From positions 926,669-990,668 of the forward strand of contig OZ220679.1 of the NCBI GenBank assembly GCA_965116355.1: a stretch of 64,000 nt of DNA, read 5' to 3'. The translations under genes were made by a program, and so were the position numbers. The stretch's first letter is position 1, and each line of letters starts with the position of its first letter. The notes under the pieces are model-generated. The model searched no databases and was not told the origin of the DNA. It saw nothing but the letters and a program-made list of their open reading frames with translations. The DNA is from Dehalococcoidia bacterium. Lineage in GTDB: Bacteria; Chloroflexota; Dehalococcoidia; Lucifugimonadales; UBA1127. Positions 1 to 64,000 of the stretch are shown here, piece by piece.

Positions 1-1443
1 ATGCAGGTCGCGGACCAGCTCGCCGATCTCAAGGCGAATCACATGACGGCCACGACGGGCAAGGACGATCTGAAAGACGAGATCGAGCTGGTGCAAGACG
101 AATTGCGGGAGGCACTAGCTGACACACCTGCCCCGGAGAATGCTATCGACTGGCGGGTTGATTTCGCGGAGGTGTTCACTAAGCGGCGGGGGTTCGATAT
201 CGCCATCGCGAATCCTCCTTACGTGCAGTTGCAGACTAATGAGGGTCGCCTGGCAAACAAATACAAAAGCACCGGCTACAAGACCTTCGCCCGAACAGGG
301 GACATTTACCAACTCTTCTTCGAGCGAGGCTGCCAGGCGCTCAAGCCCGCCAACGGCCTGCTGGCATACATCTCTTCAAACAGTTGGCTCAAGGCGGAGT
401 ACGGCAGGTCCACCCGCCGTTACTTCTCCGATGAGCACACACCCCTGCGACTGCTGGAGCTGGGCAAGGACGTTTTCGAGGCGGCCATCGTGGATTCCGG
501 CGTGCTGGTGCTGCGGACGGGGGGTGCCGGCGCGGTGTTCCCCGGCGTCGACATGGACCGTTTACCCTCCAAGCAAGTCCCACCCGCCGAAGTCCTATGG
601 GGCCGCGTGCGGCCCAATAGTGAGGCACCCTGGAGCATCTTGTCCCCTTTGGAGCAGGGCGTGTTAGAGAAGATGCTGGCTGTGGGAACACCGCTGAAAG
701 ATTGGGATATTGCGATTAACTACGGGATAAAGACCGGCTTCAATGACGCCTTCATCATCGATAACCAGACTAAAGAGGGATTGATCGCACAGGACCCGCG
801 ATCCAAGGACATCATCAAGCCCGTACTGCGAGGCCGAGACATTGAGCGCTATCGAGCGAAATGGGCCGGCATGTGGCTCATCGACACTCACAACGGATAT
901 GACGGTGTCCCGCCGATTGAGATCAATGACTACCCTGCCATAAAGACTTACCTCGACGGCCAATACGAGCAATTGGAGAAGCGATACGACAAGGGACGGA
1001 CACCGTATAACCTTCGTAACTGCGCTTACCACGCAGAGTTCACTAAGGAGAAGCTCTTCTGGATAGACCTTACTGAACAGGGCAGGTTCGCGTACGACGC
1101 CAGCGAGATGTTCTGTGTGAATTCTGCATACATGATGACAGGGGATTCGATCAAATACCTATGCGCGGTACTTAACTCCACCCTCGTGACTTGGTTCATG
1201 GGGAGCAGCGCACTCAATTCAGGGATGGGTACCACTAGGTGGGTTAGATTCACAGTCGATCGCATTCCCGTTCCCACAATTGACACTACGAGGCAGCGGC
1301 CTTTTATCCAGCTTGTAGACAAGGTTTTGCATGCCCGCAGTGTCAAGGGGAATACGCGAGAGTTAGAGGCGGACATTGATCGACTAATCTATGCTCTGTA
1401 CGGCCTTACTGAGGATGAAATTCAGTGGATGGCCAGTAGCTGA
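1..1443 (+). CDS. N6-adenine DNA methyltransferase, Eco57I/PglX-like (type IIG / BREX-type); 5' end lies outside the window; C-terminal TaqI-like target-recognition domain (TRD)
   Basis: ORF is open to the window edge. Catalytic motif IV NPPY is present (DIAIANPPYVQLQ). C-terminal blocks GIKTGFNDAFIIDNQTKE, KPVLRGRDIERY, YLCAVLNSTL and YGLTEDEI are typical of TaqI-like specificity domains. Confidence 0.85.
   Translation: MQVADQLADLKANHMTATTGKDDLKDEIELVQDELREALADTPAPENAIDWRVDFAEVFTKRRGFDIAIANPPYVQLQTNEGRLANKYKSTGYKTFARTGDIYQLFFERGCQALKPANGLLAYISSNSWLKAEYGRSTRRYFSDEHTPLRLLELGKDVFEAAIVDSGVLVLRTGGAGAVFPGVDMDRLPSKQVPPAEVLWGRVRPNSEAPWSILSPLEQGVLEKMLAVGTPLKDWDIAINYGIKTGFNDAFIIDNQTKEGLIAQDPRSKDIIKPVLRGRDIERYRAKWAGMWLIDTHNGYDGVPPIEINDYPAIKTYLDGQYEQLEKRYDKGRTPYNLRNCAYHAEFTKEKLFWIDLTEQGRFAYDASEMFCVNSAYMMTGDSIKYLCAVLNSTLVTWFMGSSALNSGMGTTRWVRFTVDRIPVPTIDTTRQRPFIQLVDKVLHARSVKGNTRELEADIDRLIYALYGLTEDEIQWMASS
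741..778. repeat. Left arm of a 38-bp inverted repeat (candidate recombination site) inside the methyltransferase gene
   Basis: CAATGACGCCTTCATCATCGATAACCAGACTAAAGAGG matches the reverse complement of 2241-2278 at 37/38 positions. Flanking homologous coding sequence is clearly more diverged. Confidence 0.8.
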
Positions 1444-1506
1444 AGTTCTTGGGTCCTTCACTACCTTTGCAAGAGCAGCGGCCCGCCGGGCCAGATGCAA
1501 ATGGGC

Positions 1507-2361
1507 CTAAAGGTGTTCTTCGACTTCCGAAATCTCCTGCGGAGTTAGCCCGTAGAGCTGATACACCTTCTTATCAATTTCTGCTTCAGTCAATGATGTG
1601 TTGGACGCCTGATCCTTCACCTTGACTCGAATGATCTGATCAGTCATTTCGATGAACAGCCGCTGATTGCCGGGAGTGAGGCTTGGGATTGGGATGCGCT
1701 CAACTGCGAACTTCTTCCACTGAGGCAGCCCCATGCCAGTTGTCAATGCCGCGGTCTTCATTAGCCAGGCGATCAAGGTGCTGTTGAGGACTGCACACAG
1801 GTATTTCAAAGACGCACCGGTCATCATGAAGCCCTTGTCGTTGCAGAACATTTCATCATTGGAGTAGCTGAATCTACCTCGCGCGGTCATATCCATCCAA
1901 AACAGCTTCTCTCTCTTGAAATCCTCGTGGTAAGCGCAGGTATCCTGCATTTCGAACCACGCATTCGTGGTCTTTTTCCTTGCTTTGCTGGCGTTAGGCA
2001 GGGGTTTGCCCCTAGAGATAAACCCATTAGGCAACGTTACCCCTGACTGCTCTAATCGTGCTTTGCCAAAGCAAAGCAAATGCTCCTTGACAGCCGGATA
2101 GTCGTTGATGTTGAGACCAAGAGCAGGGAAGGTGGCTATAAGCCAATACCCTTTCCAGTGTGCTTGGTATCGCTGGATGTCTCTTCCCCGCAGCACTGGC
2201 TTGAGTATCTCGGCGGACTTGGGGTCTTGGGCTACCAGTGCCTCTTTAGTCTGGTTATCAATGATGAAGGCGTCATTGAGACCAGTGGTTATTCCTCTAT
2301 AAATCGCATATCCGTGCGATGAAGACCCAGGGCGTGACTCATGTTCGCCCAGTTGAAGCAC
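1507..2361 (-). CDS. Silent alternative TRD cassette: inverted, 5'-truncated paralog of the methyltransferase C-terminus with no methyltransferase core
   Basis: Protein blocks parallel those of 1..1443: GITTGLNDAFIIDNQTKE, KPVLRGRDIQRY, LKYLCAVLNSTL, YGLTPQEI. Homology starts only at the inverted repeat; the N-terminal approximately 20 aa of the ORF are unrelated. Orientation is convergent with the active gene. Confidence 0.7.
   Translation of the reverse strand: MLQLGEHESRPGSSSHGYAIYRGITTGLNDAFIIDNQTKEALVAQDPKSAEILKPVLRGRDIQRYQAHWKGYWLIATFPALGLNINDYPAVKEHLLCFGKARLEQSGVTLPNGFISRGKPLPNASKARKKTTNAWFEMQDTCAYHEDFKREKLFWMDMTARGRFSYSNDEMFCNDKGFMMTGASLKYLCAVLNSTLIAWLMKTAALTTGMGLPQWKKFAVERIPIPSLTPGNQRLFIEMTDQIIRVKVKDQASNTSLTEAEIDKKVYQLYGLTPQEISEVEEHL
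2241..2278. repeat. Right arm of the 38-bp inverted repeat
   Basis: Reverse complement equals 741-778 except for one C/T difference. Confidence 0.8.
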
Positions 2362-2457
2362 TTGAGCCTACCATTCTTGTCATCCAGCAAAGCCATGCTT
2401 GCAGAACCCATACGCACGGACAACCTGTAGTCATGTGCCAAAAGCAGGGAGGCCAGG

Positions 2458-3426
2458 ATGATAGACCGGACAGCAACAGGAATAGGGGTGTCAGTGGACG
2501 AGCTCCCATCCGAATTGGCTGACAACACCAAGACGGCATATCAAAAGGGATGGAAAAAGTTCATCGACTTCTGTGCTGCAGGAGACATTACCGATCCTCT
2601 TGCCGCATCTCCTAGTGACGTCGTCAATTTTCTTGTCCAACTGGCCACTCAGGCCAACCCACAAAGTGGGGTGACTCCCTCAATGGGCACTGTGTTGCTC
2701 TACAAGAGCGCGGTGAACAAGAAATACCTCGCTGCCGGGCAATCATCGCCTACGGGACACCCATCGGTACAGTCGACGCTCAAAGGGCTCGCAAGGCTCA
2801 AGGGATCCTCACCGCGTCAGGTGGAAGCATTTCGCGAATTCCATATCACCGCGATGTTGAAATCATGCCCCACTTCTCTCATAGGTAAGAGGGATGCTGC
2901 AATCATCGCACTTGGTTTCGCAGGGGCGCTACGCCGGTCGGAGATCTGTGGGCTGATGGTCGAGGATGTAGAGTTCATAGATCCCACAGCCACGGAGGCG
3001 CCGCGCATTTGGCTGACGATTCAGCACTCCAAGACAGACCAGCACGGGCGCGGGCAGAAGATAGCAATCGTGGACGGACAAGGTATCCGCCCAATAGAAC
3101 ATCTGCATTCGTGGCTTGACGCTGCCGGTATCTCGAAGGGCCCACTATTCCAGTCCATGAGGCGTGGCGGGCACCTGCGCGGCAATCCCATGCACCACAG
3201 CGACGTCCCGCGCATTCTGAAATACTACGCCACCAAAATCGGGCTAGATCCCAAGAACATAGCAGGACATTCGTTGAGGGCAGGATTCGTCACCAGTGCG
3301 GCTGTTCACAATGCCCGGTTAGACAAGATCATGGCCGTCACCCGCCATACTGACCCTGCGACCGTCCTGCGATACATACGCGATGCGGATGCCTTCACAG
3401 ATCACGCAGGACAGCATTTCCTCTAG
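2458..3426 (+). CDS. Tyrosine site-specific recombinase (phage-integrase / XerC-D family)
   Basis: N-terminal SAM-like core-binding region (TKTAYQKGWKKFIDFC). C-terminal catalytic region (ALRRSEI, HSLRAGFVTSAA, TRHTDPATVLRYI). GGGAGG lies upstream of the ATG. Confidence 0.85.
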   Translation: MIDRTATGIGVSVDELPSELADNTKTAYQKGWKKFIDFCAAGDITDPLAASPSDVVNFLVQLATQANPQSGVTPSMGTVLLYKSAVNKKYLAAGQSSPTGHPSVQSTLKGLARLKGSSPRQVEAFREFHITAMLKSCPTSLIGKRDAAIIALGFAGALRRSEICGLMVEDVEFIDPTATEAPRIWLTIQHSKTDQHGRGQKIAIVDGQGIRPIEHLHSWLDAAGISKGPLFQSMRRGGHLRGNPMHHSDVPRILKYYATKIGLDPKNIAGHSLRAGFVTSAAVHNARLDKIMAVTRHTDPATVLRYIRDADAFTDHAGQHFL

Positions 3427-3427
3427 G

Positions 3428-3456
3428 CTGACTAGCTTCCAGCCCATGGATATAAT
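3428..3456 (+). promoter_or_regulatory. Predicted sigma70-type promoter for the toxin-antitoxin pair
   Basis: CTGACT (3428-3433), a 17-nt spacer, then TATAAT (3451-3456), about 90 nt upstream of the antitoxin ATG. Confidence 0.35.
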
Positions 3457-3543
3457 GAGATGAACATCCTCTACTCCACTATACCTCCAACACTACTGGC
3501 GACCCTAAGGAAGCCGGAGGGGCCGATAGGGAAGGTGCATGGC

Positions 3544-3828
3544 ATGACGACACACGTGAGAGCGCGATACTCCAATGGGGTGCTGACGCCGCTGGAGCCT
3601 CTGGACTTGAAGGAGGGCTCCGAGGTGACGGTGTCGGTGGAAGAGGACAATGGCGCAAAGGCGGAAGTACAGAACGCCGGGGGGCCGTTAGCCAGCGTGC
3701 TGGCTCTGGTCCAGGAGATGGAGAATACCATTCCCCCGGAGGAATGGGCATCCCTTCCTACCGATGGTTCCAGAAACCATAAGCACTACTTGTACGGGCA
3801 TCCAAAGGAAGAGGACAGATGCGACTAG
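3544..3828 (+). CDS. Antitoxin, AF2212/DUF104-like (partner of the PIN toxin)
   Basis: VRARYSNGVLTPLEPLDLKEGSEVTVSVEE matches the DUF104 signature as I recall it. Internal ATG at 3544 chosen as start. The 3' end overlaps the toxin start by 10 nt. Confidence 0.75.
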   Translation: MTTHVRARYSNGVLTPLEPLDLKEGSEVTVSVEEDNGAKAEVQNAGGPLASVLALVQEMENTIPPEEWASLPTDGSRNHKHYLYGHPKEEDRCD

Positions 3829-4241
3829 TCTTCGTGGATGCCGGGCATTGGATCGCCCTGTGGAACCCGCAAGATGCGTTGCACCAAAGGGCGGTGGCCC
3901 TCTCCAGCACCTTGCAGGACGCTCAGCTAGTCACCACACAGTCTGTGTTGGCAGAGACCCTCGATTTCATGGCAGCCGCGGGGGAGTTTCGGCGGCTGTA
4001 TGCCGTACAGATGGTGCGTGACCTGGAAAGGAACCCCAACATCGAGATCATCCCGCAGACGGCGGTACAGTTCCGAGGTGCCGTCGAGCGGTATGCCGCG
4101 CGCAGCGACCAGCGGTGGAGCCTAACGGACTGCGCGAGCTTCCTTGCCATGGAGGAACGGGGCATCACGGAGGCCTTGGCCTACGACCGGGACTTTGAGA
4201 GGGCAGGTTTCCGTGCCCTGCTGCGAGAGGACCCCGCATGA
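3819..4241 (+). CDS. vapC: PIN-domain toxin (VapC-like ribonuclease)
   Basis: N-terminal VFVDAGHWIAL with the conserved Asp, and later acidic residues (SLTDCAS, YDRDF). About 140 aa, translationally coupled to the upstream small ORF. Confidence 0.8.
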   Translation: MRLVFVDAGHWIALWNPQDALHQRAVALSSTLQDAQLVTTQSVLAETLDFMAAAGEFRRLYAVQMVRDLERNPNIEIIPQTAVQFRGAVERYAARSDQRWSLTDCASFLAMEERGITEALAYDRDFERAGFRALLREDPA

Positions 4242-4275
4242 CCTCCGCACATTACTCCGCCAAGGATGTGCTGCG

Positions 4276-7200
4276 TTGAACATCCTTCACGCCACGACGG
4301 AGCCGACGCTGCTGGCCCGTCTCAAAGAGATGCTGGGCAGCTCGGCGAGTGCTGACATTGCCGTCGGTTACTTCTTCATCAGCGGCTTTGAGGCAGTGGC
4401 CGACGACTTTGCTCGATTGGGCAAGGTTCGCATCCTGGTAGGGCGCACGGACCGGCAAGTGCTGGACGAAGTCGCGCTCGGCCTGCAGCAGCAGCAAGCG
4501 CTGAGCGCGCGGCTGCGTGCGGATTCGCTCGTGCAACGCAGCCAACGAAGCCAGATTGCCCAGGAGACCATCGAACACGTTGCTGAAGGCATCGCAGTGC
4601 TCCCACAGCAGCGGGGCTCGGAGGAGGCGGTTTCAAAGTTGAGGGACATGGTGGCGCAAGGCAAGTTGGAGGTGCGGGCCTACTTGCGGAGCCCCCTGCA
4701 CGCCAAGGCGTACCTCTGCTGGTATGAGAATCACGCGGAACCCGGCTCCGCGGTGGTGGGGTCCTCCAACCTCACCCTTGCAGGGTTTACCGGCAATACT
4801 GAGCTCAACGTTCGCGTTACTGGTGACGCGGAGATGGAAGCCTTGCGTGAATGGTTCGACGCCCTGTGGAAGGAGTCTGAGGACATCAGCGGTGCCTTAG
4901 TCGCCGAGTTGGAACGCTCGTGGGCGCTGGCTAAGACCCCGCCGTACCACGTGTATCTGAAGGCGCTGTATGAGCTGTACTACACCGATGCGGGAAGCGG
5001 ACAACTGACAGTTCCCCCGCGTGACCAGGGGCTGGCCAATTTCCAGTTGGATGCGGTGCGTCGCGGGCTCTCGATGATCAGGCAATACGGCGGCTGCTAC
5101 ATCGGCGATGTGGTCGGGCTGGGCAAGACCTTCGTCGGCGCCGAGCTCCTGCACCAGCTTCGCATGAGCTATCCCAACGATGGCCCGCCTCTCATCCTTT
5201 GCCCAGCCAGGCTCAAGCCGATGTGGGAGCGATTCAACGAGCGGTTCGCGCTAGGTGCGGAAGTCGTCTCACACAGCATGATAGGCGCGCCGGCCGACTC
5301 CGAGTTCGATGAAGAGTTGGGCCGCTACGTAGATGTCGCTCAGCCAGGGCAAGGAGTCGTTCTCGAGCAAATGTACCGCAACCGGGGGCCGGTGCTGGTG
5401 GACGAGGCGCACAACTTTCGCAACATCAACCAGCGGTCCAGGGGGCTCGCCAGCTACCTGGAGTCGAGTGAGCACAAGGTCATCCTTATGAGCGCCACAC
5501 CGCAGAACCTTGGGCCGATGGACGTTTACCGCCAACTCCGCCTGTTTCTCCACGACACCGAACACGACCTGAATATCGAACCAATCAGTCTTGAGTCCTA
5601 CTTCCACAACGCCCAGCTGTGGCTGGTGTACCGTGCCGAGTATGAGAACTACGAGGCTGCGTACAGCGCATGGCAGGCGGCCGGATCAAGAGGGGCGCCG
5701 CCTCTGCCTCCCACCAAGCCAGGTGTTCTAAAGGCTGAAATCGACCAAGTGCTCATGCCCGTCTTTGTGCGTCGCCGACGCAAGGACATCCGTGACCTGT
5801 ATGGAGACACAGCGGAGATAGACGGCAAGCCAGTCCGCTTCCCCGAACCAGTGCTCGACAACGTGGAGTACCGGCTGGACAAGGTGTACGCAAAGGCAGG
5901 CCCCTTCGACGAGTTACAATCGCTAATCCTTGACCATCAGGCCGCTCGGTATCGTGCGACGGAGTACATCAAGGAAGCAGCGAAAGGGAAAGCAGAGTAC
6001 CGTGACCTCTTCCGTGCGGGGGACAGGATCGCCCGGCTTATGGGTGTCCTGCTACTGAAGAGGCTGGAGTCGAGCATTGAGGCATTTCGCTCCACATTGA
6101 CCTCCCTCCTTACAAGCAACCGGAACTTTCGACAGGCGCTGGATGCCGGCTTCGTTCCCATCGGGAGCACGGCCACGCGCATGTTGGCCGGCCAGTCGTT
6201 CGATGTCGATGATTTGTTGGAGGTTCTTACCCAGGAAGAACAGCGTCGACAGCAGGCTGGAAGCGGGCGAGACAAGCTAGTCCATGCGACCGACGACTTC
6301 GAGACCGATAGATGGAGCCAAGACCTGGATGCCGACTACGAGGTCTTGGAGAGCATCCTCGGCCGTGTTAAAGAAATCGGGCCAGAAGACGATGACAAGC
6401 TGCGGGCTCTCCGGGAGTTTCTCGCCAGGCCGGAGGTGAAGTCGGGGAAGGTGTTGATCTTCTCCGAAGCAGAAACCACAGTGGAATACCTATACAGGGA
6501 GCTCAATCCTGGCGGGGACCTGGCACACATCGCGCGCTTGACTGGTAGCACCAGCAACGTCGCAGAAAGCGTCGTCAAGCGATTCTCGCCCACGTGGAAC
6601 CTGGGAGCACGGGAGTCTATGCCTGGGCCGGAGATACAAGTGCTCTTGGCCACGGATGTCGTTTCCGAGGGCCAGAACTTGCAGGACTGTGCCTGCGTTC
6701 TGAACTATGACTTGCACTGGAACCCTGTGCGCCTCATCCAACGGTTCGGGCGGGTCGACCGGATCGGCACGGAACATGAAGTCATCAACCTGCACAACAT
6801 GTGGCCCGACCTCGCAGTTGATGCCGAACTGTCCCTGACGGAGCGGCTTCACCGACGCATTCAATCCTTCCATGACCTCATCGGCTTGGACAGCAAGCTC
6901 CTCTCCGACTCTGAGCGCCTGAACACTGGAGCGATGTATCGCATATACCAAGAAAAGGCCCTACCGGAGATGGATGACGGGCTTGATGAGGTGGCTGCCA
7001 ATCAGCGTGCGATTACGTTGCTCCAGCGCATACAGGAAGAGGACCCGGCGTTGTGGCAAACAATCACGCGGTTGCCGGACGGCATAAGGTCGGCCCTGTC
7101 GGTGCACGAAGAGCAGCCTGAAGCCTCGAACGAGCAGTACGCCCAAGCCGTGCTTGCTGTTGACGGGATGCAGGCCCCTCTGATCTCGCCGACGACCCTG

Positions 7201-7770
7201 ACTTCGATTGCTACTCCCTTTGACGACCCCAAACCAGGGGAGACTCTGGTTCTGCTAAGCGCGGGCGGGGTTAAGAGCTGCTACGCCGTCGACAGCAACC
7301 TGCAACCGCGTGCTATCAGTCCTGCCCAACTCATCGCGGCGGCTGAATGTGGCCCCGACACGCCAGCACAACAGCTGCCACAGGACACGAATGAACGCGT
7401 AATGGCAGCGTTCGAAACATTCTTCGCGGACTTCCAACGTCGGCTCGGGAGAGCTAGAAGGACGCGTGACACAAGAGTTCGTCGCTATATCTCTCGCCAC
7501 CTCGGTATCGCCATTCGTGAGGCGAGTGAGGAAACAAGTTTTGTGAGCCGGATCGACGTGTTGCGTCAGATATTCCTAAGTGACGTGTCGCCGCAGGTTG
7601 AGAGCGCTTTGGGCGAAATCAGGAATATGCAGCTCGAGGGCCCCGCACTCGTGACTCGCCTTGAGGCCCTCCGAGAGCGCTACCGTCTCAACCCACCCGA
7701 TGAAGCTGAAGTCGCTCAGAGCGTCGAGCCCCAGGTGATTCGCATAGTCTGCTCGGACGGGCTCGTTTAG
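4276..7770 (+). CDS. PLD-family nuclease domain fused to an SNF2-family (SF2) helicase, with a long uncharacterised C-terminal region
   Basis: N-terminal HxK PLD motif (SPLHAKAYLC...GSSNLTLAG). SNF2 motifs are I GDVVGLGKT, II LVDEAHNFRN, III LMSATPQN. Helicase-C is LATDVVSEGQNLQDC...NYDLHWNPVRLIQRFGRVDRIG. Start is uncertain: TTG 4276 is chosen because it follows the PIN stop and AAGGA, and ATG 4330 is the alternative. Confidence 0.8.
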   Translation: MNILHATTEPTLLARLKEMLGSSASADIAVGYFFISGFEAVADDFARLGKVRILVGRTDRQVLDEVALGLQQQQALSARLRADSLVQRSQRSQIAQETIEHVAEGIAVLPQQRGSEEAVSKLRDMVAQGKLEVRAYLRSPLHAKAYLCWYENHAEPGSAVVGSSNLTLAGFTGNTELNVRVTGDAEMEALREWFDALWKESEDISGALVAELERSWALAKTPPYHVYLKALYELYYTDAGSGQLTVPPRDQGLANFQLDAVRRGLSMIRQYGGCYIGDVVGLGKTFVGAELLHQLRMSYPNDGPPLILCPARLKPMWERFNERFALGAEVVSHSMIGAPADSEFDEELGRYVDVAQPGQGVVLEQMYRNRGPVLVDEAHNFRNINQRSRGLASYLESSEHKVILMSATPQNLGPMDVYRQLRLFLHDTEHDLNIEPISLESYFHNAQLWLVYRAEYENYEAAYSAWQAAGSRGAPPLPPTKPGVLKAEIDQVLMPVFVRRRRKDIRDLYGDTAEIDGKPVRFPEPVLDNVEYRLDKVYAKAGPFDELQSLILDHQAARYRATEYIKEAAKGKAEYRDLFRAGDRIARLMGVLLLKRLESSIEAFRSTLTSLLTSNRNFRQALDAGFVPIGSTATRMLAGQSFDVDDLLEVLTQEEQRRQQAGSGRDKLVHATDDFETDRWSQDLDADYEVLESILGRVKEIGPEDDDKLRALREFLARPEVKSGKVLIFSEAETTVEYLYRELNPGGDLAHIARLTGSTSNVAESVVKRFSPTWNLGARESMPGPEIQVLLATDVVSEGQNLQDCACVLNYDLHWNPVRLIQRFGRVDRIGTEHEVINLHNMWPDLAVDAELSLTERLHRRIQSFHDLIGLDSKLLSDSERLNTGAMYRIYQEKALPEMDDGLDEVAANQRAITLLQRIQEEDPALWQTITRLPDGIRSALSVHEEQPEASNEQYAQAVLAVDGMQAPLISPTTLTSIATPFDDPKPGETLVLLSAGGVKSCYAVDSNLQPRAISPAQLIAAAECGPDTPAQQLPQDTNERVMAAFETFFADFQRRLGRARRTRDTRVRRYISRHLGIAIREASEETSFVSRIDVLRQIFLSDVSPQVESALGEIRNMQLEGPALVTRLEALRERYRLNPPDEAEVAQSVEPQVIRIVCSDGLV

Positions 7771-7915
7771 GCGGACTCGGTGTCCCCTAGTCACCACTTC
7801 ACTCCGCTCATCCTGACAAGACGCGGCTTGGCCTTCGTGTCGAGTCTTGATTCAGGAGTTCAGAACGAAAGACCGAAATGTTGCTGGCATCTGTGGAAGT
7901 AAGGTGAAACAAGCA

Positions 7916-10318
7916 CTAGGTGTCGGATTCGGAAGCTAATCGCAACACAACTGAGGGCCCGGACCAAGAGGGCAAAACACGAATGTCGAGGGGGATCCCT
8001 ATTGCAAGAAGTGACAAGACGTCATCATGGTGATCTGGTCCAACGGTGCCTACGATTTCGCCATTCACGTAGACTGCAATTGGCGCAGGTGCCAGTTGAT
8101 TCGGCTCATACGTGAGTCTAGCCGTGGCCTCTTCATAAACTGGCACGCGTTCGTCGTATGCAATTGTGTATTCTTCGCCTTCAAGAACCTCGTTTACAAG
8201 TCGTAGGCTCGGGTCTCTCGCGAAAGCCAATAGGTCGGCTATCTCCGTGGGAGAAGCATCGAACTTCTCTCGCCACGCCGCAATGCTCTGACTCGCAACC
8301 CATTCACGTAGGGACATGTCCGCGAATTCACTGCCAGCCGCTCGGTGATCCTCTGCTACGCGGTTGGCAAGCCTTCGGGAGCGTACGCCTCCCAACATGA
8401 GGTTCAGAGCACTTCTTGTAGCGACGCCATAGTGCACTGACGCGGCGAGATCATTCGGTATGCTGTAGGGAATCGCCTCTTTCTCAAGGTTTTCGTTCAC
8501 CCAGTCAACCAAGGTATTTAGAGCCCAAGGCAAATGGTGCTCAAAGACAGACGCGACAAACTCTACAAGCTGTTCGTATCGGTAGTCTTCATTTTGAACA
8601 GAGGCCAAGTACTTGTCTGCTAGGTCTTGAAGATCTGTTCCGGATACCCAATCAATGAGAAGCATCATTAGGTCAACGGGAAGGAGACTATCCCTCGGAG
8701 CGTTACGGATCTCCTTGAAGCCCATTCTTCGGTTTTCGGACAAATGAAGGACTTTCTCAAGACGCCCTTCACCAAGGATCATCGAAATGGCCAACGGCGG
8801 CTCGCTTTCGGCAATGTCGGACGTTATCGAATTGAGCACTTCTAATGTGATTTCCTCTAGTGTCGCAGCACTGGGAAGCGACATTCCAGACTGCGTCCAT
8901 CTTCTGCGTCGGTCAACCGGCAGCACCGAGAAAGCACGAAATGCTCGTGTCACAATCTCGCGCCATTGCACTCTGCTGTTCTCGTCCAACTGTTGCCAAG
9001 CGAGGGTGGACGTGAGTGCCTCCAGTACATCGTCAAGGGTCGCGGACCGACCAAGCTCCGCTAAAGCTTGCGCGATAAGCCATACGGAGCGTACGAATCC
9101 ATTTGCTTCTGAACCAAAGTGAGCAAAAATGGCGTCTTCTTGTGCCCTTGCACTCTCCTCCAGTCGCGCCAACTGAGCCAATGCCTCTTCTGACGTCATG
9201 GTGGATCGCATGTCCAGGTCCCTTGCAGTTTGGTCAAGAGGGCGGAACATTGAACGGTTAAAGGTGGCATGCTCCACAAGTATCAGCCAACCCTCGGTTT
9301 CGCGCCCCGCTCGACCTGCCCGTCCGATGGCATTGAGGAGGCGTGCACTATCTACAACTTCGACGACCCCCTCTGAGTCTCTATAGCCGCGCTCAGCTAC
9401 AATTACGCTCTTGAATGGAAGGTTGACACCCTCAGTCAACGTAGTGGTTGCGACTAGGCAATTGATTTGACCAATTCGGACAGCCTCCTCGATTTCAGAC
9501 TGAACATCGATAGGAAGCGCCGCATGATGAAACGCAACACCTTTGGCGATTACTCGCGTTAGCGGGTGTTCAGACCCGAGCCTCGTTCTCACTAGATCAG
9601 TCAATGCAAAAGAGGTAGGGTCATCTTCCATAGAGTTGGCAATCCTCTCGGCAAGCCTTTGTGCGGAGCCCTTGGTCGACACAACGATCAAGACGGAACC
9701 CGAAGACTGGACATGGGTGATCAGCGGTAAGAGTTGACCATGCTGAGTGGTGCTCCGTGAAGAGTCTCGGACCCAAACCCCATTCTTCTGCTGACGCATT
9801 ACCAACGTGCCAACGGATTCCGAGAACTCTCCTCGACGAAATGAGCCGGAAAGCCCGGTTCGGAGATGTACCAGGCCCTTGAGGGGGATGAAGCGTCGCG
9901 CAAGAGTATTGCCCGATGGGGGTTGATCGCTCACCGAGCTCCCATCTGCCCTAGCCGTATAGACAACGGCAAGGCGCCGAGGCCCCCTCCAATCTACATG
10001 CCGTGAGAGTACTCCGTTGCCCGAATCCAGCCATGCTGTCACGTGAGCTTGGTTTCCAAGGGCTGCCGATAGCACCAGTATCCTGTGGTGCGAAGTCTTC
10101 GTAAGGTGATGCAGGAGAGAGAGTGTTTCCTCGAGTCTCCAACCACGCTCTCGATCAGCAACAAGGTGCGCCTCATCGATCACAAACATTCCGAACTCGC
10201 TTAGCAGGCCCCCGGGATCACTACGCAATCGGCTAGAAAGCCTCTCAGGGGTCATGACAACGGCTCGTGCTGAAGCTGGCTTGGAGGTTCCAAGTCCTAT
10301 GTCTGGTTCGACATGCAA
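7916..10318 (-). CDS. Ski2/Hel308-like DEAH helicase, C-terminal fragment (HamB-like); carries motifs Ib-VI plus winged-helix/ratchet-like domains
   Basis: VVMTPERL, FVIDEAHLV, VLSAAL, LVATTTLTEGVNLP and IGRAGRAG. The C-terminal LMMLLIDWVSGTDLQDLADKY segment resembles the Hel308 ratchet region. It lacks motif I, which sits in the overlapping upstream ORF. Confidence 0.75.
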   Translation of the reverse strand: MHVEPDIGLGTSKPASARAVVMTPERLSSRLRSDPGGLLSEFGMFVIDEAHLVADRERGWRLEETLSLLHHLTKTSHHRILVLSAALGNQAHVTAWLDSGNGVLSRHVDWRGPRRLAVVYTARADGSSVSDQPPSGNTLARRFIPLKGLVHLRTGLSGSFRRGEFSESVGTLVMRQQKNGVWVRDSSRSTTQHGQLLPLITHVQSSGSVLIVVSTKGSAQRLAERIANSMEDDPTSFALTDLVRTRLGSEHPLTRVIAKGVAFHHAALPIDVQSEIEEAVRIGQINCLVATTTLTEGVNLPFKSVIVAERGYRDSEGVVEVVDSARLLNAIGRAGRAGRETEGWLILVEHATFNRSMFRPLDQTARDLDMRSTMTSEEALAQLARLEESARAQEDAIFAHFGSEANGFVRSVWLIAQALAELGRSATLDDVLEALTSTLAWQQLDENSRVQWREIVTRAFRAFSVLPVDRRRRWTQSGMSLPSAATLEEITLEVLNSITSDIAESEPPLAISMILGEGRLEKVLHLSENRRMGFKEIRNAPRDSLLPVDLMMLLIDWVSGTDLQDLADKYLASVQNEDYRYEQLVEFVASVFEHHLPWALNTLVDWVNENLEKEAIPYSIPNDLAASVHYGVATRSALNLMLGGVRSRRLANRVAEDHRAAGSEFADMSLREWVASQSIAAWREKFDASPTEIADLLAFARDPSLRLVNEVLEGEEYTIAYDERVPVYEEATARLTYEPNQLAPAPIAVYVNGEIVGTVGPDHHDDVLSLLAIGIPLDIRVLPSWSGPSVVLRLASESDT

Positions 10319-11400
10319 TTGTGTCCGAGTGTAAGGAGGCGTCGCCTGAGCGAAACACTAAGCTCGCGACAAAGGCTATGCGTAGGAGCGACGACACATA
10401 CGTCGCCAGTGCCTTCAACAATGTGGGTTGTTACGAAGAGTTGAGCCAATAGGCTCTTGCCGGCGCTAGTGGGGAAGGAGAGGATAATTCTCCGGGCGGT
10501 TGGGTGGAGGGGCGACACACCGCCAGGTGCGTCAGGTGTGAGAAACGACAACTGTGGAGGCCAAAGTTGTAGGACCGGCGGGTCCCCCAGAGTCATTGCC
10601 CGTGCTGCACTTGGTAGGTTGGGAGGAAGAACACTCCATACGGCGGCAGCCTCCAATCCGTCTGAAATCCTCAGGAGGTGCGCGGCTACCCATCTGGATT
10701 CGACATCACTCGGCGCACCCAGAGTCTCAAGCGCTCGCCTGAATTGTCCCCGCGCGCTGTCCAACGAATTATTGCGGCCGTAGGTAAGGAAATCCGTTAG
10801 AGCTCGAGTCCCCCTTATGACGCCGTCAGTTGATGCGTATTTGGAATCTTCGACATTGCCAAATTCAGAAACTAGGCTGTCTAGCTGGTTGGCCCTTGTT
10901 TGAAGTAATGGGTAAAGAGCAGGACGGTCAAGCGCCAGCATCAAGACCCCAGCTTGAAGTGAGACGACTCCAGGGTCATCTAGTTGTTCGGGTTCACGGA
11001 CTATCGAAATCCGACGTGCGAGCGCAGCAGCATTTGGCGTCAACTGCCCGCCGATGTATGCAATTTGCGCCGCAAGTGTGTACTGCAACACTTCCAATTC
11101 TGTCAGGTCCCCGCTTTGGAGAGCGAGATCAAAGACGTGTCCGGAGACCTGATGGGCTTGCCGTTGTCGTTGGAGGTCATAGACTTGGAGGTCCTCCCGA
11201 GCCGTGGCTACGGATTGCAGATACCATGCAACATCAAGCAATTGCGGGTCGAAGTCGGCTTGGCGGGTGAACAGGCCAATCTCAGCAGTGGAAAGCAGGG
11301 TTCGGAGATCGTCAGGAGATGGCAACCGTGGGTGATCGCCTACGGCGTTAGTCAGAAGGTCAATATTTAGTGCCCGATCCACAACCCACAACCCTTCCAA
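10297..11400 (-). CDS. N-terminal fragment of the same helicase: unique approximately 290-aa N-domain plus motifs I/Ia
   Basis: FPTSAGKS (Walker A / motif I) and VVAPTHSLCRE (Ia) near the C-terminus. It ends 22 nt inside the next ORF in another frame. TTG/GTG start candidates at 11400/11382 overlap the upstream gene. Confidence 0.7.
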   Translation of the reverse strand: MEGLWVVDRALNIDLLTNAVGDHPRLPSPDDLRTLLSTAEIGLFTRQADFDPQLLDVAWYLQSVATAREDLQVYDLQRQRQAHQVSGHVFDLALQSGDLTELEVLQYTLAAQIAYIGGQLTPNAAALARRISIVREPEQLDDPGVVSLQAGVLMLALDRPALYPLLQTRANQLDSLVSEFGNVEDSKYASTDGVIRGTRALTDFLTYGRNNSLDSARGQFRRALETLGAPSDVESRWVAAHLLRISDGLEAAAVWSVLPPNLPSAARAMTLGDPPVLQLWPPQLSFLTPDAPGGVSPLHPTARRIILSFPTSAGKSLLAQLFVTTHIVEGTGDVCVVAPTHSLCRELSVSLRRRLLTLGHNCMSNQT

Positions 11401-12221
11401 AGCACTCTTCTTACTTCTTCAGCCAGACTAGGGAAGCCATCGACAAGGTTCAGGTTTCCCTGATGCTGGTCTGAAGGTAAGTCGAAGTAGCTTGTCACAT
11501 TGTTGAAACAACCATGTTCTCCCGTCGCTGGTGAAACGTCAGACCCGACGACTATGCCAACACCGGCAGAGGGATCTTTATCGGCCCAAAGCTCGGCGAT
11601 TCGGGCATAAAACGTGGCAAGTTGGTGATCATCACTAAGGTATTGGGCTACCAGTGAAAACCGAGCCAAGTAGTCGAGGGCACGATCCTTAACCTGTCTG
11701 CACGCAGTGTTGACCGTATCCGTAAGTGGACGTCCAGTGCCATGGAACTTAGACTCCCATAATCTGTAGGAATAGCCTCCGTTTGATTCGTATACAGTCA
11801 AACCGTCGCCGCCTGGATCCGCCACAGACCAGTCATGACTTTCCACTCTGATTGGGATACCAAGACCGACATCCTTGTTGGCTACAACGGCCTGCCATAT
11901 GGCCTCAGCAACGAGGCCATATAGATGCTCCTCTACAGCTGGTTCAGTTGGCGTTCCAACATTCTCAAGAAGCGACTGTTGAAGGACTCTTGCGGCAACG
12001 TTGTCAAGTGCCTCGTCTATGCCGTCAATCGCACGGCAGTGCCACAGTCCAAAAAGCCTCTTATCCATCAACCGACGTGATGCAATGCTGCAGGCCAAGG
12101 ATGCCGCAGCTGCGTCACGATTGGCTGATGCGAGGCGCCCATACAAACAAAATACCCCGGCCGCCGTAGTTTTGATTGAAAAGGTCAGAAGCGCTGGGAG
12201 GGGTGCACAAGATGCCTTCAT
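11367..12221 (-). CDS. HamA-like protein (DUF1837-type, PD-(D/E)xK nuclease-like); upstream partner of the helicase
   Basis: GDGLTV...YRLWESKFH gives a D...ExK arrangement. About 230-280 aa, directly upstream of and overlapping a Ski2-like helicase, as in Hachiman loci. ATG 12068 is an alternative start. The family call is from memory and was not searched. Confidence 0.5.
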   Translation of the reverse strand: MKASCAPLPALLTFSIKTTAAGVFCLYGRLASANRDAAAASLACSIASRRLMDKRLFGLWHCRAIDGIDEALDNVAARVLQQSLLENVGTPTEPAVEEHLYGLVAEAIWQAVVANKDVGLGIPIRVESHDWSVADPGGDGLTVYESNGGYSYRLWESKFHGTGRPLTDTVNTACRQVKDRALDYLARFSLVAQYLSDDHQLATFYARIAELWADKDPSAGVGIVVGSDVSPATGEHGCFNNVTSYFDLPSDQHQGNLNLVDGFPSLAEEVRRVLWKGCGLWIGH

Positions 12222-12793
12222 AGGAAGTACATCCCATCGCGGGGCATGGCCTGTTCCGTCGCAGAAGCGCTAGCGGGCTCGAGCAACAAGACGGAAGCGA
12301 GCGCCGTTCTTGTCTTGGTGCAAGCCTTGCGATGAAATAACTCCACTTACTTGTCCTGCTCCCGATACGTTTGGACTGTAGGTGAGAGTAACATGCCAGT
12401 GCCCTTGCGGTCAGCCTCAGTCCCTCAAATGGGGTCTGAGGGAGTTGTCTAGACGCTCCTAAGCAGATACTTGAACGGGAACGCACTGTCAATGAAGCAA
12501 CCATAGCTGCTACTCTGGGCCGTTGTTGGGTCAAGCCGTGGCATCAGGGAGGGATTTGGCGGAAGGAGTGTCCGACGCAAACAGGGTGTTCCGGCGCTGT
12601 TCTATGACCAGCCGGACCGCGCCTCATGCAACGTTAGCACAAGCCCATGGGTGAGTGGCCTGGAACGTTCATCGACCTGTGAGAAGTCATGGTCGACCAA
12701 GGCCGGATCGAGCTCGAGGCATAAGTTCCCAGGAAACCTCGATTTGAAAGGGTCGAATCGATCCCAGCCACAACGCGAGAAGCACATTACCTA

Positions 12794-12838
12794 CGTCAAC
12801 GTCGGCCTCCCCACGATGCTACCCTCTTCGCAACAACG
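12794..12838. repeat. Partial copy (A) of an approximately 95-nt repeat family
   Basis: CCTCCCCACGATGCTACCCTCTTCGCAACAACG aligns with the cores of the copies at 18206-18299 and 26003-26096. Confidence 0.5.
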
Positions 12839-12848
12839 TGATCGGTAG

Positions 12849-13181
12849 GCACAGAGGGAGGAGAGCACGAGATTGGCGCGCTCGTCGATCTATCGACACA
12901 CGGACCCTGGTTTCTTCCCGCGGCCCGTACACGATGAACCAAGCGCCGTCCAATGGCGGAAGAGCGATATCGTCGCGTGGCTGGAGTCCCTGCTGTATAG
13001 TTCAGTGGTATTCGCGGAACTAGTGGCGGCAGCGATGAAGAAGGAACGCCAGCCTCCCAAGACTCCAACGGAGCACAAAGACCGCACGCAGCTGGGCGAG
13101 GTCAGGATCCACTACGCTCCTGGCCCCGACGCCCGTGACCGGTTGCGCCGTGCCTTCCTCCTCATCCTCTCGGCCGCCTAA
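12849..13181 (+). pseudogene. Decayed AlpA-family excisionase/regulator gene (N-terminally truncated, no proper start)
   Basis: LARSSIYRHTDPGFFPRPVHDEPSAVQWRKSDIVAWLES parallels LARSTIYRLMEQGAFPRPVRVGPSAVRWRESDITQWMAS at 30528..30737, and nucleotide identity is visible (GATTGGCGCGCTCG...). An in-frame stop at 12846 removes the first helix. Confidence 0.6.
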
Positions 13182-13922
13182 CACGAAGCCGCTTCGGGAG
13201 GTAATGACAATGACACGGGCATTCGCCCACCGCGGGAAACCAGAGACTAGGTAAGAACGCCTGCACCACCGCTGCCGCATACGTACGTGTAGGGGGCCTC
13301 TCACCTACCGCATTGCACGCTTGCGACCCTTCCGTTTCCCCATACAGGCCTCCCACTGCTAAACTGGCCTTGGGGCGATTGCACTCTTGCCCCGGGCCCG
13401 CGATCACCCGCCGGCGCGCTGGGCGGCATGCGGCCCCAACGATCTCCCCGGCGGCGGCACATGGCCGGCGATGTCGGCGACCCACAGCGGCCGCCATTCC
13501 GGTCAGGTCGGCGAACCAGCCCGCCCCTGCCCCCACTCGGGGGGCGGTGATCGCGCCGTGGCAGGACCCCGTTCAGGGCCACCCAGGCGCTGCGGCACCG
13601 TGCCCCAGTCTAAGCTCTCGCCGATGCGCAGGCTGGCCGCGCCCGGGGGAGAGACCGTCTCCTGGCGCCTGGCCTGCGGCCCCCGGTACCGAATGCCCCG
13701 CCCGATTGACGGCTGCACCCCTCGCGGCACGATAGTGCGGTGCATCCACCACGTCGTCTGGCCACCATTGAAGGACTTACGCTGAAAGTTCACCTAGATT
13801 TGCACCGATAATTCACCCCCACGTCACAGAACATCCCCTATTATCTTCATGGGAGTATGCGCTTGCTGACCGGCGGGCCTGGGACCTGCCGGGGCAGCGC
13901 CAGTGTTGCTCAACGGACAAGG

Positions 13923-16900
13923 ATGCGAGGTATGGCAGAGAAGAAACGGACGGGCTTCCTCTTCGCGATTCTGGCGGTGGTTCTCATGGTCGTTGGCTGT
14001 GAGTCGCAGGAACCTTCTGCCTTTACGGCCCCTGAGGCCCAAGAACACCGAGAGCCAACCGTCACCCAGACGCCCGCTGCAAGCCTGAAACTTGGCAATC
14101 CTACGCCCACTCCAACGGCTGTCGTGGCCCAGGAAACCGGTACTACTGATAGTGGCCTTATACCCACTCCAACGGCTGCCGTGGCCCGGGAAACCGCTAT
14201 TTCTGATAGAGGCTTGACACCTACTCCGACGGCAGCCGCAATCCAAGAATCCAATGCAAAGGACAATAGCCCTGCCCCCACCCTCGAAGCATCGCCAACC
14301 CCCAAGAGGAGTGACGAGTGCGTCACAGGGGTCGCTGTGGTGGACGCCGACGACAACCCGGGGCTGGTCTCCGACTGCACCACTCTGCTGGCGGCGCGAG
14401 ACACCCTGGCGGGCAATGCCACGCTTAACTGGTCGGCGGACACGTCCATCTGGCAATGGGATGGCGTCTCTATATGGGAGACGCCTCATCGCGTGAGGGG
14501 CTTGTATCTGGAGTCCAGGCAACTAAGTGGGGAAATACCGCCGGAGTTAGGCGACTTGGCCAGCCTCCGGCAACTGAACCTCAGCGACAACCAGCTGAGC
14601 GGGGCGATCCCACCGGAGTTGGGCGACCTTGCCAGCCTGACCGATCTGACCCTCAGCGACAACCAGCTGAGCGGGGCGATCCCGCCGGAGTTGGGTGACC
14701 TTGCCAGCCTGACCAATCTGACCCTCAGCGACAACCAGCTGAGCGGGGCGCTGCCCCCGGAGTTGGGGAGCCTCGCCAACCTGGAGTCACTGCGGCTGCA
14801 GGACAACCGGTTGAGCGGAGAGTTGCCCCCGGAGTTGGGCAACCTCGCGAACCTGGAATGGGTTTTTCTTGCCAACAACCAGCTAATCGGGGAGATACCG
14901 CCGGCGATGGGGAACCTCGCCAACTTGATAGTTCTGGCGCTCAGTGGAAACCAGATCGACGAATGCGTCTCCATCGCAGTGCCGGACGTGGCCAATAACC
15001 CGGGGTTGCTGTCTGACTGCCGCGCACTGGTGGCCGCGCGGGACACGCTGTCGACGCATAGCGTCCTTAACTGGCTGGCGACGACGCCCATCAGTGAGTG
15101 GGACGGGGTTCACGTGAGCGGGACACCAAAGCGGGTGACGGCAATTCGAGTGCGACGTGGTTGGTTGGATGGGAAGATACCTGTTGAATTGGGCGCCCTT
15201 TCCAGTCTGACCAGTCTGGACCTCAGTGACAACCAGCTGCGTGGGGCGATCCCGCCGGAGTTGGGCAACCTCGTCAAACTGGAGTCACTGCGGCTGCAGG
15301 ACAACCAGTTGAGCGGAGAGTTGCCCCCGGCGTTGGGAAACCTCGCGAACCTCACAGAGTTGAACCTCCACGGCAACCGACTAGGCGGGGAGATCCCGAC
15401 GGAGCTAGGCGTCCTCACCCGCTTGAGAGTCCTGAGCATCGGGAGGAATGGTTTCAGCGGGGAGATCCCGCTGGAGTTGAGCGCACTTGTCGACCTGAGG
15501 AGACTCAATCTCGGGGGCAATTTGTTGAGCGGGGAGATCCCGTCGGAGTTGGGCGCCCTCCCCAACCTAACGTCACTGGACCTCGGAGTGAACAAGTTCA
15601 GCGGGGCGATCCCGTCAGAGTTGGGGAACCTCTCCAACCTGGAGCTTCTGAGCCTCGAAAGGAACCAGTTCAGCGGGGCGATCCCGCCAGGGTTGGGAAA
15701 CCTCACCAACCTGGAGTCACTGGACCTCCATGGCAACCAGTTGAGCGAGGAGATCCCGCCGGCGTTGGGTAATCTCTCCCCCCTGACGGAACTATGGCTC
15801 GGGGGCAACCAGCTAAGCGGGACGATCCCGGCCGAGTTGGGCAAACTTATAAACCTGACCGATTTGTACTTGAGCCATAACGAGTTGAACGGGGCGATCC
15901 CGCCGGCGTTGGGCGGCCTCACCAACCTCCTATGGATGGATGTCAACGACAACCGGCTGAGCGGGGCGATACCGCCGGCGTTGGGCAACCTCGTCAATCT
16001 GACGGAGCTGAACCTCAGCGACAACCGGCTGAGCGAGGCGATACCGCCGGCGTTGGGCAACCTCGTCAATCTGACGGAGCTGAACCTCAGCGACAACCGG
16101 CTGAGCGAGGCGATACCGCCGGCGTTGGGCAACCTTGCCAGCCTGACCAGTTTGAACCTCAGCGACAACCAGTTGAGTGGGGCGATCCCGCCGGAGTTGG
16201 GCAACCTCGTCAATCTGACGGAGCTGAACCTCAGCAATAACCAATTGAGTGGGAGTTTGCCGCCAGAATTGGCCAACCTCGTCAACCTGGAAAGGCTGTT
16301 CCTCAGCGGCAATCAGTTCAACGAATGCGCGTTACTTCCAGTGGAGGAAGTCGACCCCACCCCGGGGCTCCAATCCGACTGCCGCGCTCTGCTGGCGGCG
16401 CGGGGCCCCCTGGGGGGCGACTATTCGCTTAACTGGTCAGCGCTCACCCCCATCGCCCAGTGGGACGGAGTTCGGGTGAGTGGGACACCCCAGCGCGTGA
16501 CGGCATTGCAAGTGCATACCAAGCATTTGAGCGGCGAGTTACCTCCGGTGCTGGCACAGCTCTCCAACCTGACAGAATTGGACCTCAGTGGCACCCGGTT
16601 GAGGGGGGCGATCCCGCCGGAGTTGGGGAACCTTGCCAACCTGACCGTCTTGGAACTTGGGGGCAACCAGTTGAGCGGGGAGATCCCGCCGGAGTTGGGC
16701 AACCTTGTGAACCTGACCGTATTGGACCTTCGGAACAATCAGTTGAGTGGGGTAATGCCACCGGAGTTGGGCAACCTCGCCAGCCTGAGGGAGATGACCC
16801 TCAGTGACAACCAGCTAAGCGGGACGATCCCGGCCGAGTTGGGCAACCTCGCCAATCTGGAAGTGCTGTTGCTAAAGGAAAATGCGTTGAGCGGGGCCAT

Positions 16901-17822
16901 CCCGGCCGAGGTGGGCAGCCTCTCAAACCTGCGAACGCTGGAGCTTCAGCAGAACCAGTTGAGCGGGGTGCTGCCGGCGGAGCTGGGCAGCCTGACCAAC
17001 CTCGAAGAGCTGTGGCTCAACAGCAACCAGGTCAGCGGGGAACTACCGCCGGAATTGGGTGGCCTAGACAACTTGGCGGAGTTACATCTCTACGGCAACG
17101 ATCTGACCGGGGAGATTCCCGCGGCTTTGGGCGCTCTGGCCAACCTCGAAGTGCTGTGGCTCGGCAAAAACCAGCTGAGCGGGGCAATCCCGCCGGCGTT
17201 GGGAAACCTCGCCAACCTAAGGGTGTTGGTACTCAGTGGGACCCAGTTGAGGGGGGCGATCCCGCCGGAGTTGGGCAACCTTGCCAACCTGACCGAATTG
17301 GGCCTTGCGGGCAACCAGTTGAGCGGGGCGATCCCGGCGGCGTTGGGCGGCCTCGCCAACCTCCAGCAACTGGGGCTCGGCAACAACCAGTTGAGCGGGG
17401 AGATCCCGGCGGCGTTGGGCGACCTCGCTAACCTAGGGGTGTTGGACCTTCGGTACAACCAGTTGAGCGGTGAGCTTCCCCGGGAGCTGGGCGACCTCAC
17501 CTGGTTGCGATGGGCAAGGCTGGACGACAACCAATTAAGCGGAGCGATCCCGCCGGCGTTGGGCAACCTCGCCAACCTGGAAGTCCTAGGGCTCAGCGAC
17601 AACCAGCTCAGTGGGGCGATCCCGCCGGCGTTGGGCAACCTCCCCAGCCTGAAGGGACTGTACCTTCAGGGCAACCAGTTAAGCGGTGAGCTCCCGCCGG
17701 AATTGGGTGCCCTTAAGCTGGTCTCACTGAACCTCGATGGCAACAAGCTGAGTGGCTGTGTGCCTCTCACCTTGTCGGACCTCTGGGTCCGTGAGACCGG
17801 GCTGGAACGTTGCCAAGCGTAG
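13923..17822 (+). CDS. Giant leucine-rich-repeat lipoprotein with plant-specific-type 24-aa LRRs in three modules, each preceded by a Cys-pair cap
   Basis: Lipobox LMVVGC follows a basic N-terminus. There are dozens of LxxLxLxxNQLSGxIPPELGNLxN repeats. Three cap segments read C..NPGL.SDC.AL.AARD.L......LNW.......W.GV. Start ATG 13923 (13932 is the alternative). Confidence 0.85.
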   Translation: MRGMAEKKRTGFLFAILAVVLMVVGCESQEPSAFTAPEAQEHREPTVTQTPAASLKLGNPTPTPTAVVAQETGTTDSGLIPTPTAAVARETAISDRGLTPTPTAAAIQESNAKDNSPAPTLEASPTPKRSDECVTGVAVVDADDNPGLVSDCTTLLAARDTLAGNATLNWSADTSIWQWDGVSIWETPHRVRGLYLESRQLSGEIPPELGDLASLRQLNLSDNQLSGAIPPELGDLASLTDLTLSDNQLSGAIPPELGDLASLTNLTLSDNQLSGALPPELGSLANLESLRLQDNRLSGELPPELGNLANLEWVFLANNQLIGEIPPAMGNLANLIVLALSGNQIDECVSIAVPDVANNPGLLSDCRALVAARDTLSTHSVLNWLATTPISEWDGVHVSGTPKRVTAIRVRRGWLDGKIPVELGALSSLTSLDLSDNQLRGAIPPELGNLVKLESLRLQDNQLSGELPPALGNLANLTELNLHGNRLGGEIPTELGVLTRLRVLSIGRNGFSGEIPLELSALVDLRRLNLGGNLLSGEIPSELGALPNLTSLDLGVNKFSGAIPSELGNLSNLELLSLERNQFSGAIPPGLGNLTNLESLDLHGNQLSEEIPPALGNLSPLTELWLGGNQLSGTIPAELGKLINLTDLYLSHNELNGAIPPALGGLTNLLWMDVNDNRLSGAIPPALGNLVNLTELNLSDNRLSEAIPPALGNLVNLTELNLSDNRLSEAIPPALGNLASLTSLNLSDNQLSGAIPPELGNLVNLTELNLSNNQLSGSLPPELANLVNLERLFLSGNQFNECALLPVEEVDPTPGLQSDCRALLAARGPLGGDYSLNWSALTPIAQWDGVRVSGTPQRVTALQVHTKHLSGELPPVLAQLSNLTELDLSGTRLRGAIPPELGNLANLTVLELGGNQLSGEIPPELGNLVNLTVLDLRNNQLSGVMPPELGNLASLREMTLSDNQLSGTIPAELGNLANLEVLLLKENALSGAIPAEVGSLSNLRTLELQQNQLSGVLPAELGSLTNLEELWLNSNQVSGELPPELGGLDNLAELHLYGNDLTGEIPAALGALANLEVLWLGKNQLSGAIPPALGNLANLRVLVLSGTQLRGAIPPELGNLANLTELGLAGNQLSGAIPAALGGLANLQQLGLGNNQLSGEIPAALGDLANLGVLDLRYNQLSGELPRELGDLTWLRWARLDDNQLSGAIPPALGNLANLEVLGLSDNQLSGAIPPALGNLPSLKGLYLQGNQLSGELPPELGALKLVSLNLDGNKLSGCVPLTLSDLWVRETGLERCQA
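15951..16139 (+). repeat. Near-identical 72-bp (one LRR) tandem units inside the LRR gene
   Basis: Units 15951-16022 and 16023-16094 differ at one base. The first approximately 45 nt of a third unit are identical as well. Confidence 0.85.
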
Positions 17823-18205
17823 AGGGGTGTTGGGCCATCGCAGCCAGGACATCCACTGACCTGCCTTCCCAAAGACTGATCCGAGCTGAATGCTAGTCGT
17901 AGACTTCAGAAGAGTGGGCAGGTCCGTTGCACCGTTTCCCTTTCGGTCCGTAGGGTACGACATGGTCAAATTGGAAGCCCGCTCCTAGCCGCCTGCGTTG
18001 CACTTTGGTACCAGAGGCACGTGAGTTGAGATCCTGAGGCGGCCTAACCAAAAAGGCTCAAACCGGTCATTCGACTCGCCGTACGGGCCCCAGCCACATT
18101 TCGCAAACGGTACTGCCCAGCTTCAACCTCGGCCCATCCGAGAGTATTCGAACCAACCACTGGAGCCACCCCTGTGCCTACAGCCGAATCCCAAAGACGG
18201 TACTG

Positions 18206-18299
18206 TCCATCACCAACTTGACCTCCCACGATGCTACCCACTTTCTGCGCAGACGGCGGCCACCTGGGAGGTGTGCACTTTAGCGCAGCGCCGAAACCG
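18206..18299. repeat. Copy B of the approximately 95-nt repeat family
   Basis: Aligns along its whole length with 26003-26096: ...CCCACGAYGCTACCCACTTYCTGCGCAGRCG...CCACCTGG...GCGCAGCKCCGAAACCG. Confidence 0.65.
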
Positions 18300-18337
18300 A
18301 GGTGTAAGAATGCGCCTTAGAAGGTGGACGGCAAGAG

Positions 18338-18613
18338 ATGGAGACTCGGACACGCCGACCCCGTGAGGAGACGGCCCGCCTCGGCAAAGAGATTTACGAG
18401 CAGGACATCCGGCCACAGGTCGAAGCGGCCCACTTCGGAGAAGTGGTCGCCATCGACGTGGACAGCGGGACATGGGCCATCGGCGACAACGTGGTCGCCG
18501 CAACGGATAGTTTGCGGGAGAAGCGCCCGCATGCTGTCAACGTCCTGTGTGAACGGGTCGGACACCGGACGCTGTACCGCTTCGGGGGCAGATCACTGCG
18601 GAGGACCGGATGA
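18338..18613 (+). CDS. Small conserved protein, translationally coupled to a retropepsin-like protease
   Basis: 91-aa ORF with balanced composition (GKEIYEQDIRPQVE...FGEVVAIDVDSGTWAIG). Its stop overlaps the next start (ATGA). Confidence 0.6.
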   Translation: METRTRRPREETARLGKEIYEQDIRPQVEAAHFGEVVAIDVDSGTWAIGDNVVAATDSLREKRPHAVNVLCERVGHRTLYRFGGRSLRRTG

Positions 18614-18981
18614 TCGAGGGCGCGGTGAACGCCAACCTCGAAGCGGTCGTGACCCTTACCCTGCGAGGGGAGGCGGGACAGCAGAGAGAGATCGAAGCCG
18701 TGATCGACACCGGCTTCAACGGCTTCCTGACCCTGCCTCCGCCGCTGGTGGCGGAACTGGGGCTTCCCTTCGCCAGTATAGGGTTGGCGACTCTTGCCGA
18801 CGGCAGTGAGGCGGCTTTCGATGTGCACGATGCCACCGTGCTCTGGGAGGGCCAGCCGAGATACGTGGAGAGCGGGGCGGTGGGACCGGAGGCCCTCGTC
18901 GGCATGTCCATGCTGGAGGGCCATGACCTGCGAATCACCGTGGGGGACGGCGGGCCTGTAGCCATATCGGCGACGGAGTGA
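18610..18981 (+). CDS. Clan AA (retropepsin-like) aspartic protease
   Basis: Catalytic DTG motif in IEAVIDTGFNGFLTLP. About 120 aa, the single-lobe size typical of bacterial/archaeal retropepsin-like proteins. Confidence 0.75.
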   Translation: MIEGAVNANLEAVVTLTLRGEAGQQREIEAVIDTGFNGFLTLPPPLVAELGLPFASIGLATLADGSEAAFDVHDATVLWEGQPRYVESGAVGPEALVGMSMLEGHDLRITVGDGGPVAISATE

Positions 18982-18987
18982 CCGAAG

Positions 18988-19383
18988 TTGGCCGTCGCAG
19001 CCAGGACCGCAGCGCTTTCCCTGTTCTTTCCGCTGGTCGTGGTGGACGCCTTCGTCATCCATTTCGCCACCGGGTGGACCACATTCGAGCGGGAGGACAT
19101 TGAGTTCGGGGTCGCCCTGCTGTCGTCGCTGTCCATCGTGGTCTGGCCGACATCCATCCCCCTGAGCCTGGCGTTGGTTCTGCTCTATCGGCGCTCCCGC
19201 TTGTCAGCCTATATCTGCGCAGCGCTGCTGATTCCTCCTTCGATACTCGGTTTCATAGTAGCCGGCCTGCTGCAATGGGAGGTCGCCGCCATTCTCGTGG
19301 CAGCGTTCTCCCTGCCCGCGTGGGCCGCCCTGCTGGCGGTCAGCCGGCAGCAGAGCCGAACCCGGTCTTCCGTACCCTCCTGA
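18988..19383 (+). CDS. Hypothetical integral membrane protein (about 4 hydrophobic segments)
   Basis: TTG start 7 nt after GGAGTGA. Long hydrophobic stretches: LSLFFPLVVVDAFVIHF, VALLSSLSIVVW, ICAALLIPPSILGFIVAGLL, AAILVAAFSLPAWAALLAV. Confidence 0.5.
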   Translation: MAVAARTAALSLFFPLVVVDAFVIHFATGWTTFEREDIEFGVALLSSLSIVVWPTSIPLSLALVLLYRRSRLSAYICAALLIPPSILGFIVAGLLQWEVAAILVAAFSLPAWAALLAVSRQQSRTRSSVPS

Positions 19384-19601
19384 CGCTGCCTGTCCTAGCG
19401 CTGGTTCCAAGACCTGCGCGTCGCGGCGAGGCCCCGGCCTGTCCGCCTCTGACGGCGTTTGGTATGCTCCACCCATTGCGGAGGCAGGAGTGGGCGGGGT
19501 GTGATGGGCGTGCCCCCGGCGTTGAAACAATCGCCGACTGCGCTGCCGTGCGTGAGCGTGCGGCACGCGTAGGTGTGCGAAAGGTGGTGGTGGTCGACGT
19601 T

Positions 19602-19636
19602 GTGGTCGTCAAAACCCCCCTATGTATATAGATCAG
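19602..19636. repeat. Solitary copy of the 35-nt core GTGGTCGTCAAAACCCCCCTATGTATATAGATCAG
   Basis: Same core as the heads of the tandem units at 27352, 27512, 28101 and 28667. About 100 nt of flanking homology continues downstream (CCCCGAAA..., AGACCAGGGAGC...). Confidence 0.8.
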
Positions 19637-19991
19637 AGCTTCTTCAACTTGCCCCCGAAATTCGCTGGCCATGGGTAGGCCCCGAGGCCCTAGTCCGGCC
19701 AAGACCAGGGAGCGCACGGCCAAGGGGCGGGACGCCTGCGCGCCGCCGTGGGGAACAAGCGGGTCATGACGGTGCTGGTGGGAGAGGACGTGCTGCGTCG
19801 TGCCCCCGGTGAGTATGGATCAGAGGACATCCAGGCAGGGTCACGAACCCCCTATGCCCACCGTCCTGCATGCACCGCACCAGGGGAAGGCCGGTTCCTC
19901 CCCCCGACCGGCCCGGCAGACGCCTAGCCAACATGGGACCCTTCCGTCCCGGGTATCTTGGTGGTCACGATGGGCAGGGGTGATGCTGAAT

Positions 19992-21842
19992 TCACCGCGG
20001 ATAGATCAGATTTTGTCCCCAGCACACTGGCGTGCCGCCTTCCCGCAGCCCGCAGTTGCCGCTGATGGTCGTGAAGACGCCTTCAGGCGGGTCAGCCTGA
20101 CCATTGCGGTTAGCACCCCAGCACACCACCGTACCGTCGTCCCTCAACCCGCAGGTGCGGTCCCATCCGCCACTGATGGCGGTGAAGGTTTCCCCCTGTG
20201 GCGGACTGGCCTGACCTTCCGTGTCGGAGCCCCAACACACCGCCGCGCCGCTATCCCGCAACCCGCAGGTGTGTTCATGACCGCTGCTGATGGCGGTGAA
20301 GGTCTCTCCCGATGGTGGGCTTGCCTGACCATAGTAGTCATCCCCCCAGCACATCGCCACGCCGTTATCCCGCAACCCGCAGGTGTGGTACGGCCCGACG
20401 CTGATGACGGTGAAGGCCTCTCCCGATGGTGGGCTTGCCTGACCAAACTCGTCATTGCCCCAGCACACCGGCGCGCCGTCCCTTCTTTGCAACCCGCAGG
20501 TGTGGTACGGCCCGACGCTGACGGTGGTGAATATCCGGCGCTTCGGCGGGCTTGCCTGACCATAGTAGTCATCCCCCCAGCACACCGCCACGCCGTTATC
20601 CCGCAACCCGCAGGTGTGGTACGGCCCGACGCTGATGACGGTGAAGGCCTCTCCCGATGGTGGGCTTGGCGCATATCCGAAACCATCGTCCCAGCACAGC
20701 GGCGCGCCGTCTTCCCACAACCCACAGACGTGGGCTCCCCCGGCGCTAATGGCCGTGAAGCCCCCTTCCGGCGGGCTCGCCTGACGAGACTCGTTCCAGC
20801 CCCAGCACAGCGGTGCGCCGTCTTCCCGCAACCCGCAGGTGTGGTTAGCCCCGCTGCTGATGGCCGTGAAGGTTTCCCCCTCCGGCGGGCTTGCCTGACC
20901 ATAGTAGTCATCCCCCCAGCACACCGCCACACCACTATCCCGCAACCCGCAGGTGTGGGACGACCCGCTGCTGATGGCCGTGAAGATCTCACCCGGCGGT
21001 GGGCTTGCCTCAGGCCTTGCCTGACCATGTGACTCGTTCCAGAACCAGAACGGCGTCCAACCCCAGCACACCGGCGCGCCATCTTCCCGCAACCCGCAGG
21101 TGTGGTTAGCCCCGCTGCTGATGGCCGTGAAGGTCTTCCCCTTCGGCGGGTCTGCCTGACGGTACCTGTTATAGCCCCAACACACCGGTAAGCCGTCTTC
21201 CCGCAACCCGCAGGTGTGTTCATGACCGCTGCTGATGGCCGTGAATACGTGCGCCTGCGACGGACTTGCCTGACCATACTGTTCATAACCCCAACACACC
21301 ATCGTGCTGCTGCCTTTCTCTTTCTGCAACCCGCAGGTGTGACCATGTCCGCTGGTGCTAACAACGTCGTCCTCCTGCGACGGGCCTGTCTGCGGGCTAG
21401 CCTGACCATATCGGTCATCCCCCCAGCATACGGCCGTGCCATCCTCCCGCAACCCGCAGGCGTGGGACCCCCCGTTGCTGATGGCCGTGAAGGTCTCATC
21501 CTCCGGCGGGTAGTGGGTCGAGCCCCAGCACGACGCCACGCCGTCTTCCCGCAACCCGCAACTGTAGCGCCCCCGTTTCCCAGCGCTGATGGCGGTGAAG
21601 ACCTCTCCCACCCAGGGGAGGTCTTCCAATCCCCAGCACACTGCCGTGCCATCTACCCGCAACCCGCAGGTCTGGTGTTCCCCACTGCTTATAGCCGTGA
21701 GCCGGCCGACGGGCAGATCATTATTGCGGGTAGACGCGGATAGCCCGTCGTCACACCCCGCCACGAGCGAGACCGTCACCAAGACCCACAGCGCCACCTG
21801 CAGGCTCTCCCTGTGCCGTCCTGCCCGTACCCGGTCTCCCAT
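19992..21842 (-). CDS. RCC1-repeat (beta-propeller) lipoprotein
   Basis: Lipobox LVAGC. About 15 repeats of the form FTAISSG..HTCGLREDG.PVCWG...YGQA. Confidence 0.85.
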   Translation of the reverse strand: MGDRVRAGRHRESLQVALWVLVTVSLVAGCDDGLSASTRNNDLPVGRLTAISSGEHQTCGLRVDGTAVCWGLEDLPWVGEVFTAISAGKRGRYSCGLREDGVASCWGSTHYPPEDETFTAISNGGSHACGLREDGTAVCWGDDRYGQASPQTGPSQEDDVVSTSGHGHTCGLQKEKGSSTMVCWGYEQYGQASPSQAHVFTAISSGHEHTCGLREDGLPVCWGYNRYRQADPPKGKTFTAISSGANHTCGLREDGAPVCWGWTPFWFWNESHGQARPEASPPPGEIFTAISSGSSHTCGLRDSGVAVCWGDDYYGQASPPEGETFTAISSGANHTCGLREDGAPLCWGWNESRQASPPEGGFTAISAGGAHVCGLWEDGAPLCWDDGFGYAPSPPSGEAFTVISVGPYHTCGLRDNGVAVCWGDDYYGQASPPKRRIFTTVSVGPYHTCGLQRRDGAPVCWGNDEFGQASPPSGEAFTVISVGPYHTCGLRDNGVAMCWGDDYYGQASPPSGETFTAISSGHEHTCGLRDSGAAVCWGSDTEGQASPPQGETFTAISGGWDRTCGLRDDGTVVCWGANRNGQADPPEGVFTTISGNCGLREGGTPVCWGQNLIYPR

Positions 21843-22477
21843 CCAGCCTGATCCTCGCTCACAAACGCCCGGCAGGCGCCTATCCCAAGACGGATTTTTC
21901 AGCTAGTATACTTCCCGCACCCCCGATCTGCGCAACGGCGACTCCCGTAGCTGAAACACCCCAACGGGACCTAAGCTAAACTCGTTCGCTTCCGACCCGT
22001 CGGCGCGGCAGCTTTGCCGCGCCACTTCGGCGTAAACGGCCCCCGGGGTTCCGTCTGCGACGACTCCGTTTTGCTGTACCCGTCACTGGAACGCTGCAAC
22101 GTGTCCCGAGAACGGCTCAGCATGGGGCGGCCTGTCGACGGGCCTAGCTCGAACGCCGCCGGGTTACATCACGGCCGGTGCGCTGCCCGTCCTAATGACC
22201 GGACTCTCCGGTGGTTTCCTTGCGAGAGCGCTTGCAGTATCTCGGGCTGTCTTGCGACGAACCCACGGCGCTGTCTTTACAGCGCCATGGCCCCGAGACC
22301 CTGATACGCACCGATGGAAGGCCCGCGTCCCCGTGCCCAACTGAATGAAAACGAAAGCCTATACCATGAGTTCTATCTTCGGGACGTCACGTCTTCACGG
22401 CGGCGCCACATTACGCGGAAACCAGCCTGTGGGGTGGTAGACTGGTTGGAGCCTGGCATCGGAGGTGCCGACGCCCC

Positions 22478-22948
22478 ATGGCGAACAATAGCTGTGAACA
22501 GGTTGACCTCATCCTCGTCGGCTGCGTCGCGGGGAAGCGTCGACAAGCCGCTCCTGCCCGCGACCTCTACACGTCACCCCTTTGGGAAGGTCGGCGGGCA
22601 TATGCGGAGTTGCACGGCTGCCCCTGGTACATTCTGAGCGCCAAGCACGGACTCCTGGCCCCCGACGCGTGGATAGAGCCCTATGACTTGGCGTTAGCCA
22701 GTGCTTCAACGGCCGAACGTCGCGCGTGGTCGCAAGGCGTTCTGGAGGCCCTCGCGGTAGAGGTTTCAGCGCTGGCAGGCAAGACCGTTGAGATCCACGC
22801 GGGCAAGCCCTACGTAGAGTTCGGCTTGGAGAAGGGCCTTTGCAACGCCGGTGCGGTCGTTCGCCGCCCGCTGGAACATGTGGTGGGCACGGGCGCCCAC
22901 ATTGCCTGGTATCGAGAACATAGGGCCTCGTGTCCTCGGGCGAGGTGA
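22478..22948 (+). CDS. Conserved hypothetical protein, DUF6884-like
   Basis: LILVGCVAGKR...PARDLYTSPLW...WYILSAKHGLLAPDAWIEPYDLAL resembles my recollection of the DUF6884 pattern. Not searched. Confidence 0.5.
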   Translation: MANNSCEQVDLILVGCVAGKRRQAAPARDLYTSPLWEGRRAYAELHGCPWYILSAKHGLLAPDAWIEPYDLALASASTAERRAWSQGVLEALAVEVSALAGKTVEIHAGKPYVEFGLEKGLCNAGAVVRRPLEHVVGTGAHIAWYREHRASCPRAR

Positions 22949-22956
22949 GGGGGTAC

Positions 22957-23835
22957 ATGATGCGCGCACCCGACCTTCGCCATGCAGCCGCCATAGCCGA
23001 GGCAATCGCCGGCGACTTCTACAACGACAGGCTGGACCTGTCCGCCAGGGACGTGGCGCCGGGTGGCGCACGGCCGCGACTGCCGGGAGGCGACCACGCA
23101 ACACAGCTGCGCAATTCGGGAACACCGCTTCGAACCGTGCGCCTGTTCCTGACATTCGTTTCAGCCATGGATCGCGCCCGTGACGCCACGCGGCTCTGGA
23201 ATAGCGGGCTTGAGCTGTTTCACACCAGCCCGGACCTCTTTGAACCGACCGAGGCGTCAGCAATGCCGATCACCTTGCTCCGCGCGAGGCTGTCCTACTA
23301 TGGAGTAAGCCAACGGCACGGCCCCGACTCCTCCGCCTGGCACACCATCGCCCGCAGCCTTGCGGCAGGAGGGGACCCGGTAAGCCGGGCAGTGGAGTCC
23401 GGCGTTGGAAACGCCGTAGAGTTGCTCAAGTGCCTGCGCACGGGGCGTGACCGGTTTCCCATGCTCAGGGGTCCGCGGATCGGGCCAATGTGGGTGCGTA
23501 TGCTCGTCACGTGCGGTGGAGCCACGATAGGCGGGATGGACATCATCCCGGTCTCGGTTGACGTGCACGTTCGTCGCGTTACTCAGAACCTCGGGGTGGT
23601 GGATACTCTGGATATGTCGGAAAGAGAAGCCAGGCAAGTGATTCAGGATACCTGGCGCGCGGCCGTAGCTAGAACGAGCATAGGGGGTCCGCCCGGCGTA
23701 ACCAACACGAGCACGGCGCTTGACCCAGCCCTGTGGGTGTTCGGGAGATTGGGGTGCAGTTACTGCGAAAGGGTCCCCCGGCCAGTGCCCATCGGCCGCG
23801 CATGCGATTACTGCCGGCTTCGCGCTTCGGCCTGA
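22957..23835 (+). CDS. HhH-GPD superfamily (endonuclease III-like) DNA glycosylase-like protein with a C-terminal Cx2C-x12-Cx2C cluster
   Basis: IPVSVDVHVRRVTQNLGV (HhH-like), ALDPALWVFGRLGC (GPD-like Asp region), then CSYCERVPRPVPIGRACDYC. ATG 22957 follows GAGGTGAGGGGG. Confidence 0.6.
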   Translation: MMRAPDLRHAAAIAEAIAGDFYNDRLDLSARDVAPGGARPRLPGGDHATQLRNSGTPLRTVRLFLTFVSAMDRARDATRLWNSGLELFHTSPDLFEPTEASAMPITLLRARLSYYGVSQRHGPDSSAWHTIARSLAAGGDPVSRAVESGVGNAVELLKCLRTGRDRFPMLRGPRIGPMWVRMLVTCGGATIGGMDIIPVSVDVHVRRVTQNLGVVDTLDMSEREARQVIQDTWRAAVARTSIGGPPGVTNTSTALDPALWVFGRLGCSYCERVPRPVPIGRACDYCRLRASA

Positions 23836-23883
23836 GGCACATGCAGACTGTGGGGAGAGTGAGGGTCGGTAGGAAGGCAAGAG

Positions 23884-24039
23884 ATGGCAAGGTACGAATA
23901 CAGAGCACCGGACGACAATGCTCAGGATGATATCGAGCGTAAACTGAACGAACTGGCAAGGCAGGGTATCGACTCGCTAGTTTCGCCGCAACAGTGCCAT
24001 GCGAGCAAACACTCAGCGGGAACGCCTTCAGATGCGTAA
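23884..24039 (+). CDS. Small ORF (51 aa), possibly DUF4177-like
   Basis: Not in the ORF track because it is under 60 aa. MARYEYRAPDDNAQDDIERKLNELARQGIDSLVS; AGGAAGG lies upstream. Confidence 0.3.
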   Translation: MARYEYRAPDDNAQDDIERKLNELARQGIDSLVSPQQCHASKHSAGTPSDA

Positions 24040-24315
24040 TGGAGCGCGAATTTGGCGCTGCCTGACCGTGCTCGGTATTGTGGCCGGGCAATTTCTGGGT
24101 CAACAACAATCTACCGCCGAGCAAAGCACTGCGGGGAGATTCTGGACGGGATAGCTACGGTGTGCCGGGGGCCGACGGTCATTGTCAGGGTGGTGCGGGC
24201 CCCAAAGGGAGATCCTTTGACCACGGGATAGGTGATACAATTGCTGCAACGGACTCTACTTACACTTTCGTGGCACGGGCAGATGATGGGCTAGTCAGCA
24301 GGTCGACCTCAACAA

Positions 24316-24579
24316 GTGAGGTGCCGAACATACAATGGGCACCACGCATCTCAATGCAACTCTACGGACAACTGGCTCCGTCAACAGGAGACTCGTCGTG
24401 GATTAGCCGGTTTGGCCATAATAGCCTTCGCGGTCGCCCTAGGCCTTGCGTGGCTCGTTGGCTCTCAACCGGGTGGTGCCTCGCTGTCCGTCGTTTGCCT
24501 TGGTCTGGGGGTTGTACTTGTTGTTGGCTGGCTGATTGATAGCAACAACGCAAGCCGCACACGGCGCAGCCGAATGTAG
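24316..24579 (+). CDS. Small hypothetical membrane protein (two hydrophobic helices)
   Basis: GLAGLAIIAFAVALGLAWLVG and SLSVVCLGLGVVLVVGWLI. GTG start. Lies in an AT-richer patch. Confidence 0.35.
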   Translation: MRCRTYNGHHASQCNSTDNWLRQQETRRGLAGLAIIAFAVALGLAWLVGSQPGGASLSVVCLGLGVVLVVGWLIDSNNASRTRRSRM

Positions 24580-24604
24580 GGTAAACCTGTAGGAGAGCGC
24601 AATC

Positions 24605-24766
24605 GTGCGCAGTCTAGTGATACAACTGGCGATTTACACCATTGGTGCGGTGGTCGCGGTGGTCTTTATCCCAGGTGGGCCGATGGGGGTGGCTGCGGCC
24701 GCAGCAATGGCGTTCATGGGCATCAGGGCCATCCGGGAATACGAGAGGTCGCGTTCCGCTGAGTAG
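24605..24766 (+). CDS. Small hypothetical membrane peptide (53 aa)
   Basis: Not in the ORF track. GTG follows AGGAGA. VRSLVIQLAIYTIGAVVAVVFIPGGPMGVAAAAAMAFMGIRAIREYERSRSAE. Confidence 0.3.
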   Translation: MRSLVIQLAIYTIGAVVAVVFIPGGPMGVAAAAAMAFMGIRAIREYERSRSAE

Positions 24767-25199
24767 GTAGGACAAAGTGTCAGCCATCGTCCTAGGTAGT
24801 CCCCGAATCTCTCCTCTAGCAAGAGGGGAGTAAGGTTGTTGAGCTACAGCAGACGTTCTACCGGCCAGCATGGGAAAGGCAATATCCCGCGAGAAACAGG
24901 ACCGAACACATCAATCAGCTCGCCGTCGCAGTCATAGAACAGGGTAGGCAACCGTGGCGGATTGTTCTGGAACAGGAAGTGCCACTTCTGGTGCAGATTC
25001 CAGAATCTTACGAGGAGATAATGCGATTGGCAGACTCCCATGGCTTCGCAAAGCACTTGTCAAAGCCCGTAGTTGAATCATCACAGCATCTATTGAAATC
25101 GAACCAAATGCAGGTACGACACAGCTAGTGGTATACGTCATGAAGGGAGTGCCCAGTGGATTGTCACCGGGTGTGCGTAGACTGAAGGTGATGAGGAAA

Positions 25200-25562
25200 A
25201 TGCCCAAGAATGAGCGTCAGATAAACAAGGCTGTCGAGACCTTCCTAAATAAGTACTATGATTCAATGAGTGCATTAGCTGATCTGCTTCTGCTGATTGA
25301 CGAGGCAGGTGAAGATGGTCCTCAACACATGGCCGTGACAAGTCCGCTTTGCATCGACTTCTGGCACCTGAATAGGGCTTTGGTCACTGCGCTTGTAACT
25401 CAGTGGGATACCAAAGACCATCAGGCTGTGGACAAATACTTGACTGAGGCGGTTGAGCAGGCTGTGGAAATGGCGGGCGCGTGCTTGACCTTAAGGTTTC
25501 ATAATCGACTTATCAACGGAGAGGCTGATGCGAGTTCATCGGAGCAGGATGCACAGACTTAG
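25200..25562 (+). CDS. Hypothetical protein
   Basis: Balanced, non-GC-skewed composition (MPKNERQINKAVETFLNKYYDSMSALADLLLLIDEAGEDG...). ATG follows GAGGAAA. Confidence 0.45.
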   Translation: MPKNERQINKAVETFLNKYYDSMSALADLLLLIDEAGEDGPQHMAVTSPLCIDFWHLNRALVTALVTQWDTKDHQAVDKYLTEAVEQAVEMAGACLTLRFHNRLINGEADASSSEQDAQT

Positions 25563-25677
25563 CGGAGGGTTCACGAAGTAGTCTGAATGACTTGGTAGAA
25601 CATGTCCGCCAATGTCTGGACATACAGACTTATGATCCCCGGGCGAGCCCTGTAGCAACTAGAGGGACTGCAGCAAA

Positions 25678-25885
25678 GCCGGAGAACTGGAGGACGATCT
25701 GGCGGCGGCAGTGCGCCGCTGCGTCCAGCGGGCCCAGGACCTCATCGACGACGGGGTGATTCCGCCCCAGGCGTGGAACTGGGCCATCTGCTCACAAATC
25801 CTGGAGAGCGACGAGGACTGGGCGGGTAAACGCGGACGCGGAGCTGTGATGCGCCCCCGTCTGCTACCTGAGTCCGCCTCAGCGC
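25678..25885 (+). pseudogene. 5'-truncated duplicate of the small gene at 26460..26687 plus its downstream flank
   Basis: AGELEDDLAAAVRRCVQRAQDLIDDGVIPPQAWNWAICSQILESDED parallels the C-terminus of the full copy. The stop codon is mutated (TAG to TGG). Nucleotide homology continues about 60 nt past the gene. Confidence 0.6.
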
Positions 25886-26002
25886 GTTGCCCAGAGCGCG
25901 CTGGGAAGGCGTGGCCCGCCGCACATCGGCCCACCTTACCGGATTCAAACCAGTCGTTTGAGCCGCTCTGGTATCCCCAGTCCAATGTCAAGGATTGTCC
26001 TT

Positions 26003-26096
26003 GTCATCGCCAATTCAGGCCCCCACGACGCTACCCACTTCCTGCGCAGGCGCCCGCCACCTGGCAGGGGCGCAATTTTACGCAGCTCCGAAACCG
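26003..26096. repeat. Copy C of the approximately 95-nt repeat family
   Basis: See 18206-18299. The stem halves CCTCCCA/TGGGAGG in copy B become GCCCC/GGGGC in copy C. Confidence 0.65.
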
Positions 26097-26410
26097 GCAG
26101 TTTTCGCGCAGGCGGGCTGTCCCGAAAACCCCCCGGCGGTCCGGCACTGCGCACACCTACGCCGGCGCACAGGTTGGCCGGCTGGCCCAAAAGGTGATGA
26201 TTCTGAGACAAGGATGACGACATGGCCGACAATGACGCCGGAAACCCGTCGCCAGCCGCACAGAACGGGGCAAGACGACCCTCCTAGGTCGTCACCCGTC
26301 AGCCACCCGTCCGAGGGCCGAAACGCACCGTCCTGCACGTCCAGGGCGGCGTTGCGCGCGTGGGGTGACGCTGGCGGGGGAACGAGGGCAAGATACCGGC
26401 AATCGACGGT

Positions 26411-26437
26411 TTCAAGATTATCGCCGATAATCTTGAA
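26411..26437. promoter_or_regulatory. Perfect palindrome TTCAAGATTATCG-C-CGATAATCTTGAA (candidate operator) just upstream of the small gene
   Basis: 13-bp arms and AT-rich in a GC-rich context. It ends 22 nt before the ATG at 26460 and is followed by AAGGAG. Confidence 0.5.
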
Positions 26438-26459
26438 AAGCCCCGGCAAGGAGACGGCC

Positions 26460-26687
26460 ATGTACTCGGACGAGGCATTGAAGGACAAGCGCCGGCAGTT
26501 TCTCCGGGAGTGCAAACCGAAGGCGTATCGGGCGCTGCGCGCCGCCGGGGAGCTGGAGGACGATCTGACAGCCGCAATGCGCCGCTGCGTCCAGCGGGCC
26601 GAGGACCTCATCGACGACGGGGTGATTCCGGCCCAGGCGTGGAGCTGGGCCATCCGCTCGCAAATCCTGGAGAGCGCCGAGGACTAG
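26460..26687 (+). CDS. Small conserved hypothetical protein (75 aa), possibly TnpV-like
   Basis: Strong RBS AAGGAG. MYSDEALKDKRRQFLRECKPKAYRALRAAGELEDDLTAAMRRCVQRAEDLIDDGVIPAQAWSWAIRSQILES. A partial paralog lies at 25678. Confidence 0.6.
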   Translation: MYSDEALKDKRRQFLRECKPKAYRALRAAGELEDDLTAAMRRCVQRAEDLIDDGVIPAQAWSWAIRSQILESAED

Positions 26688-26789
26688 GCGGATAGTCGCG
26701 GGCGCGGAGCGGCGGTCCGCCCCGGTCTGCTACCGGAGTCCGCCTCAGCGTGCCCAGGGCGGGCGTTGGCGGGGCCGGGCTGGTCTTCA

Positions 26790-26909
26790 CGTCCACCAGG
26801 GGCGCGGGAGAGGAGCCACGCCGGCGCGGTGCCAGCGTCCACCGGGGCGCGGCGCATCCAGGACGGGGGTTTCGCGGAGCTGGACGGCCCCACGTCCACC
26901 GGGGCGCGG
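26790..26909. repeat. Three direct copies of CGTCCACC(A/G)GGGCGCGG (iteron- or arm-site-like)
   Basis: Copies at 26790-26807, 26836-26852 and 26893-26909, with starts spaced 46 and 57 nt apart. Confidence 0.5.
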
Positions 26910-27351
26910 CGGAGGGCCGCCTCGGCGATGACCACAACACCCGTGCGCACGGAGACGGCGGGCGCCCGGTGTTCTCCAACGCCGGCCTGCCCGTAGGCCC
27001 CTCGCGCCCACGGAGACGATGACCACGGAGACGAAATCCTTGGCGGGCGCCGTCCGGCCCCACGCTGGCTGTCACCGCGCCATGCCATCCTATCCGCATG
27101 GCGTCCGCCATGGGCCCGCGCTGTCGTTCGCGACGACGGCGAGGGGCGCTGCCTCCAGTGTGGGCGGCCGCGCGGCGTTCATGGCGATCATGGTGACGCC
27201 GTGGGTGTGCGCATGGTGCGGCGGCGATGTGGTGCGCGTCATCGTGCACGGCAGCCTCGTCAACAAGCGGTTCTGCTCACGGCGGCACAGGGGGACTATC
27301 ATCACGCGCATCGCGACGGCCTGGGTGGTGAAGGTGGAAGAAGATGATGTT

Positions 27352-28810
27352 GTGGTCGTTAAGACCCCCCTATGTATATAGATCAGGGAAGCATGAACTC
27401 CACCCCGAAAACCGTTTCACTCCCCCCGCGTCTTCCACCGACAGCGGGGGGCATGATGCCGTCGCGCCGTCATGGGGCACAGGCAGGTGGCGGGTGGTGG
27501 TGGTGGTTGTCGTGGTCGTCAAAACCCCCCTATGTATATAGATCAGGGGAGAATGAACTCCACCCCGAAAATCCCTCACGCCCGCCCTGCCGAAGGCGTC
27601 GCCGTATGGGAAGAGTGGTCTAGACCAGGGAGCAGGTGGCCAGGAGGCGGCACACCTGAGCGGGGAGGGTCCGGCCGTGCGTCACGTTCCTCCGGAGCGC
27701 CGCACGTGGACGCCCACCGCCCCACCATGTTCCTCCCAACACTGCCGCTGTCGCCAATGCGGGCAGACCAGCCGTCTGCCGCACCCCGTGGCGCCATGCC
27801 GGCGCATTGGGGACGCGGACCCGTGCTTCCTACCGGGGCTCAGGCATGTGCGGCAATCCGGAGCGCCGCCCGGCCTGCGGTCGCAAAGGGCCACAGGACC
27901 CGGAGCCGATGCCCAACGGGCCACGCAGACCTGAAGCACCGCGGCGACCGTTGGCCTGCGAAGTGCGTGGGCAAGTGGTCTTTTTGGCGGATCTGCCGCC
28001 CGAGGACAGCGCCCACCACGAGGACGCCGGCCAGGGGCATGATGCCGTCGCGCCGTCAGGGGGCACAGGCAGGTGGCGGGTGGTGGTGGTGGACGACGTC
28101 GTGGTCGTTAAAACCCCCCTATGTATATAGATCAGCGAAGAATGAACTCCACCCCGAAAATCCCTCACGCTCGCCCTGCCGAAGGCGTCGCCGTATGGGA
28201 AGAGTGGTCTAGACCAGGGAGCAGATGGCCAGGAGGCGGCACACCTGCGCGGGGAGGGTCCGGCCGTGCGTCACGTTCCTCCAGAGCACCGCACGTAGAC
28301 GCCCACCGCCCCACCATGTCCCTCCCAACACTGCCGCTGTCGCCAATGCGGGCAGCCCACGCCGTTTGCCGCACCCCGTGCCTCCTGCCGGGGCTCAGGC
28401 ATGTGCGGCAATCCGGAGCGCCGTCAGGCCTGCGGTCGCGAAGGGCCACAGGACCCGTAGCCGATGCCCAACGGCCCCGGAGACCTGAAGCACCGCGGCG
28501 ACCGTTGGCCTGCGAAGTGCGTGTGCAAGTGGTCTTTTTGGCGGATCTGCCGCCCGAGCACAGCGCCGTCCACGAGGACGCCGGCGAGGGGCATGATGCC
28601 GTCGCGCCGTCAGGGGGCACGCGCATCGTGACGGCCTGGGTGGTGAAAGCAGAAGAAGATGATGTTGTGGTCGTTAAAACCCCCCTATGTATATAGATCA
28701 GGGAAGAATGAACTCCACCCCGAAAATCCCTCACGCCCGCCCTGCCGAAGGCGTCGCCATATGGGAAGAGTGGTCTAGACCAAGGAGCAGATGGCCAGGT
28801 GGCGGCACAC
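27352..28810. repeat. Tandem array of long repeats, each headed by the 35-nt core GTGGTCGTYAARACCCCCCTATGTATATAGATCAG
   Basis: Cores at 27352, 27512, 28101 and 28667. Units are 27387-27546 (160 nt, an internally deleted form), 27547-28135 (589 nt) and 28136-28701 (566 nt), plus a partial fourth unit fading out near 28810. Units 2 and 3 align end to end with scattered substitutions and indels. Confidence 0.85.
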
Positions 28811-29346
28811 AGCCGCGCACGGCGCCGGGATGGGCGTCCCGCCACTGGTGATGTCGCCGAGGCGCACGCACCCCGTGCAGTCTGTCGTTCTACGACGCAT
28901 CGCAACCCAGCGTGGCGGGCGCGGCCTCTTGCCAAGGCCCAGGCACGCGGGGCAGGCTGGAGCGCCGCAAGGCTTGCCGCCGAACGTCCCCACAGGTCCC
29001 GTCGCCAATGCGCAGCGAACCATGCCGAGCGAAGTTTCGTGGCGAGGGCTGGACCGGCGGACCATCTCGCTGACGGAGCCTCTTCGCGACCTGGGGACCA
29101 TCCGGGTGCCGGTGCGCCGCGGGGAGCGGTCGCGGACACCCAGCCGGCAATCCCTCGAAGCTCCAAGCCTAGCTCGACCGTATGGGCGATGACCACAACG
29201 CTCCGAACGGGAAGGCTGCCCAACCCGCTTGACGTCTCTTCTGATTCCCCTCCGCACCAAAGCCACTCCCTGGCACCTTCCCCCTTGCGGCCGGCAAAGG
29301 CCCACGCGTACCCTACACTTAGCTGTGCTCAGGGTGGAACTCGCAG

Positions 29347-30264
29347 ATGAGATTGCTTCCCACGCATCGCACCCAGCTCGACCCCAACATCCAATGGCTG
29401 CTGGCGACGCACCTGGACATCCTCGAGGAAGTCGCTCGCGAACCCCGGGGCGCTGGCACTGGCGACCCCAGCCCGCAAGTGGCGAACCGGCGCATAGGCG
29501 TCGCCCTGGTTCGTCAGGACTGGGAGGCCGAGGAAGCGGCCATTGATGATTTCCTGCGTGGGCAATTCCGGGCGTGGTTGCGAGACTTTCCCGAAGGGCC
29601 ACTCTTCACCCGTCTCCTGGAGCGCGCGGCCCGTTGGCGGTCGCGGTCGGGCACCCGCGACCGCGACCGCAGCCGCCGGCCCACCCACCCCGAGGGTCTC
29701 CGGATCGCCAGGGCCCTGCTGGAGGGCGTCACGCCGCCGGGTCCGTTGGACACCGAAGGAGAAGCCGCGACCCTGGCCGCAATGCTGGCGGGCTACGAGG
29801 GGCTCACCTATGCCTTTCCCCCTCGCGCCCGATGGCGCGAGTACGTCAGGTTGTCCCGAAGGAGCCGCGTCCACTTCGACGCCCTCGGTGACCTCATTGC
29901 GGAATGGGAGCGGCAGGGGAGACCAATCCCCCGAGGGCTGGCCCGGTGGCGACAGAAGGTCGCCGAGGGTCGCCGCCGGCGTCCCGACTCGCCACCCATC
30001 CCGCGCCACCGCCCCGCAAACCCCGCCCAGATGGCCTATGAGATGGAGGTGCAGGGCACCATCGAGATCCTCCACCGGCTTCGCGTGCCGCCTAGGGGAA
30101 CATTCCTCTCCGGCTGCCGCATGGTGGCCGAGGCGTTGGACATCCCGGAAGACACGGTCGTGCGCATCTGGAAGAAGTGCCCGTGGAGGACGTCCTTCCT
30201 GCCGACGATGGGGAAGTACTCCAGGGCGATCGCCATTCGCCACGGCCTTTATCCCCCCAACTGA
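29347..30264 (+). CDS. Hypothetical island protein with a possible C-terminal HTH
   Basis: Diverse residue usage (QWLLATHLDILEEV, FLRGQFRAWLRDFPEGPLFTRLLE), unlike the Arg/Gly/Pro-rich antisense ORF 29329..30414. GCRMVAEALDIPEDTVVRIWKK is HTH-like. Confidence 0.5.
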   Translation: MRLLPTHRTQLDPNIQWLLATHLDILEEVAREPRGAGTGDPSPQVANRRIGVALVRQDWEAEEAAIDDFLRGQFRAWLRDFPEGPLFTRLLERAARWRSRSGTRDRDRSRRPTHPEGLRIARALLEGVTPPGPLDTEGEAATLAAMLAGYEGLTYAFPPRARWREYVRLSRRSRVHFDALGDLIAEWERQGRPIPRGLARWRQKVAEGRRRRPDSPPIPRHRPANPAQMAYEMEVQGTIEILHRLRVPPRGTFLSGCRMVAEALDIPEDTVVRIWKKCPWRTSFLPTMGKYSRAIAIRHGLYPPN

Positions 30265-30527
30265 GGTCCGCATCCGCCACGCCTTGGGGCTTCCACGTCC
30301 ACCCTCGTGCGGCGACCACCCCGCGCCGGTCCGATTCCCGCTCCGCATTTCATGGCAGGTGGGCTGGTAGGTGCCTGGGGGCCCACCCGGCTGGCCGGCC
30401 GCGCCGAATGCCACGCCCCCACAGCGCCTCGGCAGGATTCATGAGTTAATGACCCACTCTGGTCTCGTTCACCCTTCTATCCTCCCCTCAAGGACGCCAT
30501 CCGAAGGCATGGCAGGAGGAGGGGGCA

Positions 30528-30737
30528 ATGGAGGACAGACTACTGCGGCGTCGGCAGGTGGAGGAGATCACGGGATTGGCGCGCTCGACGATTTATCGGC
30601 TCATGGAACAGGGCGCCTTCCCGCGGCCCGTCCGGGTTGGCCCCAGCGCCGTCCGCTGGCGGGAGAGCGACATCACCCAGTGGATGGCGTCACGGCCGAC
30701 CGCCGGCGGCGAGCGGGACCACCCCGATTGGGCCTAG
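30528..30737 (+). CDS. alpA: AlpA-family excisionase / transcriptional regulator
   Basis: LLRRRQVEEITGLARSTIYRLMEQGAFPRPVRVGPSAVRWRESDITQW is the classic AlpA/Xis-type wHTH pattern. Adjacent to the integrase. Confidence 0.85.
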   Translation: MEDRLLRRRQVEEITGLARSTIYRLMEQGAFPRPVRVGPSAVRWRESDITQWMASRPTAGGERDHPDWA

Positions 30738-30742
30738 GTGAT

Positions 30743-31984
30743 CTAATTGTGACCGGAACCCGCAAGCACAGGCTGTACCACCTCGACCTGCGGTGCGCCT
30801 GCCACATAGTCGCCCCACTGCTGCATCAGCGTGCGGCGCCGGTCGAGGAGGTCCGACCGGGCGTAGGCCTGCTCCGTCCCATTGCCCAGGACGTGGGCCA
30901 GCGCCGCCTCCGAGACCGCCCAGGGCGTGTCCGTCTGCTCCAGCGACCAGTTCTTGAAGCTGCTCCGGAACCCGTGGACCGTGGCCCGGTCCGCCAGACC
31001 GACGGCGCGGAGGATCTTGGTCAGCGTCATGTCCGACAGCTCAGCCCCGGCCTTCAGCGGCGACGGGAACACCAACCCGCTGTCGTCCCGCAGGACCTCC
31101 GCCTCGCGGAGCACAGCGAGGGCCTGCCCGCCCAGGGGGACCCGATGCTCCATCCCCGCCTTCATCCGCCGGGCCGGTATCCGCCATTCCTCTCTCACGA
31201 GGTCGATCTCCTCCCAGGTGGCGCCCCGGGCCTCGCCGGAGCGGGCCGCCGTCAGCACCACAAACCGGAAGCACAGCCTGGCGGCGAGGGAGGCTTGGGA
31301 CGACGCCACCGTCTCCAGCGCCGCTCCGACGTCCCGATAGGGGAGGGTCCGGTGGTGGGCCTTCACCTTCGGCATCGGCGCCAGCGCCCCGTCAATGGCC
31401 TCTCCCGCCGGGTTGCTCTCCATGAAGCCGTGGGCCATCGCCCACCGAAAGACCGTCCGCATCCGCTGGCGCACCCGCCGCGCCGTCTCGGGACGAATCG
31501 TCCATATCGGCGTCAGCACCCGCAGCACTGCCCCCCGGTCGATCCGGTCCAGGGTCATGGAGCCGATCACCGGCATGGCGTGCCGCTCCAGGGTCTGCAG
31601 CCAGCTCGCCGCGTGCCGGGCGTTCCGCCACCGGGGGGTGTTGGCGGCATGCACCGCCTGGGCGGCCTCCCGGAACGTCGGCATCGCCGGCTCGCGCCTC
31701 TCGGCCAGGGGGTCCCGACCCTCCGCCACGGCGGCCCGGTTCTCCGCCGCCTTCACCCGCGCCTGCGCCAGGCTGACCGACGGGTAGCTCCCCAGCCCGA
31801 TGTCCCGCCGGCGTCCGTCGACGGTGATGCGCTGGACCCAGGACCGGCTCCCCGCCTTGCTGATGTAGAGGTGCAGGCCCCCGCCGTCGGCGTACCGTCC
31901 CGGGGTCTTGAGGGCGTTCGCCCGCGTTGCCGAGAGTGCCATGGTTCCCCCTCCGTGCCGGTTTGTTCCCACATATTTTACCAC
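30743..31984 (-). CDS. int: P4-type tyrosine integrase
   Basis: N-terminal DUF4102-like arm-binding region (GRYADGGGLHLYISKAGSRSWVQRITVDGRRRDIGLGSYPSVSLAQAR). C-terminal HGFRSSFKNW...ALAH...AYARSDLL. Immediately downstream of the tRNA 3' end. Confidence 0.9.
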   Translation of the reverse strand: MVKYVGTNRHGGGTMALSATRANALKTPGRYADGGGLHLYISKAGSRSWVQRITVDGRRRDIGLGSYPSVSLAQARVKAAENRAAVAEGRDPLAERREPAMPTFREAAQAVHAANTPRWRNARHAASWLQTLERHAMPVIGSMTLDRIDRGAVLRVLTPIWTIRPETARRVRQRMRTVFRWAMAHGFMESNPAGEAIDGALAPMPKVKAHHRTLPYRDVGAALETVASSQASLAARLCFRFVVLTAARSGEARGATWEEIDLVREEWRIPARRMKAGMEHRVPLGGQALAVLREAEVLRDDSGLVFPSPLKAGAELSDMTLTKILRAVGLADRATVHGFRSSFKNWSLEQTDTPWAVSEAALAHVLGNGTEQAYARSDLLDRRRTLMQQWGDYVAGAPQVEVVQPVLAGSGHN

Positions 31985-32098
31985 ACTTGCGTCGGGAACT
32001 CACGGGAGCCGGAGAGCACCAATGGGCATAGATTCTCCAGTTGTAAATACAAATTCGGGGATATATGGGGCAAGTTGGGATGGACGCGGAGGGCTGGA

Positions 32099-32174
32099 TG
32101 GTGGAGATAGGGGGATTCGAACCCCCGACCCCTTGCATGCCATGCAAGTGCTCTTCCAGCTGAGCTATATCCCC
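32099..32174 (-). tRNA. tRNA-Ala (anticodon GGC), CCA encoded
   Basis: The reverse complement folds as a cloverleaf: GGGGATA-TA-GCTC-AGCTGGAA-GAGC-A-CTTGC-ATGGCAT-GCAAG-GGGTC-GGGGG-TTCGAAT-CCCCC-TATCTCC-A-CCA. The G3:U70 alanine identity pair is present. Confidence 0.9.
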
Positions 32175-32400
32175 ACAGACACAAGAGGAAAGAGGTTTCA
32201 CTATAGCAAAGGCCGCTTTTGCGCACAAGTTGACCCGTACCCTACTACCCTTTCGCTTGCGCGTGGGGTTATACTGTGCCCATTGACAACGTACCCCGGT
32301 GCGGATAGCGCATCGTCCCAACGAACACCCCCTGCCGCCGCCAGGGGTCGAACTTATATCTGCCAGAGTGTCCAGGGGGACCCTGGGGAATGGGCAGACC

Positions 32401-33924
32401 ATGCAGATACCGGTAACGGAAGACACTCGCAAGCAGGAACTCTTCTCCCTCTGTGCCTCCCTCCTTGAGCGCCGTCCCCTCATCGTCGCCAGCAACCGCG
32501 GCCCGCTCGAGTTCCACATCAGCCCCGAGGGCAAGCTGCAGCCGCGCCGAGGCTCCGGCGCCGTCGTCACCGCCCTTAACAGCCTCATCCAGCACTTCGA
32601 GTTCAGCTGGGTCGCCAACGCCATGGGCGAGGGCGATCGGCGCGCGCAGCAGGCCGCCGAGTCCTCCAACATCCCGTCGCCGCTGCCCAACCAGAAGGTG
32701 TCGGCCCGCTACGTCATCACGCCACGCCGCGCCTACCACAAGTTCTACAACGTCTTCTGCAACCCCCTCCTCTGGTTCCTCCAGCACTCCATGTGGAGCC
32801 CGGCCTACACACCCAACCTGGACTCTACCGTCCACGACACCTGGGCCACCGGCTACACCCCTGTCAACCAGGCCTTCGCCGACGCCATCGTCGCCGAGGC
32901 CGCCGAGGGCGCCCCGCCCGTCATCATGCTGCACGACTACCACCTCTACCTCACCCCCGGCATGGTGCGAAAGGAGATCCCGGAGGCCGTCATCTCCCAC
33001 TACCTGCACATCCCGTGGCCGTCGCTCCGCACGTGGCAGCTCCTCCCCGCCTACATCCGAACCGCCATCTGCGAGAGCCTCTGCGCCTGCGACGTCGTCG
33101 GCTTCCAGTCCCGCTGGGACGCGCGCAGCTTCCTCGAGTGCTGCGAGGCCTTCATCCCCGGCTCCGTCGTGGACTACGCGCAGGGCACCGTCGAGGCCGA
33201 CGGCCGCTGCACCCTGGTGCGCGCCTACCCCATGTCCATCGCCGTCGACGAGGTCCGCGCCATCGCCGAGTCCCAGCGTGCGACGGAGTTCCACGCCAAG
33301 GTCTCGGAGTACACCGCTGAGCACACCATCGTCCGGGTGGACCGCGCGGAGCCCAACAAGAACATCATCCGCGGCTTTCGCGCCTATCAGACCATGCTGG
33401 AGACCCACCCGGACCTGCGGGAAGAGGTCACCTTCCTCGCCTTCCTCGTGCCCTCCCGCACGCACACCAAGCAGTACGAGCGCTACATGGAGGAGATCGA
33501 GGCCCTCGTACGCCAGATCAACAACTACCACGGCAGCCCCAACTGGCAGCCCATCCACGTCTTCACGGAGAACAACTACACCCAGGCCATCGCCGGCCTC
33601 CGGCTGTACGACACCCTCCTCGTCAACCCCGTCGTCGACGGCATGAACCCCGTCGCCAAGGAGGGCCCCGTCGTCAACAATCGCCACGGCGTCCTCGTGC
33701 TCTCCGAGGGCTCCAGCGCCTACGAGCAGCTCCGCGACGGCGTCATCGCCATCTCCCCCGCCGACATCGAGGGCACCGCCGAGGCCCTCTACCAGTCCGT
33801 CACCATGCCCGCCGAGGAACGCCTCCGCCGCGCCGAGTCCCTGGTCGCGTCCATTGAGCGTGAGGACTCCGTCCACTGGCTCCTCTCGCAGCTCCGCGAC
33901 ATAGACGCCCTCACGCAGTCATAG
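32401..33924 (+). CDS. otsA: GT20-family glycosyltransferase, trehalose-6-phosphate synthase-like
   Basis: LIVASNRGPLEF, NPLLWFLQH, IMLHDYHLYL, HIPWPS, VGFQS and NPVVDGMNPVAKE are typical OtsA blocks. ATG 32401 chosen as start. Confidence 0.8.
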   Translation: MQIPVTEDTRKQELFSLCASLLERRPLIVASNRGPLEFHISPEGKLQPRRGSGAVVTALNSLIQHFEFSWVANAMGEGDRRAQQAAESSNIPSPLPNQKVSARYVITPRRAYHKFYNVFCNPLLWFLQHSMWSPAYTPNLDSTVHDTWATGYTPVNQAFADAIVAEAAEGAPPVIMLHDYHLYLTPGMVRKEIPEAVISHYLHIPWPSLRTWQLLPAYIRTAICESLCACDVVGFQSRWDARSFLECCEAFIPGSVVDYAQGTVEADGRCTLVRAYPMSIAVDEVRAIAESQRATEFHAKVSEYTAEHTIVRVDRAEPNKNIIRGFRAYQTMLETHPDLREEVTFLAFLVPSRTHTKQYERYMEEIEALVRQINNYHGSPNWQPIHVFTENNYTQAIAGLRLYDTLLVNPVVDGMNPVAKEGPVVNNRHGVLVLSEGSSAYEQLRDGVIAISPADIEGTAEALYQSVTMPAEERLRRAESLVASIEREDSVHWLLSQLRDIDALTQS

Positions 33925-34049
33925 CCTCCGGATTGCTTGCACAGGCCCCCCGTCTGGTTTAGACTACGCCCGTCCTGGCGTTGATTGCCGTCGAGTGCTA
34001 TTGCTATGCGCCGGCCTTCGCCAAAGGAAACAGTCCAGAGGAGGAAACC

Positions 34050-34631
34050 GTGAAGCACGAGCTGCCCGATCTGCCATACGCAATGAATGCCCTGGCCCCC
34101 CACATTTCCAACGAGACCCTGGAGTTTCACTACGGCAAGCACCACCAGGCCTACGTCAACAACCTGAACAACCTCATCCCCGGCACGGAGTTTGAGGAGT
34201 CCTCCCTTGAGGACATCATCGTCAAGGCTCCCGCCGGCACCATCTTCAACAACGCCGCGCAGGTCTGGAACCACACCTGCTACTGGAACAGCATGAGCCC
34301 CCAGGGCGGCGGCGACCCCTCCGGCGCCGTGGCCGAGGCCATCAACGCCTCCTTCGAGTCCTTTGAGGAGTTCAAGAAGCAGTTCACCCAGCGCGCCGCC
34401 ACCAACTTCGGCTCCGGCTGGACCTGGCTCGTCAAGAACGCCGACGGCTCCCTCGCCATCGAGAACACCAGCAACGCCGGCAACCCCATGACCAACGGCC
34501 AGACCCCCATCATCACCTGCGACGTCTGGGAGCACGCCTACTACATCGACTACCGCAACGTCCGCGCCGAGTACCTCGAGGCGTGGTGGCGCCTGGTCAA
34601 CTGGGAGGCCGTCGCCAAGGGCATCGCCTAA
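34050..34631 (+). CDS. sodA: Fe/Mn superoxide dismutase
   Basis: LPDLPYAMNALAPHISNETLEFHYGKHHQAYVNNLN and DVWEHAYYIDYRN. GTG 34050 follows GGAGGA. Metal specificity is not resolved. Confidence 0.9.
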   Translation: MKHELPDLPYAMNALAPHISNETLEFHYGKHHQAYVNNLNNLIPGTEFEESSLEDIIVKAPAGTIFNNAAQVWNHTCYWNSMSPQGGGDPSGAVAEAINASFESFEEFKKQFTQRAATNFGSGWTWLVKNADGSLAIENTSNAGNPMTNGQTPIITCDVWEHAYYIDYRNVRAEYLEAWWRLVNWEAVAKGIA

Positions 34632-34652
34632 CCCCACCCCACACGACACACG

Positions 34653-34686
34653 AAGGGCTCCGAGCCGGATGAAGCTCGGAGCCCTT
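34653..34686. terminator. Bidirectional stem-loop between convergent sod and hemL
   Basis: AAGGGCTCCGAGC-8 nt-GCTCGGAGCCCTT forms a 13-bp stem, followed by TTCAATTT. Confidence 0.6.
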
Positions 34687-34708
34687 TCAATTTCCCTTGC
34701 CTGCCGAC

Positions 34709-36001
34709 CTACTCCGACGCCGCCTTCCCCATCGCGACGTCGGCCGCCGCCAGCGTCAGCTCCAGGTCCTCCGGCGTGTGCACCGTCGACACAAACGCCG
34801 ACTCGAACGCCGACGGCGCGAAGTAGACGCCCTGCTCCAGCATCGAGTGAAAGAACCGCGAGTACGCCGCCGCGTCCGAACGCGTCACCGCCTCCCAGCC
34901 GTCCACCGGGCCGGGGTTGAAGAACATGCTGAACAGCGACCCGACGCGGTTGATCGTCACCGGGACCTCGTGCGCGTCCGCCGCCGCCTGCAGACCCGAC
35001 GTCAGCTCCGCCGCCGTCTCTTCGAGCCGCTCGTACACCCCCGGCAGCTCCAGCGACTTCAGCGTCGCGATGCCCGCCGCGACGGCAACCGGGTTCCCCG
35101 AAAGCGTCCCCGCCTGGTACGCGGGCCCCAGCGGCGCGACCTGCTCCATGACCTCGCGCCGCCCGCCGTACGCGCCGATGGGCATCCCGCCGCCGATGAT
35201 CTTGCCGAGCGTCGTCAGGTCCGGCGTCACGCCGTAGATCCCCTGCGCCCCGCCGTGCGCGACACGGAAGCCCGTGATCACCTCGTCGAAGATGAGCAGC
35301 GCCCCGTGTTCGCTCGTTATGTCCCGCAGTCCCTGCAGGAAGCCGTCGTCCGGCGGCACGACGCCCATGTTGCCCGCCACCGGCTCCACGATCACCGCCG
35401 CGATGTCGCCGCCGTGCGCCGCGAACTGCTCCCGCACGCTGTCCATGTCGTTGAAGTCGGCCAGCAGCGTCTCGCCCGCGTACGCGGCCGGCACGCCCGC
35501 GCTATCCGGCACGCTCAGCGTCGCCGCGCCCGAGCCCGCCTTCACCAGCAGCCCGTCCGAGTGCCCGTGGTAGCACCCGACAAACTTCACCACCTTCGAC
35601 CGACCCGTGAACGCCCGCGCCATCCGGATCGCGCTCATGCACGCCTCCGTGCCGGAGTTCACCAGCCGCACCAGCTCGACCGAGGGCAACGCCGCGCAGA
35701 CCAGCCGCGCAAGCTCCACCTCGCCCGGTGTCGGCGCACCGAAGCTCGTCCCCCGGCTCGCCGACTCCTGCACCGCCAGCACCACCGACGGGTGTGCGTG
35801 CCCCAGCACCAGCGGCCCCCACGACGCCAGGTAGTCTACGTACTCGTTGTTGTCCGCGTCCCACACCCGCGAGCCGCGCCCGCGCATGATGAACGGCGGC
35901 TGGCCGCCAACACCCCGGAACGAGCGCACGGGGCTGTTCACCCCGCCCGGAATGACCTTCTGCGCTTCCTCGAACAGCCGCCGAGACAGGTTGTTGTTCA
36001 T
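34709..36001 (-). CDS. hemL: Glutamate-1-semialdehyde 2,1-aminomutase
   Basis: GGVNSPVRSFRGVGG, DYLASWGPLVLGH, IFDEVITGFR and TLGKIIGGG. Confidence 0.9.
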   Translation of the reverse strand: MNNNLSRRLFEEAQKVIPGGVNSPVRSFRGVGGQPPFIMRGRGSRVWDADNNEYVDYLASWGPLVLGHAHPSVVLAVQESASRGTSFGAPTPGEVELARLVCAALPSVELVRLVNSGTEACMSAIRMARAFTGRSKVVKFVGCYHGHSDGLLVKAGSGAATLSVPDSAGVPAAYAGETLLADFNDMDSVREQFAAHGGDIAAVIVEPVAGNMGVVPPDDGFLQGLRDITSEHGALLIFDEVITGFRVAHGGAQGIYGVTPDLTTLGKIIGGGMPIGAYGGRREVMEQVAPLGPAYQAGTLSGNPVAVAAGIATLKSLELPGVYERLEETAAELTSGLQAAADAHEVPVTINRVGSLFSMFFNPGPVDGWEAVTRSDAAAYSRFFHSMLEQGVYFAPSAFESAFVSTVHTPEDLELTLAAADVAMGKAASE

Positions 36002-36044
36002 GGTGAGTCTGTCCTTGTAGAGGTTGAATTTGCGAAACCGCCCG

Positions 36045-36830
36045 TCACGAGGTCTTCCGCCGCGTGAACAGCAGCCCGCTCCACGTGGCGTCGATGGCCG
36101 CCACCTTGTAGTCGACCAGCCCGGCGGCGAGTCCCGCCTCGCGGACCGCCTGCTGCGTCAGGTCCGTCGCCATGCCTGAGGCCCGCTTCGGCCACGCCAT
36201 CCACAGCCCCCCGCGCGCCTCGACGGCGTCCATCGCGCCCGCCAGCCCCGCCTCGAGCTCCGCCATCGACCGCACGAACCACACGCCCAGCGGCCGCGGC
36301 CCCGCGCCGCCCCGCTCCAGCGACGCCCCCTCCGGCAGCGGGCCGAGGGTCTCGTCGAAGTCCTCCGGCGCGTCCAGCAGCGCCACCGTCATCCCGGGCT
36401 TGACGCCCAGCTTCTTGGGCAGCGGCGTACCCGAGTACCCCGCAAACTGCGACTCGGGCACCACCGGCGACTCCGGCGGATGCGCGATCGCCTCCGCCAG
36501 CGCCACGCCGACGTCGTCCCACGCCGCGTAGGCAGCGTCGGGCAGCGCCTCGCGCAGCCGCGCCACCTTCGCCGCGTCGCCCCCCGCGAAGACCATCGGC
36601 ACGTGCCGCGTCGTCTTCCGCTCCCGCAGCGAGATCGCCAGCTCGCGCATGTGCGACGGCACCCGCGTGACGTCGAAGACGTAGGCGTCCGGCGGCATCT
36701 GCCACACCCGCTTCAGCGACTCCCGGTCGTCAATCGGGTCGAAGAGCACGTCGTACCCCAGCGCATGCAGCGCCGCGATGCGCTCCGCCGCCTCAAGCGG
36801 CCGCAGGTGGAGCAGGCGCACCCGCGGCAT
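36045..36830 (-). CDS. DUF3052-family protein with an N-terminal receiver-like domain
   Basis: C-terminal GTPLPKKLGVKPG...LWMAWPKRASGMATDLTQQAVREAGLAAGLVDYKVAAIDATWSGLLF matches DUF3052 as I recall it. ATG 36830 chosen as start. Confidence 0.6.
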   Translation of the reverse strand: MPRVRLLHLRPLEAAERIAALHALGYDVLFDPIDDRESLKRVWQMPPDAYVFDVTRVPSHMRELAISLRERKTTRHVPMVFAGGDAAKVARLREALPDAAYAAWDDVGVALAEAIAHPPESPVVPESQFAGYSGTPLPKKLGVKPGMTVALLDAPEDFDETLGPLPEGASLERGGAGPRPLGVWFVRSMAELEAGLAGAMDAVEARGGLWMAWPKRASGMATDLTQQAVREAGLAAGLVDYKVAAIDATWSGLLFTRRKTS

Positions 36831-36832
36831 GG

Positions 36833-37612
36833 CTAGCCGCTCACCTCGATGTCGATGCCGACCGGGCAGTGGTCGCTCCCCATGACCTCGGGCAGGATGA
36901 AGGCGCCCTTGAGCCGGTCCGCCAGCCCCTCGCTCGCGTAGAAGTAGTCGATGCGCCACCCCACGTTCCGGTCCCGCGCCCGCGTGATCATGTCCCAGTA
37001 CGTGTAGTTCCCCGGCTCCTCGTTGAACATCCGGAACGTGTCCAGGTGCCCGTGCGACAGCAGCCTGTCGATCCACTCCCGCTCGATCTCCAGGAACCCT
37101 GACACGTTCTCGTTCTCCTTCGGCCGCGCCAGGTCGATGGCCTTGTGCGCCGTGTTCACGTCGCCGCAGATGACCACGTTCCGCCCCAACGCCGTCTGCC
37201 CGTCGATGTGCTCCAGGAAGGCGTCGTAGAAGCGCATCTTGTAGTCCAGACGCACGTCTGAGCTCTTGCCGTTCGGGAAGTAGACCGCGTACAGCAGGAA
37301 GTCGCCGTAGTCCGCGATGAGCGTCCGCCCCTCGCTGTCGAACTCGTCGACGCCGAAGCCCGCCGTCACCGACGCCGGCTCCCGTTTCGTGTAGATCGCC
37401 ACGCCGCTGTACCCCTTGCGCTCCGCCGACGCGAAGTAGGCGTGGTAGCCGTCGATCTCCTTCAGCGACGCGGGCAGCTGGTCCGGGTGCGCCTTCGTCT
37501 CCTGGACGCACAGGACGTCCGGGTCCGCCTCCGCCATCCACTCCAGGAACCCCTTCTTGAGCCCCGCGCGGATGCCGTTCACGTTCCACGAGAGCAGTCT
37601 CAGCGTCGCCAT
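36833..37612 (-). CDS. xth: Exodeoxyribonuclease III (AP endonuclease)
   Basis: [25 protein letters not shown] and GSDHCPV. Its start overlaps the hemB stop by 1 nt. Confidence 0.9.
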
Positions 37613-38595
37613 TACTCCTCCCTCTGCAGCCAGCGCGCCACGTCCTTGGCGAAGTACGTGATGAGGATGTCGGCCCCCGCGCGACGGATGGCCGTCAGCA
37701 CCTCCATCGCCACGCGCCCCTCGTCGAGCCACCCAAGCTGGCCCGCCGCCTTGATCATGCTGTACTCGCCGCTGACGTTGTAGGCCGCCAGCGGGTGCGG
37801 GAACGCCTCCCGCGCCTGCCGCAGCACGTCCAGGTACGCCAGCGCCGGCTTCACCATCAGGATGTCCGCGCCCTCGGCCGCGTCCTGCTCCAGCTCCCGC
37901 ATCGCCATGCGGGCGTTGGCCGGGTCCATCTGGTACCCCCGCCGGTCGCCCACCTGCGGCGACGAGTCCGCCGCGACGCGGAACGGCCCGTAGAACGCCG
38001 ACGCGTACTTCGACGCGTACGCCATCACCGGCGTGTCCTCGAACCCCGCCGCGTCCAGCGCCGAGCGTATCGCCGCCACCTGCCCGTCCATCATCGCCGA
38101 CGGCGCGACGACGTCCGCCCCCGCCTCGGCGTGCGAGACCGCCGTCTTCGCGAGCAGCTCCAGCGTCGCGTCGTTGTCGACCGTCGCCCCGTCGAGGATG
38201 CCGCAGTGCCCGTGGTCCGTGTACTCGCACAGGCACACGTCCGTGACCACCGCCAGCCCCGGCACGGCCGCCTTGACGGCCCGCACCGCCTCCTGCACGA
38301 CGCCCGTCGGAGCGTACGCCTGCGTCCCCACGCCGTCCTTCTCGTTCGGCAGCCCGAACAGCAGCACCGCCGGGATCCCCAGCGACGCCACCTCCCGCGC
38401 CTCGTCCGCCAGCGCCGAGACCGGCAGCTGGTAGCACCCCGGCATCGGCTCGATGGGCGTCGGCGCGCCCCCGGCCTCCGTCACGAAGAGCGGGTAGACG
38501 AACGACGACGGCGAGAGCCGCGTCTCCTGCGCCAGCCGCCGCACCGCTTCCGAGCCGCGCAGCCGCCGCAACCGGACCGTTGGAAACCCTGCCAT
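37612..38595 (-). CDS. hemB: Porphobilinogen synthase (delta-aminolevulinate dehydratase)
   Basis: [30 protein letters not shown] and YNVSGEY. Confidence 0.9.
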
Positions 38596-38628
38596 GACTC
38601 CCTCCGAGACCTCTCTGACCCCATTACT

Positions 38629-40155
38629 CTAGACTACGGCCCCCTGTCGGGCGAACCACCCCTCCAGCGCCGCAACCATGCCCGGGATGGTGTACTCCTC
38701 GCCCACGGCGTCCACACGAACGCCGAGCCCGCGCGCCGTCTCCGCCGTCACCGGCCCGATGCACGCCACCGCACACTCGTTTACAAAGGTTGGGTCTCCA
38801 CCCAGCGCGTCCACCAGCCCCCGCACCGTCGACGAGCTCGCGAACGTTACCGCGTCCACGCCCTCAGCGAAGACGGCCTTGGCCCGCTCAGCCACGTCCT
38901 CCCCCGGCGCCGCGCGGTACAGCAGCGCCTCATCCACCGAGGCGCCCGCCTTCTGCAGCTCCTCGATGAGCACGCTCCGCCCGCCCTCGGCCCGCGGCAG
39001 CAGCACCCGGTCGCCCGTCGACAGCATCGGCGCGAGCCCCGCGGCCAGCGCCTCCGCGACGTACGATTCCGGCATGTAGTCGGCTCTGATCCCGTGCTCT
39101 GCCAGCGCCCGCGCCGTCCCCGGCCCGATGACCGCCAGCCGCACGCCGCCGAGCGCCCGCGCGTCGAGCCCGCGCGCCGCAAGCCGGTCGAAGAACAGCC
39201 CGACGCCGTTCGCGCTCGTGAATACCAGCCACGCGTACTCGCCGATGTTCGCCAGCGCCCTGTCGAGCGTCGCCGCGCTGTCCAGCGGCTCCACTACGAT
39301 GACCGGCAGCTCCACCGGCACGGCCCCCCGCGATGCCAGCAGCGCGCTCAGCGCCGACGCCTGCTGCCGCGTTCGCGTCACCAGCACCCGCTTGCCGAAG
39401 AGCGGGCTTGTGTCGAACCACCGCAGCTGCTCCCGCATCGCCGCCACCTGCCCGACGATCGTCACCGCCGGCGGCCGCAGTCCCGCGTCCTGCACCCGCT
39501 CCACCACCGTCGCCAAATCGGCCGACACCGACTGCTGCTGCGGAGTCGAGCCCCACTCGACCACGCACACCGGCGTGTCCGGCGGCTTGCCCGCCGACGT
39601 CAGCGCGCCCACCACTGACGGCAGCGTCTCGACGCCCATGAGCACCACCAGCGTGTCCACGCGCGCCATCGCCGCCCAGTCGACGCCCGACGCCGCCCGC
39701 GAGGGGTCCTCGCTGCCCGTCACCACGGCGAAGCTCGCCGCCATCTTGCGCTGCGTCACCGGGATCCCCGCGTACGCCGCCGCCGCGATGGCCGACGTGA
39801 CCCCCGGCACCACCTCGAACGGCACCGAGGCCGCCGCCAGCGCCAGCGCCTCCTCGCCCCCGCGCCCGAAGACGAACGGGTCGCCGCCCTTCAGCCGCAC
39901 CACCCGCTTCCCCGCCGCGCCGTGCTCGACCAGCAGCGCGCTGATCTCCTCCTGCGACATCAGGTGGTCGCCGCGCCGCTTGCCCGCGTTGATCACCAGC
40001 GCGTCCGGCCGCGCGTGCTCCAGCAACTGCTCCGCGATGAGCCGGTCGTGCACAACGACGTCCGCCGCCTGCAGCAGCGCCAGCCCCTTGGCCGTGATGA
40101 GCCCCGGGTCCCCCGGGCCCGCGCCCACCAGCGAGACCATCCCAAGGCCGCTCAT
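38629..40155 (-). CDS. cobA-hemD: Uroporphyrinogen-III C-methyltransferase / uroporphyrinogen-III synthase fusion
   Basis: N-terminal VSLVGAGPGDPGLIT...VVRLKGGDPFVFGRGGEE (SUMT), then a HemD-like half (VLVTR...FTSANGV...FASSSTV). ATG 40155 overlaps the hemC stop (ATGA). Confidence 0.85.
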   Translation of the reverse strand: MSGLGMVSLVGAGPGDPGLITAKGLALLQAADVVVHDRLIAEQLLEHARPDALVINAGKRRGDHLMSQEEISALLVEHGAAGKRVVRLKGGDPFVFGRGGEEALALAAASVPFEVVPGVTSAIAAAAYAGIPVTQRKMAASFAVVTGSEDPSRAASGVDWAAMARVDTLVVLMGVETLPSVVGALTSAGKPPDTPVCVVEWGSTPQQQSVSADLATVVERVQDAGLRPPAVTIVGQVAAMREQLRWFDTSPLFGKRVLVTRTRQQASALSALLASRGAVPVELPVIVVEPLDSAATLDRALANIGEYAWLVFTSANGVGLFFDRLAARGLDARALGGVRLAVIGPGTARALAEHGIRADYMPESYVAEALAAGLAPMLSTGDRVLLPRAEGGRSVLIEELQKAGASVDEALLYRAAPGEDVAERAKAVFAEGVDAVTFASSSTVRGLVDALGGDPTFVNECAVACIGPVTAETARGLGVRVDAVGEEYTIPGMVAALEGWFARQGAVV

Positions 40156-41081
40156 GCCCCGGCCTCCTCGAGCAACTCCGACGCACCCTGCTCCAGCAGC
40201 GTTTGCGCCAGCTTCGCACCGAGGCCCTCGGACTCCCGCGCCTCGCCTGCTACGTAGTCCCTGTAGGAATACATGCCGTCGACGCTTGCCACCATGCCCA
40301 CGACGCGGATGTAGTCGTTCATCACGCTCCCGAAGCACGCCATCGGCGTCCGGCACCCGCCGCCCATCGCGCGCAGGAAGGCGCGCTCCGCCGTCACCTC
40401 CCACCGCGTCGCAGTGTGCTCGATGGCCGAAAGCATCCCGAGCAGCTCCTCGTCATCCGACCGCGCCTGCAGCGCGATCGCCCCCTGCCCCACGGCGGGT
40501 ATGAACGTCATCGGGTCCAGCCGCTCCGTCGCCTCGTCCTCGCGCCCCAGCCGCACCAGCCCGGCCGCCGCGAGCACCAGCGCGTCGTACTGCCCCTCGT
40601 GCATCTTCCGTATCCGCGTGCCCACGTTCCCCCGAACGCTCTCGACGGCGAGGTCCGGCCGCAGCGAGCGCACCAGCGCCGCCCTCCGCGGGCTCCCCGT
40701 CCCGACGACCGCGCCCGGCGGCAGCTCGGCCAGCGTCGCGCCGGTGCGGCTCACGAGCACGTCGCACGGGTCCTCGCGTTCCAGCACGGAGGCTATCGTC
40801 AGCCCCGCCGGCTCCGTCGCCGACATGTCCTTCAGGCTGTGCGCGGCCATGTCGATGCGCCCGTCCAGCAGCGCCGCCTCCAGCTCCTTGGTGAACACGC
40901 CGAGCCCAAGCTCCGAGAGGGGCGTCTCCTGGGAAGCGTCTCCGGTGGTGGTCACGACCTGCACGTCGACGGTGATGTCGGGGTATTTGGCCTGCAGCGC
41001 TTCGACGGCCCGTTGCGCCTGCGCCAGCGCAAGGGGGCTGCCGCGCGTCCCCACGACGATGCGGCTGCGCAGTCCGCTCAT
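40152..41081 (-). CDS. hemC: Hydroxymethylbilane synthase (porphobilinogen deaminase)
   Basis: IVVGTRGSPLALAQA, GTGSPRR, GNVGTR and GGCRTP. Confidence 0.9.
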   Translation of the reverse strand: MSGLRSRIVVGTRGSPLALAQAQRAVEALQAKYPDITVDVQVVTTTGDASQETPLSELGLGVFTKELEAALLDGRIDMAAHSLKDMSATEPAGLTIASVLEREDPCDVLVSRTGATLAELPPGAVVGTGSPRRAALVRSLRPDLAVESVRGNVGTRIRKMHEGQYDALVLAAAGLVRLGREDEATERLDPMTFIPAVGQGAIALQARSDDEELLGMLSAIEHTATRWEVTAERAFLRAMGGGCRTPMACFGSVMNDYIRVVGMVASVDGMYSYRDYVAGEARESEGLGAKLAQTLLEQGASELLEEAGA

Positions 41082-41083
41082 GG

Positions 41084-42397
41084 CTACACCCGCTCGGCGG
41101 AGGTCCCGCTCGGGTCTTCCTCCACGTCGCCGTCAGCCGGCTCGCCGTCCGGCTGCGCCTCGTCCAGCCGGAAGAGCCACCGCAGCGTCTGGATGTCCTC
41201 CGGGCGGCCCTCGGCCTTCACCCGCGTCACGGGGTTGTGCAGCAGCTTGTTGACCAGCGCACGGCTCAGCGCCGCCACCGTCTCCTGGTCGGCGTCCGTC
41301 AGGTGCGAGAGCCGCCGCAGCGCCCGCTCCAGCTCCCGCTCCCGCAGCGACTCCGCCTGCTCCCGCAGGTCCACCAGCGTCGGCACCACCCGCAGCGAGT
41401 CCCACCACTCGTGGAACCGCGTCACTTCCTCCTCGACGATGGCCTCCACCCGCGCGGCCTCCAGCTTGCGCCGCTGCCGGTTCACCTCCGCCACCCGGTC
41501 GAGGTCGCTCATGTCCGCCAGCGTCACCCCCGCGACGTCCCGCACCGCCGGGTCGACGTCCCGGGGCAGCGCCGCGTCCAGCAGCAGCAGCGGCCTGCCG
41601 TTCCGCGACGCGCCCGCCACGTCCGCACGCGTCACCACGTAGTCCAGCGACCCCGTGGCCGAGATCACGACGTCGTGCGTGGCCAGCGCCGGCTGCAACT
41701 CGTCCAGCGGCAGCACCTCGGCCCCGCCCAGGTCCTCGGCCAGCTCCGCCGCCCGGTGCGGCGTGCGGTTCATCACCGTCAGCCGGCCGATGCCCGCGTT
41801 CTGCAGCGCCAGCGCCGCCAGCCGGCCCGCCTCGCCCGCGCCGACGACGAGCCCGTGCGCCCCGTCCAGCCGGCCCAGCGTCCGCCGAGCCAGCTCCACG
41901 AAGGCGTAGCTCACCGACTGTGCGTTCCGCCCGATGTCCGTGTCGTGCCGCGCCCGCTTGCCGACGCGCAGGGCCTGGTGGAACGCGTGCGTCAGCGGCG
42001 AGTGCGCCGTCTTCGCCGCAACCGCCGCCCCGAAGGCCTCCCGCACCTGCCCCAGCACCTCGGACTCGCCGAGGATCATGGAGTCCAGGCTGCACGTCAC
42101 CCGGAACAGGTGCCGCGCCGCCGCGTCGTGGTGGTGCGCGTACACGTACGGCGCCACGTCGTCGTACCCGATGCCGTATGCCGCCAGCGTCCTCGCCGCC
42201 GCCTCGCGGGCGTCCTCGACGTCCTCCGCCAGCGTGTAGAACTCCGTCCGGTTGCACGTGTGCAGCACGACCGAGTGACCCGAAGCTTCCGCCAGCCGCC
42301 GGTTCGCGCCCGCCAGGTCCCCGCCCACGACGGCGAGCTGCTCCAGCGCCTCCAGCGGCGCCGTGCGGTGGTTCACTCCGACGACGGCCAGCTTCAC
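41084..42397 (-). CDS. hemA: Glutamyl-tRNA reductase
   Basis: VVGVNHRTAPLE, VLHTCNRTE, GESEVLGQV and VVGAGEAG. GTG 42397 overlaps the upstream stop (GTGA). Confidence 0.9.
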   Translation of the reverse strand: MKLAVVGVNHRTAPLEALEQLAVVGGDLAGANRRLAEASGHSVVLHTCNRTEFYTLAEDVEDAREAAARTLAAYGIGYDDVAPYVYAHHHDAAARHLFRVTCSLDSMILGESEVLGQVREAFGAAVAAKTAHSPLTHAFHQALRVGKRARHDTDIGRNAQSVSYAFVELARRTLGRLDGAHGLVVGAGEAGRLAALALQNAGIGRLTVMNRTPHRAAELAEDLGGAEVLPLDELQPALATHDVVISATGSLDYVVTRADVAGASRNGRPLLLLDAALPRDVDPAVRDVAGVTLADMSDLDRVAEVNRQRRKLEAARVEAIVEEEVTRFHEWWDSLRVVPTLVDLREQAESLRERELERALRRLSHLTDADQETVAALSRALVNKLLHNPVTRVKAEGRPEDIQTLRWLFRLDEAQPDGEPADGDVEEDPSGTSAERV

Positions 42398-43068
42398 GAC
42401 GCCACCGCCTTGGCCCAGTGCGGCCACGACTCCAGCAGCTCCGTCAGCCGCGCCTCCGCGCGCTCGCGGTCGCCGCTCTGGAACAGCTCCAGCACCTCGG
42501 CGTTCAGCGACGCCTGCCAGCCCTCCGGGTCGACGGTCACCGACCGCCCCCGCAGGTCCGCCCGTACGCGCGCCGTCATCTTGGCGAGGTCCGCGAAGGC
42601 CAGCGCGTCGTTCGCCTCCAGCGACTCCCGCAGCTTCCGCGCCAGCGCCGGCGCCAGCCCGCCCGTCGACATCGCCAGCGTCACCGGCCCCCGCCGAACG
42701 ATGCTCGGTGCGATGAACGTGCACAGGTGCGTCACGTCGACGACGTTCAGCGGCACGTTCCGCTCCGTCGCCTCCCGCGACACCGCTTCGTTCACGTCAG
42801 AGTCGTCCGTCGCCGCGATGGCGATGAACGCCCCCGCGAGATCGCCCGGCTCGTAGGCCCGCTCGATCAGCGTCACCTCGCCGGCGTCCGCCAGCGCGCG
42901 CACGCCCGCCGTGCACTCCGGCGCCACGACCGTCACCGCGGCGCCGGCGTCCAGCAGCCCCTCCACCTTGCGCTCCGCGATCGTCCCCCCGCCGATGACG
43001 ACGCACCGCCGCCCCTCGACCGTGAGGAACACCGGGTAGTGCTTGTTGGTGGCCGTCCGTTGCGCCAT
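42394..43068 (-). CDS. sirC: Precorrin-2 dehydrogenase / sirohydrochlorin ferrochelatase (siroheme synthase N-terminal type)
   Basis: YPVFLTVEGRRCVVIGGGTIAERKVEGLLDAGAAVTVVAPE. Confidence 0.8.
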   Translation of the reverse strand: MAQRTATNKHYPVFLTVEGRRCVVIGGGTIAERKVEGLLDAGAAVTVVAPECTAGVRALADAGEVTLIERAYEPGDLAGAFIAIAATDDSDVNEAVSREATERNVPLNVVDVTHLCTFIAPSIVRRGPVTLAMSTGGLAPALARKLRESLEANDALAFADLAKMTARVRADLRGRSVTVDPEGWQASLNAEVLELFQSGDRERAEARLTELLESWPHWAKAVAS

Positions 43069-43097
43069 GCGATTAAGCTCTCCGGTTGCCCGCGCCC

Positions 43098-44174
43098 CTA
43101 CACGAAGTAGCGGACGCGCGTCTTCTTGTACTCGCGCGTGCTGTACAGCAGGATGTAGTCGTCGACGCCCGTCAGCTCGCTCAGCTCCTTCGCGACCGCC
43201 TCGCACCGCGCGCGGCTCGTCGCGTGGATCATCGCGAAGTGGCTGTACGGCCAGTCCTCGAACACCGGCCGCTCGTAGCAGTGGCTCACCCACCGCGAGT
43301 TCGCCAGCGCCTGCCCGACCTCCAGCTTCCGCTCCTCGGGCACCCGCCACACGCTCATCGCGTTGGAGCGGAAGCCCGCCTTCCGGTGGTGCAGCACCGC
43401 GCTGTACCGCCGCATCACGCCCCGCGCCTCGAAATCGCGCATGATGTCGAACAGGCCCGCCGGCGTCAGCCCCAGCCGCGACGCCATCTTGTCGAACGGC
43501 CGCACGTCCAGCGACAGGTCCTCCTGCACCTCGCGCACCACCTCGATCTCGTACTCCGTCAGGGGCTCCACCTGGTTCCACCGCGCGTTGTCCGGGCGGT
43601 AGTCGGCGGCGTTCCCCTCCTCGTTGACCATGTCGAAGTTCACGCCGATCTTGAAGAAGCGCAGTGTCGGCAGCAGCCGCCATGACTCGACGTGCGTCTC
43701 CTCCGCCATCCGCGCCGCCGTCTCCTCCAGGCTCTCGTACGGCGGCACCGCAAGCGTGAACCACAGGTTGTACTCGTGCCCCACCCGCGCGTAGTTGTGG
43801 CTGACGCCCGGGTGCTTGTTGATGGCCAGCGCGCCCTTGTGCAGCAGCTCTTCCGGGTACCGGAACGCGATGAGCGACGTTTTGTAGCCCAGCCGCCGTG
43901 TGTCGAAGATGCCGCTGATCTGCCGCACCACGTTCTCCCGCCGCATCCGACGGATCCGCTCGATGACGTCGTCCTCCTCCATCTCCAGCTCCCGCCCGAT
44001 GGCCAGGTACGGCCGCTCGTCCATCGGGAACGCCGTCTGGATGACGTTCAGCACCTGCCGGTCCTGCAGGTCCATCTCCGCCGAGCGGGTGTCCTCTGCC
44101 GGCACAGCCTGTGCCGCCGGCACGGCGCTAGGCGCCTGCCTTGTTGCCATTTCGGCTCCTTTCGTACGCGTCAA
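43098..44174 (-). CDS. ahbAB: Siroheme decarboxylase-like protein (fused AhbA/AhbB, NirD/L-type Lrp/AsnC-like domains)
   Basis: Two tandem modules. VLNVIQTAFPMDERPYLAIGRELEMEEDDVIERIRRM...ISGIFDTRRLGYKTSL is followed by a second similar half. Start is uncertain (44174, 44150 or 44075). Confidence 0.65.
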   Translation of the reverse strand: MTRTKGAEMATRQAPSAVPAAQAVPAEDTRSAEMDLQDRQVLNVIQTAFPMDERPYLAIGRELEMEEDDVIERIRRMRRENVVRQISGIFDTRRLGYKTSLIAFRYPEELLHKGALAINKHPGVSHNYARVGHEYNLWFTLAVPPYESLEETAARMAEETHVESWRLLPTLRFFKIGVNFDMVNEEGNAADYRPDNARWNQVEPLTEYEIEVVREVQEDLSLDVRPFDKMASRLGLTPAGLFDIMRDFEARGVMRRYSAVLHHRKAGFRSNAMSVWRVPEERKLEVGQALANSRWVSHCYERPVFEDWPYSHFAMIHATSRARCEAVAKELSELTGVDDYILLYSTREYKKTRVRYFV

Positions 44175-44808
44175 CCATGGCGATCATGATCACGTCGGCT
44201 ATCGTCTCCACCTGGTGCCACGCCTGCGCCAGCGTATCGGCGTCCGACGGCCCGCGACGCGCCATCGACCGCACCGACTCGGTCAGCGGAGTCCGGAAGA
44301 ACACGAACGCCTCCATCAGCTCCCTCAGGCTCAGCCCCCGTTGCGTCAGCGCCTCGCCGTACTCCTCGCCGATGACCCGGACCTCGTCCAGCGCCTGCGC
44401 CGAGGGCCGCTTGCGCTCCAGCAGGCTTTCCGTCACGTCCAGCAGCCGCCGCCCGAACAGCCGAAGCCGCCCACGCGTGGCCTCGTCCATCTCCTCGTAC
44501 CACGGGAAGCTCACCAGCCGGTCGCCGTGGATGAGCCGGCGGATCCGCCGCGTCGTCACCGTCGTGATCGTCTGCGACGGCATCACCCGCCCCGACGGCG
44601 ACTCCGCCGCGCGCTGCATCGCCGCCACCAGGTCCTCGCGAAGGAACCGGCGGTGGCCGCCCGGCGTCCGGAACGCGCGAATGACGCCCTGGTCCGCCCA
44701 GTTTCGCAGCGTCGACTCATTCACGCCCAGCATCCGGCAGGCGCCGCCCAGCGACACCCACCGCCCGCTTGTCTGCCGTCGCTCCGTCTGCTGCATCCCG
44801 ACTCGCAA
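44128..44808 (-). CDS. MerR/excisionase-type HTH transcriptional regulator with an uncharacterised C-terminal domain
   Basis: VSLGGACRMLGVNESTLRNWADQGVIRAFRTPGGHRRF. Confidence 0.65.
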   Translation of the reverse strand: MRVGMQQTERRQTSGRWVSLGGACRMLGVNESTLRNWADQGVIRAFRTPGGHRRFLREDLVAAMQRAAESPSGRVMPSQTITTVTTRRIRRLIHGDRLVSFPWYEEMDEATRGRLRLFGRRLLDVTESLLERKRPSAQALDEVRVIGEEYGEALTQRGLSLRELMEAFVFFRTPLTESVRSMARRGPSDADTLAQAWHQVETIADVIMIAMVDAYERSRNGNKAGA

Positions 44809-44968
44809 AAAATCTAGGGAAATCTAAGGATTCTTGGGTTTTGGCAAAACTATACAAAGGTATCATGTACGGTAGTGAACGTCAACACAAACTACGGAGT
44901 CCCTTCCTCCCCTCGCGGGGGGAGGTGAGAGCCTGCCCGCACTCGATTAGGGTTGGGGTGTTTTCCCC

Positions 44969-46381
44969 CTACGCGCCCCGCGCCGGCCACGCCGCCTCGT
45001 GGTGGCCGAGCGGCGCCGTCGGCCGCTCCCACCGCGCCGCCGTCTCCGACAGCTCGACCACCGGCGCCAGGTGCCGCAGCGACCCGGCCGGCGTCTCGCT
45101 CGTCGTCGACCACCGCTCGACTTCGTCGCCGGAAAAGTCCTCCGGCACGCCCGCCAGCGCCGACTCCGGGACCTGCCCGCGGTTCACCAGCCACCGCCCC
45201 GTCTGCGCCAGCGACGCCCGCACCAGCCAGCTGCCGCCCTCCGTCGCCCGGCGGTGCAGCGCCACCATCGTCCCGAAGGCCATCAGGTACCCCGTCAGAT
45301 AGTCGATGGCAGAGACCGGGTAGAACTGCGGCCCCGGGGCCTCGCCCGGGAACAGCTCCCCCTGCCGGTCCGTGATGCCGCTCACCGTCTGGATCACCGT
45401 GTCGAACCCGCGGCGGCCCGCCCACGGCCCCACGCGCCCGAAGGCCGACAGCGACACGTACACCAGCCCCGGCCGCAGCCCCGCCAACTCCTCCGGCGAG
45501 AGCCCACGCTCCGCCAGCGTCCCCGGCCGGTAGCCCTGCGAGAACACGTCCGAATCCCGCACCAGCCCTCGCAGCGTCTCCCGGTCCGCCGACTCCCGAA
45601 GATCCAGCTGCGCCGAGAGCTTTCCGTGGCCCGTGTCCATCTCCTGCCCCGGGTGGCTCGGCAGGTGCGCGCCAGTGATACGAAGCACGTCGGCCCCGTG
45701 CTCGGCCAGCGTTCGCGCGCAGCTTGGGCCCGCCAGCACCCGCGTCAGGTCGAGCACCCGCACGCCAGAGAGCGGCCTTGCGCCCTCCGGAAGCGGCTCC
45801 GGCGGGCTGTCCCCGATCTTGTCGATCTCGATCAGCGGCAGCGTCGCCACCGCGGCCGACTGCGGGTGCTCGGCCCACTCCGCCATCGAGCGCACCATGC
45901 CGCCCGCGCCCTTCGCCGCGATGATCGCCTCCTCCAGCTCCAGCCCCTTCCACGCCGAGACCGCCTTCGCGACCGCCGCCCGGTCCTCCTCGACGCCCAG
46001 CACGCCCAGCGCCGCGTCCCGGTGGTTGACGAAGTTGCAGTGCAGGTAGCTCCAGCGCCCGTCGGCCGTCGGGAACACGCCCGACACCGGCGCCCGCTCG
46101 CCCGGCACCCGCTCGCCGTCCAGCTTCATGTACCGGCTGCTCCGCAGCGACGCCGTCGCCCGCCGCGCGTCGACGGCCACCGACTGCTTCCGCCCCGTCC
46201 GCAGCTCCCACAGCGCCGACGCCGCCAGCCCGACGGCTCCCACCGCCGCAGCCGACGTCTCGCCGATGCGGAAGGACGTCGGGAGAATCGGGTCCGTCCC
46301 CCCGGAAAACTCCACCCCGGCGGACAGCCCGGCGTTCCAGCCGACGGACATCAGGATGCTCGATAGCGCCTGGTCGGACAT
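44969..46381 (-). CDS. Family III CoA-transferase (CaiB/BaiF-like)
   Basis: GVRVLDLTRVLAGPSCARTLAEHGADVLRI and related blocks. Start is uncertain (46381, 46441 or 46456). Confidence 0.75.
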   Translation of the reverse strand: MSDQALSSILMSVGWNAGLSAGVEFSGGTDPILPTSFRIGETSAAAVGAVGLAASALWELRTGRKQSVAVDARRATASLRSSRYMKLDGERVPGERAPVSGVFPTADGRWSYLHCNFVNHRDAALGVLGVEEDRAAVAKAVSAWKGLELEEAIIAAKGAGGMVRSMAEWAEHPQSAAVATLPLIEIDKIGDSPPEPLPEGARPLSGVRVLDLTRVLAGPSCARTLAEHGADVLRITGAHLPSHPGQEMDTGHGKLSAQLDLRESADRETLRGLVRDSDVFSQGYRPGTLAERGLSPEELAGLRPGLVYVSLSAFGRVGPWAGRRGFDTVIQTVSGITDRQGELFPGEAPGPQFYPVSAIDYLTGYLMAFGTMVALHRRATEGGSWLVRASLAQTGRWLVNRGQVPESALAGVPEDFSGDEVERWSTTSETPAGSLRHLAPVVELSETAARWERPTAPLGHHEAAWPARGA

Positions 46382-46499
46382 ATCTATGGACGCTCCATAG
46401 TCGCAGTATGCCTCTGGATGGCCTGGATTATATGCGGGCATACATCCAGGCGCCATTTCCTGCCCGCTCACCGCCTCGACCGCACCGGCGCCGGGGGCG

Positions 46500-47045
46500 T
46501 CACCGCCCGCCATTGGCCTCGTCCGCGCTGCGCTTAGCCTCGTGGGCCTTGCGGACCTCCTCCACCAACCTCTCCACCGGCTCCCGCTCTTCGCTGTGGC
46601 CGAAGTACACAGGCTCGCTGTTGAAGTCCACTGATACCGCGGCGCAGTGCATGCTCCGCTTTCGCGTACCCTTGTCGCCCAACCACTCCCCTACACCAAA
46701 CGCCGTGATCGCCATCACGATAACCCCGAGGTGCATTCCCCATGCGATCCCTGATCTAGGCTCAAAGGGTTCGCAGTTTAACGTGCCGCCGCTAGGTCCT
46801 CCTTGACAGCTCTCGATGGAGATGCCCACCCAATGCAGGAGGTGTGCCCCCAGTGCGAACAGGAAAAACCCAGAAGCGACAAGGGCCGTAATGCTCCCGC
46901 TCCCCATGAACAGACCGCCGGGCGCTTTCAGGAACCAGTTTGACCCGCCCGTTTTCACGGTCTGGCGGTCAGCCCAAACCGACGAAATCCTTTCGAGGGC
47001 AATGGTCCTGTCAGGAAGCTTCAGGATCCGCCGCGAAAGCAGCAC
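46500..47045 (-). CDS. Hypothetical membrane protein
   Basis: Two hydrophobic segments (ITALVASGFFLFALGAHLL, GVIVMAITAFGVG). No recognisable catalytic motif. Confidence 0.45.
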   Translation of the reverse strand: MLLSRRILKLPDRTIALERISSVWADRQTVKTGGSNWFLKAPGGLFMGSGSITALVASGFFLFALGAHLLHWVGISIESCQGGPSGGTLNCEPFEPRSGIAWGMHLGVIVMAITAFGVGEWLGDKGTRKRSMHCAAVSVDFNSEPVYFGHSEEREPVERLVEEVRKAHEAKRSADEANGGR

Positions 47046-47171
47046 CCCTCTGTCCTGGTAGAGCGTCTCATCCGGTGCGGGAGCAGCAGCCCGCCTTGCG
47101 GCGGGCTGCCCTTCGGCGTCGGTTTCCCGGTTCGCCGTCTCTACTGCCTGCTCGGTGCGCGGCGTCCGCGA

Positions 47172-48257
47172 TTAGGCCTGTTCCGGCGCCGCCCTGGCCG
47201 GACGCTCCGCCGCGGGCTCCGGCGCGCCCTCGGGCCGCCAGGTCAGGTCCCAGAACGGAGAGGACAAAAAGAAGCGCCAGGCCGCGTTCAGGTCGCGATC
47301 CCTGATAGGGCCCGGCTCACCGGAGCGAAACCACCGTGGAGCCGGGGCCGCCAGCCACGGCTGGGCCGCATCCAGCGCGATGGCATAGGTCAAGCTGGAA
47401 TCGTCCCCGTCCCCGCCGTCCGCCGGTTCAGACCCGGACAGGAGTTCCCTGAAACCAAGCCACTGGCCTATCGCATCTTCCCCCGCTCGCGTTGGCTGCA
47501 GCACGCCCCCGTGGATCGGCGACGCAATCAACATGTACGTGAAGCCAATGACCGCGCCCAGAATGGCGTTCACCCACCAGGGCAGCCAGAGGGCCAGCCA
47601 AAGCCCGCCCGCAACGCCCATCAAGGCCCCGGCCAGAATTGCCCACTCCTCTCCCTCCCCGAATTTCTCCCTCTTTACCCGCAGCGGGTTGTCATGGAAA
47701 AGGCCCTGGGACTGCAGGAACTCTCCCAGATCGTCGCCGATGGCATCCTTGTGCTCGTACATCCCGTCGCGCAGCGCCTTGACCGATGTGGGGCCGGACG
47801 GCAAGCTGTCGCATATCAACCGTTCCCAGTCAAACGGCGCGGAGCCCTGTTGCGACAGCCGGTACCCGTAGCGGTCACCCGTTCTGACACAGTCCAGTTG
47901 CAACGTGCCGCGCTGGGCCATCTCGACTATCGCCGCCAGCAGCGTCCGGCCGTTGACCTCCCGGTCTTCCAGCACCGACACCGCCGCCGCCGGCAACACT
48001 GTGAGCTCACGCTCCACCAATTCCGCTGAGTCCCTGTACCTAGTCCTCCGCGAGGGCCGGTACTTGAGCCACAGCACCAGCATGAGCAGCAGCGCGACGC
48101 CGACGCCTATGACACGGAAGCCCCAGGCGATCAGGTGCTTCCAGTCCATGTCCCTGTAGTCCGGGAAGCCGCTCTCGGCGATAGCCCCGCCGGGATCCAC
48201 CGCCAGCAACAGGCCAATGACGGCAAGGGTCGCCAGGGTTGCCCACAGCTTCTCCAT
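47172..48257 (-). CDS. Predicted membrane protein, DUF2207-like
   Basis: N-terminal signal/TM, a central soluble region, and C-terminal TM pairs (WAILAGALMGVAGGLWLALWLPWWVNAILGAVIGFTYMLIA). ATG 48257 follows GAGAGGGAA. Confidence 0.5.
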   Translation of the reverse strand: MEKLWATLATLAVIGLLLAVDPGGAIAESGFPDYRDMDWKHLIAWGFRVIGVGVALLLMLVLWLKYRPSRRTRYRDSAELVERELTVLPAAAVSVLEDREVNGRTLLAAIVEMAQRGTLQLDCVRTGDRYGYRLSQQGSAPFDWERLICDSLPSGPTSVKALRDGMYEHKDAIGDDLGEFLQSQGLFHDNPLRVKREKFGEGEEWAILAGALMGVAGGLWLALWLPWWVNAILGAVIGFTYMLIASPIHGGVLQPTRAGEDAIGQWLGFRELLSGSEPADGGDGDDSSLTYAIALDAAQPWLAAPAPRWFRSGEPGPIRDRDLNAAWRFFLSSPFWDLTWRPEGAPEPAAERPARAAPEQA

Positions 48258-48671
48258 AGGTTCCCTCTCTTCCTGCCCTCGCAAGCCTCCATGCGCCGCG
48301 TCCGAGTTGTACGGCTTGCGCCCGATGGTGCAGGACGTCCCTATGCTTCATACAGACAACCGGAACCTTGGCGCACATTCTAACAAAAATACTGATGAAA
48401 GCCTTCCGGAGAAAGAGGCGACCACTCGCCCTGCCGTTACTCCCGCGACAGGAACTTTCATGCTGTCTGGAACGCGCACTTTCAACGTAATGCTTATGCA
48501 TCGGATTGGCGCCGGGAGAGTCCGGCGTCCTGCGGGAGTAGTACAATACGCAGCATCACCCCCATAGGGGGATGTGTGCCCGGCCCGGTTCGTCCCTGGC
48601 CGAGGGTGTGGGAGGCCGACGTGCAGGGCCCGTTCTGGTGGAGGACACGGCTCAAGCTCCCTTGGCGCGGC

Positions 48672-49313
48672 ATGCAACAGGACCGCGATCGCCTTCTGAG
48701 GCGGCTCGCCGCTCGCTTCCCCGCCCGCGTCGTCGACGCCATCGCGCAGACCCCGCGCGAGGATATGGTCCCGTCCGAGTACCGGGACCTCGCCTACCGC
48801 GATGGGCCCCTCCGGATCGGCCACGGCCAGACCATCTCCCAGCCCACAATGGTCGCCATCATGACCGAGGCGCTCGACCCGCAGCCGTGGGAGCGCGTCC
48901 TCGAGGTCGGCGCCGGCAGCGGCTACCAGGCCGCCGTGCTCGCGCGGCTCGCCTCCCACGTCGTGACGGTCGAGCGCGTACCGGAACTGGCGCAGCTCGC
49001 CGCCCGGCAGTTGGATGCCCTCGGCTATGCGGACCGCGTCACCGTCCGCACGGCCGGCGACACCCTCGGCTGCCCGGAGGAGGCCCCCTTCGACGCCATC
49101 ATGGTCTCCGCCGCCGCGCCGTCGCCGCCCAGCACACTGCTCGACCAGCTCACGCCCGGCGGGCGACTCCTCGTCCCCGTCGGCCCCCGCAAGGAGCAGC
49201 GTCTCCTGCTCCTCACCCGCACCGCGGACGGCCACACCACCCGCTTCTGCGGCGAGTGCCGCTTCGTTCCGCTCATCGGCCCCGGCGCCTGGCCCGAGGG
49301 GGACTCCGAGTAG
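48672..49313 (+). CDS. pcm: Protein-L-isoaspartate O-methyltransferase
   Basis: GHGQTISQPTMVA and VLEVGAGSGYQAAVLA. Confidence 0.85.
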   Translation: MQQDRDRLLRRLAARFPARVVDAIAQTPREDMVPSEYRDLAYRDGPLRIGHGQTISQPTMVAIMTEALDPQPWERVLEVGAGSGYQAAVLARLASHVVTVERVPELAQLAARQLDALGYADRVTVRTAGDTLGCPEEAPFDAIMVSAAAPSPPSTLLDQLTPGGRLLVPVGPRKEQRLLLLTRTADGHTTRFCGECRFVPLIGPGAWPEGDSE

Positions 49314-49360
49314 CTGGACATCGTGGCGTGTCCGTTGCCCCGTGCTATACTGTGCGGACT

Positions 49361-50290
49361 ATGGCAAATGTTGGCTTGCAGACAAAACATCTGTTGTCGA
49401 TGGCAGACCTCACCCCGTCGGAGGTCTGCGCCCTCGTCGAGCGTGCCCGCGACATCAAGCGCGACCCTGACTCTGCCAAGCCGATGGCGGGCAAGACGGT
49501 CGCCCTCCTCTTCGAGAAGCCGTCCCTGCGCACCCGTGTCAGCTTCGAGATCGGCGTCGCCAACCTCGGCGGCAACTGCATCTACCTCAGCCCGGCCGAG
49601 GTCGGCATCGGCGGCCGCGAGGCCGTGAGCGACGTCGCCCAGGTGCTCTCCCGCTACGTCGACTGCATCGTCTACCGCTGCTTCGCCCACGCAACCCTCG
49701 TCGAGCTCGCCCAGTACGCCTCCGTGCCCGTCATCAACGCCCTCTCCGAGGACGAGCACCCCTGCCAGACCCTCGCCGACCTCACGACGGTGCTGGAGCA
49801 GCGCGGTTCCCTCCCCGGCACGACCCTCGCCTACGTCGGCGACGGCAACAACGTCGCCCGCAGCCTCGGCATCGGCTGCGCGTCCGTCGGCATGCACTAC
49901 CGCATCGCCTCGCCCGAAGGCTACGGCCTCACCCCCGGCGACCAGCGCGCCATCGAGGCCATCGCCGCCGCCAACGGCGGCAGCGCAACGTTCGTCCGTG
50001 ACCCCCGCGAGGCCGTCGACGGCGCCAACGTCGTCTACACCGACGTGTGGGCCAGCATGGGCCAGGAGGAAGAGGCCGCCGTCCGCCGTGAGGTCTTCAT
50101 GGAGTACCAGGTCAACCCGGAGCTCATGGCCCACGCCGCCCCGGATGCCGTCTTCATGCACGACCTGCCCGCCCACTACGGCGAGGAGGTCCCCCACGGC
50201 TTCCTGGACGGCCCCCAGTCCGTCGTCTTCGACCAGGCCGAGAACCGCCTGCACGCGCAGCAGGCGCTCCTGGAGGCCCTCTTTGGCTAG
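49361..50290 (+). CDS. argF: Ornithine carbamoyltransferase
   Basis: FEKPSLRTRVSFE, HPCQTLADL, DVWASMG and FMHDLPA. Confidence 0.8.
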   Translation: MANVGLQTKHLLSMADLTPSEVCALVERARDIKRDPDSAKPMAGKTVALLFEKPSLRTRVSFEIGVANLGGNCIYLSPAEVGIGGREAVSDVAQVLSRYVDCIVYRCFAHATLVELAQYASVPVINALSEDEHPCQTLADLTTVLEQRGSLPGTTLAYVGDGNNVARSLGIGCASVGMHYRIASPEGYGLTPGDQRAIEAIAAANGGSATFVRDPREAVDGANVVYTDVWASMGQEEEAAVRREVFMEYQVNPELMAHAAPDAVFMHDLPAHYGEEVPHGFLDGPQSVVFDQAENRLHAQQALLEALFG

Positions 50291-50336
50291 GGCGGCGTCG
50301 ACCGAGGAGGCGAATACCGCGCAGAACGCGGGCGTG

Positions 50337-51659
50337 ATGCCCGTGGTCGCCATTGTCGGCCGCCCCAACGTCGGCAAGTCCACCCTCTTCAACCGCCTCA
50401 CCGGCCAGCGCCGCGCCGTTGTCGCCGATGAGGCCGGCACCACCCGCGACCGCGTCATCACCCCCATGGAGGGCCCCAACCGCAACTTCTTCCTCGTCGA
50501 CACCGGCGGCATCGACCTTGGCGCCGGCGGCCCCATCGGCGGCAAGGTCTACCGGCAGGTCCGCGCCGCCCTCGAGGACGCCGACGTCATCGTCTTCCTG
50601 ACCGACGCCGTCGACGGCCTGCAGCCCGCCGACGCGGAGATCGCCGACAGCCTCCGTCGCCTGAACGCGCCCATCGTCACCGCCGTCAACAAGACGGAGG
50701 GCACGCGCCGCCGCTTCAACGTCTCCGAGTTCTACAGCCTCGGCCTCGGCGACCCCATCCCCATCAGCGCCATCAAGGGCGAGGGCATGGCCGACCTCCT
50801 CGACGCCGTCGAGGACGAGCTGCCGCACGGGGGCGACGCGGAGCTCGACGAGGGCTTCCTCCGGCTCGCCATCGTCGGCCGCCCCAACGTCGGCAAGTCC
50901 AGCCTGATGAACGCCATCACCGGCGAGGAGCGCGCCATCGTCGACGAGACCCCCGGCACCACCCGCGACTCCCTCGACGCCTGGGTCAGCTACGACGGCA
51001 ACCCCCTCCTGCTCATCGACACCGCCGGCATGCGCCGCCGCGGCCACATCGTGCCGGGGCCGGAGAAGTTCAGCGTCCTCCGCTCCCTTCAGGCCATCGA
51101 GCGCTGCAACGTCGCCGTTCTCGTCATGGACGCCACGGAGCTCGCCACGTCCCAGGACGTCCACGTCGCCGGCTACGTCCTCGAGACCTACCACGCCATG
51201 CTCGTCGCCGTGAACAAGTGGGACCTCGCCCGGGAAATGGGCATGCGCGAGACCGAGGTCATCCAGGATATCCGCAAAAAGCTCCACTGGGCCCCCTACG
51301 TGCCCATCCACTTCGTCTCCGCCCTCACCGGCGAGGGGCTCGACAGCCTGCTGACCACCGCCCAGGAGCTCTACCACGAGCAGGCCACCGAGGTCGGCGC
51401 CGCCGAGCTCAACACGGTCCTTGTGGAAGCCATGGCCAAGCACCCGCCCCGGACCCTCGGGCGCCGCATCCTCCGCCTCTTCCGCGGCGAGCAGAGCCAG
51501 GTGCACCCGCTCGGCTTCACCCTCTACGTCAACACCCCGGAGATCGTGCACTTCTCCTACCGCCGCTACCTGCTGAACACGATCCGGAACGCCTTCTCCA
51601 TCCGACGCGTCCCCATCCGCCTCGAGCTGCGCAAGGGCGCGAGAAGGCGTGCGGCATGA
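50337..51659 (+). CDS. der: Ribosome-associated GTPase Der (EngA), two GTPase domains
   Basis: VAIVGRPNVGKSTLFNRL and LAIVGRPNVGKSSLMNAI, with DTGG/DTAG and NKxD motifs. Confidence 0.9.
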   Translation: MPVVAIVGRPNVGKSTLFNRLTGQRRAVVADEAGTTRDRVITPMEGPNRNFFLVDTGGIDLGAGGPIGGKVYRQVRAALEDADVIVFLTDAVDGLQPADAEIADSLRRLNAPIVTAVNKTEGTRRRFNVSEFYSLGLGDPIPISAIKGEGMADLLDAVEDELPHGGDAELDEGFLRLAIVGRPNVGKSSLMNAITGEERAIVDETPGTTRDSLDAWVSYDGNPLLLIDTAGMRRRGHIVPGPEKFSVLRSLQAIERCNVAVLVMDATELATSQDVHVAGYVLETYHAMLVAVNKWDLAREMGMRETEVIQDIRKKLHWAPYVPIHFVSALTGEGLDSLLTTAQELYHEQATEVGAAELNTVLVEAMAKHPPRTLGRRILRLFRGEQSQVHPLGFTLYVNTPEIVHFSYRRYLLNTIRNAFSIRRVPIRLELRKGARRRAA

Positions 51660-52321
51660 ACGAGATTGCCGTCTACGTGCTGGTGATCGCGGCGTCCTAC
51701 CTGTTGGGCGCCGTCCCGTGGGGCCTGCTCATCGGCCGTTGGAGCCGCGGCGTCGACATCCGCGAGACGGGCAGCGGCAACATCGGCAGCAGCAACGTGC
51801 TCCGCACCGCCGGCGCGAAGGCCGCCGTCGCCGCCCTCCTCCTCGACGTCGCGAAGGGCGCCGTCCCCGTCCTCGCCGCCCGCGCCATCGCCGACGCCGC
51901 CGGCATGACGAGCGCCCAGGGCGCGGGCCTGCAGGCCTCCGCCGCCTTGGCCGCCCTCGCCGGCCACAGCTGGCCCGTCTACCTGAAGTTCAGCGGCGGC
52001 AAGGGCGTCGCGACGGGCGTCGGCGGCCTCTTCGTCCTGTACCCGTTGGGCGGCCTCGTCGCCCTCGTCTCCGCCCTCGTCCTCATGCGCCTGACGCGCT
52101 ACATCTCGCTGGGCAGCATCATCGGCGTCACCATCGGCGCCGGCTCCCTCGTCCTCTTCTGGCTCCGCGGCGACTTCCACTGGGCCTACGCGCTCCACGG
52201 TCTCGTAGGCTGGGCGATCATCGTCGGCCGCCACCACGGCAACATCCGCCGCCTGCTCTCCGGCACCGAGGCCCGCCTCGGCGACTCCGCGGCCCCGCCG
52301 CAGCCGCAGCTCGAGGGGTGA
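51656..52321 (+). CDS. plsY: Glycerol-3-phosphate acyltransferase PlsY
   Basis: SYLLGAVPWGLLIGR...GSGNIGSSNVLR. ATG overlaps the der stop. Confidence 0.85.
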   Translation: MNEIAVYVLVIAASYLLGAVPWGLLIGRWSRGVDIRETGSGNIGSSNVLRTAGAKAAVAALLLDVAKGAVPVLAARAIADAAGMTSAQGAGLQASAALAALAGHSWPVYLKFSGGKGVATGVGGLFVLYPLGGLVALVSALVLMRLTRYISLGSIIGVTIGAGSLVLFWLRGDFHWAYALHGLVGWAIIVGRHHGNIRRLLSGTEARLGDSAAPPQPQLEG

Positions 52322-52323
52322 CG

Positions 52324-53340
52324 ATGACCCAGGTGACGGTGGTGGGCACGACGAGTTGGGGCACGACGCTCGGCATCCTCCTCGCGCGCCGCGGCGTCCC
52401 CGTCACCCTCCTCGCGCGCACCGCCGACGAGGGCGACGCTCTCGCCCGCGACGGCGAGAACCGCCGTCTGCTCCCCGGCGTCGCCTTCCCGCACGCCCTC
52501 TCGCCATCGGCGGACGCCGGCGCGGCACTCGACGGCGCCGGCCTCGTCATCCTCGCCACGCCCGCCCAGCGCCTCCGCGAAAACGTGTCCACCCTGAAGC
52601 CACACGTCCGGCCCGACACCGTCTTCCTCAGCGCCATCAAGGGCCTCGAGCGCGACACCGGCCTGCCCATGACCCAGGTCCTCCGGGCCGAGCTCCCCGA
52701 GGCCACCGACGGCCGCGTGTGCGTCCTCTCCGGCCCCAACCTCTCCAAGGAAGTCGTGGAGGACAAGCCCTCCTCGGCTGTCATCGCCTGCTCGGACGCC
52801 TCCGTCGCAGAGTGGGTGCAGGAGCTCTACAACACGCCCACCTTCCGCGTGTACACCAACGATGACGTCATCGGCGTGGAGCTCGGCGGCGCGCTGAAGA
52901 ACGCAATCACCATCGCCGCCGGCATCAGCGACGGCCTCGGCTACGGCGCGAACGCGAAGGCCGCCCTCGTGACGCGCGGTCTGGCCGAGGTCACCCGCCT
53001 GGGCGTCGCGTGCGGCGCGAAGCCCCTCACCCTCTCCGGCCTCTCCGGCCTCGGCGACATGGCCGCGTCCAGCTTCAGCGACCTGAGCCGCAACCGCTAC
53101 GTGGGAGAGCAGGTGGGGCAGGGCAGGCCGTTGGAGGACGTGTTGGGAGGCATGGTGCACGTCGCCGAGGGTGTGGACACCATTCGCGCCGCCCTGCTCC
53201 TCGCGGAGAGGTATGGCATAGAGATGCCGATCACGGAAATGACGTCGCGCATCCTCTTTGAGGGCGTTGACCCGCGGGAGGCCACCGCGCGGCTGCTGAA
53301 CCGCACCCCCGGCCAGGAGTGGCCGCCCGCGCTCGCCTAG
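52324..53340 (+). CDS. gpsA: NAD(P)H-dependent glycerol-3-phosphate dehydrogenase
   Basis: VTVVGTTSWGTTLG, SAIKGLE, GGALKNAI and GLGDM. Confidence 0.9.
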   Translation: MTQVTVVGTTSWGTTLGILLARRGVPVTLLARTADEGDALARDGENRRLLPGVAFPHALSPSADAGAALDGAGLVILATPAQRLRENVSTLKPHVRPDTVFLSAIKGLERDTGLPMTQVLRAELPEATDGRVCVLSGPNLSKEVVEDKPSSAVIACSDASVAEWVQELYNTPTFRVYTNDDVIGVELGGALKNAITIAAGISDGLGYGANAKAALVTRGLAEVTRLGVACGAKPLTLSGLSGLGDMAASSFSDLSRNRYVGEQVGQGRPLEDVLGGMVHVAEGVDTIRAALLLAERYGIEMPITEMTSRILFEGVDPREATARLLNRTPGQEWPPALA

Positions 53341-53350
53341 CCGCCGGGCC

Positions 53351-54289
53351 TCAGCCGGTCCGTCGAAACGACAGCGCCAGCCAGTCCTCCGTCTGCTGCG
53401 TCTCCAGCTCCTCGAACCCGGCCGCCAGCATTGCCTCCCGCACCTCGTCCCCGCGCTCCTCGAGCACGCCCGACGCGATCAGCGTCCCGCCCGGCCGCAG
53501 CGTCCCGGCAATCTCTCCAGCCAGCTCGACGAGCACCTTCGCCGAGATGTTCGCGACGGTCAGGTCGAGTCCCGTCGCCTGCGGATGGGGCAGCGTCCCC
53601 CGCGCTATCTTGACCCTGCGCGACAGCCCCGCCGCCTTCAGGTTTCGCCGCGACGACCGGATGGCGTCCGGCTCCGTGTCCAGCGCCAGCGCCCACTCGG
53701 CCCCAAGCAGCAGCGCCGCCTGCGCCAGCAGCCCGCTCCCCGTGCCGAGGTCGAGGATGCGCATCCCCGGACTGACGCGCCGTTCGAGCTGCTCCAGGCA
53801 CATGCGCGTCGTCGGGTGGTGGCCCGTCCCAAAGGCCAGCCCCGGGTCCAGCGTCAGCACGATGTCGCCCTCCTCGGCCTCGTGCTCGTGCCACGTCGGG
53901 ACGACCACCAGCCGCTGCCCGATACGCAGTGGCCGGAAGTGCGCCTTCCACGCCTCCTCCCACTCCCACGGTGAGACCGTGCGCACCTCCAGCGGCGAGA
54001 GCGGCTTGATCAGCCCCATGAGCTGCACGCCCGCCTGAATGCGCGCGACCCGGTCGGCCGAGCGCCGGTCCTGCGGCACGTACGCGCGCACGACGACGGG
54101 CCCGCCCGCCGGCGGCTCCTCGCCCTCGTCCGGGTTGAACCCGCCCGCCTCCTCGACGACGACCTGCCGGCGCCCGTACCGCTGAAACAGCTCCACCAGC
54201 GGCTCGACCAGCTCCGGTGACGCCTCGACGGACAACTCTAGCCAGTCCAATGGGCACACTCCATGAAGGAGGATGTTGATGGATAGCAA
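53351..54289 (-). CDS. prmA: Ribosomal protein L11 methyltransferase
   Basis: AFGTGHHPTT and ILDLGTGSGLLAQAAL. Start approximate. Confidence 0.8.
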   Translation of the reverse strand: MLSINILLHGVCPLDWLELSVEASPELVEPLVELFQRYGRRQVVVEEAGGFNPDEGEEPPAGGPVVVRAYVPQDRRSADRVARIQAGVQLMGLIKPLSPLEVRTVSPWEWEEAWKAHFRPLRIGQRLVVVPTWHEHEAEEGDIVLTLDPGLAFGTGHHPTTRMCLEQLERRVSPGMRILDLGTGSGLLAQAALLLGAEWALALDTEPDAIRSSRRNLKAAGLSRRVKIARGTLPHPQATGLDLTVANISAKVLVELAGEIAGTLRPGGTLIASGVLEERGDEVREAMLAAGFEELETQQTEDWLALSFRRTG

Positions 54290-54341
54290 ATTGCCGGTGT
54301 CACGCGGAGGGACTCCGGGATGAAGCTGACAACCACGCGGC

Positions 54342-55490
54342 CTAGCTGCTCTCCCCGGTCAGAACGTCCTTCAGCTTCCGGAACCACGACTTCACGCCGT
54401 TTGCCGCGTACGCCTCTTCGTCCTGCTCCAGCGACTCCGACAGCTCCTCGAACAGCTCCCGCGTGCGCGGGCTCATCTTCTGCGGCGTCATCACGGAGAC
54501 GAGGCCGATGAGATCGCCGTACCGCCCGTTGTGCAGGTTCGGCACGCCCTTGCCCCGCTTGCGCAGGATGGCGCCCGAGTGCACGCCGGCCGGCACCTCA
54601 AAGGTCTCCATCTCGCCGTCCAGCATAGGGATCTCGAAGGTCGTGCCAAGCGCCGCATTGGCAACGTTGAGCGGCAGGTCGAAGACCAGGTGCTCCTTGT
54701 CGCGGCGGAAGAACGGGTGTGGCTTCACCGTCAGGCTCACGAAGACGTCGCCCGGCCGGCCGCCGTTGACGCCCGCGTCGCCCTCGCCGGAGAGCCGGAC
54801 GCGCATGCCGTCCTCGACGCCCGCCGGCACGTTGACCATGACCTTCCGCGTCGACCGCTCCCGGCCGGAAGCCTTGCACGTCACGCATGGGGTCAGGATC
54901 ACCTTCCCAAGCCCCCGGCACGAGGAGCAGGCCACCACCTGCACAAACTGCCCAAAGACGCTGCTTTGCGTCCTGCGCACCTGCCCGGATCCGCCGCAGT
55001 TCGCGCAGTGCTCCTTGTCCGTGCCCGGCTCGGCCAATTCTCCGTTGCACCGGGAGCAGATCTCCTGTCGAGTGATCTGCACCTCGCGCTCCACGCCCAT
55101 CGCCGCTTCCTCGAAGCCGATGTTCATGGAGTACTGCAGGTCGCGGCCCTTCGCCGACGCATTGGCGTTGCCCCGGAACCCGCCGAAAAAGGCATCGAAG
55201 ATGTCCCCGACTCCGCCCGGAAAGTCGAACCCGTCGAACCCGCGCCCCGGCCACCCGCCGTTCGGGTCGATGTCCGCCCGCCCGAACCGGTCGTACATCC
55301 GCCGCTTCTCGGGGTCGATGAGGACCTGGTACGCCTCGTTGATCTCCTTGAAGCGCTCGGCGGCGTCCTTTGCCTTGTTTCGGTCCGGGTGCCACTCCAT
55401 GGCAAGCCCGCGAAACGCGCGGCGGATGTCCTCCTCCGTCGCGTCCCGCGACACGCCCAGGAGATTGTAGTAGTCCTTCTGCGTCGCCAT
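54342..55490 (-). CDS. dnaJ: Chaperone DnaJ
   Basis: J-domain DYYNLLGV...HPDRN, a G/F region, and four CxxCxGxG zinc motifs. Confidence 0.95.
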   Translation of the reverse strand: MATQKDYYNLLGVSRDATEEDIRRAFRGLAMEWHPDRNKAKDAAERFKEINEAYQVLIDPEKRRMYDRFGRADIDPNGGWPGRGFDGFDFPGGVGDIFDAFFGGFRGNANASAKGRDLQYSMNIGFEEAAMGVEREVQITRQEICSRCNGELAEPGTDKEHCANCGGSGQVRRTQSSVFGQFVQVVACSSCRGLGKVILTPCVTCKASGRERSTRKVMVNVPAGVEDGMRVRLSGEGDAGVNGGRPGDVFVSLTVKPHPFFRRDKEHLVFDLPLNVANAALGTTFEIPMLDGEMETFEVPAGVHSGAILRKRGKGVPNLHNGRYGDLIGLVSVMTPQKMSPRTRELFEELSESLEQDEEAYAANGVKSWFRKLKDVLTGESS

Positions 55491-55588
55491 AGGTCGTGTG
55501 GCTTCCCGTCTTCAATGTTGGGGGCACGTGGGCACATGCGGGTTCATTGTAACACGCGCCTGAGGCCTTCAAACGCCTCAGGCGAACC

Positions 55589-56263
55589 CTAAGGCGCCGT
55601 GGATTCCGTAGTTGAGTCGGCGTCTCCGTTCCCGGAGTCCGCGTCTCCGCCCGCGGTCGCCTCCTCCGGCGCCTCGCTCTCCCCGCCGTCCCCTGTCGGC
55701 TCCGCGGCAACGTTCCCGTTGCCGACGGTCACCAGCGCGGGTCGAAGCAGCCGGCCGCTCACTGTATAGCCCCGCTGTACGACGTCCACCACGGCGCCGA
55801 AGACGCCGTCCACCTCGGTCACGGCCTGGTGCAGGTTCGGGTCGAAGGTCTGCCCCGGCTGCACGTCCATCTCCTCGAGGCCGCGGGCGACCAGCATCGC
55901 CTCGAGCTTCTTGTAGACGAACCAGATGCCCTCGACCCAGGTGAGCGAGAGCAGGTTCTGCGGCACACTGCCGAAGGCGCGCTCCAGGTCGTCCAGCACG
56001 GAAAGCGTCTGCTGCATCAACGCTGCGGACGCCCACTGCGCCATCTCCTCTTGGTCGCGCTCCACCTGCCGGCGAAAGTTCTGCAGGTCGGCCTGCGCGC
56101 GCTGCCAGTTGGCCATGTAGTGCTGCGCCCGCTCCTCGAGCTCCTGAACCCGTGCCGAGAGATCAGCCACGTCGGGCTCGCCGGCCTGCGCCTCGTCCGC
56201 AGAATTGTTTGGGGCCTCCGGTGCGTCGCCCGTGGCCCCTTGTTCGCGTTCCTGCTGTTCCAT
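55589..56263 (-). CDS. grpE: Nucleotide exchange factor GrpE
   Basis: ANWQRAQADLQNFRRQVERD...PNLHQAV...GYTVSGRLLRPALV. Confidence 0.9.
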   Translation of the reverse strand: MEQQEREQGATGDAPEAPNNSADEAQAGEPDVADLSARVQELEERAQHYMANWQRAQADLQNFRRQVERDQEEMAQWASAALMQQTLSVLDDLERAFGSVPQNLLSLTWVEGIWFVYKKLEAMLVARGLEEMDVQPGQTFDPNLHQAVTEVDGVFGAVVDVVQRGYTVSGRLLRPALVTVGNGNVAAEPTGDGGESEAPEEATAGGDADSGNGDADSTTESTAP

Positions 56264-56270
56264 GCCGCTC

Positions 56271-57302
56271 CTAGGGCGCGATCCCCGCCTCTTCCAGCAT
56301 GCCGCTCATCAGCGACGACACGTAGTGCACGCCGGCAATCGTCCGCTCGTAGTGCATGCGCATGGGTCCCACGATGCTCACTGTGCCGAACATCTGCCCC
56401 TCCACGCCGTAGCGCGTGATCACCAGGCTCATCGGCTTGAGCGCGTCCTCCCTGTTCTCGCCGCCGATGACGATGCGCATCTCGCCGACGCCCGGCCGCT
56501 CCGTCAGCACCGCCTGCGCCAGCCGCCGGCTCTCCAGCGCGTCGATGAGCTCGCGCACCTGCGAGCCCCCGTTGAATTCCGGCTGCTCGATCAGGTGCCG
56601 CAGCCCCTCCACGATGTAGTCCGCAAAGGCCGCGCCGTCCTCTTCCTCAAGGATGCGCAGCGTCGTGTCCAGCACCTCGCGCTCCAGCGCCGAGTCCGCG
56701 ATGTCCCAGCCGCGCACCTCGCCGTACGAGAGCCCGCGCACCCGGCTGTTCAGCCGGTTGGCCAGCGACGTCAGTTGCTCCTCTGAAACGGGCTCCGAAA
56801 GCGGCACCAGCTCCTTGCGGAGCCGCGCCTCCTGCAGCACGAGGACCTGCATCACCAGCAGCTCGTCCAGGTACACCAGCTGCAGATTGCGGATGCGCGT
56901 CTGCACCGTCCGCGGCATGCTGACGAGCGCCATGTTGTTCGCGAGCTGTGCCAGCAGCCGCGCCGACAGCCGCGCCCACGCGTCGACGTCACGGCCCGCG
57001 CCCGCGAACTGCGCCCGCAGGTTCCGCTTGACCCCGCCCGGCAGCTCCGGCGTACCCGTCAGCGCCTCGACGTAGTAGCGGTAGCCCCGGTCCGTCGGCA
57101 CGCCGCCCGCCGAGTGGTGCGGCCGGTTGATGTAGCCCTCCTCCTCGAGCACCGCCATCTCGTGCCGCACCGTCGCCGGGCTCACGTCCAGCCCCGAGTG
57201 CCGCGTCACGACGTCCGAGGGCACGGGCGCAGCCGTCCCCACGTACTGCGAGAGGATGATCTTCAGGATGGTTTCTTGTCTCGCCGAAAGGCGTTCCAGC
57301 AT
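56271..57302 (-). CDS. hrcA: Heat-inducible transcription repressor HrcA
   Basis: LSARQETILKIILSQYVGTAAPVPS...SPATVRHEMAVLEEEGYI. ATG 57302 chosen as start. Confidence 0.9.
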   Translation of the reverse strand: MLERLSARQETILKIILSQYVGTAAPVPSDVVTRHSGLDVSPATVRHEMAVLEEEGYINRPHHSAGGVPTDRGYRYYVEALTGTPELPGGVKRNLRAQFAGAGRDVDAWARLSARLLAQLANNMALVSMPRTVQTRIRNLQLVYLDELLVMQVLVLQEARLRKELVPLSEPVSEEQLTSLANRLNSRVRGLSYGEVRGWDIADSALEREVLDTTLRILEEEDGAAFADYIVEGLRHLIEQPEFNGGSQVRELIDALESRRLAQAVLTERPGVGEMRIVIGGENREDALKPMSLVITRYGVEGQMFGTVSIVGPMRMHYERTIAGVHYVSSLMSGMLEEAGIAP

Positions 57303-57340
57303 GGCATTCACCCACGCGGTGCTGCGATTCCAGATACAAA

Positions 57341-57370
57341 AACCTAGCATCGCCCGGCGCGCGGTGTCAA
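57341..57370 (-). promoter_or_regulatory. Predicted promoter of the hrcA-grpE-dnaJ operon
   Basis: On the minus strand: TTGACA (57365-57370), an 18-nt spacer, then TAGGTT (57341-57346). Confidence 0.35.
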
Positions 57371-57403
57371 GGCGATTTCGCACCCCCGGCGCCGCACAAA
57401 CGA

Positions 57404-57433
57404 CGAGGGGGGCGACTCTCGCCGCCCCCCTCG
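57404..57433 (-). terminator. Stem-loop downstream of the collagen-like gene
   Basis: CGAGGGGGGCG-8 nt-CGCCCCCCTCG forms an 11-bp GC stem. On the minus strand it is followed by TCGTTTGTG. Confidence 0.5.
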
Positions 57434-57459
57434 CGTACTACCGGGTTTGCGTGTCCGCG

Positions 57460-58602
57460 CTAGTCCTCAACCGTCGCGCAGACGACCCACACTTCGAGCG
57501 TCCAGCTGCCGCTCTGCGCCGACACTTCCGCCGCGCTCGCCGTCCAGCCGAGCGGCTTGTCGCCGGGCACGCCCGAGGGCGCGTTCCCCGTGATCGCGAC
57601 GCCGTCGCTGGCGCCGGTGAGCGATGCGCCGCCCGAGATGGCGAAGAGGTTCTCGCCCGCGTCCGAGCACATCGCCGAGAGGACCTTGTCCTCGCTGTTG
57701 GAGCTGCTGCTGACCTTGACCAGCGTCAGGTTGCTGATGCCGGCCTCACCCTGGACGCCCTGCGGTCCGTGGGGACCCTGTTCACCCTCGGGGCCGGGCG
57801 CGCCACGCTGGCCGGGCTCACCCTGCGGGCCCTGCGGACCCTGGACGCCCTGCGGGCCCTGCGGCCCTGGCGGGCCCATGTCGCCCTGGTCGCCCTTGAT
57901 GCCCTGGGGACCGGTCGAGCCCTGGGCGCCGGGCGTACCGGCTTCGCCCTGCGGGCCCGTTGGACCGGCGTCGCCCTGCGGACCGCGCTGCCCTGGCGGG
58001 CCCATCTCACCCTGCTCACCCTGCGGGCCCTGGATGCCCTGGATGCCCTGCAGACCACGTGGCCCTGGCGGGCCCTGCTCACCCTGGAGACCCTGCGAAC
58101 CTGCCGGGCCCTGGGCGCCCATCGGGCCTGGCGGGCCGCCCGGCGTTCCGGGCTCACCCTGCGGGCCCTGCGGACCCTCTGGCCCCTGCGGGCCTTCCGG
58201 CCCCTCAGCCCCACGCGGACCCTGCAGGCCCTGCGGACCGGGCGGGCCACCCTCTGGGCCGCGAGGCCCCTGAGCGCCCTGCGGGCCCGTCTGACCCTGC
58301 GGGCCCTGCTGGCCGCGAGCGCCCTGGGTGCCCTGCGGGCCCTGCGGCCCCTGCGGGCCTGCCGGGCCGCGAAGCCCAGGCGGGCCGATCGGCCCCGGAG
58401 CTCCGTCTGTCCCGGCCTCTCCTGCCGGCCCGGCCGGTCCCGTCGCGCCCTGTGGGCCCGCCGGTCCCTGTGGCCCCTGCGGGCCCTGGTCTCCCTGGCA
58501 CGCCGGGAGCAACAACAGGCCCATCATCAGGAGAAGGACGATCCATAGACTGCGCCGCCAGACGCGCGAGGACTTCAGGTGTTTCGTATCGACTACCCTC
58601 AT
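57460..58602 (-). CDS. Collagen-like (Gly-X-Y) triple-helix repeat lipoprotein with a C-terminal globular domain
   Basis: Lipobox LLLPAC. A long uninterrupted [25 protein letters not shown]... tract is followed by approximately 100 aa of non-repetitive sequence. Confidence 0.85.
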
Positions 58603-58888
58603 GGCGAGCGTACCTTCCTTAAGGAGTTTTTTCCGTTTGCAAGACTACTATAGCAACATACCTGTGTCAAGGAATCTTGCGACGAGTTTTTGCATTCCCC
58701 GCAACTATTTTCCGAGCGGCCCCGAGCCCCCGCCCCCCGCGAGCGCCCCTCCCCGGCGCACGCGCCGGCGCGGCCCCCCGAGCGGGTCTCCCCGCCCCAG
58801 GGCCGCGCCTCTCGCTCTCTTGTCGAGCCCCCGCGCGTCCGAGCGCCGTTCCCGCTTCGATTTCCCTCAGCGCGAACGGTTGCGCGCG

Positions 58889-59743
58889 CTAGTCCTCGCG
58901 ACGCCGGCGCCGCATCCACACCAGCCCCAGCAGTCCCGCCGCCGCCAGCAGCGCGTACGCGTCCGGCCGCGACCCCTGCTGGCACGTCCCCGGCTCCTCC
59001 GGCTCCGGCGTTGGCGTCGCCGTGGCCGGCGGCGCGGGCGTCGGCGTGGCCGTCACCACGACCACCGTCGGCGGCGGCACCGGCGTCGGCGATGGCGTCG
59101 CCGTCGGCTCCGGCGTCGGCGTGGCCGTCGGCTCCGGCGTTGGCGTTGGCTCTGGCGTTGGCGTGGCCGTCGGCTCCGGCGTTGGCGTCGGCACCGGCGT
59201 TGGCGTGGCCGTCGGCTCCGGCGTCGGCGTGGCCGTCGGCCCCGGCGTCGGCGTCGGCGCGGGCGGCAGCGCCGGGAAGGTCAGCGTGTAGTTGTCGACG
59301 ATGTTCGGCCCCGGCAGGAACGGCGGCATCTCCGTCGCGATGATCCCCTCGGCCGGCAGGTGCGCCGTCGCCGTCCCTTCGACCGGGATGATGTGGAAGG
59401 TGATGACGCGGAAGTTGAAGGCCACGTTGGTCGGTCCCACCAGCAGCAGCTGGTACTCCCCGCCCATCGTCACCCGCGGCAGCGATTCATACGACGGGAT
59501 CAGCGGGCTGGGGCTGTCGATGCGCGCCACGATGGTCAGCCCGTCCGGCGCCGGCGCGCCCCCCACCGTCACCTCACCCGAGTACGTCACCGGCCCCGGC
59601 GGCGGCGATCCCTGCGCCTCCACCGACGCTGGCGTCCCCGCCAGTCCAAACACCAGCAGCGCCGCCAGCACGGCAAGGCCGAGGGTCAAGGTCTTCCGAG
59701 CGTGAAGTCTTCCAAGAGGCATGGCTCTCTCCCGTATCTGCAT
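58889..59743 (-). CDS. Secreted protein with a Pro/Thr-rich linker and a C-terminal hydrophobic anchor plus Arg tail
   Basis: Signal peptide [24 protein letters not shown] and a [13 protein letters not shown] linker. It ends ...[42 protein letters not shown] 59722 is an alternative start. Confidence 0.7.
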
Positions 59744-60204
59744 GGCCCCTTGCGGGCCCCGTTTCGCGGCCTTCCCGGGTGGCCCCGCCCCCGCCTATGG
59801 CGCGAGAGCGGCGTGCCGGTAGGCCCACCTCTCCAAGCATTATCCCCCCACCCGCGCCCAAGGTCAACCCCGCCCCAAACAACACCGTTCGCGGTAAGCC
59901 CGTACACCGCGTTCACGGTAAGCCTGTACACCCCCTCGTTTCCCCGGCGAAAGCCGGGGCCCAGAACTCCCCGCGCCCCACCCCCTCCGTCGTTCCCACA
60001 CCCCCCACCGTTCGCCCTGAGCCCCGTCGAAGGGGTCTCTTGGGGCCTCTCGATGAGGCCCCAAGAGACAGGCTCGCGCGGGACCCCGCCCAACCACCCC
60101 GCGCCCCCCACGTCGCCCCCGCGCCCTCTCAATCGTCGTTCCCGCGCAGAGCCTGCCCCGTACCCCGATACGGGGCGGGAACCCACGCGCGCACCCCCAC
60201 CACC

Positions 60205-60249
60205 AAAACGAAGGGGGCCCCCCTCCTTCCGGAGAGAGGCCCCCTCTTC
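60205..60249 (-). terminator. Intrinsic terminator candidate downstream of the S-layer-like gene
   Basis: Minus strand reads GAAGAGGGGGCC...GGCCCCCTTC followed by GTTTTGG. Confidence 0.5.
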
Positions 60250-60275
60250 AGGCCTTGCCTGGTTGGGCCGAAGCC

Positions 60276-63275
60276 CTACGGGATGATCACGCCCGCTGCG
60301 GTGGCGTAGAGCCAGTAGCCCTTGCCCACCTCGACCGTCGCCGGCTCCGTAACGTCGTTGCCGTCGTCATCCTGACCGGTTACGACGGTGTCGCCGGGCG
60401 ACACGGACGACCACGTCCGGAGCAGCGTGTTGAAGGTCAGGGCCTTCAGCCAGCCCTTGTCTCCCAGCGTGCCGAAGTAGTCGTCTGCCGGGATGTCATC
60501 CGGCGTCGGGATGTCGTTGCTGACGATCGGCACCAGGTTCCAGCCCTCGACCACCGTGATGGCCGGAGGCGGAGGCGGCGCCGCCGCTGCCGTTGCCAGC
60601 GGTGGCCGCAGCAGCTTGATCGCCTGGAACTTGTCCGTCCGCACGAAGTACGCGGTGTTGGCCGTCAGCACCGGGATGTCGCCGACGAACGAGCCCGTCT
60701 CAGCGTCGCGGCGGGAAACCAGCCACGTCTGGCTCGCGTTGTCAAACGTCATCACGATGTCCACCGGGTGCGTGCCCGGGATCACCGAGTTGATCGCCGG
60801 GTTGCCGGGCTGGAAGGGCAGGGAAATCAGGTTCCAGCCGGGCTGCAGGTCGATGTTCACCGGCTTGGCAGCCACCACGTTCCACGAGGCCGAGTGGCCG
60901 GACGTGTCGGAGGCGTTGCCCGCCGAGTCCTCGCCCTTGACGGTCAGCGTGTACTCGCCAACCTTCGGGTTCAGGATCGGAATCGTGTACTTGATCCAGT
61001 CTGCCGAGTCGACGTCCGTGGTCAGGTTGAAGGTCGTCGTCTCCGAGGAGCCGTCCGCAAAGGTGACCTTCAGCACTGCCGAGCTCAGTGTGACCGTCCG
61101 GTAGCTGTCGCCGGGGTACTCGTTGGACTCACCGGCCCAGTCCACCGTGACGATCATCGGGTCAACCGCTTCGACGTCGGGCGCATCACCACTGCTGGCT
61201 GTCGCCGTCGCGTCGGCCACAGTGACCTCCGGGTCGCCACCGCCGTTCAGTGCGGTGTCCAACTGGAAGGTGAACGCGGCCGAGTTGTTGGCGTCGGACG
61301 CGTGGCCCGCCTTGCCCAAGTTCTCCGCGTGCTGCGTGTCCACGCCCTCGACGTAGACGTTGTACTTGCCGCCGCCCGCACCCTCACCTTCAGTGGGGTT
61401 CGCTACGGTAGAAGTCACGGCGTAGGTGTAGGAGAGGGCCGCCGTCTGCGACGGGTTGGGTGACCCCGCAGGCTGACCGGCCACGTCCGTCGGGGTGGGC
61501 GCACTACCGTAACCTGAGTCCAACACAGGGTCTGCGGCTGCTGGCGCCGCGCACGATACTGTGCCGTCTTCGGCTACATCTACGGCGCGGACAACCCGTG
61601 GAAGACCATCGTCCGTAGCGGGGTCGCCATCAGGGTCTGGCACTGCTGCGTAGATGCACTCCTGATCTCCGTCGGTAACAACGTCACCGTCCCTGTTGAT
61701 AACACGGCTCAGCTTCACGTCCGGCAGGCTGGCCAGCTGCTCATCTGAGGTGATGGTGATCGTCACCTTCTCCTTGCTCAGGTCCTTGTCCTCGGACAAG
61801 CTCAGGTTCGGCCCCAGACCGTCGGCGGCCTTGGTGATCCTGCCGCCACCATAGGCGTTGCCGGCCTTGTCCGTGATGCTGGCGCTGGCGATGACTATGC
61901 TGGGCTGTTCAGAAGGACCCAGGTTCTCCGCCAAGCTCAAGTAGACTGAGTTGCCCACCACCAGCACGGAACTGACGGAGTTGCCACTGACAGTGAACGC
62001 GCCGGGGGTGACGGAGGCAGGGTCAATACCGCTGCCCGCATTGTCGGGTCCACCGTCGCCCGTAGCCCGCTCCGTCCCGTACTTGCCGTCGTCGGCGAAG
62101 TTCACCTGGATGGAGTTCGCCCTGGCGCTCAGGCCACGAACGGCCATCTTCTTGCTGGAGCTGTAGACAATGCCCGTTACGGCATTCGGCGAGGCAAGCC
62201 TGGGCGACTTGCTGTCCACCGTCAACAAGCTGCTGGCCAGCAGCTCGAATTTGTCGGTAGTAGTGACTGCGGTGGTGTCAAACGGTGCGGGCACTGTGGC
62301 AGGAGCAGTCACCGTAAAGGTCCCATCGGTGTTGGTAAACGAATCAACGGTCAAGTTGATGGTGTTGGAACCCCTGGTCACTTTGATGGTGCTGCCATCA
62401 AAGGAAGTTGCCGGCAATGCACCTATAAACCGGCCAACCGTAACTGACGAGTTACTCGCCGCACTGGGCTTCAATGCAATGCTGCTCGAGGTGCGCCGCG
62501 TGTTGCCCGCCCGGTCCCTCGTCTCAAAGTACCAAGGCGTGTTGGCGCCGATGTTCTGGATGGCGCTGGAGAGGATGGTCGCCGACACACTCCAGCCGCC
62601 GTCGATCTTGGTAAAGCTGGCCTTGCCCAAGTCAACCACGTTGCCGGCTACGATAAGCCGCACACCGCCCACGTCTGTAGTGCCGCCTCCATCGGGGAGG
62701 CTACCTGGTGTGCCGTTCTTGTCATCGATGTCGGCGGTCGTGCTGGTAGTCCCGACGCTCGACGTGTAACCGGAGCCGCCGTCCGTGATGTCCGCGCTGA
62801 AGATGATGTCCGTGTTGCCCTTCACGACCAGCGGAGAGGTGGGAGACTGGACCACCAAGGTCGGCTTCACGTTGTCCACCGTGATCGTCTTGAACGTCGC
62901 GAAGCCGCTGGTGGGCGTGTGCCTGAGCTGGATCCGGTTGCCGTTGAACGCCCGGATCTCGTTCGCGGGGCTGTCACTGAACTCTTGCACAAACGTCAAT
63001 GTTGCACTGTCGGTATAGGTCTTCGGGTTGACGCCGTCAACTTCAGCAACGTCAAGGTTCTTAACCTCGATCTCACCAGCTCCACCAGCTGTCAAGGCGA
63101 TATCGCTCGTGTTCTGTGTGCACCCCTGCGCCGCCGTATTGGAGCAGACATAGGAGTTAGTGGCAGTAATGGTAACCGCCTGCGCGTTAACGCTCCCCTG
63201 CGTGCTCAGGCCCATAACCACCAAGAGCAGCGCGAAGGCTGCCAGGGCCGCTGTGAGCTTTGCGTATCCTTTCAT
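60276..63275 (-). CDS. Large secreted cell-surface (S-layer-like) protein
   Basis: Signal peptide [33 protein letters not shown]. Thr/Ser/Val/Asn/Gly-rich beta-type sequence with less GC-biased codon usage than neighbouring genes. The C-terminal domain has [11 protein letters not shown]...GKGYWLY blocks. Confidence 0.75.
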
Positions 63276-64000
63276 TGTCCTTCCCTTTCGTGGGTGTATC
63301 GTTTGCCCAACGCTCGGCTGGGCTCTCGCGGATTGGGGCCCCTGCCCCTACGGTCCTGCCCTGGAGCGGGTCCCGCATCGGCTGGCCCATCCGCGCAGAC
63401 GAGCGCGATCAAATCGCGCGGCGCGGTCCGGCCCCCTGCGGGGCAAGCCCGTCCTGAGGCCCTCGAAGGGGCCACCTCCTTTCACCAGGAGCCTTCTCCC
63501 GGCCCCTGCAGCGTTTCCGATGTTCAACGCTTTCTCCTCTGGTGGTCCTCAGCTTCTTGCTGAACCTGTGCCCGTGCGAATAGCCCAAAGCACAGCCAGC
63601 CCCATTGGGGCTTCACCACGGATATAACGAAGCGCCCCCGCCATTTGTTCCACCGCCCATCATCCACCCGCGGGGACGCCCGGGCCCATTCCCGCCCTCT
63701 CCCGATACCGCTCGAAAACGTTCACAGACCGCCCCCAATCATACCACACCCCCCACCCTCGAAAAAACACCCCCGTCAACCCCCCTCGAGCGCAAAACCC
63801 ACCCCCGCCGCTCTCCCGTCGTTCCCGCGCACTCCCTCGGCTCGTCGTTCCCGCGCAGGCGGGAACCCACGGCCCCCACCCCCTGACACCACCCCCGCGC
63901 GAATCCCCCATCCTCCCCGCTACCCTGCCCGCATGCGGCACGAACACCCACGCCCTCACCGTATCCGTAGGGGCGACTCGCGAGTCGCCCGTCGCCCGCA

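Follow-up and report, generated by a model that had tools for sequence, protein, structure and literature searches.

A predicted recombinase-driven shufflon on the recognition domain of a Type IIG-like methyltransferase in an uncultured Chloroflexota bacterium

At the left edge of the window (the whole 64-kb stretch of Dehalococcoidia DNA analysed here), an Eco57I-family adenine methyltransferase gene is followed by a reversed copy of its own target-recognition domain (TRD) and by a tyrosine recombinase gene. Does this arrangement constitute a switch through which the enzyme exchanges its recognition domain, and if so, at which sites would the exchange take place? Our analysis suggests that the locus is very probably a recombinase-driven shufflon acting on this TRD, and that the methyltransferase, Type IIG-like in character, forms a restriction-like defence together with a PLD-SNF2 helicase-nuclease. 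The genes concerned are the following.

1-1443, plus strand: expressed methyltransferase gene, 3' 480 codons, with an Eco57I catalytic region containing NPPY followed by a TaqI_C TRD; its 5' end lies outside the window
1507-2361, minus strand: silent copy of the TRD, an ORF of 284 aa whose sole domain is TaqI_C, homologous to the expressed gene across 1507-2313
2458-3426, plus strand: tyrosine recombinase, 322 aa, outside the invertible segment
3460-3828, plus strand: AF2212-like antitoxin of a VapBC cargo pair
3819-4241, plus strand: PIN toxin of the same pair
4144-7770, plus strand: fusion protein of a PLD (HKD) nuclease and an SNF2 helicase, conserved alongside the methyltransferase as its partner; its true start is probably near 4276

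The expressed ORF is already open at the first base of the window and matches the Pfam families Eco57I (1.7e-26) and TaqI_C (2.2e-14) before its stop at 1443 on the plus strand. The silent ORF lies 63 nt beyond this stop and contains TaqI_C as its sole domain (3.2e-13), the methyltransferase core being absent. A gap of 96 nt separates it from the recombinase ORF, a Phage_integrase match (5.7e-14). The initial annotation had described just this layout: a diverged opposite-strand paralog about 60 bp downstream (1507-2361) that lacks the methyltransferase core, and a tyrosine recombinase about 100 bp past the silent copy. No additional TRD or recombinase copy was found elsewhere in the 64-kb window. 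A promoter and terminator scan of positions 1-4400 returned counts equal to the shuffle expectation and was uninformative.

The expressed ORF matches the PADLOC model REase_MTase_IIG at 1.8e-93, and the ORF at 4144-7770 contains PLDc_2, SNF2-rel_dom and Helicase_C (Pfam) and matches PADLOC HKD+Snf2 at 8.9e-61. Judged by these domains, the expressed gene encodes a methyltransferase of Type IIG-like make-up (Eco57I + TaqI_C), and its partner is a PLD-SNF2 helicase. Relatives that were examined for the helicase gene have it, the L003 locus ending short of that position. A fused, full-length homolog of the methyltransferase at another related locus (L004) comprises 1028 aa; its first ~400 aa gave no Pfam match and no solved relative, and residues 166-381 matched a PADLOC IIG model weakly (7.4e-34).

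Four other assignments were considered. The initial annotation had spoken of an Eco57I/PglX-type methyltransferase, of which the Eco57I part holds and the PglX part does not. The partial window protein scored 54.4 bits against NCBIfam BREX_1_MTaseX (cut-off 500), the best PADLOC PglX match of the full-length L004 homolog was 9.9e-20 as against 4.3e-168 for a Type IIG model, and brxA, brxB, brxC, pglZ and brxL were found neither among the window ORFs searched (1-18 kb) nor among the called genes around the relatives. A class 1 DISARM system was rejected as well: no DrmA or DrmB (DUF1998) gene was found in the window or in the relatives, DrmMI matched at 2.9e-16 as against 1.8e-93 for Type IIG, and the DrmD match was partial. 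A Type I hsdS shufflon does not fit a TaqI_C TRD fused to the methyltransferase, and no hsdM, hsdR or other Type I gene was found. Finally, MANTIS/Gao_RL (bioRxiv 10.64898/2026.09.23.753747) requires an AAA+ ATPase and a co-regulator; the locus was not assigned to it, because neither was found among the window ORFs searched.

The expressed and silent copies have diverged considerably, with identities of 51% for amino acids, 56% for nucleotides and 37% for third codon positions in a codon alignment. Within this divergent background, three nested inverted repeat pairs (IR0, IR1 and IR2) lie inside the coding sequence and divide both copies into segments.

705-717, plus strand: IR0-L, GGATATTGCGATT, outermost of the repeats and starting point of the homology to the silent copy
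718-739, plus strand: seg0 version 1, variable, between IR0 and IR1, encoding NYGIKTG
740-778, plus strand: IR1-L, 38/39 bases identical to IR1-R, core TTCATCATCGATAACCAGACTAAAGA
779-1019, plus strand: segA of the expressed TRD, type 'a'
1020-1033, plus strand: IR2-L, CTGCGCTTACCACG, 14 nt exact and 18/22 across 1020-1041
1034-1443, plus strand: segB of the expressed TRD, type 'a', including the stop codon
1507-1925, minus strand: segB(s) of the silent TRD
1926-1939, minus strand: IR2-R
1940-2240, minus strand: segA(s) of the silent TRD
2241-2279, minus strand: IR1-R
2280-2301, minus strand: seg0 version 2, of the silent copy
2302-2313, minus strand: IR0-R, GGATATGCGATT on the minus strand

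The 38-bp repeat reported at first (741-778 and 2241-2278, 37/38) is real and proves to be one base longer: 740-778 matches the reverse complement of 2241-2279 over 39 nt, with a sole mismatch at 759/2260. Its supposed position exactly at the junction between shared and variable parts was not borne out, as homology begins about 35 nt further upstream, at IR0 (705-717/2302-2313). Over the 13 codons of IR1, third-position identity is 0.92, compared with the 37% of the whole copies, and segA and segB each show 47-48% amino-acid identity between the expressed and silent TRDs. By eye, a loose core appears common to IR0 GCGATTAAC, IR1 TCGATAAC and IR2 GCGCTTACC, and there is a hint of dyad symmetry; both are impressions, suggestive only, and we do not count them as evidence.

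What would recombination at these repeats produce? The second TRD, promoterless, lies tail-to-tail on the opposite strand with the recombinase gene just outside the segment. Recombination between the arms of one pair would invert the DNA between them and join the constant methyltransferase core in frame to the other TRD or to a part of it. Inversion at IR0 or IR1 would swap essentially the whole TRD; inversion at IR2 would swap its distal two thirds only. Since three repeat pairs are nested, more than two variants are possible: four main TRD variants are predicted, or eight if seg0 is counted. The reading frames are compatible with such exchanges. The IR1 arms share a codon phase (741 ends a codon whose counterpart is 2280-2278, and the F codon at 739-741 spans the seg0/IR1 boundary), all four simulated IR1/IR2 arrangements keep open frames, with C-terminal parts of 480, 503, 483 and 500 aa, and an IR0 exchange is frame-compatible by codon arithmetic.

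The repeats are conserved as nucleotides and not merely as protein. Across 39 TRD sequences, the modal-codon fraction was 0.90 at IR1 and 0.89 at IR2, whereas codons of equal conservation elsewhere gave 0.53 (Mann-Whitney test for synonymous conservation, p = 1.6e-5 and p = 1.5e-4, respectively). Relatives free of the cassette vary at the IR1 and IR2 synonymous sites, and in the three scanned directly (L001-L003) the IR1 core found no match within 5 mismatches. The initial annotation had asked whether the 38-bp block is the only nucleotide-conserved part in relatives; IR1 is conserved, and so is IR2. Furthermore, IR0 and IR1 arms match better within a locus than between loci (permutation p <= 0.0002). 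At the GCN codon of IR0, the free third base, read from the listing, is the same in both arms at every locus listed with both.

Of the 30 loci found with the recombinase, about 20, mostly in MAGs of Dehalococcoidia and other Chloroflexota, share the module of expressed TRD, reversed silent TRD and recombinase. One could suppose that the neighbours met by coincidence, that the reversed copy is a duplicate in decay and that the recombinase serves an unrelated, VapBC-carrying mobile element as its integrase; the G+C content of the region, lower than in the rest of the window, and the toxin-antitoxin pair after the recombinase would suit such an origin. We regard it as barely credible. In about 20 loci the recombinase adjoins the 5' end of the silent TRD regardless of further neighbours, with VapBC present or absent and the helicase upstream or downstream. 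The antitoxin and PIN toxin pair (3460-4241 in the window) also stands between methyltransferase and helicase in relatives, including some without the recombinase: L001, L003 and L045-L048 have the same methyltransferase, VapBC and PLD-helicase genes but neither silent copy nor recombinase. Nearly every locus has an intact ORF as its silent copy, and flips between near-identical assemblies already contradict the supposition. The silent copy and recombinase thus look like an add-on module to a methyltransferase/helicase system.

Those flips are comparative evidence for inversion. Two pairs of near-identical assemblies hold the segment in opposite orientations (L018/L035 and L005/L006). L035 is colinear with L018 and 99.6% identical over its positions 1390-8650, and its positions 1-1533 match L018 8241-9773, read in reverse complement, at 100%. 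L005 and L006 have flanks of 99.5% identity, with an exchange at IR0 at each of the two junctions. The breakpoint of both flips is IR0, the repeat that corresponds to 705-717 in the window and lies some 35 nt upstream of the IR1 block reported at first as 38 bp. Other relatives combine the half-domains of the window in different ways: L015 has the window's own arrangement (amino-acid identities of 84/85% and 82/82%), in L004 everything is flipped relative to it (78/88% and 74/83%), and L011 has segB alone exchanged, its expressed segA being 93% identical to the window's expressed and its segB 81% to the window's silent version. Together with the recurrent module and the intact simulated frames, the two flipped pairs support the original proposal that inversion swaps the C-terminal TRD.

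On the assembly side, three contigs break at IR1 (L007, L008 and L035), which fits mixed orientations; because repeat length could equally cause such breaks, we take them as weak support. Gene callers split or truncate the methyltransferase genes at loci of this kind.

Whether all three repeats are sites of the recombinase is a separate matter. The use of IR1 and IR2 is read from older mosaics, which homologous recombination or gene conversion could also have generated. It may thus be argued that the recombinase acts at IR0 alone and flips the whole TRD between two states, the mosaics and conservation at IR1/IR2 being products of gene conversion or RecA-type recombination, both within a cassette (between its inverted copies) and among cassettes of different lineages. 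This account agrees with the position of both same-organism breakpoints at IR0, with a cassette shared by L006 and L012 (95% identity) and bounded by IR0, with conversion-like perfect tracts of 85-189 nt running from IR1 or IR2 (L009, L010, L021 and L024), and with the IR2 arms, whose match within a locus is not significantly better than between loci (p = 0.18). However, it leaves the conservation of synonymous sites at IR1 and IR2 in about 20 species, and not in the stretches between, without a ready explanation. The mosaics switch exactly at the IR1 and IR2 blocks, the 14 exact nucleotides of the window's IR2 are short for homologous recombination, and a loose core, as read by eye, seems common to all three pairs. 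We therefore consider a two-state switch rather unlikely and favour a shufflon with three nested repeat pairs.

The same comparisons bear on the movement of the segment between genomes. Identity between L006 and L012 is 95% for the cassettes but 61% for the adjoining methyltransferase cores and 79% for the recombinases. Likewise, segA of the window is 94% identical in nucleotides to segA of L011, and their methyltransferase cores share 57% of amino acids. A serious if tentative possibility is that the segment from IR0 to IR0 is a horizontally exchangeable specificity cassette, moved among quite different methyltransferase genes by recombination at IR0.

Could the recombinase of the window still carry out the exchange? 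In an alignment of the enzyme with XerD, all six catalytic residues are kept (R159, K192, H271, R274, H297 and Y306), so that its active site is, by this alignment, intact, and it would be the enzyme that catalyses the exchange. Genes for its more distant relatives are flanked by diverged outer-membrane paralogs that have long inverted repeats, namely paired TonB-dependent receptor genes or paired DUF1302 outer-membrane genes (Proteobacteria, Binatia), and the enzyme may be one member of a clade specialised in inversion. An exact-protein look-up with the recombinase matched no record, and a metagenome scan gave a best match of 71% identity and no same-species contig for comparing orientations. 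Neither search gave any heterogeneity for this genome, and decayed cassettes occur in relatives (a deletion in L005, truncated expressed genes in L020 and L031), as would be expected if the cassette had formerly inverted and no longer switched here. Such a frozen relic is nevertheless improbable in view of the intact parts: IR1 is kept at 38/39 with IR0 and IR2 present, both TRDs are open, none of the six catalytic residues of the recombinase is lost, and the simulated arrangements all keep the frame. Ongoing inversion in this genome is thus the expectation that we draw from the sequence.

Inversion switches in methyltransferases are already known, and the locus in the window is a well-supported new example. 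Milman, Yelin & Kishony 2023 reported long-read-confirmed inversions in Eco57I-type enzymes beside PLD+SNF genes (PMC9881135), among them Type II (IIG-like) RM enzymes of Bacteroides ovatus (CP083813.1, CP044495.1) that are homologous to C. jejuni Cj0031 and have a PLD+SNF helicase gene adjacent. In their whole survey of inversion loci, site-specific integrase genes were enriched nearby and some loci had more than two variants (PMC9881135). The window locus belongs to this known kind because that study confirmed inversions in Eco57I-type enzymes with PLD+SNF partners. It shares with the Cj0031-type systems an Eco57I-type methyltransferase and TRD as the target, a PLD and SNF2 partner and inverted repeats inside the coding sequence, a likeness drawn from domains, partner gene and repeats. 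The layout with three short nested repeats in one TRD comes from the present analysis. The precedent of hsdS and pglX invoked by the initial annotation is also sound, PglX and Eco57I-type enzymes both being confirmed inversion targets (PMC9881135). BREX type 1 PglX inversion in Lacticaseibacillus rhamnosus GG (Goldfarb 2015, as cited; Milman 2023, PMC9881135) likewise involves a large Eco57I-related adenine methyltransferase, an invertible variable region and an adjacent recombinase, but L. rhamnosus swaps a middle part by two nested inversions, whereas the window locus would swap the whole C-terminus. In class 1 DISARM, DrmMI inversions (PMC9881135) also target a methyltransferase accompanied by an SNF2-type helicase and a PLD nuclease; in the window, a single protein combines PLD with SNF2, and no DrmA/DrmB gene was found.

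The architecture is also reminiscent of Type I systems. Well-known hsdS shufflons are ivr/SpnD39III of S. pneumoniae and hsd of Mycoplasma pulmonis. As in such shufflons, described in part in the introduction of PMC9881135, inverted silent partial specificity genes lie beside a tyrosine recombinase, and several repeat pairs give combinatorial half-TRD variants and specificity switching, the latter being a prediction here. In contrast, the target in the window is a C-terminal TaqI_C TRD fused to the methyltransferase instead of an HsdS subunit, and the nuclease-motor is a PLD-SNF2 protein, with no hsdM or hsdR.

The locus provides a well-documented case of predicted inversion-based specificity switching in a restriction-like system other than Type I from an uncultured member of the Chloroflexota. 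Inversions have been confirmed in Actinobacteria, Bacteroidetes, Firmicutes and Proteobacteria, and the Chloroflexi are absent from the main text of that survey (PMC9881135). The switch is pinned to three short repeats, and natural flips are already present in public assemblies; there is also a hint that recognition-domain cassettes pass between lineages. Inversion is predicted to change the motif that is methylated and restricted. Assemblies of loci of this kind are snapshots. If the variants do methylate different motifs, populations of these bacteria would be mixed in their epigenomes and in their phage resistance.

We consider it highly probable that the locus is a recombinase-driven shufflon of target-recognition domains (TRDs). 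The recombinase would pair the two arms of one inverted repeat and invert the DNA between them, and the inversion would fuse a different TRD, or a part of one, to the constant methyltransferase core. The window starts within the methyltransferase ORF, and the locus is laid out as follows.

1-1443 (+): methyltransferase gene, 3′ 480 codons; end of the Eco57I-type adenine methyltransferase domain, and TaqI_C, a specificity domain that forms the TRD (Pfam 1.7e-26 and 2.2e-14)
1507-2361 (-): silent TRD ORF, 284 codons; TaqI_C alone (3.2e-13)
2458-3426 (+): tyrosine recombinase gene; Phage_integrase (5.7e-14)
3460-4241 (+): AF2212-like antitoxin and PIN toxin, 3′ of the recombinase gene
4144-7770 (+): ORF of 1208 codons with PLD nuclease and SNF2 helicase domain matches, 3′ of AF2212/PIN

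The silent ORF lies tail to tail with the methyltransferase gene, 63 bases past its stop, and the recombinase gene starts 96 bases further on. Thus, the initial annotation was correct in describing a reversed TRD-like paralog without a methyltransferase core and a recombinase gene about 100 bp beyond it. No further TRD or recombinase copies were found in the 64-kb window.

The TRD contains three nested inverted repeats, IR0 (outermost), IR1 and IR2 (innermost). The previously noted 38-bp near-identical repeat is real and corresponds to IR1 (740-778 versus the reverse complement of 2241-2279, 38/39 bases identical), whose arms share the same codon phase. When the two TRDs are aligned by codon, amino-acid identity is 51%, nucleotide identity 56% and third-position identity 37%; IR1 rises sharply above this background (third-position identity of 0.92 over 13 codons). 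IR1 does not, however, sit exactly at the junction of shared and variable parts, as had been claimed. Homology between the copies starts about 35 nt further upstream, at IR0 (GGATAT(T)GCGATT; 705-717 versus 2302-2313 on the minus strand), whose two arms are in phase, as codon arithmetic shows. The bases shared 5′ of GCGATT are read in different frames (D-I-A-I versus G-Y-A-I); therefore, the likeness there is of DNA and not of protein. IR2, CTGCGCTTACCACG, lies at 1020-1033 and 1926-1939. We call the stretch from IR0 to IR1 seg0, from IR1 to IR2 segA, and from IR2 to the stop segB.

The repeats are compatible in frame. In silico inversion of 779-2240, of 1034-1925, or of both leaves an intact hybrid frame with a C-terminal part of 503, 483 and 500 aa, respectively, against 480 aa in the native arrangement. 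Alignment with XerD places R159, K192, H271, R274, H297 and Y306 of the recombinase at the catalytic positions. Judged from sequence, the window's switch looks functional.

A recombinase scan with one genome per species returned 30 loci, mainly from Dehalococcoidia and other Chloroflexota MAGs. The module of methyltransferase core, expressed TRD, reversed silent TRD and recombinase occurs in about 20 of these. Relatives without the recombinase are also missing the silent copy, so the two are gained and lost jointly as an add-on to a basic system. Across 39 TRD sequences, the modal-codon fraction reaches 0.90 at IR1 (Mann-Whitney p = 1.6e-5) and 0.89 at IR2 (p = 1.5e-4), in contrast to 0.53 for codons of equal conservation elsewhere, and the result persists with one copy per locus. 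Relatives without the cassette (the IR0-to-IR0 segment holding both TRDs) have a similar peptide at the repeats with varying synonymous sites; the IR1 core had no match within five mismatches in L001-L003, the three such relatives scanned directly. The arms of IR0 and IR1 match better within a locus than between loci (permutation p ≤ 0.0002), whereas IR2 is near-invariant throughout and shows no within-locus excess (p = 0.18). At the free third position of GCN in IR0, all four bases occur among loci and, as read from the listing, both arms carry the same base at every locus listed with both.

Natural flips are present in public assemblies. L035 (LXNJ01000741.1) and L018 (DAOUHQ010000013.1) align colinearly for 7.3 kb, starting at the recombinase, with 99.6% identity, and L035 1-1533 is the 100% reverse complement of L018 8241-9773, the segment with both TRDs. 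Likewise, the flanks of L005 and L006 share 99.5% identity and both junctions are exchanged; L005 has additionally lost about 1.2 kb of the TRDs. The flip junction in both pairs is IR0, not the 38-bp block. Three independent metagenome contigs stop exactly at IR1 (L007 1-30, L008 1-33, L035 1-30), which fits assembly breaks from mixed orientations or a long repeat. Decayed cassettes also occur: at L005 9311-9599, with about 1.2 kb lost, the IR1 arms are only 240 nt apart, and in L020 and L031 the expressed genes are truncated at or near IR1, L031 having an additional C immediately before it.

Each TRD was further cut into segA and segB and compared with the window. L015 keeps the window arrangement (segA/segB amino-acid identity 84%/85% for the expressed and 82%/82% for the silent copy). 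In L004, the whole TRD is exchanged, its expressed copy being 78%/88% identical to the window's silent copy and its silent copy 74%/83% to the window's expressed one. In L011, segB alone is exchanged (in its expressed copy, segA is 93% identical to the expressed copy of the window and segB 81% to the window's silent copy), and its silent copy shows the converse pattern; the expressed copy of L024 supplies the fourth combination. The 22-nt seg0 has two versions, each found in either position and in all linkages with segA types. These mosaics indicate crossovers at all three repeats in the history of the family. We infer that IR1 and IR2 are recombinase sites, not homologous-exchange hot spots, and that the window's own recombinase catalyzes the exchange. 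The proposed TRD-swapping inversion is thus supported by flips, mosaics and intact frames, with three points corrected: which family the gene belongs to, how many repeats there are, and where the break probably falls (IR0).

The IR0-to-IR0 segments of L006 (8091-9644) and L012 (8110-9666) lie in opposite orientation and share 95.1% identity, while their surroundings differ (methyltransferase core 60.9%, spacer to recombinase 60.2%, recombinase 78.7%). The cassette seems to have been exchanged horizontally between divergent host genes, with boundaries at IR0.

PADLOC matches the methyltransferase to its Type IIG model (1.8e-93) far better than to PglX (4e-10) or DrmMI (2.9e-16). Of the "Eco57I/PglX-type" designation, the Eco57I part stands (Pfam 1.7e-26); a BREX PglX identity was rejected, as the score of 54 bits with the NCBIfam PglX model lies below its cut-off (500). 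Partner genes of BREX, DISARM or Type I systems did not turn up, the BREX search covering window ORFs in 1-18 kb and called genes around relatives. Six relatives without the cassette share the operon plan of methyltransferase, variable cargo (often the same AF2212/PIN pair) and PLD-SNF2 helicase, the last with 1146-1167 aa and 72-83% identity to the window's; it is in two pieces in L046, and the L003 locus stops short of its position. The methyltransferase is a single ORF of 1028 aa in the cassette-bearing L004 (5750-8836) and two ORFs of 248 and 784 aa in the cassette-less L001 (9237-12355), where the first ~210 aa form a separate upstream ORF. The N-terminal parts of the two are 58% identical, and this domain has no Pfam family. 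The AF2212/PIN pair, at 3460-4241 between methyltransferase and helicase, also occurs in L001, L046 and L047 without the recombinase; it is a recurring toxin-antitoxin insert within the defence operon.

Distant recombinase relatives (51-61% identity), hosted by one Gammaproteobacteria MAG and one Binatia MAG, are flanked by divergent paralogous outer-membrane genes, whose 5′ parts form long inverted repeats in L026 and L030.

L026 7043-13891: paired TonB-dependent receptor genes; inverted repeat of 795 nt, 83%
L030 6816-14531: paired DUF1302 protein genes; inverted repeat of 854 nt, 94%

In L036 6013-9874, a metagenome contig, a single receptor gene is seen beside the recombinase. Such settings are more in keeping with an invertase than with a phage integrase, and loci of these types are probably other invertible loci using the same recombinase clade.

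Downstream, at 7916-12221 (-), lies a Hachiman-type (HamB-like) DEAD-box helicase divided between two ORFs that overlap (7916-10318 and 10297-11400), suggestive of a frameshift. An ORF of 284 aa (11367-12221) with no family match precedes the helicase. The region may represent another defence system adjoining the first, perhaps a damaged one. The G+C content is 0.50-0.62 over 1-18000 versus 0.68 in the rest of the window (20000-64000); within 1-18000, the two TRDs have the lowest value (0.51), compared with 0.60 for the methyltransferase core. The island appears to have been acquired, and its TRD cassette differs in turn from the host gene. Two eukaryote-like proteins adjoin the island, one of 1321 aa made nearly entirely of leucine-rich repeats (13857-17822, +) and a 616-aa RCC1-repeat protein (19992-21842, -).

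Previously, Eco57I-domain methylases have been reported to be ~16-fold enriched among predicted inversion targets, and long reads confirmed inversions in three classes, namely Cj0031-homologous Type II RM, DISARM-like DrmMI and BREX-1 PglX (Milman, Yelin and Kishony 2023, PMC9881135). Two of the Cj0031-homologous cases have a neighbouring gene that encodes PLD and SNF helicase domains, and some inversion loci have more than two variants (PMC9881135). The present locus belongs to this kind of inversion. Its host lineage is new, Chloroflexi being absent from the main text of that paper. Also new are the arrangement, resolved here, of three repeats nested within one TRD, the natural flips in public assemblies, and the signs of IR0-to-IR0 cassette exchange between divergent host genes. 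The locus is presumably still switching in the window's organism, and switching would alter the methylated motif and, hence, what the PLD-SNF2 partner attacks.

Follow-up and report, generated by a model that had tools for sequence, protein, structure and literature searches.

Class 1 DISARM is made up of DrmA, DrmB, DrmC, DrmD and DrmMI, and it combines a SNF2 helicase and a PLD nuclease with an Eco57I-type adenine methylase. In BREX, the methyltransferase PglX works with BrxA/B/C, PglZ and BrxL; MmeI, by comparison, carries the PD-ExK domain with which it cuts at its own N-terminus and works without an ATPase. The closest characterized relative of the genes described in this report is the four-gene MANTIS system (MtsA-D), also called Gao_RL or the Type-2 DUF499-centred BREX-related (BR) system (preprint 10.64898/2026.09.23.753747; Rakesh & Krishnan 2026, PMC12839542). 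There, an N-terminal HKD/PLD nuclease is fused to a Swi2/Snf2-type ATPase in MtsD; this protein forms a dimer that has a single PLD site, and restriction requires the methyltransferase for site recognition (preprint 10.64898/2026.09.23.753747). For its loading and activation, that methyltransferase depends on MtsA, a DUF499 AAA+ ATPase, and on MtsB, a small co-regulator. Further, an “HKD+Snf2” family, C3a139, has been seen four times beside Type III CRISPR-cas cassettes, with no function or partner proposed (Shah et al. 2018, PMC6546367), and long-read-confirmed inversions have been described in Type II RM genes that adjoin PLD+SNF genes (Milman et al. 2023, PMC9881135). When the literature was searched for a named two-gene system, the finds were limited to the table entries of Milman et al., the list entry for C3a139 and the work on four-gene MANTIS/BR.

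Here, we analyzed a stretch of 64,000 nucleotides from a Dehalococcoidia bacterium (GCA_965116355.1 OZ220679.1:926669-990668; “the window”), at the start of which an N6-adenine methyltransferase gene and a PLD-SNF2 fusion gene lie in the same orientation (Table 1). The evidence supports the view that the two are a conserved functional pair, as judged from the comparison of sequences and gene neighborhoods. We place at roughly 60% the probability that this pair constitutes a two-component, ATP-dependent, restriction-modification-like defense module. Rather than being novel in kind, the two-gene unit, which is found across bacteria and archaea, is a simpler relative of multi-gene systems already known.

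Table 1. Features at the start of the window (nucleotide positions counted from its first letter)
Feature	Position	Strand	Remarks
3' part (last 480 codons) of methyltransferase/specificity gene	1..1443	+	gamma-class N6-adenine MTase and active TaqI_C-type recognition domain
Inverted repeat, 39 nt, 38/39 identical	740..778 / 2241-2279		candidate recombination site, 5' edge of recognition domain
Second inverted repeat, 14 nt, exact	1020..1033 / 1926-1939		possible second crossover site inside recognition domain
Silent inverted alternative recognition cassette, without MTase domain	1507..2361	-	TaqI_C 50.4 bits (Pfam); holds right arms of both inverted repeats
Tyrosine recombinase	2458..3426	+	Phage_integrase 52.7 bits (Pfam); candidate invertase for recognition-domain switch
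Degenerate extra copy of ribosome-binding region and first 18 codons of PLD-SNF2 gene	3444..3513	+	MNILYSTIPPTLLATLRK vs MNILHATTEPTLLARLKE
AF2212-like antitoxin ORF	3460..3828	+	Pfam AF2212-like, E 1.6e-11, match from residue 29
PIN-domain (VapC-like) toxin	3819..4241	+	Pfam PIN, E 4.7e-9; 10-nt overlap with antitoxin gene
PLD(HKD)-SNF2 helicase-nuclease gene	4276..7770	+	TTG start, 1164 aa; predicted restriction effector; Pfam, PADLOC, NCBIfam, motif conservation
PLD/HKD nuclease domain, aa 21-198	4336..4869	+	single HxK (H142/K144, nt 4699-4707), GSSN 162-165; Pfam PLDc_2 and RE_NgoFVII
SNF2-type ATPase core, aa ~253-831	5032..6768	+	GLGKT nt 5116-5130, DEAH nt 5401-5412, Helicase_C nt 6397-6768
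C-terminal region, about 330 aa (832-1164)	6769..7767	+	outside any assigned family

The elements described in the first-pass annotation are all in place at the coordinates given there, and its two principal identifications have held. The window does open in an N6-adenine methyltransferase co-oriented with the fusion gene: Pfam matches the fragment to Eco57I (93.8 bits) and TaqI_C (54.2 bits), and an NPPY motif occupies its residues 71-74 (nt 211-222). The fragment aligns to residues about 540-1020 of homologues that are 1018-1105 aa long; thus, some 1.6 kb of the gene precedes the window. MmeI_Mtase, Eco57I and TaqI_C are all matched in full-length homologues, the methyltransferase partners of distant homologues match MmeI_hel as well, and the Rhodococcus partner has MmeI_TRD and MmeI_C in addition (all Pfam). 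The helical spacer of the protein aligns to MmeI-like partners with 96-99.7% probability. By their sequences, then, the full-length homologues have the layout of MmeI-family Type IIL/IIG enzymes, with helical spacer, gamma N6A MTase and C-terminal recognition domain following one another in a single polypeptide.

Unlike MmeI, the methyltransferase has no detectable nuclease domain. Pfam's MmeI_N was not matched in the full-length homologues even at E<=5; an MmeI N-terminus, used as a positive control, scored 157 bits on this model. The catalytic residues of the MmeI PD-(D/E)xK nuclease are D70 and E80-x-K82; no conserved D...(D/E)xK was found in the N-terminal domain of the aligned homologues. 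Both hhalign against the MmeI N-terminus and a profile search of PDB sequences aligned the helical spacer alone. The first 165 aa are nevertheless modelled confidently (pLDDT above 90; the model is good for residues 1-140) as an alpha/beta domain, with a strand order that would suit a restriction-endonuclease-like fold and with invariant residues D40, D106, Q118 and H120. When this model was run through Foldseek against PDB structures, nothing significant was retrieved; the most relevant matches, to Hjc resolvases, were weak (TM-score about 0.35, E>1) and lend such a fold faint support. With its invariant residues, the domain may be a non-canonical nuclease.

If it is, the methyltransferase could be a self-sufficient Type IIG/IIL restriction-modification enzyme, and the PLD-SNF2 protein, rather than being the sole nuclease, could be an accessory that boosts or extends restriction, e.g., as a translocase that sets out from the site and degrades DNA. 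The strong conservation of the N-terminal domain, with its invariant acidic and polar residues and confident fold, agrees with this reading, as does the fact that, in PADLOC, the methyltransferase is matched best by models of Type IIG enzyme-methyltransferases (312-473 bits). These matches, however, start after the nuclease part of the profiles; REase_MTase_IIG, at 312 bits, covers the window fragment with positions 695-1141 of 1148. Further, the beta2/beta3 positions at which D and (D/E)xK would be expected are not conserved, and the searches with MmeI_N and hhalign, detailed above, count against a canonical nuclease in this place. We therefore regard a self-sufficient enzyme as unlikely. Given a methyltransferase without a detectable nuclease domain, the PLD-SNF2 protein is the likely nuclease of the pair.

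The gene for that protein (called as P0001) has AAGGA nine nucleotides 5' of its TTG start codon. Its product is indeed the single polypeptide proposed at first pass, with an HxK PLD domain joined to a full SNF2 core. PLDc_2 is matched with an E-value of 4e-11 (43 bits against a cut-off of 27) and RE_NgoFVII PLD likewise; Helicase_C follows at aa 708-831 (E 6e-16), and SNF2-rel_dom, at aa 269-421, scores 24.5 bits, just below its cut-off of 24.9. Among 50 homologues, the HKD motif (H142-x-K144 and GSSN) is invariant or nearly so, and it holds in distant homologues too. The same 50 have (near-)invariant SNF2 motifs: GLGKT (281-285), DEAH (376-379), SAT (406-408) and QRFGRxDRIG (822-831). A profile of the family finds ISWI, RapA and DDM1 in the PDB (E 1e-29 to 1e-25). 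The structure model is poor (mean pLDDT 59, pTM 0.41, from a shallow alignment of 68-91% identity); with it, Foldseek retrieved SWR1, Chd1 and RapA at E about 1e-11 for the SNF2 core only, and nothing for the C-terminal 330 aa. The window protein can thus be assigned by its motifs and profiles to both the PLD/HKD nuclease superfamily and the SNF2-family ATPases, and its nuclease-motor is intact.

The C-terminal tail had been described as about 400 aa with no recognizable motif. It is shorter, at about 330 aa, and the rest of the description stands, as a Pfam search of residues 921-1164 gave zero matches. The region up to about residue 945 and a terminal RI(V/I)CS motif are common to the wide family, which comprises at least 1505 clusters at 50% identity (E<=1e-30) in bacteria and archaea; S1160 is nearly invariant among the distant homologues. 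From the pattern of homologue coverage, the remainder of the tail is confined to the close clade.

The genomic neighborhoods argue for a partnership between the two proteins. Of 83 Chloroflexota loci, 76 have a member of the methyltransferase family in the 10 kb upstream of the fusion gene, and in only two of these are the strands different. In several loci (e.g., L025, L047 and L071) the two genes directly abut or overlap, and the overlaps in L047, L084, L085 and L090 suggest translational coupling. Between loci, the divergence of one protein is correlated with that of the other (Mantel r = 0.73, a value reached by none of 2000 permutations), although part of this signal and of the linkage could reflect shared descent because all 80 close loci are from Chloroflexota. 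Farther afield, nine plasmid homologues that are 27-31% identical to the window protein were sampled, from Euryarchaeota, Thermodesulfobacteriota, Actinomycetota, Cyanobacteriota and Deinococcota. In all nine, a gene for a large “DNA methyltransferase” runs in the same direction as the homologue, either next to it, overlapping it or at a distance of one to three genes. Only the methyltransferase and the helicase recur in these plasmid loci, and the small genes vary. Likewise, conservation across the 83 loci is limited to two families, the next commonest cluster being a toxin-antitoxin gene (18/83), and no third conserved family was present in the 10 kb on either side of 80 homologous loci. The first-pass suggestion that the fusion is the partner of the methyltransferase is supported by these data, the linkage between the fusion family and methyltransferases being conserved. 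In many comparison loci the methyltransferase gene is split into two ORFs, possibly by decay or assembly error. Four PLD-SNF2 loci have no methyltransferase and three have its 3' remnant alone; that such orphans are tolerated fits a nuclease that would be inert without its partner.

The few orphans could also be taken to mean that two independent defense genes merely cluster, with the PLD-SNF2 protein acting as a stand-alone, SauUSI-like nuclease that is modification-dependent or structure-sensing, and the methyltransferase as an orphan or phase-variable epigenetic regulator. Indeed, the region is a defense island with an adjoining Hachiman-type helicase (PADLOC), GmrSD, McrBC and other defense genes flank homologues, and SauUSI shares the PLD-helicase plan. 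Mere clustering would, however, have to accommodate a pairing that persists in 76/83 and 9/9 loci, in more than one domain of life, with every other neighbor varying, as well as the overlapping genes and correlated divergences. We judge independence of the two genes to be quite unlikely.

How, then, does the pair relate to the larger systems? In domain content the window protein resembles a DrmC-DrmD fusion, and it matches DrmD models at about 114-150 bits. The best of these scores, with NF038317, falls short of the cut-off of 610 and covers aa 537-909 only (NCBIfam). The methyltransferase fits Type IIG far better than DrmMI (312 vs 56 bits), and DrmA (YprA-type helicase) and DrmB (DUF1998) are not conserved within 10 kb of 80 homologous loci, nor does either occur at 7.7-24 kb of the window. 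Membership in class 1 DISARM was rejected on these grounds. Like BREX PglX, the methyltransferase is without the MmeI nuclease; unlike PglX, it has the PLD-SNF2 protein as its sole conserved partner. BREX was also rejected, as the PglX model NF033452 gives 54 bits where 500 are required and no conserved large ATPase or phosphatase neighbor (BrxC, PglZ) was found among the homologous loci.

The likeness to MANTIS is closer. An HKD/PLD-Swi2/Snf2 protein is again paired with an N6-adenine methyltransferase that would recognize the site, and a restriction-modification-like logic is to be expected here too. NF042964, a PLD anti-phage model of NCBIfam that we take to represent MANTIS/Gao_RL-type MtsD, is collinear with the window protein (aa 16-878 against profile positions 18-835 of 895, E 2.8e-44), with a score of 152 bits where the equivalog cut-off is 1100. 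Unlike in MANTIS, neither the DUF499 ATPase (MtsA) nor a DUF3780-type small protein (MtsB) is conserved across the 83 loci or in the plasmid loci, and the methyltransferase is much larger, with an MmeI-like N-terminal domain and spacer. Membership in MANTIS/Type-2 BR/Gao_RL was rejected because these defining partners were not found. The best-scoring profile for the window protein is that of C3a139 “HKD+Snf2” (PADLOC PDLC01075; 204.5 bits, aa 12-865 against positions 11-762 of 948). That the pair is the visible part of one of these canonical systems, class 1 DISARM, BREX or four-gene MANTIS/BR type 2, with the rest upstream, as the first-pass annotation had suspected for DISARM or BREX, is very improbable: the window does begin inside the methyltransferase gene, and weak matches to DrmD, DrmMI, PglX and BrxHII models exist, but the DrmD, PglX and NF042964 scores lie far below their cut-offs, no conserved helicase, DUF1998, BrxC, PglZ, DUF499 or DUF3780 family occurs in the 10 kb upstream of 80 homologous loci, and the close relatives L001 and L002 are without any such genes.

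The genes between the two partners had been listed as a recombinase and a toxin-antitoxin pair. Both are present, but a silent recognition cassette on the minus strand had been overlooked. It aligns to positions 887-1143 of 1148 in the PADLOC IIG profile and shares 82% identity with the recognition domain that is active in the methyltransferase of another locus, L003. The silent inverted cassette, the inverted repeats at its boundaries and the adjacent recombinase give the locus the structure of an invertible specificity switch. The 177 nt around the 39-nt repeat are just 71% complementary; the core of this repeat, TTCATCATCGATAACNAGAC, is an inverted repeat also in L003, L029, L070, L075 and L078, and that of the 14-nt repeat, (C/T)TGCGCTTACCACG, recurs as one in L003, L014, L075 and L078. 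It had been thought that pairing with a phase-variable methylase would be unusual. This is not supported: a recombinase with a silent cassette is found in 9/83 loci, several of which have the same repeat cores, and the loci of Milman et al. 2023 (PMC9881135; Table 3, Bacteroides ovatus CP083813.1 and CP044495.1), which we liken to ours by arrangement only, also have an inversion-targeted methyltransferase/RM gene beside a single PLD + SNF helicase CDS. Those loci, from other phyla, were listed there and neither defined as a system nor analyzed for conservation, in contrast to the present pair.

The AF2212-like and PIN genes have the layout of a VapBC-like type II toxin-antitoxin pair and are secondary cargo rather than a core part of the system. 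The AF2212-like family stands between the two core genes in 18/83 loci. In the window, the first 18 codons of its ORF are the duplicated start of the PLD-SNF2 gene, and we read this duplication as a scar left by cassette insertion. The toxin-antitoxin pair is later cargo, acquired by insertion at the 5' end of the PLD-SNF2 gene. Scanning 1300-8100 for promoters and terminators gave counts no higher than those of shuffled controls.

We propose that the methyltransferase (about 1020-1100 aa) would read a short DNA sequence and methylate the host's copies of it, by analogy with MmeI, PglX and MtsC. The PLD-SNF2 protein, probably targeted via the methyltransferase, would cut DNA with unmethylated sites, its SNF2 motor driving translocation or remodelling with ATP. 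Because the protein has a single HKD motif, it may act as a dimer in which one active site is shared, as in the solved MtsD. Such an arrangement would share the coupling of an ATP-dependent motor to a nuclease with Type I and Type III RM and SauUSI/CglI-type enzymes, and the placement of specificity in the modification subunit with Type I and III RM, although here the motor is SNF2/RapA-like instead of HsdR or Res and the nuclease PLD instead of PD-ExK. SauUSI differs in that it targets modified DNA and works alone. The tyrosine recombinase, for its part, would exchange the active cassette for the silent one through inversion at the 39-nt repeat, in the manner of Type I hsdS shufflons. Since one recognition domain would serve both methylation and cutting, the swap should change specificity without uncoupling protection from attack.

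A wider reading can be offered tentatively as a possibility: the pair would be the minimal form of the BREX/DISARM/MANTIS lineage, and its operon an integration platform. In the minimal form, a nuclease-less MmeI/PglX-like methyltransferase alone would both mark DNA as self and give license to a PLD-SNF2 motor nuclease acting as a dimer, the licensing passing through the conserved N-terminal domain of the former and the conserved C-terminal region of the latter. As to the platform, the 5' end of the PLD-SNF2 gene would be the point of entry for toxin-antitoxin cassettes, every one of which would supply a replacement start for the gene or create it by duplication, and repeated entry would build arrays, a little like an integron; the four 187-nt repeats arrayed at locus L050 may be an example.

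An important question in this field is how PglX/MmeI-type methyltransferases communicate with their restriction partners. It is unresolved for BREX and has only just been addressed for MANTIS, whose cleavage has not yet been reconstituted in vitro (preprint 10.64898/2026.09.23.753747). A widespread two-gene version would be a much simpler system in which to pursue it. Tools that find defense systems would also gain, as they now split the pair into a “Type IIG” match and an orphan “HKD+Snf2” candidate. Finally, the invertible recognition domain would illustrate how specificity may be changed safely where one subunit directs both methylation and cutting.

Comparison of homologous loci shows what is evidently a gene pair: the MmeI/Eco57I-like N6-adenine methyltransferase (MTase) and the PLD-SNF2 fusion, a predicted nuclease-motor protein, are inherited together, and their conservation demands no further gene. 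When one genome per species was scanned, 440 relatives were found, and the best 80 of these 440 (60-83% identity, all Chloroflexota) were kept with 10 kb on each side. ORFs were called in these 80 loci, in two metagenomic loci and in the window, and the resulting 1640 proteins were clustered. Only two families proved to be widespread, the fusion (83/83 loci) and the MTase (76/83); the third-commonest cluster, an AF2212-like antitoxin, occurs in 18 of the 83. With two exceptions, the loci that possess the MTase gene have it upstream of the fusion and co-directional with it, at spacings from a few nucleotides of overlap to a gap of ~9 kb. Further, the divergence of the MTase's conserved 700 residues tracks that of the fusion (Mantel r 0.73, a value reached by 0 of 2000 permutations). 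Because all 80 loci come from a single phylum, distant plasmid homologs (27-31% identity) were also opened. In 9/9 such regions (Thermococcus, Halorussus, Pelobacter, Rhodococcus, Rathayibacter, Picosynechococcus, Anabaena, Planktothrix and Thermus), a large "DNA methyltransferase" is found near a co-directional "helicase-related protein"; both gene orders occur, and the genes overlap or abut in three regions and are separated by 1-3 genes in the rest. These counts bear out the functional link between the two genes that the first-pass annotation had proposed, and the ORF listing, family scans and motifs confirm the elements that it had described.

Features of the window and of selected homologous loci (coordinates are those of the window unless a locus is named)
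Feature	Position	Strand	Detail	Basis
MTase gene, 3' end	1-1443	+		ORF listing, family scans
39-nt inverted block	740-778 / 2241-2279		38/39 identical; inside 177-nt similarity	
14-nt inverted repeat	1020-1033 / 1926-1939		exact	
Recognition-domain-only ORF (TaqI_C-type)	1507-2361	-	284 aa	ORF listing, family scans
Tyrosine recombinase	2458-3426	+		ORF listing, family scans
Duplicated gene start	3444-3513 vs 4260-4330			
AF2212-like antitoxin	3460-3828	+		ORF listing, family scans
PIN toxin	3819-4241	+		ORF listing, family scans
PLD-SNF2 fusion	4276-7770	+	1164 aa	ORF listing, family scans
HamB / PDC-M23B helicase ORF	7916-10318	-	800 aa	
HamB / PDC-M23B helicase ORF	10297-11400	-	367 aa	
ORF at position expected for HamA	11367-12221	-	284 aa	
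Leucine-rich-repeat protein	13857-17822	+	1321 aa	
RCC1-repeat protein	19992-21842	-	616 aa	
tRNA-Ala	32099-32174			
Duplicated gene start, other loci	L050:3715-8003		also L012, L027, L028, L030, L038, L052	
XRE-type HTH gene, example	L011:5033-5395	-	120 aa	
VapC in Picosynechococcus; AbiEii in Thermococcus	L086:9473-10106; L083:6316-7945			

Some loci retain the fusion without a complete partner. Intact PLD-SNF2 genes stand without any MTase in L026, L051, L055 and L072, and beside only a 3' remnant of one in L054, L059 and L074. These seven loci suggest that the nuclease is harmless in the absence of the MTase, which is consistent with MTase-directed targeting. In many other loci two ORFs make up the MTase, the break falling close to where the recognition domain begins, and protein-database matches to its N-terminus are mostly 330-735 aa long. 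Decay or misassembly of invertible regions, or the two together, could account for such lost, split or short MTases. In several Chloroflexota genomes PLD-SNF2 is present as two distant copies (OZ253565.1, L026/L030; OZ250156.1, L028/L060; OZ253575.1, L029/L034; OY839116.1, L057/L061; OZ219765.1, L078/L082), and 9/10 of these loci, all save L026, have an MTase. A divergent XRE-type HTH gene (120 aa) lies upstream of the MTase in L004, L006, L007, L009-L011 and L025, and one sits between the MTase and PLD-SNF2 in L003 and L005; it could be an analog of a controller protein.

The fusion begins with a TTG codon, nine nucleotides after an AAGGA, and the called protein P0001 is identical to this ORF. 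It contains one HKD motif (H142-x-K144, plus GSSN at 162-165) and a complete set of SNF2 motifs (GLGKT 281-285, DEAH 376-379, SAT 406-408 and QRFGRxDRIG 822-831), all invariant or nearly so among 50 homologs. A profile of distant homologs matches ISWI, RapA and DDM1 in the PDB (E 1e-29 to 1e-25). Family scans assign nothing to residues 832-1164; the C-terminal region lacking a recognized motif is present as first described, at ~330 residues rather than ~400. The family is large, with 14947 representatives at a threshold of E<=1e-3, and 1505 at one of E<=1e-30, in an exhaustive HMMER search; most are 1040-1150 aa in length and match the query over residues ~10-945.

The MTase fragment in the window, with NPPY at aa 71-74, aligns to residues ~540-1020 of homologs of 1018-1105 aa, so ~1.6 kb of the gene lies outside the window. 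Full-length homologs match MmeI_Mtase, Eco57I and TaqI_C from about residue 415 onward, and their best PADLOC matches are Type IIG enzyme-methyltransferase models, starting past the nuclease part of those profiles. Residues ~170-400 align to the MmeI-type helical spacer (99.7% probability for the Pelobacter partner and 96% for that of Rhodococcus). The Rhodococcus partner has MmeI_hel, MmeI_Mtase, MmeI_TRD and MmeI_C, and MmeI_N is absent (Pfam, E<=5). The N-terminal 165 residues of the MTase have no Pfam match at E<=5. An MmeI N-terminus used as a positive control scored 157 bits on MmeI_N, and this model is therefore present and sensitive. The 165 residues are predicted to fold as alpha-alpha-beta-beta-beta-alpha-beta-beta-beta with pLDDT above 90. 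The strands expected to bear D and (D/E)xK carry no conserved acidic or lysine residues, and neither Foldseek nor hhalign found anything significant for this domain. Our reading is that the MTase is probably a methyltransferase-specificity protein akin to MmeI and PglX that itself has no working nuclease. It is conceivable that the domain, which has D40, R86, D106, N113, Q118, H120 and R135 as invariant residues, is a nuclease of a non-canonical kind.

The locus is organized as invertible specificity genes typically are, and inversion is predicted. Over 177 nt, the active recognition domain resembles the silent one in inverted orientation (71%), and the cores of both inverted repeats are found again, likewise in inverted pairs, in other loci with silent cassettes. 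The silent cassette of the window and the recognition domain that is active in L003 share 82% identity. Each system evidently has one recognition domain, which is exchangeable. The recombinase is present in 9/83 loci. The first-pass annotation considered the combination of such a fusion with a phase-variable methylase unusual. Precedent exists, in that Milman et al. 2023 (PMC9881135) listed inversions, confirmed by long reads, within Type II RM genes that adjoin a PLD+SNF coding sequence, in Bacteroides ovatus and in a second genome. The combination of PLD-SNF with an invertible MTase was thus already on record.

The interval that separates the core genes is a cargo hotspot (L003-L082), holding PIN, ParE, AF2212-like, DUF4365 and DUF6338 genes; in distant phyla it holds VapC or AbiEii. 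In 8/83 loci, degenerate additional copies of the PLD-SNF2 start (its first 18-37 codons, with upstream bases) lie 5' of the real gene. In the window, the ORF called as an antitoxin opens with such a copy, which makes up its first 18 codons. In L050, a 187-nt repeat occurs four times and brackets three small cassettes (RelE/ParE-like, HicA/HicB-like, and AF2212-like plus PIN, as assigned by eye from translations, not by HMM). The pattern resembles that expected of cassettes whose insertion duplicates the target and restores the gene start.

Downstream of the fusion are two overlapping ORFs of a Hachiman-type HamB / PDC-M23B helicase. Jointly they are collinear with a single ~1060-aa profile, which points to a frameshift or pseudogene; the ORF at the position expected for HamA matches nothing in family scans. 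Genes for leucine-rich-repeat and RCC1-repeat proteins lie just past the defense genes, and a tRNA-Ala gene is also found in the window.

Among known systems, BREX is not supported: the PglX model gives 54 bits where its cut-off is 500, and BrxC and PglZ are missing from the neighborhoods examined (10 kb each side). Class 1 DISARM requires DrmA and DrmB, and neither is found in any of these neighborhoods; the DrmD model reaches 150 bits, with a cut-off of 610. The initial interpretation is partly supported: it holds for the linkage of MTase and fusion, and a DISARM/BREX identity is not supported. The nearest characterized relative is MANTIS / Gao_RL / Type-2 BR. Its MtsD joins an HKD nuclease to a Swi2/Snf2 ATPase, dimerizes to give one PLD site, and takes effect once the methyltransferase MtsC has recognized the site (10.64898/2026.09.23.753747). 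However, MANTIS requires MtsA, a DUF499 ATPase, and MtsB, a small protein (10.64898/2026.09.23.753747), both of which are absent from the loci compared here. The fusion is collinear with the NCBIfam PLD anti-phage model (152 bits against a cut-off of 1100), and its top PADLOC profile is C3a139, "HKD+Snf2", a family without assigned function that was listed in 2018 among genes adjoining Type III CRISPR cassettes (PMC6546367).

The locus is a member of a large, widespread and uncharacterized two-gene relative of MANTIS/BR, DISARM and BREX type 3. The catalytic motifs of both proteins are intact. We propose that the MTase would read a short, probably asymmetric site and methylate an adenine therein. 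At an unmodified site, it would instead recruit or activate a PLD-SNF2 dimer, which would travel on DNA with ATP and cleave via a shared HKD site. The main value of this family is as a minimal model of the coupling between a methyltransferase and a motor-nuclease.

Follow-up and report, generated by a model that had tools for sequence, protein, structure and literature searches.

In the window (the whole stretch of 64,000 nucleotides analyzed here), an AT-rich 35-mer, GTGGTCGTYAARACCCCCCTATGTATATAGATCAG, stands at the head of successive repeats close to the integration module of a genomic island. What is this core, and how did it come to be arrayed there? Exact matches on the + strand occur at 27352, 27512, 28101, and 28667, the four positions given in a preliminary description, and also, missed there, at 19602 (+, a solo copy); a shuffled sequence has no match to the 35-mer, and the number of copies expected by chance is none. 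The core-to-core spacings in the array (160, 589, and 566 nt) are the unit lengths reported before. Units 2 and 3 do align end to end, as described, with 88% identity over 813 alignment columns and with indels; their lengths differ by 23 nt, which is not a multiple of 3. Likewise, the fourth unit (from 28667) is partial and decaying: its core and leader are 90%–98% identical to those of units 2 and 3, with an identity down to 38%–68% in the body, and it continues into the conserved region upstream of ORF 29347. The AT-richness noted for the core is borne out, since only 21 stretches with at least 10 A/T in 12 nt occur in the 64 kb, five of them being the cores. For unit 1, the length of 160 nt stands, but “internally deleted form” is too simple a description: the leader (27412–27438, CCGTTTCACTCCCCCC) is of the type found downstream of the cores in the sister islands L004–L006 and not of the unit-2 type.

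The segments 27303–27411 and 28618–28726 are 94% identical, and the same flank (type A) precedes core 1 and core 4 (Table 1); thus, core 4 has the flank of core 1 on its upstream side and, downstream, the leader that follows cores 2 and 3. The copies are head-to-tail and colinear, as in tandem segmental duplication (units 2 and 3, with unit 4 colinear and older), and the chimeric junctions are those expected of recombination between pre-existing repeats. The body of the units matches the region from –560 to –310 upstream of the 303-aa gene of the sister islands, an intergenic stretch present once per island elsewhere; that region is noncoding, since its six frames score alike in tblastx. Two other origins of the units were rejected, the remains of a 371-aa gene located upstream of distant 317-aa homologs (no tblastn match) and a pseudogene of any gene of the L004 island. 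Tandem Repeats Finder reports nothing on the array, because its longest period (500 nt) is shorter than the units. A CRISPR array was also rejected: the intervals measure 125–554 nt and are homologous to one another, instead of being unrelated spacers of similar length.

Table 1. Positions of the array, the solo cassette, and the neighboring genes in the window
Feature	Position	Strand	Basis
Solo cassette: (GGT)n tract and exact 35-nt core (19602-19636)	19575..19636	+	sequence search
Small ORF 3' of the solo core (MGRPRGPSPAKTRERTAKGRDAC...), with a KTRER block common to the leader ORFs of sister cassettes	19671..19769	+	alignment
RCC1-repeat gene, convergent; the solo cassette points into its 3' end	19992-21842	-	
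Orphan small ORF, 66 aa	27181..27381	+	codon-position GC, homolog search
Flank type A, upstream of core 1; repeated at 28618-28666	27303..27351	+	
Unit 1: core 1 (27352-27386), L004-type leader (to ~27438), “MPSRRRR” stub (start of the lost gene of that name, ATG at 27453/27456), (GGT)n tract	27352..27511	+	
Unit 2: core 2 (27512-27546), leader with broken 17-codon ORF (27606-27659, MGRVV*TREQ...), body (~27685-27956), tail with MPSRR-start stub (ATG 28039) and (GGT)n tract	27512..28100	+	
Unit 3: arranged like unit 2, with core 3 (28101-28135), a broken leader ORF starting at 28195, MPSRR stub (ATG 28583), flank type A at the end (28618-28666)	28101..28666	+	
Unit 4: core 4 (28667-28701), leader, diverged body	28667..29122	+	
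Conserved noncoding block upstream of the 305-aa gene, with that gene's own promoter-like site (TTGCGG-N18-TACCCT) and ribosome-binding site	29123..29346	+	76%-79% identity to L001, L002, L004-L006, L018
305-aa orphan gene (ORF 29347), first intact gene 3' of all four array cores; conserved beside AlpA and integrase in at least 58 protein clusters	29347..30264	+	
AlpA-type excisionase or regulator gene, 69 aa	30528..30737	+	Pfam AlpA on orthologs
Tyrosine integrase with arm-binding domain	30743..31984	-	
tRNA-Ala(GGC), integration target and right-hand island boundary	32099..32174	-	

A profile search recovers 17 distinct related cassettes; the loci, which lie in sister islands and a Dehalococcoidia MAG, include L004, L005, L006, L018, L008, L011, L002, L016, L019, L027, and L028. 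The sister islands, from Dehalococcoidia-like metagenome genomes, carry the module of the window, with the 303-aa orphan gene, AlpA, and the integrase. The layout of the cassette is (GGT)n, GTCGTGTCGTTnAAnCCCCCC, TATnTATATAGATmAG, and then CTCCAGCCCGAAA. Reading the sequences shows an ATATA box that never varies and a constant distance of 15–16 nt between GTCGTT and TATA(G/T)A. A leader block of ~60 nt (GGTCwAGACCAGrGAGC...) is conserved in the array, the solo copy, L004, L018, and L028, and in relatives it can be read as a small ORF (MTT[T/M]VKT[R/K]ER...) of variable length. In the solo copy, the 35-mer is exact, yet the surrounding 109-nt segment is just 66% identical to the array copies. 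In the sister islands, which were assembled independently, tandem cassettes lie 101–116 nt apart. A paralog, P0002 (89% identical), is known from a 1.5-kb Logan contig, and the genome of the window may hold a second island bearing it.

The exact 21-mer of the core gives no match in GTDB representative genomes, IMG/VR, or JGI metagenomes. With a degenerate 21-mer, the only true relatives are L008 and L011, which belong to the same Dehalococcoidia MAG (the remaining matches are chance ones, in low-GC genomes), and a longer degenerate pattern has no match in IMG/VR. A blastn search of 27303–28810 against phages and plasmids gives no match, and a search of the literature yielded nothing specific. 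The preliminary description knew of no element with this core and proposed a search among relatives: the statement holds for phages, plasmids, Rfam, IMG/VR, and exact 21-mers, but the profile search finds clear relatives in the sister islands.

In 12 of the 17 cassettes, a ribosome-binding site and an ATG lie at +50 to +73 nt (chance rate 0.096, P = 2e-9); with near-identical cassettes collapsed to lineages, the count is 8 of 13 (P = 6e-6). A nearby start codon is absent in the other five (L008, L002, L016, L019-9149, and the solo copy). Only ~9 of 13 downstream gene calls run in the direction of the cassette, and doubtful calls or IS insertions are involved in several of the exceptions. In L004, L005, L006, and L027, two cassettes stand at the head of ~9 co-directional genes, the first being a 171–174-aa “MPSRRRR” gene; L011 has the same operon arrangement with a 241-aa homolog of that gene and, in L018, a 589-aa gene comes first after the cassette. 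Position and orientation upstream of start codons are fixed, as in a promoter of any type, with operon heads in all of these loci. Since a ribosome-binding site and an ATG follow at 50–73 nt and the cassettes head strings of genes, the core behaves like a promoter with a leader. Judged from position, it would act as a promoter-like element, and the –10-type element previously suggested for each unit is supported by the same placement.

A scan of 26900–29400 for the sigma-70 consensus yields no site; the cassette has TATA(G/T)A but, as upstream hexamer, GTCGTT or GTAGTG, unlike TTGACA, and a sigma-70 pair (16–18 nt apart) is not formed. No terminator-like site was found in the same segment. All 35 nt of the core are conserved, the C-rich spacer included, which exceeds the need of a plain sigma-70 promoter and so hints that another factor binds there, in addition or instead; gene conversion instead of selection could maintain identical cores. 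The (GGT)n tract and the inverted repeats flanking some cassettes fall outside what a promoter explains. Other promoters of the window look sigma-70-like (TTGTGC-N17-TATAGT upstream of the tRNA and TGgTAAAAT upstream of the integrase).

The array is probably made of promoter-plus-leader cassettes of a family of tRNA-integrated islands, multiplied by tandem duplication in an island that is degenerating. The core would be the center of a cassette of ~90 nt, belonging to integrative elements that insert beside tRNA genes in high-GC Dehalococcoidia-like Chloroflexota and heading, in the intact relatives, operons of small genes. The AT-rich TATnTATATAGA box would be a –10-like melting element, with transcription beginning a few bases downstream and the ribosome-binding site and ATG coming 50–73 nt further on. 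The usual island genes are absent from the window; its island has lost the cassette-driven operons, and recombination between cassette copies would have led to the head-to-tail array of four. Behind each array cassette, the trailing fragments are a 17-codon leader ORF interrupted by a stop codon, a duplicated noncoding piece derived from the region that normally precedes the 305-aa gene, and a stub of what was the beginning of the operon's first gene, now lost. The four cassettes all face the intact ORF 29347–AlpA pair and, if they fire, stacked tandem promoters would feed the pair, with putative read-through from the array into ORF 29347. The solo copy at 19602 would yield RNA antisense to the RCC1 gene.

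A bolder possibility, to which we give little weight, is that the cassette (~45–90 nt) serves as recognition sequence for a transcription system peculiar to the element family, i.e., a non-sigma-70 promoter class with an element-encoded factor. Candidates for the factor are the 305-aa helical protein, whose C terminus is HTH-like, and the zinc-ribbon/HTH_17 proteins. With such a system, the length-variable (GGT)n tract would tune or phase-vary promoter output, and the four-copy array would be an amplifier or a factor sponge controlling ORF 29347–AlpA and, hence, island excision. The 305-aa protein as a sigma-like factor was dropped, as searches against Pfam, PHROG, PDB sequences, PDB folds, and viral folds gave no match.

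It is similarly doubtful that the core is mainly a protein-binding site (a putative operator for a regulator of the element, centromere-like site, or iteron) and the array a binding-site cluster or sponge. The fixed distance and orientation relative to the ribosome-binding site and ATG suit a promoter, although the retention of 35 nt, C-rich “spacer” included, in five copies with diverging flanks would suit a bound protein, as would the missing sigma-70 consensus. A GTCGT-GTCGT direct repeat and a near-palindromic TATA box can be read in the sequences, and several DNA-binding proteins of the HTH_17/AlpA and zinc-ribbon types are encoded in the islands. An operator overlapping the promoter would, however, be compatible with the duplicated cassettes favored here and not a rival to them, and several dispersed copies per element speak against a single origin or centromere. 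Replication or partition repeats, also suggested earlier, are disfavored: each island has several dispersed copies, each oriented with a downstream start codon.

The preliminary description also offered an array of ncRNA genes. That each unit, with its core as promoter, is a functional ncRNA gene of ~570 nt or encodes a shorter leader RNA appears improbable, even if a promoter-like core heads every unit, the units have no protein-coding signal, and the solo copy has no downstream gene. The unit bodies diverge freely (38%–68%), being copies of an intergenic stretch, while core and leader are kept. The conservation of the ~60-nt leader block in the array, the solo copy, L004, L018, and L028 would fit a leader RNA, but the block reads as a small ORF in relatives. 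In Rfam, the whole window has the tRNA as sole match, and 26500–29500 has none at the gathering score; with E-values up to 10, only chance miRNA/sRNA matches far below the gathering scores appear there. The covariation check proposed earlier, run with RNAalifold on six leaders (~4 independent lineages, hence of low power), gives a weak consensus fold (–9.35 kcal/mol, covariation term +1.86), in which no conserved structure could be recognized. The z-scores of MFE folding range from –2.0 to +1.7, none significant. A long-range stem between G-rich and C-rich strands around the core, seen in some MFE folds, was set aside on these z-scores and is missing in some copies.

Much less probable still are cores acting as recombination sites, either att-like scars of serial integration, as proposed earlier, or promoters flipped by a recombinase (invertons). 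The cores have no similarity to the att region of the tRNA-Ala: the 3′ segment of the tRNA occurs once in the window and at none of the cores, and the integrase–tRNA region gives no match to the array. They are internal to the islands, at operon heads, and not located at boundaries, so that the att-like scars lose their ground. Inverted repeats of 10–23 nt do form between (GGT)n upstream and (ACC)n downstream in L004c, L018, and L006 and, by eye, GGCAGGTGGCGGGTG pairs with CACGCCCGCCCTGCC at core 2 and GGTGGAAGA with TCTTCCACC at core 1; these repeats are, however, missing in L008 and the solo copy, and the folding z-scores are not significant. The orientation of the core relative to the block upstream of the 303-aa gene is inverted between the window and L004–L006, but this is no simple flip, because the sequences adjacent to the core differ between the two orientations.

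A protein-coding array can be considered highly improbable, whether a family of small genes is taken to share the core as a conserved 3′ end (...VVVKTPLCI*) or the units are read as encoding Arg/Pro-rich proteins. Three ORFs, called by gene callers, finish in the core with the same tail, and the indels upstream of the core are multiples of 3, which slippage in the (GGT)n tract explains. Between the window and the sister cassettes, however, the C-run differs by 1 nt, so that frame and tail change (VVSFNTPY* in L004) while the nucleotide sequence is still conserved. The codon-position GC spread is weak (0.03–0.26 over the array vs. 0.35–0.6 in host genes), and a search of 5.8 billion proteins gives no homolog of the 246-aa ORF that runs across unit 2, in keeping with the noncoding verdict of the preliminary description. 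The 66-aa ORF (27181..27381) is also without any homolog and resembles a real zinc-ribbon protein in its first 37 residues only (a CxWCGG...FC..HR fragment, like the small protein of L002); its tail crosses the G/T-rich flank and ends at a stop in the TATA of core 1. Mis-expansion of a repeat during assembly is the least credible explanation: the source is apparently a long-read metagenome assembly (from sister contig names such as ctg245942_20x_c), but the units differ by 6%–12% plus several indels, with differing junctions, and tandem cassettes recur in the independently assembled sister islands.

The array exemplifies how repeated regulatory cassettes can seed tandem duplications as a mobile element decays, and it is a caution against calling GC-rich repeat arrays genes or ncRNA loci. 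For one island family, a conserved promoter-like cassette and an integration module (303-aa orphan gene, AlpA, and integrase) are now defined. The hosts are poorly studied, uncultured Dehalococcoidia-like soil bacteria and, to our knowledge, almost nothing is known of their transcription signals. If an element-specific factor does read the cassette, it would offer a handle for genetic tools and for island annotation.

Several known systems can be compared with these cassettes. Like invertible promoters (invertons such as fimS or the capsule switches of Bacteroides), several cassettes have short inverted repeats around a promoter-like core; the core also has one orientation to the 303-aa gene in L004–L006 and the opposite one in the window. 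On the other hand, the inverted repeats of the cassettes are of low complexity (GGT/ACC) and absent in some copies, no dedicated invertase adjoins them, and the core flanks are not alike in the two orientations. With sigma-70 or extended –10 promoters, the cassette shares an AT-rich TATA(G/T)A placed 15–16 nt from a conserved upstream hexamer, and a ribosome-binding site and ATG 50–73 nt downstream. It differs in the hexamer, GTCGTT or GTAGTG fitting TTGACA at one or two positions at most, in a spacer that is conserved and C-rich, and in having a (GGT)n tract as part of the cassette.

In T7-like phages, near-identical promoter copies head the transcription units. As with such reiterated promoters of phages and elements, a long and near-invariant sequence (35–45 nt here) recurs several times in the same mobile element, every copy points, from a constant distance, toward the gene that opens the transcription unit, and an AT-rich TATA-like box comes just before the presumed start. 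However, neither a single-subunit RNA polymerase nor a sigma factor turned up in the islands examined, and the model of the 305-aa protein has no match among solved or viral folds. Finally, as in tandem duplications by unequal recombination between dispersed repeats, the units are head-to-tail and of unequal age, the junctions are chimeric, and the repeated cores supply the homology; the duplicated material, however, is here a promoter with noncoding fragments instead of genes.

The 35-mer GTGGTCGTYAARACCCCCCTATGTATATAGATCAG occurs exactly at 27352, 27512, 28101, and 28667, always on the + strand (with no match in shuffled sequence), and a fifth exact copy lies alone at 19602–19636 (+). The core-to-core spacings in the array are 160, 589, and 566 nt. 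In gapped comparisons, 27448–28244 and 28034–28810 are 88% identical over 813 columns, 27303–27411 and 28618–28726 are 94% identical, and the unit body continues, weaker at 69–73%, into 28924–29045. Tandem Repeats Finder, with its maximum period of 500 nt, is blind to the array. The TATGTATATAGAT box of the core is exceptional: the 64 kb hold just 21 stretches in which A/T fills 10 or more of 12 positions, and five of these are cores. Compared with units 2 and 3, unit 4 is 90–98% identical in core and leader and 38–68% in the body. The solo copy has the exact 35-mer, yet over the surrounding 109-nt segment its identity to the array copies falls to 66%. Inside the window, selection or conversion would appear to act on the cassette only (core and leader, ~90 nt, with a (GGT)n tract upstream). 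Because the units diverge from one another, an assembly artefact is unlikely. The preliminary description had listed the four array cores, the unit lengths with the alignment of units 2 and 3, a decaying fourth unit, and an AT-rich core, and all of these are borne out; the fifth core was absent from its list.

The long unit has four parts: cassette, leader, body, and tail. Its leader is of the third type seen in the related island at locus L004 (L004c), 72% identical over 168 nt. A 17-codon leader ORF begins at the expected +63 in the array, but its reading, MGRVV*TREQ..., is broken by a TAG at a codon that is AAG in the relatives in L004c and L018 and in the solo copy. Pieces of the body match, colinear and in the same orientation, the −560 to −310 region upstream of the 303-aa gene (the homolog of the 305-aa gene of the window, ORF 29347) in the related loci L002, L004–L006, and L018. 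In that upstream region, all six frames score alike with frame switches, and it is therefore noncoding; its last 220 nt before the gene are well conserved and include the gene's own promoter-like site. The tail contains GGGGCATGATGCCGTCGCGCCG, followed by the (GGT)n tract; by eye, GGGGCATGATGCCGTCGCGCCG looks like the start of the MPSRRRR gene in the sister islands, from ribosome-binding site to first codons (AGGTGCATCATGCCGAGCCGTCGCCG). Unit 1 (160 nt) had been described as an internally deleted form, but it is not a mere deletion of unit 2: its cassette has the L004a/b leader type, with an MPSRRRR-type stub directly after. The same flank (type A) precedes both core 1 and core 4, a chimeric junction that would be an expected leftover of unequal recombination between cassette copies.

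The array had been treated as noncoding, and the searches agree. Neither the 246-aa ORF across unit 2 nor the 66-aa ORF that stops in core 1 has a homolog among 5.8 billion proteins, and codon-position GC over the array gives no clear frame. In the 66-aa ORF, likeness to a real zinc-ribbon protein, the one in L002, is limited to the first 37 residues. None of the genes of the L004 island is present in the window. Overall, the array reads as a mosaic of promoter cassettes and fragments.

With blastn of the array, core homologs in sister loci are found mostly on the strand opposite to the 303-aa gene. Motif and profile searches recovered 17 distinct cassettes, which were aligned; a “Dehalococcoidia bacterium” MAG is among the carriers of the cassette. 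The consensus is (GGT)n, GTCGTGTCGTTnAAnCCCCCC, TATnTATATAGATmAG, ~10 nt, and then CTCCAGCCCGAAA. All 17 have an identical ATATA box, and the GT.GT and CC-TAT positions are close to invariant. The C-run differs by one C between the window cores and L004-type cores, so that the reading ...VVVKTPLCI*, which terminates three window ORFs, becomes ...VVSFNTPY* in L004; the core is conserved as a nucleotide sequence, not as a protein. Directly upstream of the core, (GGT)n varies from ~3 to 9 units, always in 3-nt steps (compared in L004, L005, L006, L011, L018, L027, L028, and the window), and the tract behaves like a slippage-prone microsatellite.

Judged by position only, the cassette is most likely a promoter with a leader. 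A Shine–Dalgarno-like sequence with an ATG occurs +50 to +73 past the TATA box in 12 of the 17 cassettes, against a rate of 0.096 at random positions in the same loci (P = 2e-9); with near-identical cassettes collapsed to lineages, 8 of 13 have the start codon (P = 6e-6). In L004, L005, L006, and L027, two cassettes, separated by 101–116 nt, stand at the head of some nine small genes that run leftward; the first encodes a 171–174-aa arginine-rich zinc-ribbon protein (MPSRRRRP...). The same arrangement is found in L011 with a 241-aa homolog, in an element that has an integrase as well and a gene homologous to the 115-aa one of L004. The third cassette type (L004, L018, and L028) has a small ORF of 17–47 codons after it, MTT[T/M]VKT[R/K]ER..., and one L018 cassette heads a 589-aa gene. 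The earlier suggestion that each core has its own promoter-like (−10) element thus gains from both the start codons and the gene strings. A consensus scan of the array finds no sigma-70 promoter; the conserved upstream hexamer is GTCGTT, 15–16 nt from TATA(G/T)A and unlike TTGACA, and the C-rich spacer is itself conserved. Elsewhere in the window, sigma-70-like promoters can be read from the sequence upstream of the tRNA (TTGTGC-N17-TATAGT) and of the integrase (TGgTAAAAT), so transcription from the cassette may depend on an additional factor or on another one.

A cluster of binding sites would here be inseparable from a promoter with an overlapping operator. An inverton (invertible promoter), a slight possibility, is hinted at by GGT/ACC inverted repeats of 10–23 nt flanking the core in L004c, L018, and L006, and by the orientation of the core, which is inverted with respect to the 303-upstream block when the window is set against L004–L006. 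However, L008 and the solo copy have no such repeats, and the sequences adjoining the core differ between orientations, which excludes a simple flip. The ncRNA genes proposed earlier are not supported: Rfam gives no match, no folding z-score reaches significance, the unit bodies decay, and the consensus fold is weak and its covariation term positive. With only about four lineages carrying that type of leader, power is low, so a short leader RNA may exist. Nor are att-like sites, also proposed, since neither the tRNA nor the integrase-proximal region resembles the array and the cores lie within the islands. Replication repeats are disfavoured.

The window joins a lower-G+C island (~0.51–0.66 up to ~26 kb) to a host segment at 0.61–0.75. 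An integration module lies near the tRNA at the island end, and the rest carries defence-type and repeat-protein cargo, including a DUF6884 protein.

Features of the island and its integration module
Feature	Position	Strand	Setting
Eco57I/TaqI-like methylase and specificity genes	within 1–12500		defence-type cluster, left part of island
Second tyrosine recombinase	2458–3426		defence-type cluster
PIN toxin gene with AF2212/MazE-like neighbour	within 1–12500		defence-type cluster
1208-aa PLD-SNF2 helicase	within 1–12500		defence-type cluster
Split DEAD-box helicase ORFs	within 1–12500		defence-type cluster
1321-aa LRR protein, 24-aa (72-nt) repeats	13857–17822	+	island cargo, large eukaryote-like repeat protein
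616-aa RCC1-repeat protein, 38-aa (114-nt) repeats	19992–21842	−	island cargo, large eukaryote-like repeat protein
305-aa gene without any Pfam domain	29347–30264	+	near tRNA
AlpA-type gene	30528–30737	+	near tRNA
Tyrosine integrase with arm-binding domain	30743–31984	−	near tRNA
tRNA-Ala(GGC)	32099–32174	−	island end

A 142-nt segment at 12852–12993 matches the AlpA gene region 30555–30696 at 76% (39 nt at 90%); an older, second integration module may have left it behind, which would make the island composite. The 25.6–29.3 kb region is duplication-rich throughout. Just left of the array, 25678–25884 and 26544–26750 are 89% identical over 207 nt (gapped, 87.5% over 224 nt), a second segmental duplication that copies the 3′ part of a small ORF ending at 26687 (...MRRCVQRAEDLIDDGVIP.QAW.WAI.SQILES). 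About 45 nt upstream of that ORF (MYSDEALKDKRRQFLRE...), a near-perfect palindrome, TTTCAAGATTATCG-C-CGATAATCTTGAAA (26410–26439), looks like an operator. In the host DNA, long 9-nt and 12-nt periodic repeat runs occur at 57700–58400 and 58960–59290; the 9-nt repeat (CCCTGCGGGCCCTGCGGACC) points to a minus-strand protein of the collagen-like Gly-X-Y kind.

Homologs of the 305-aa protein fall into 58 clusters and form an orphan family with members of 303–317 aa. In every retrieved context (L001–L006 and L016–L028), the 303-aa gene comes first, usually with an AlpA gene next, and then an integrase in convergent orientation, and a block of host genes adjoins this module; L002, L003, and L005 share the host neighbours of the window, a GT20 glycosyltransferase and a superoxide dismutase. 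The protein has no match in Pfam, PHROG, PDB (sequence or fold), or BFVD (fold). Its AlphaFold model is confident (mean pLDDT 81.5) and all-helical with an HTH-like C-terminus, and the family probably consists of regulators specific to this module. A paralog 89% identical to the 305-aa protein (P0002, locus L001), read over a 1.5-kb Logan contig, is recorded on a contig exactly as long as the window's own (2,591,952 nt); a second, related island carrying it may therefore exist in the same genome. In the distant relatives L021 and L024–L026, the 317-aa homolog is immediately preceded by a DUF5131 gene and a 371-aa gene, and the cassette is absent from these loci.

If active, the four stacked cassette promoters would fire rightward into ORF 29347 and the AlpA gene, across 0.7–2.0 kb of noncoding sequence; no terminator-like sites were found in that stretch, and ORF 29347 retains its own promoter-like site. 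Control by a leader peptide would probably be lost in the array, because the small leader ORF is broken. The solo cassette sits in a convergent intergenic gap and points at the 3′ end of the RCC1 gene, to which it would, if active, give antisense RNA. An element-specific transcription system behind the cassette has a modest chance of being real, which we leave it because the (GGT)n tract, the invariance of the 35 nt, and the absent −35 consensus are unexplained. The cassette, the island family, and the 305-aa orphan protein appear undescribed in the collections searched. The cassette array belongs to no Rfam family, and the cassette departs from the sigma-70 promoter consensus; in its working, the set would resemble the promoters that phages and integrative elements carry in repeated copies, with an ordinary tandem segmental duplication added.
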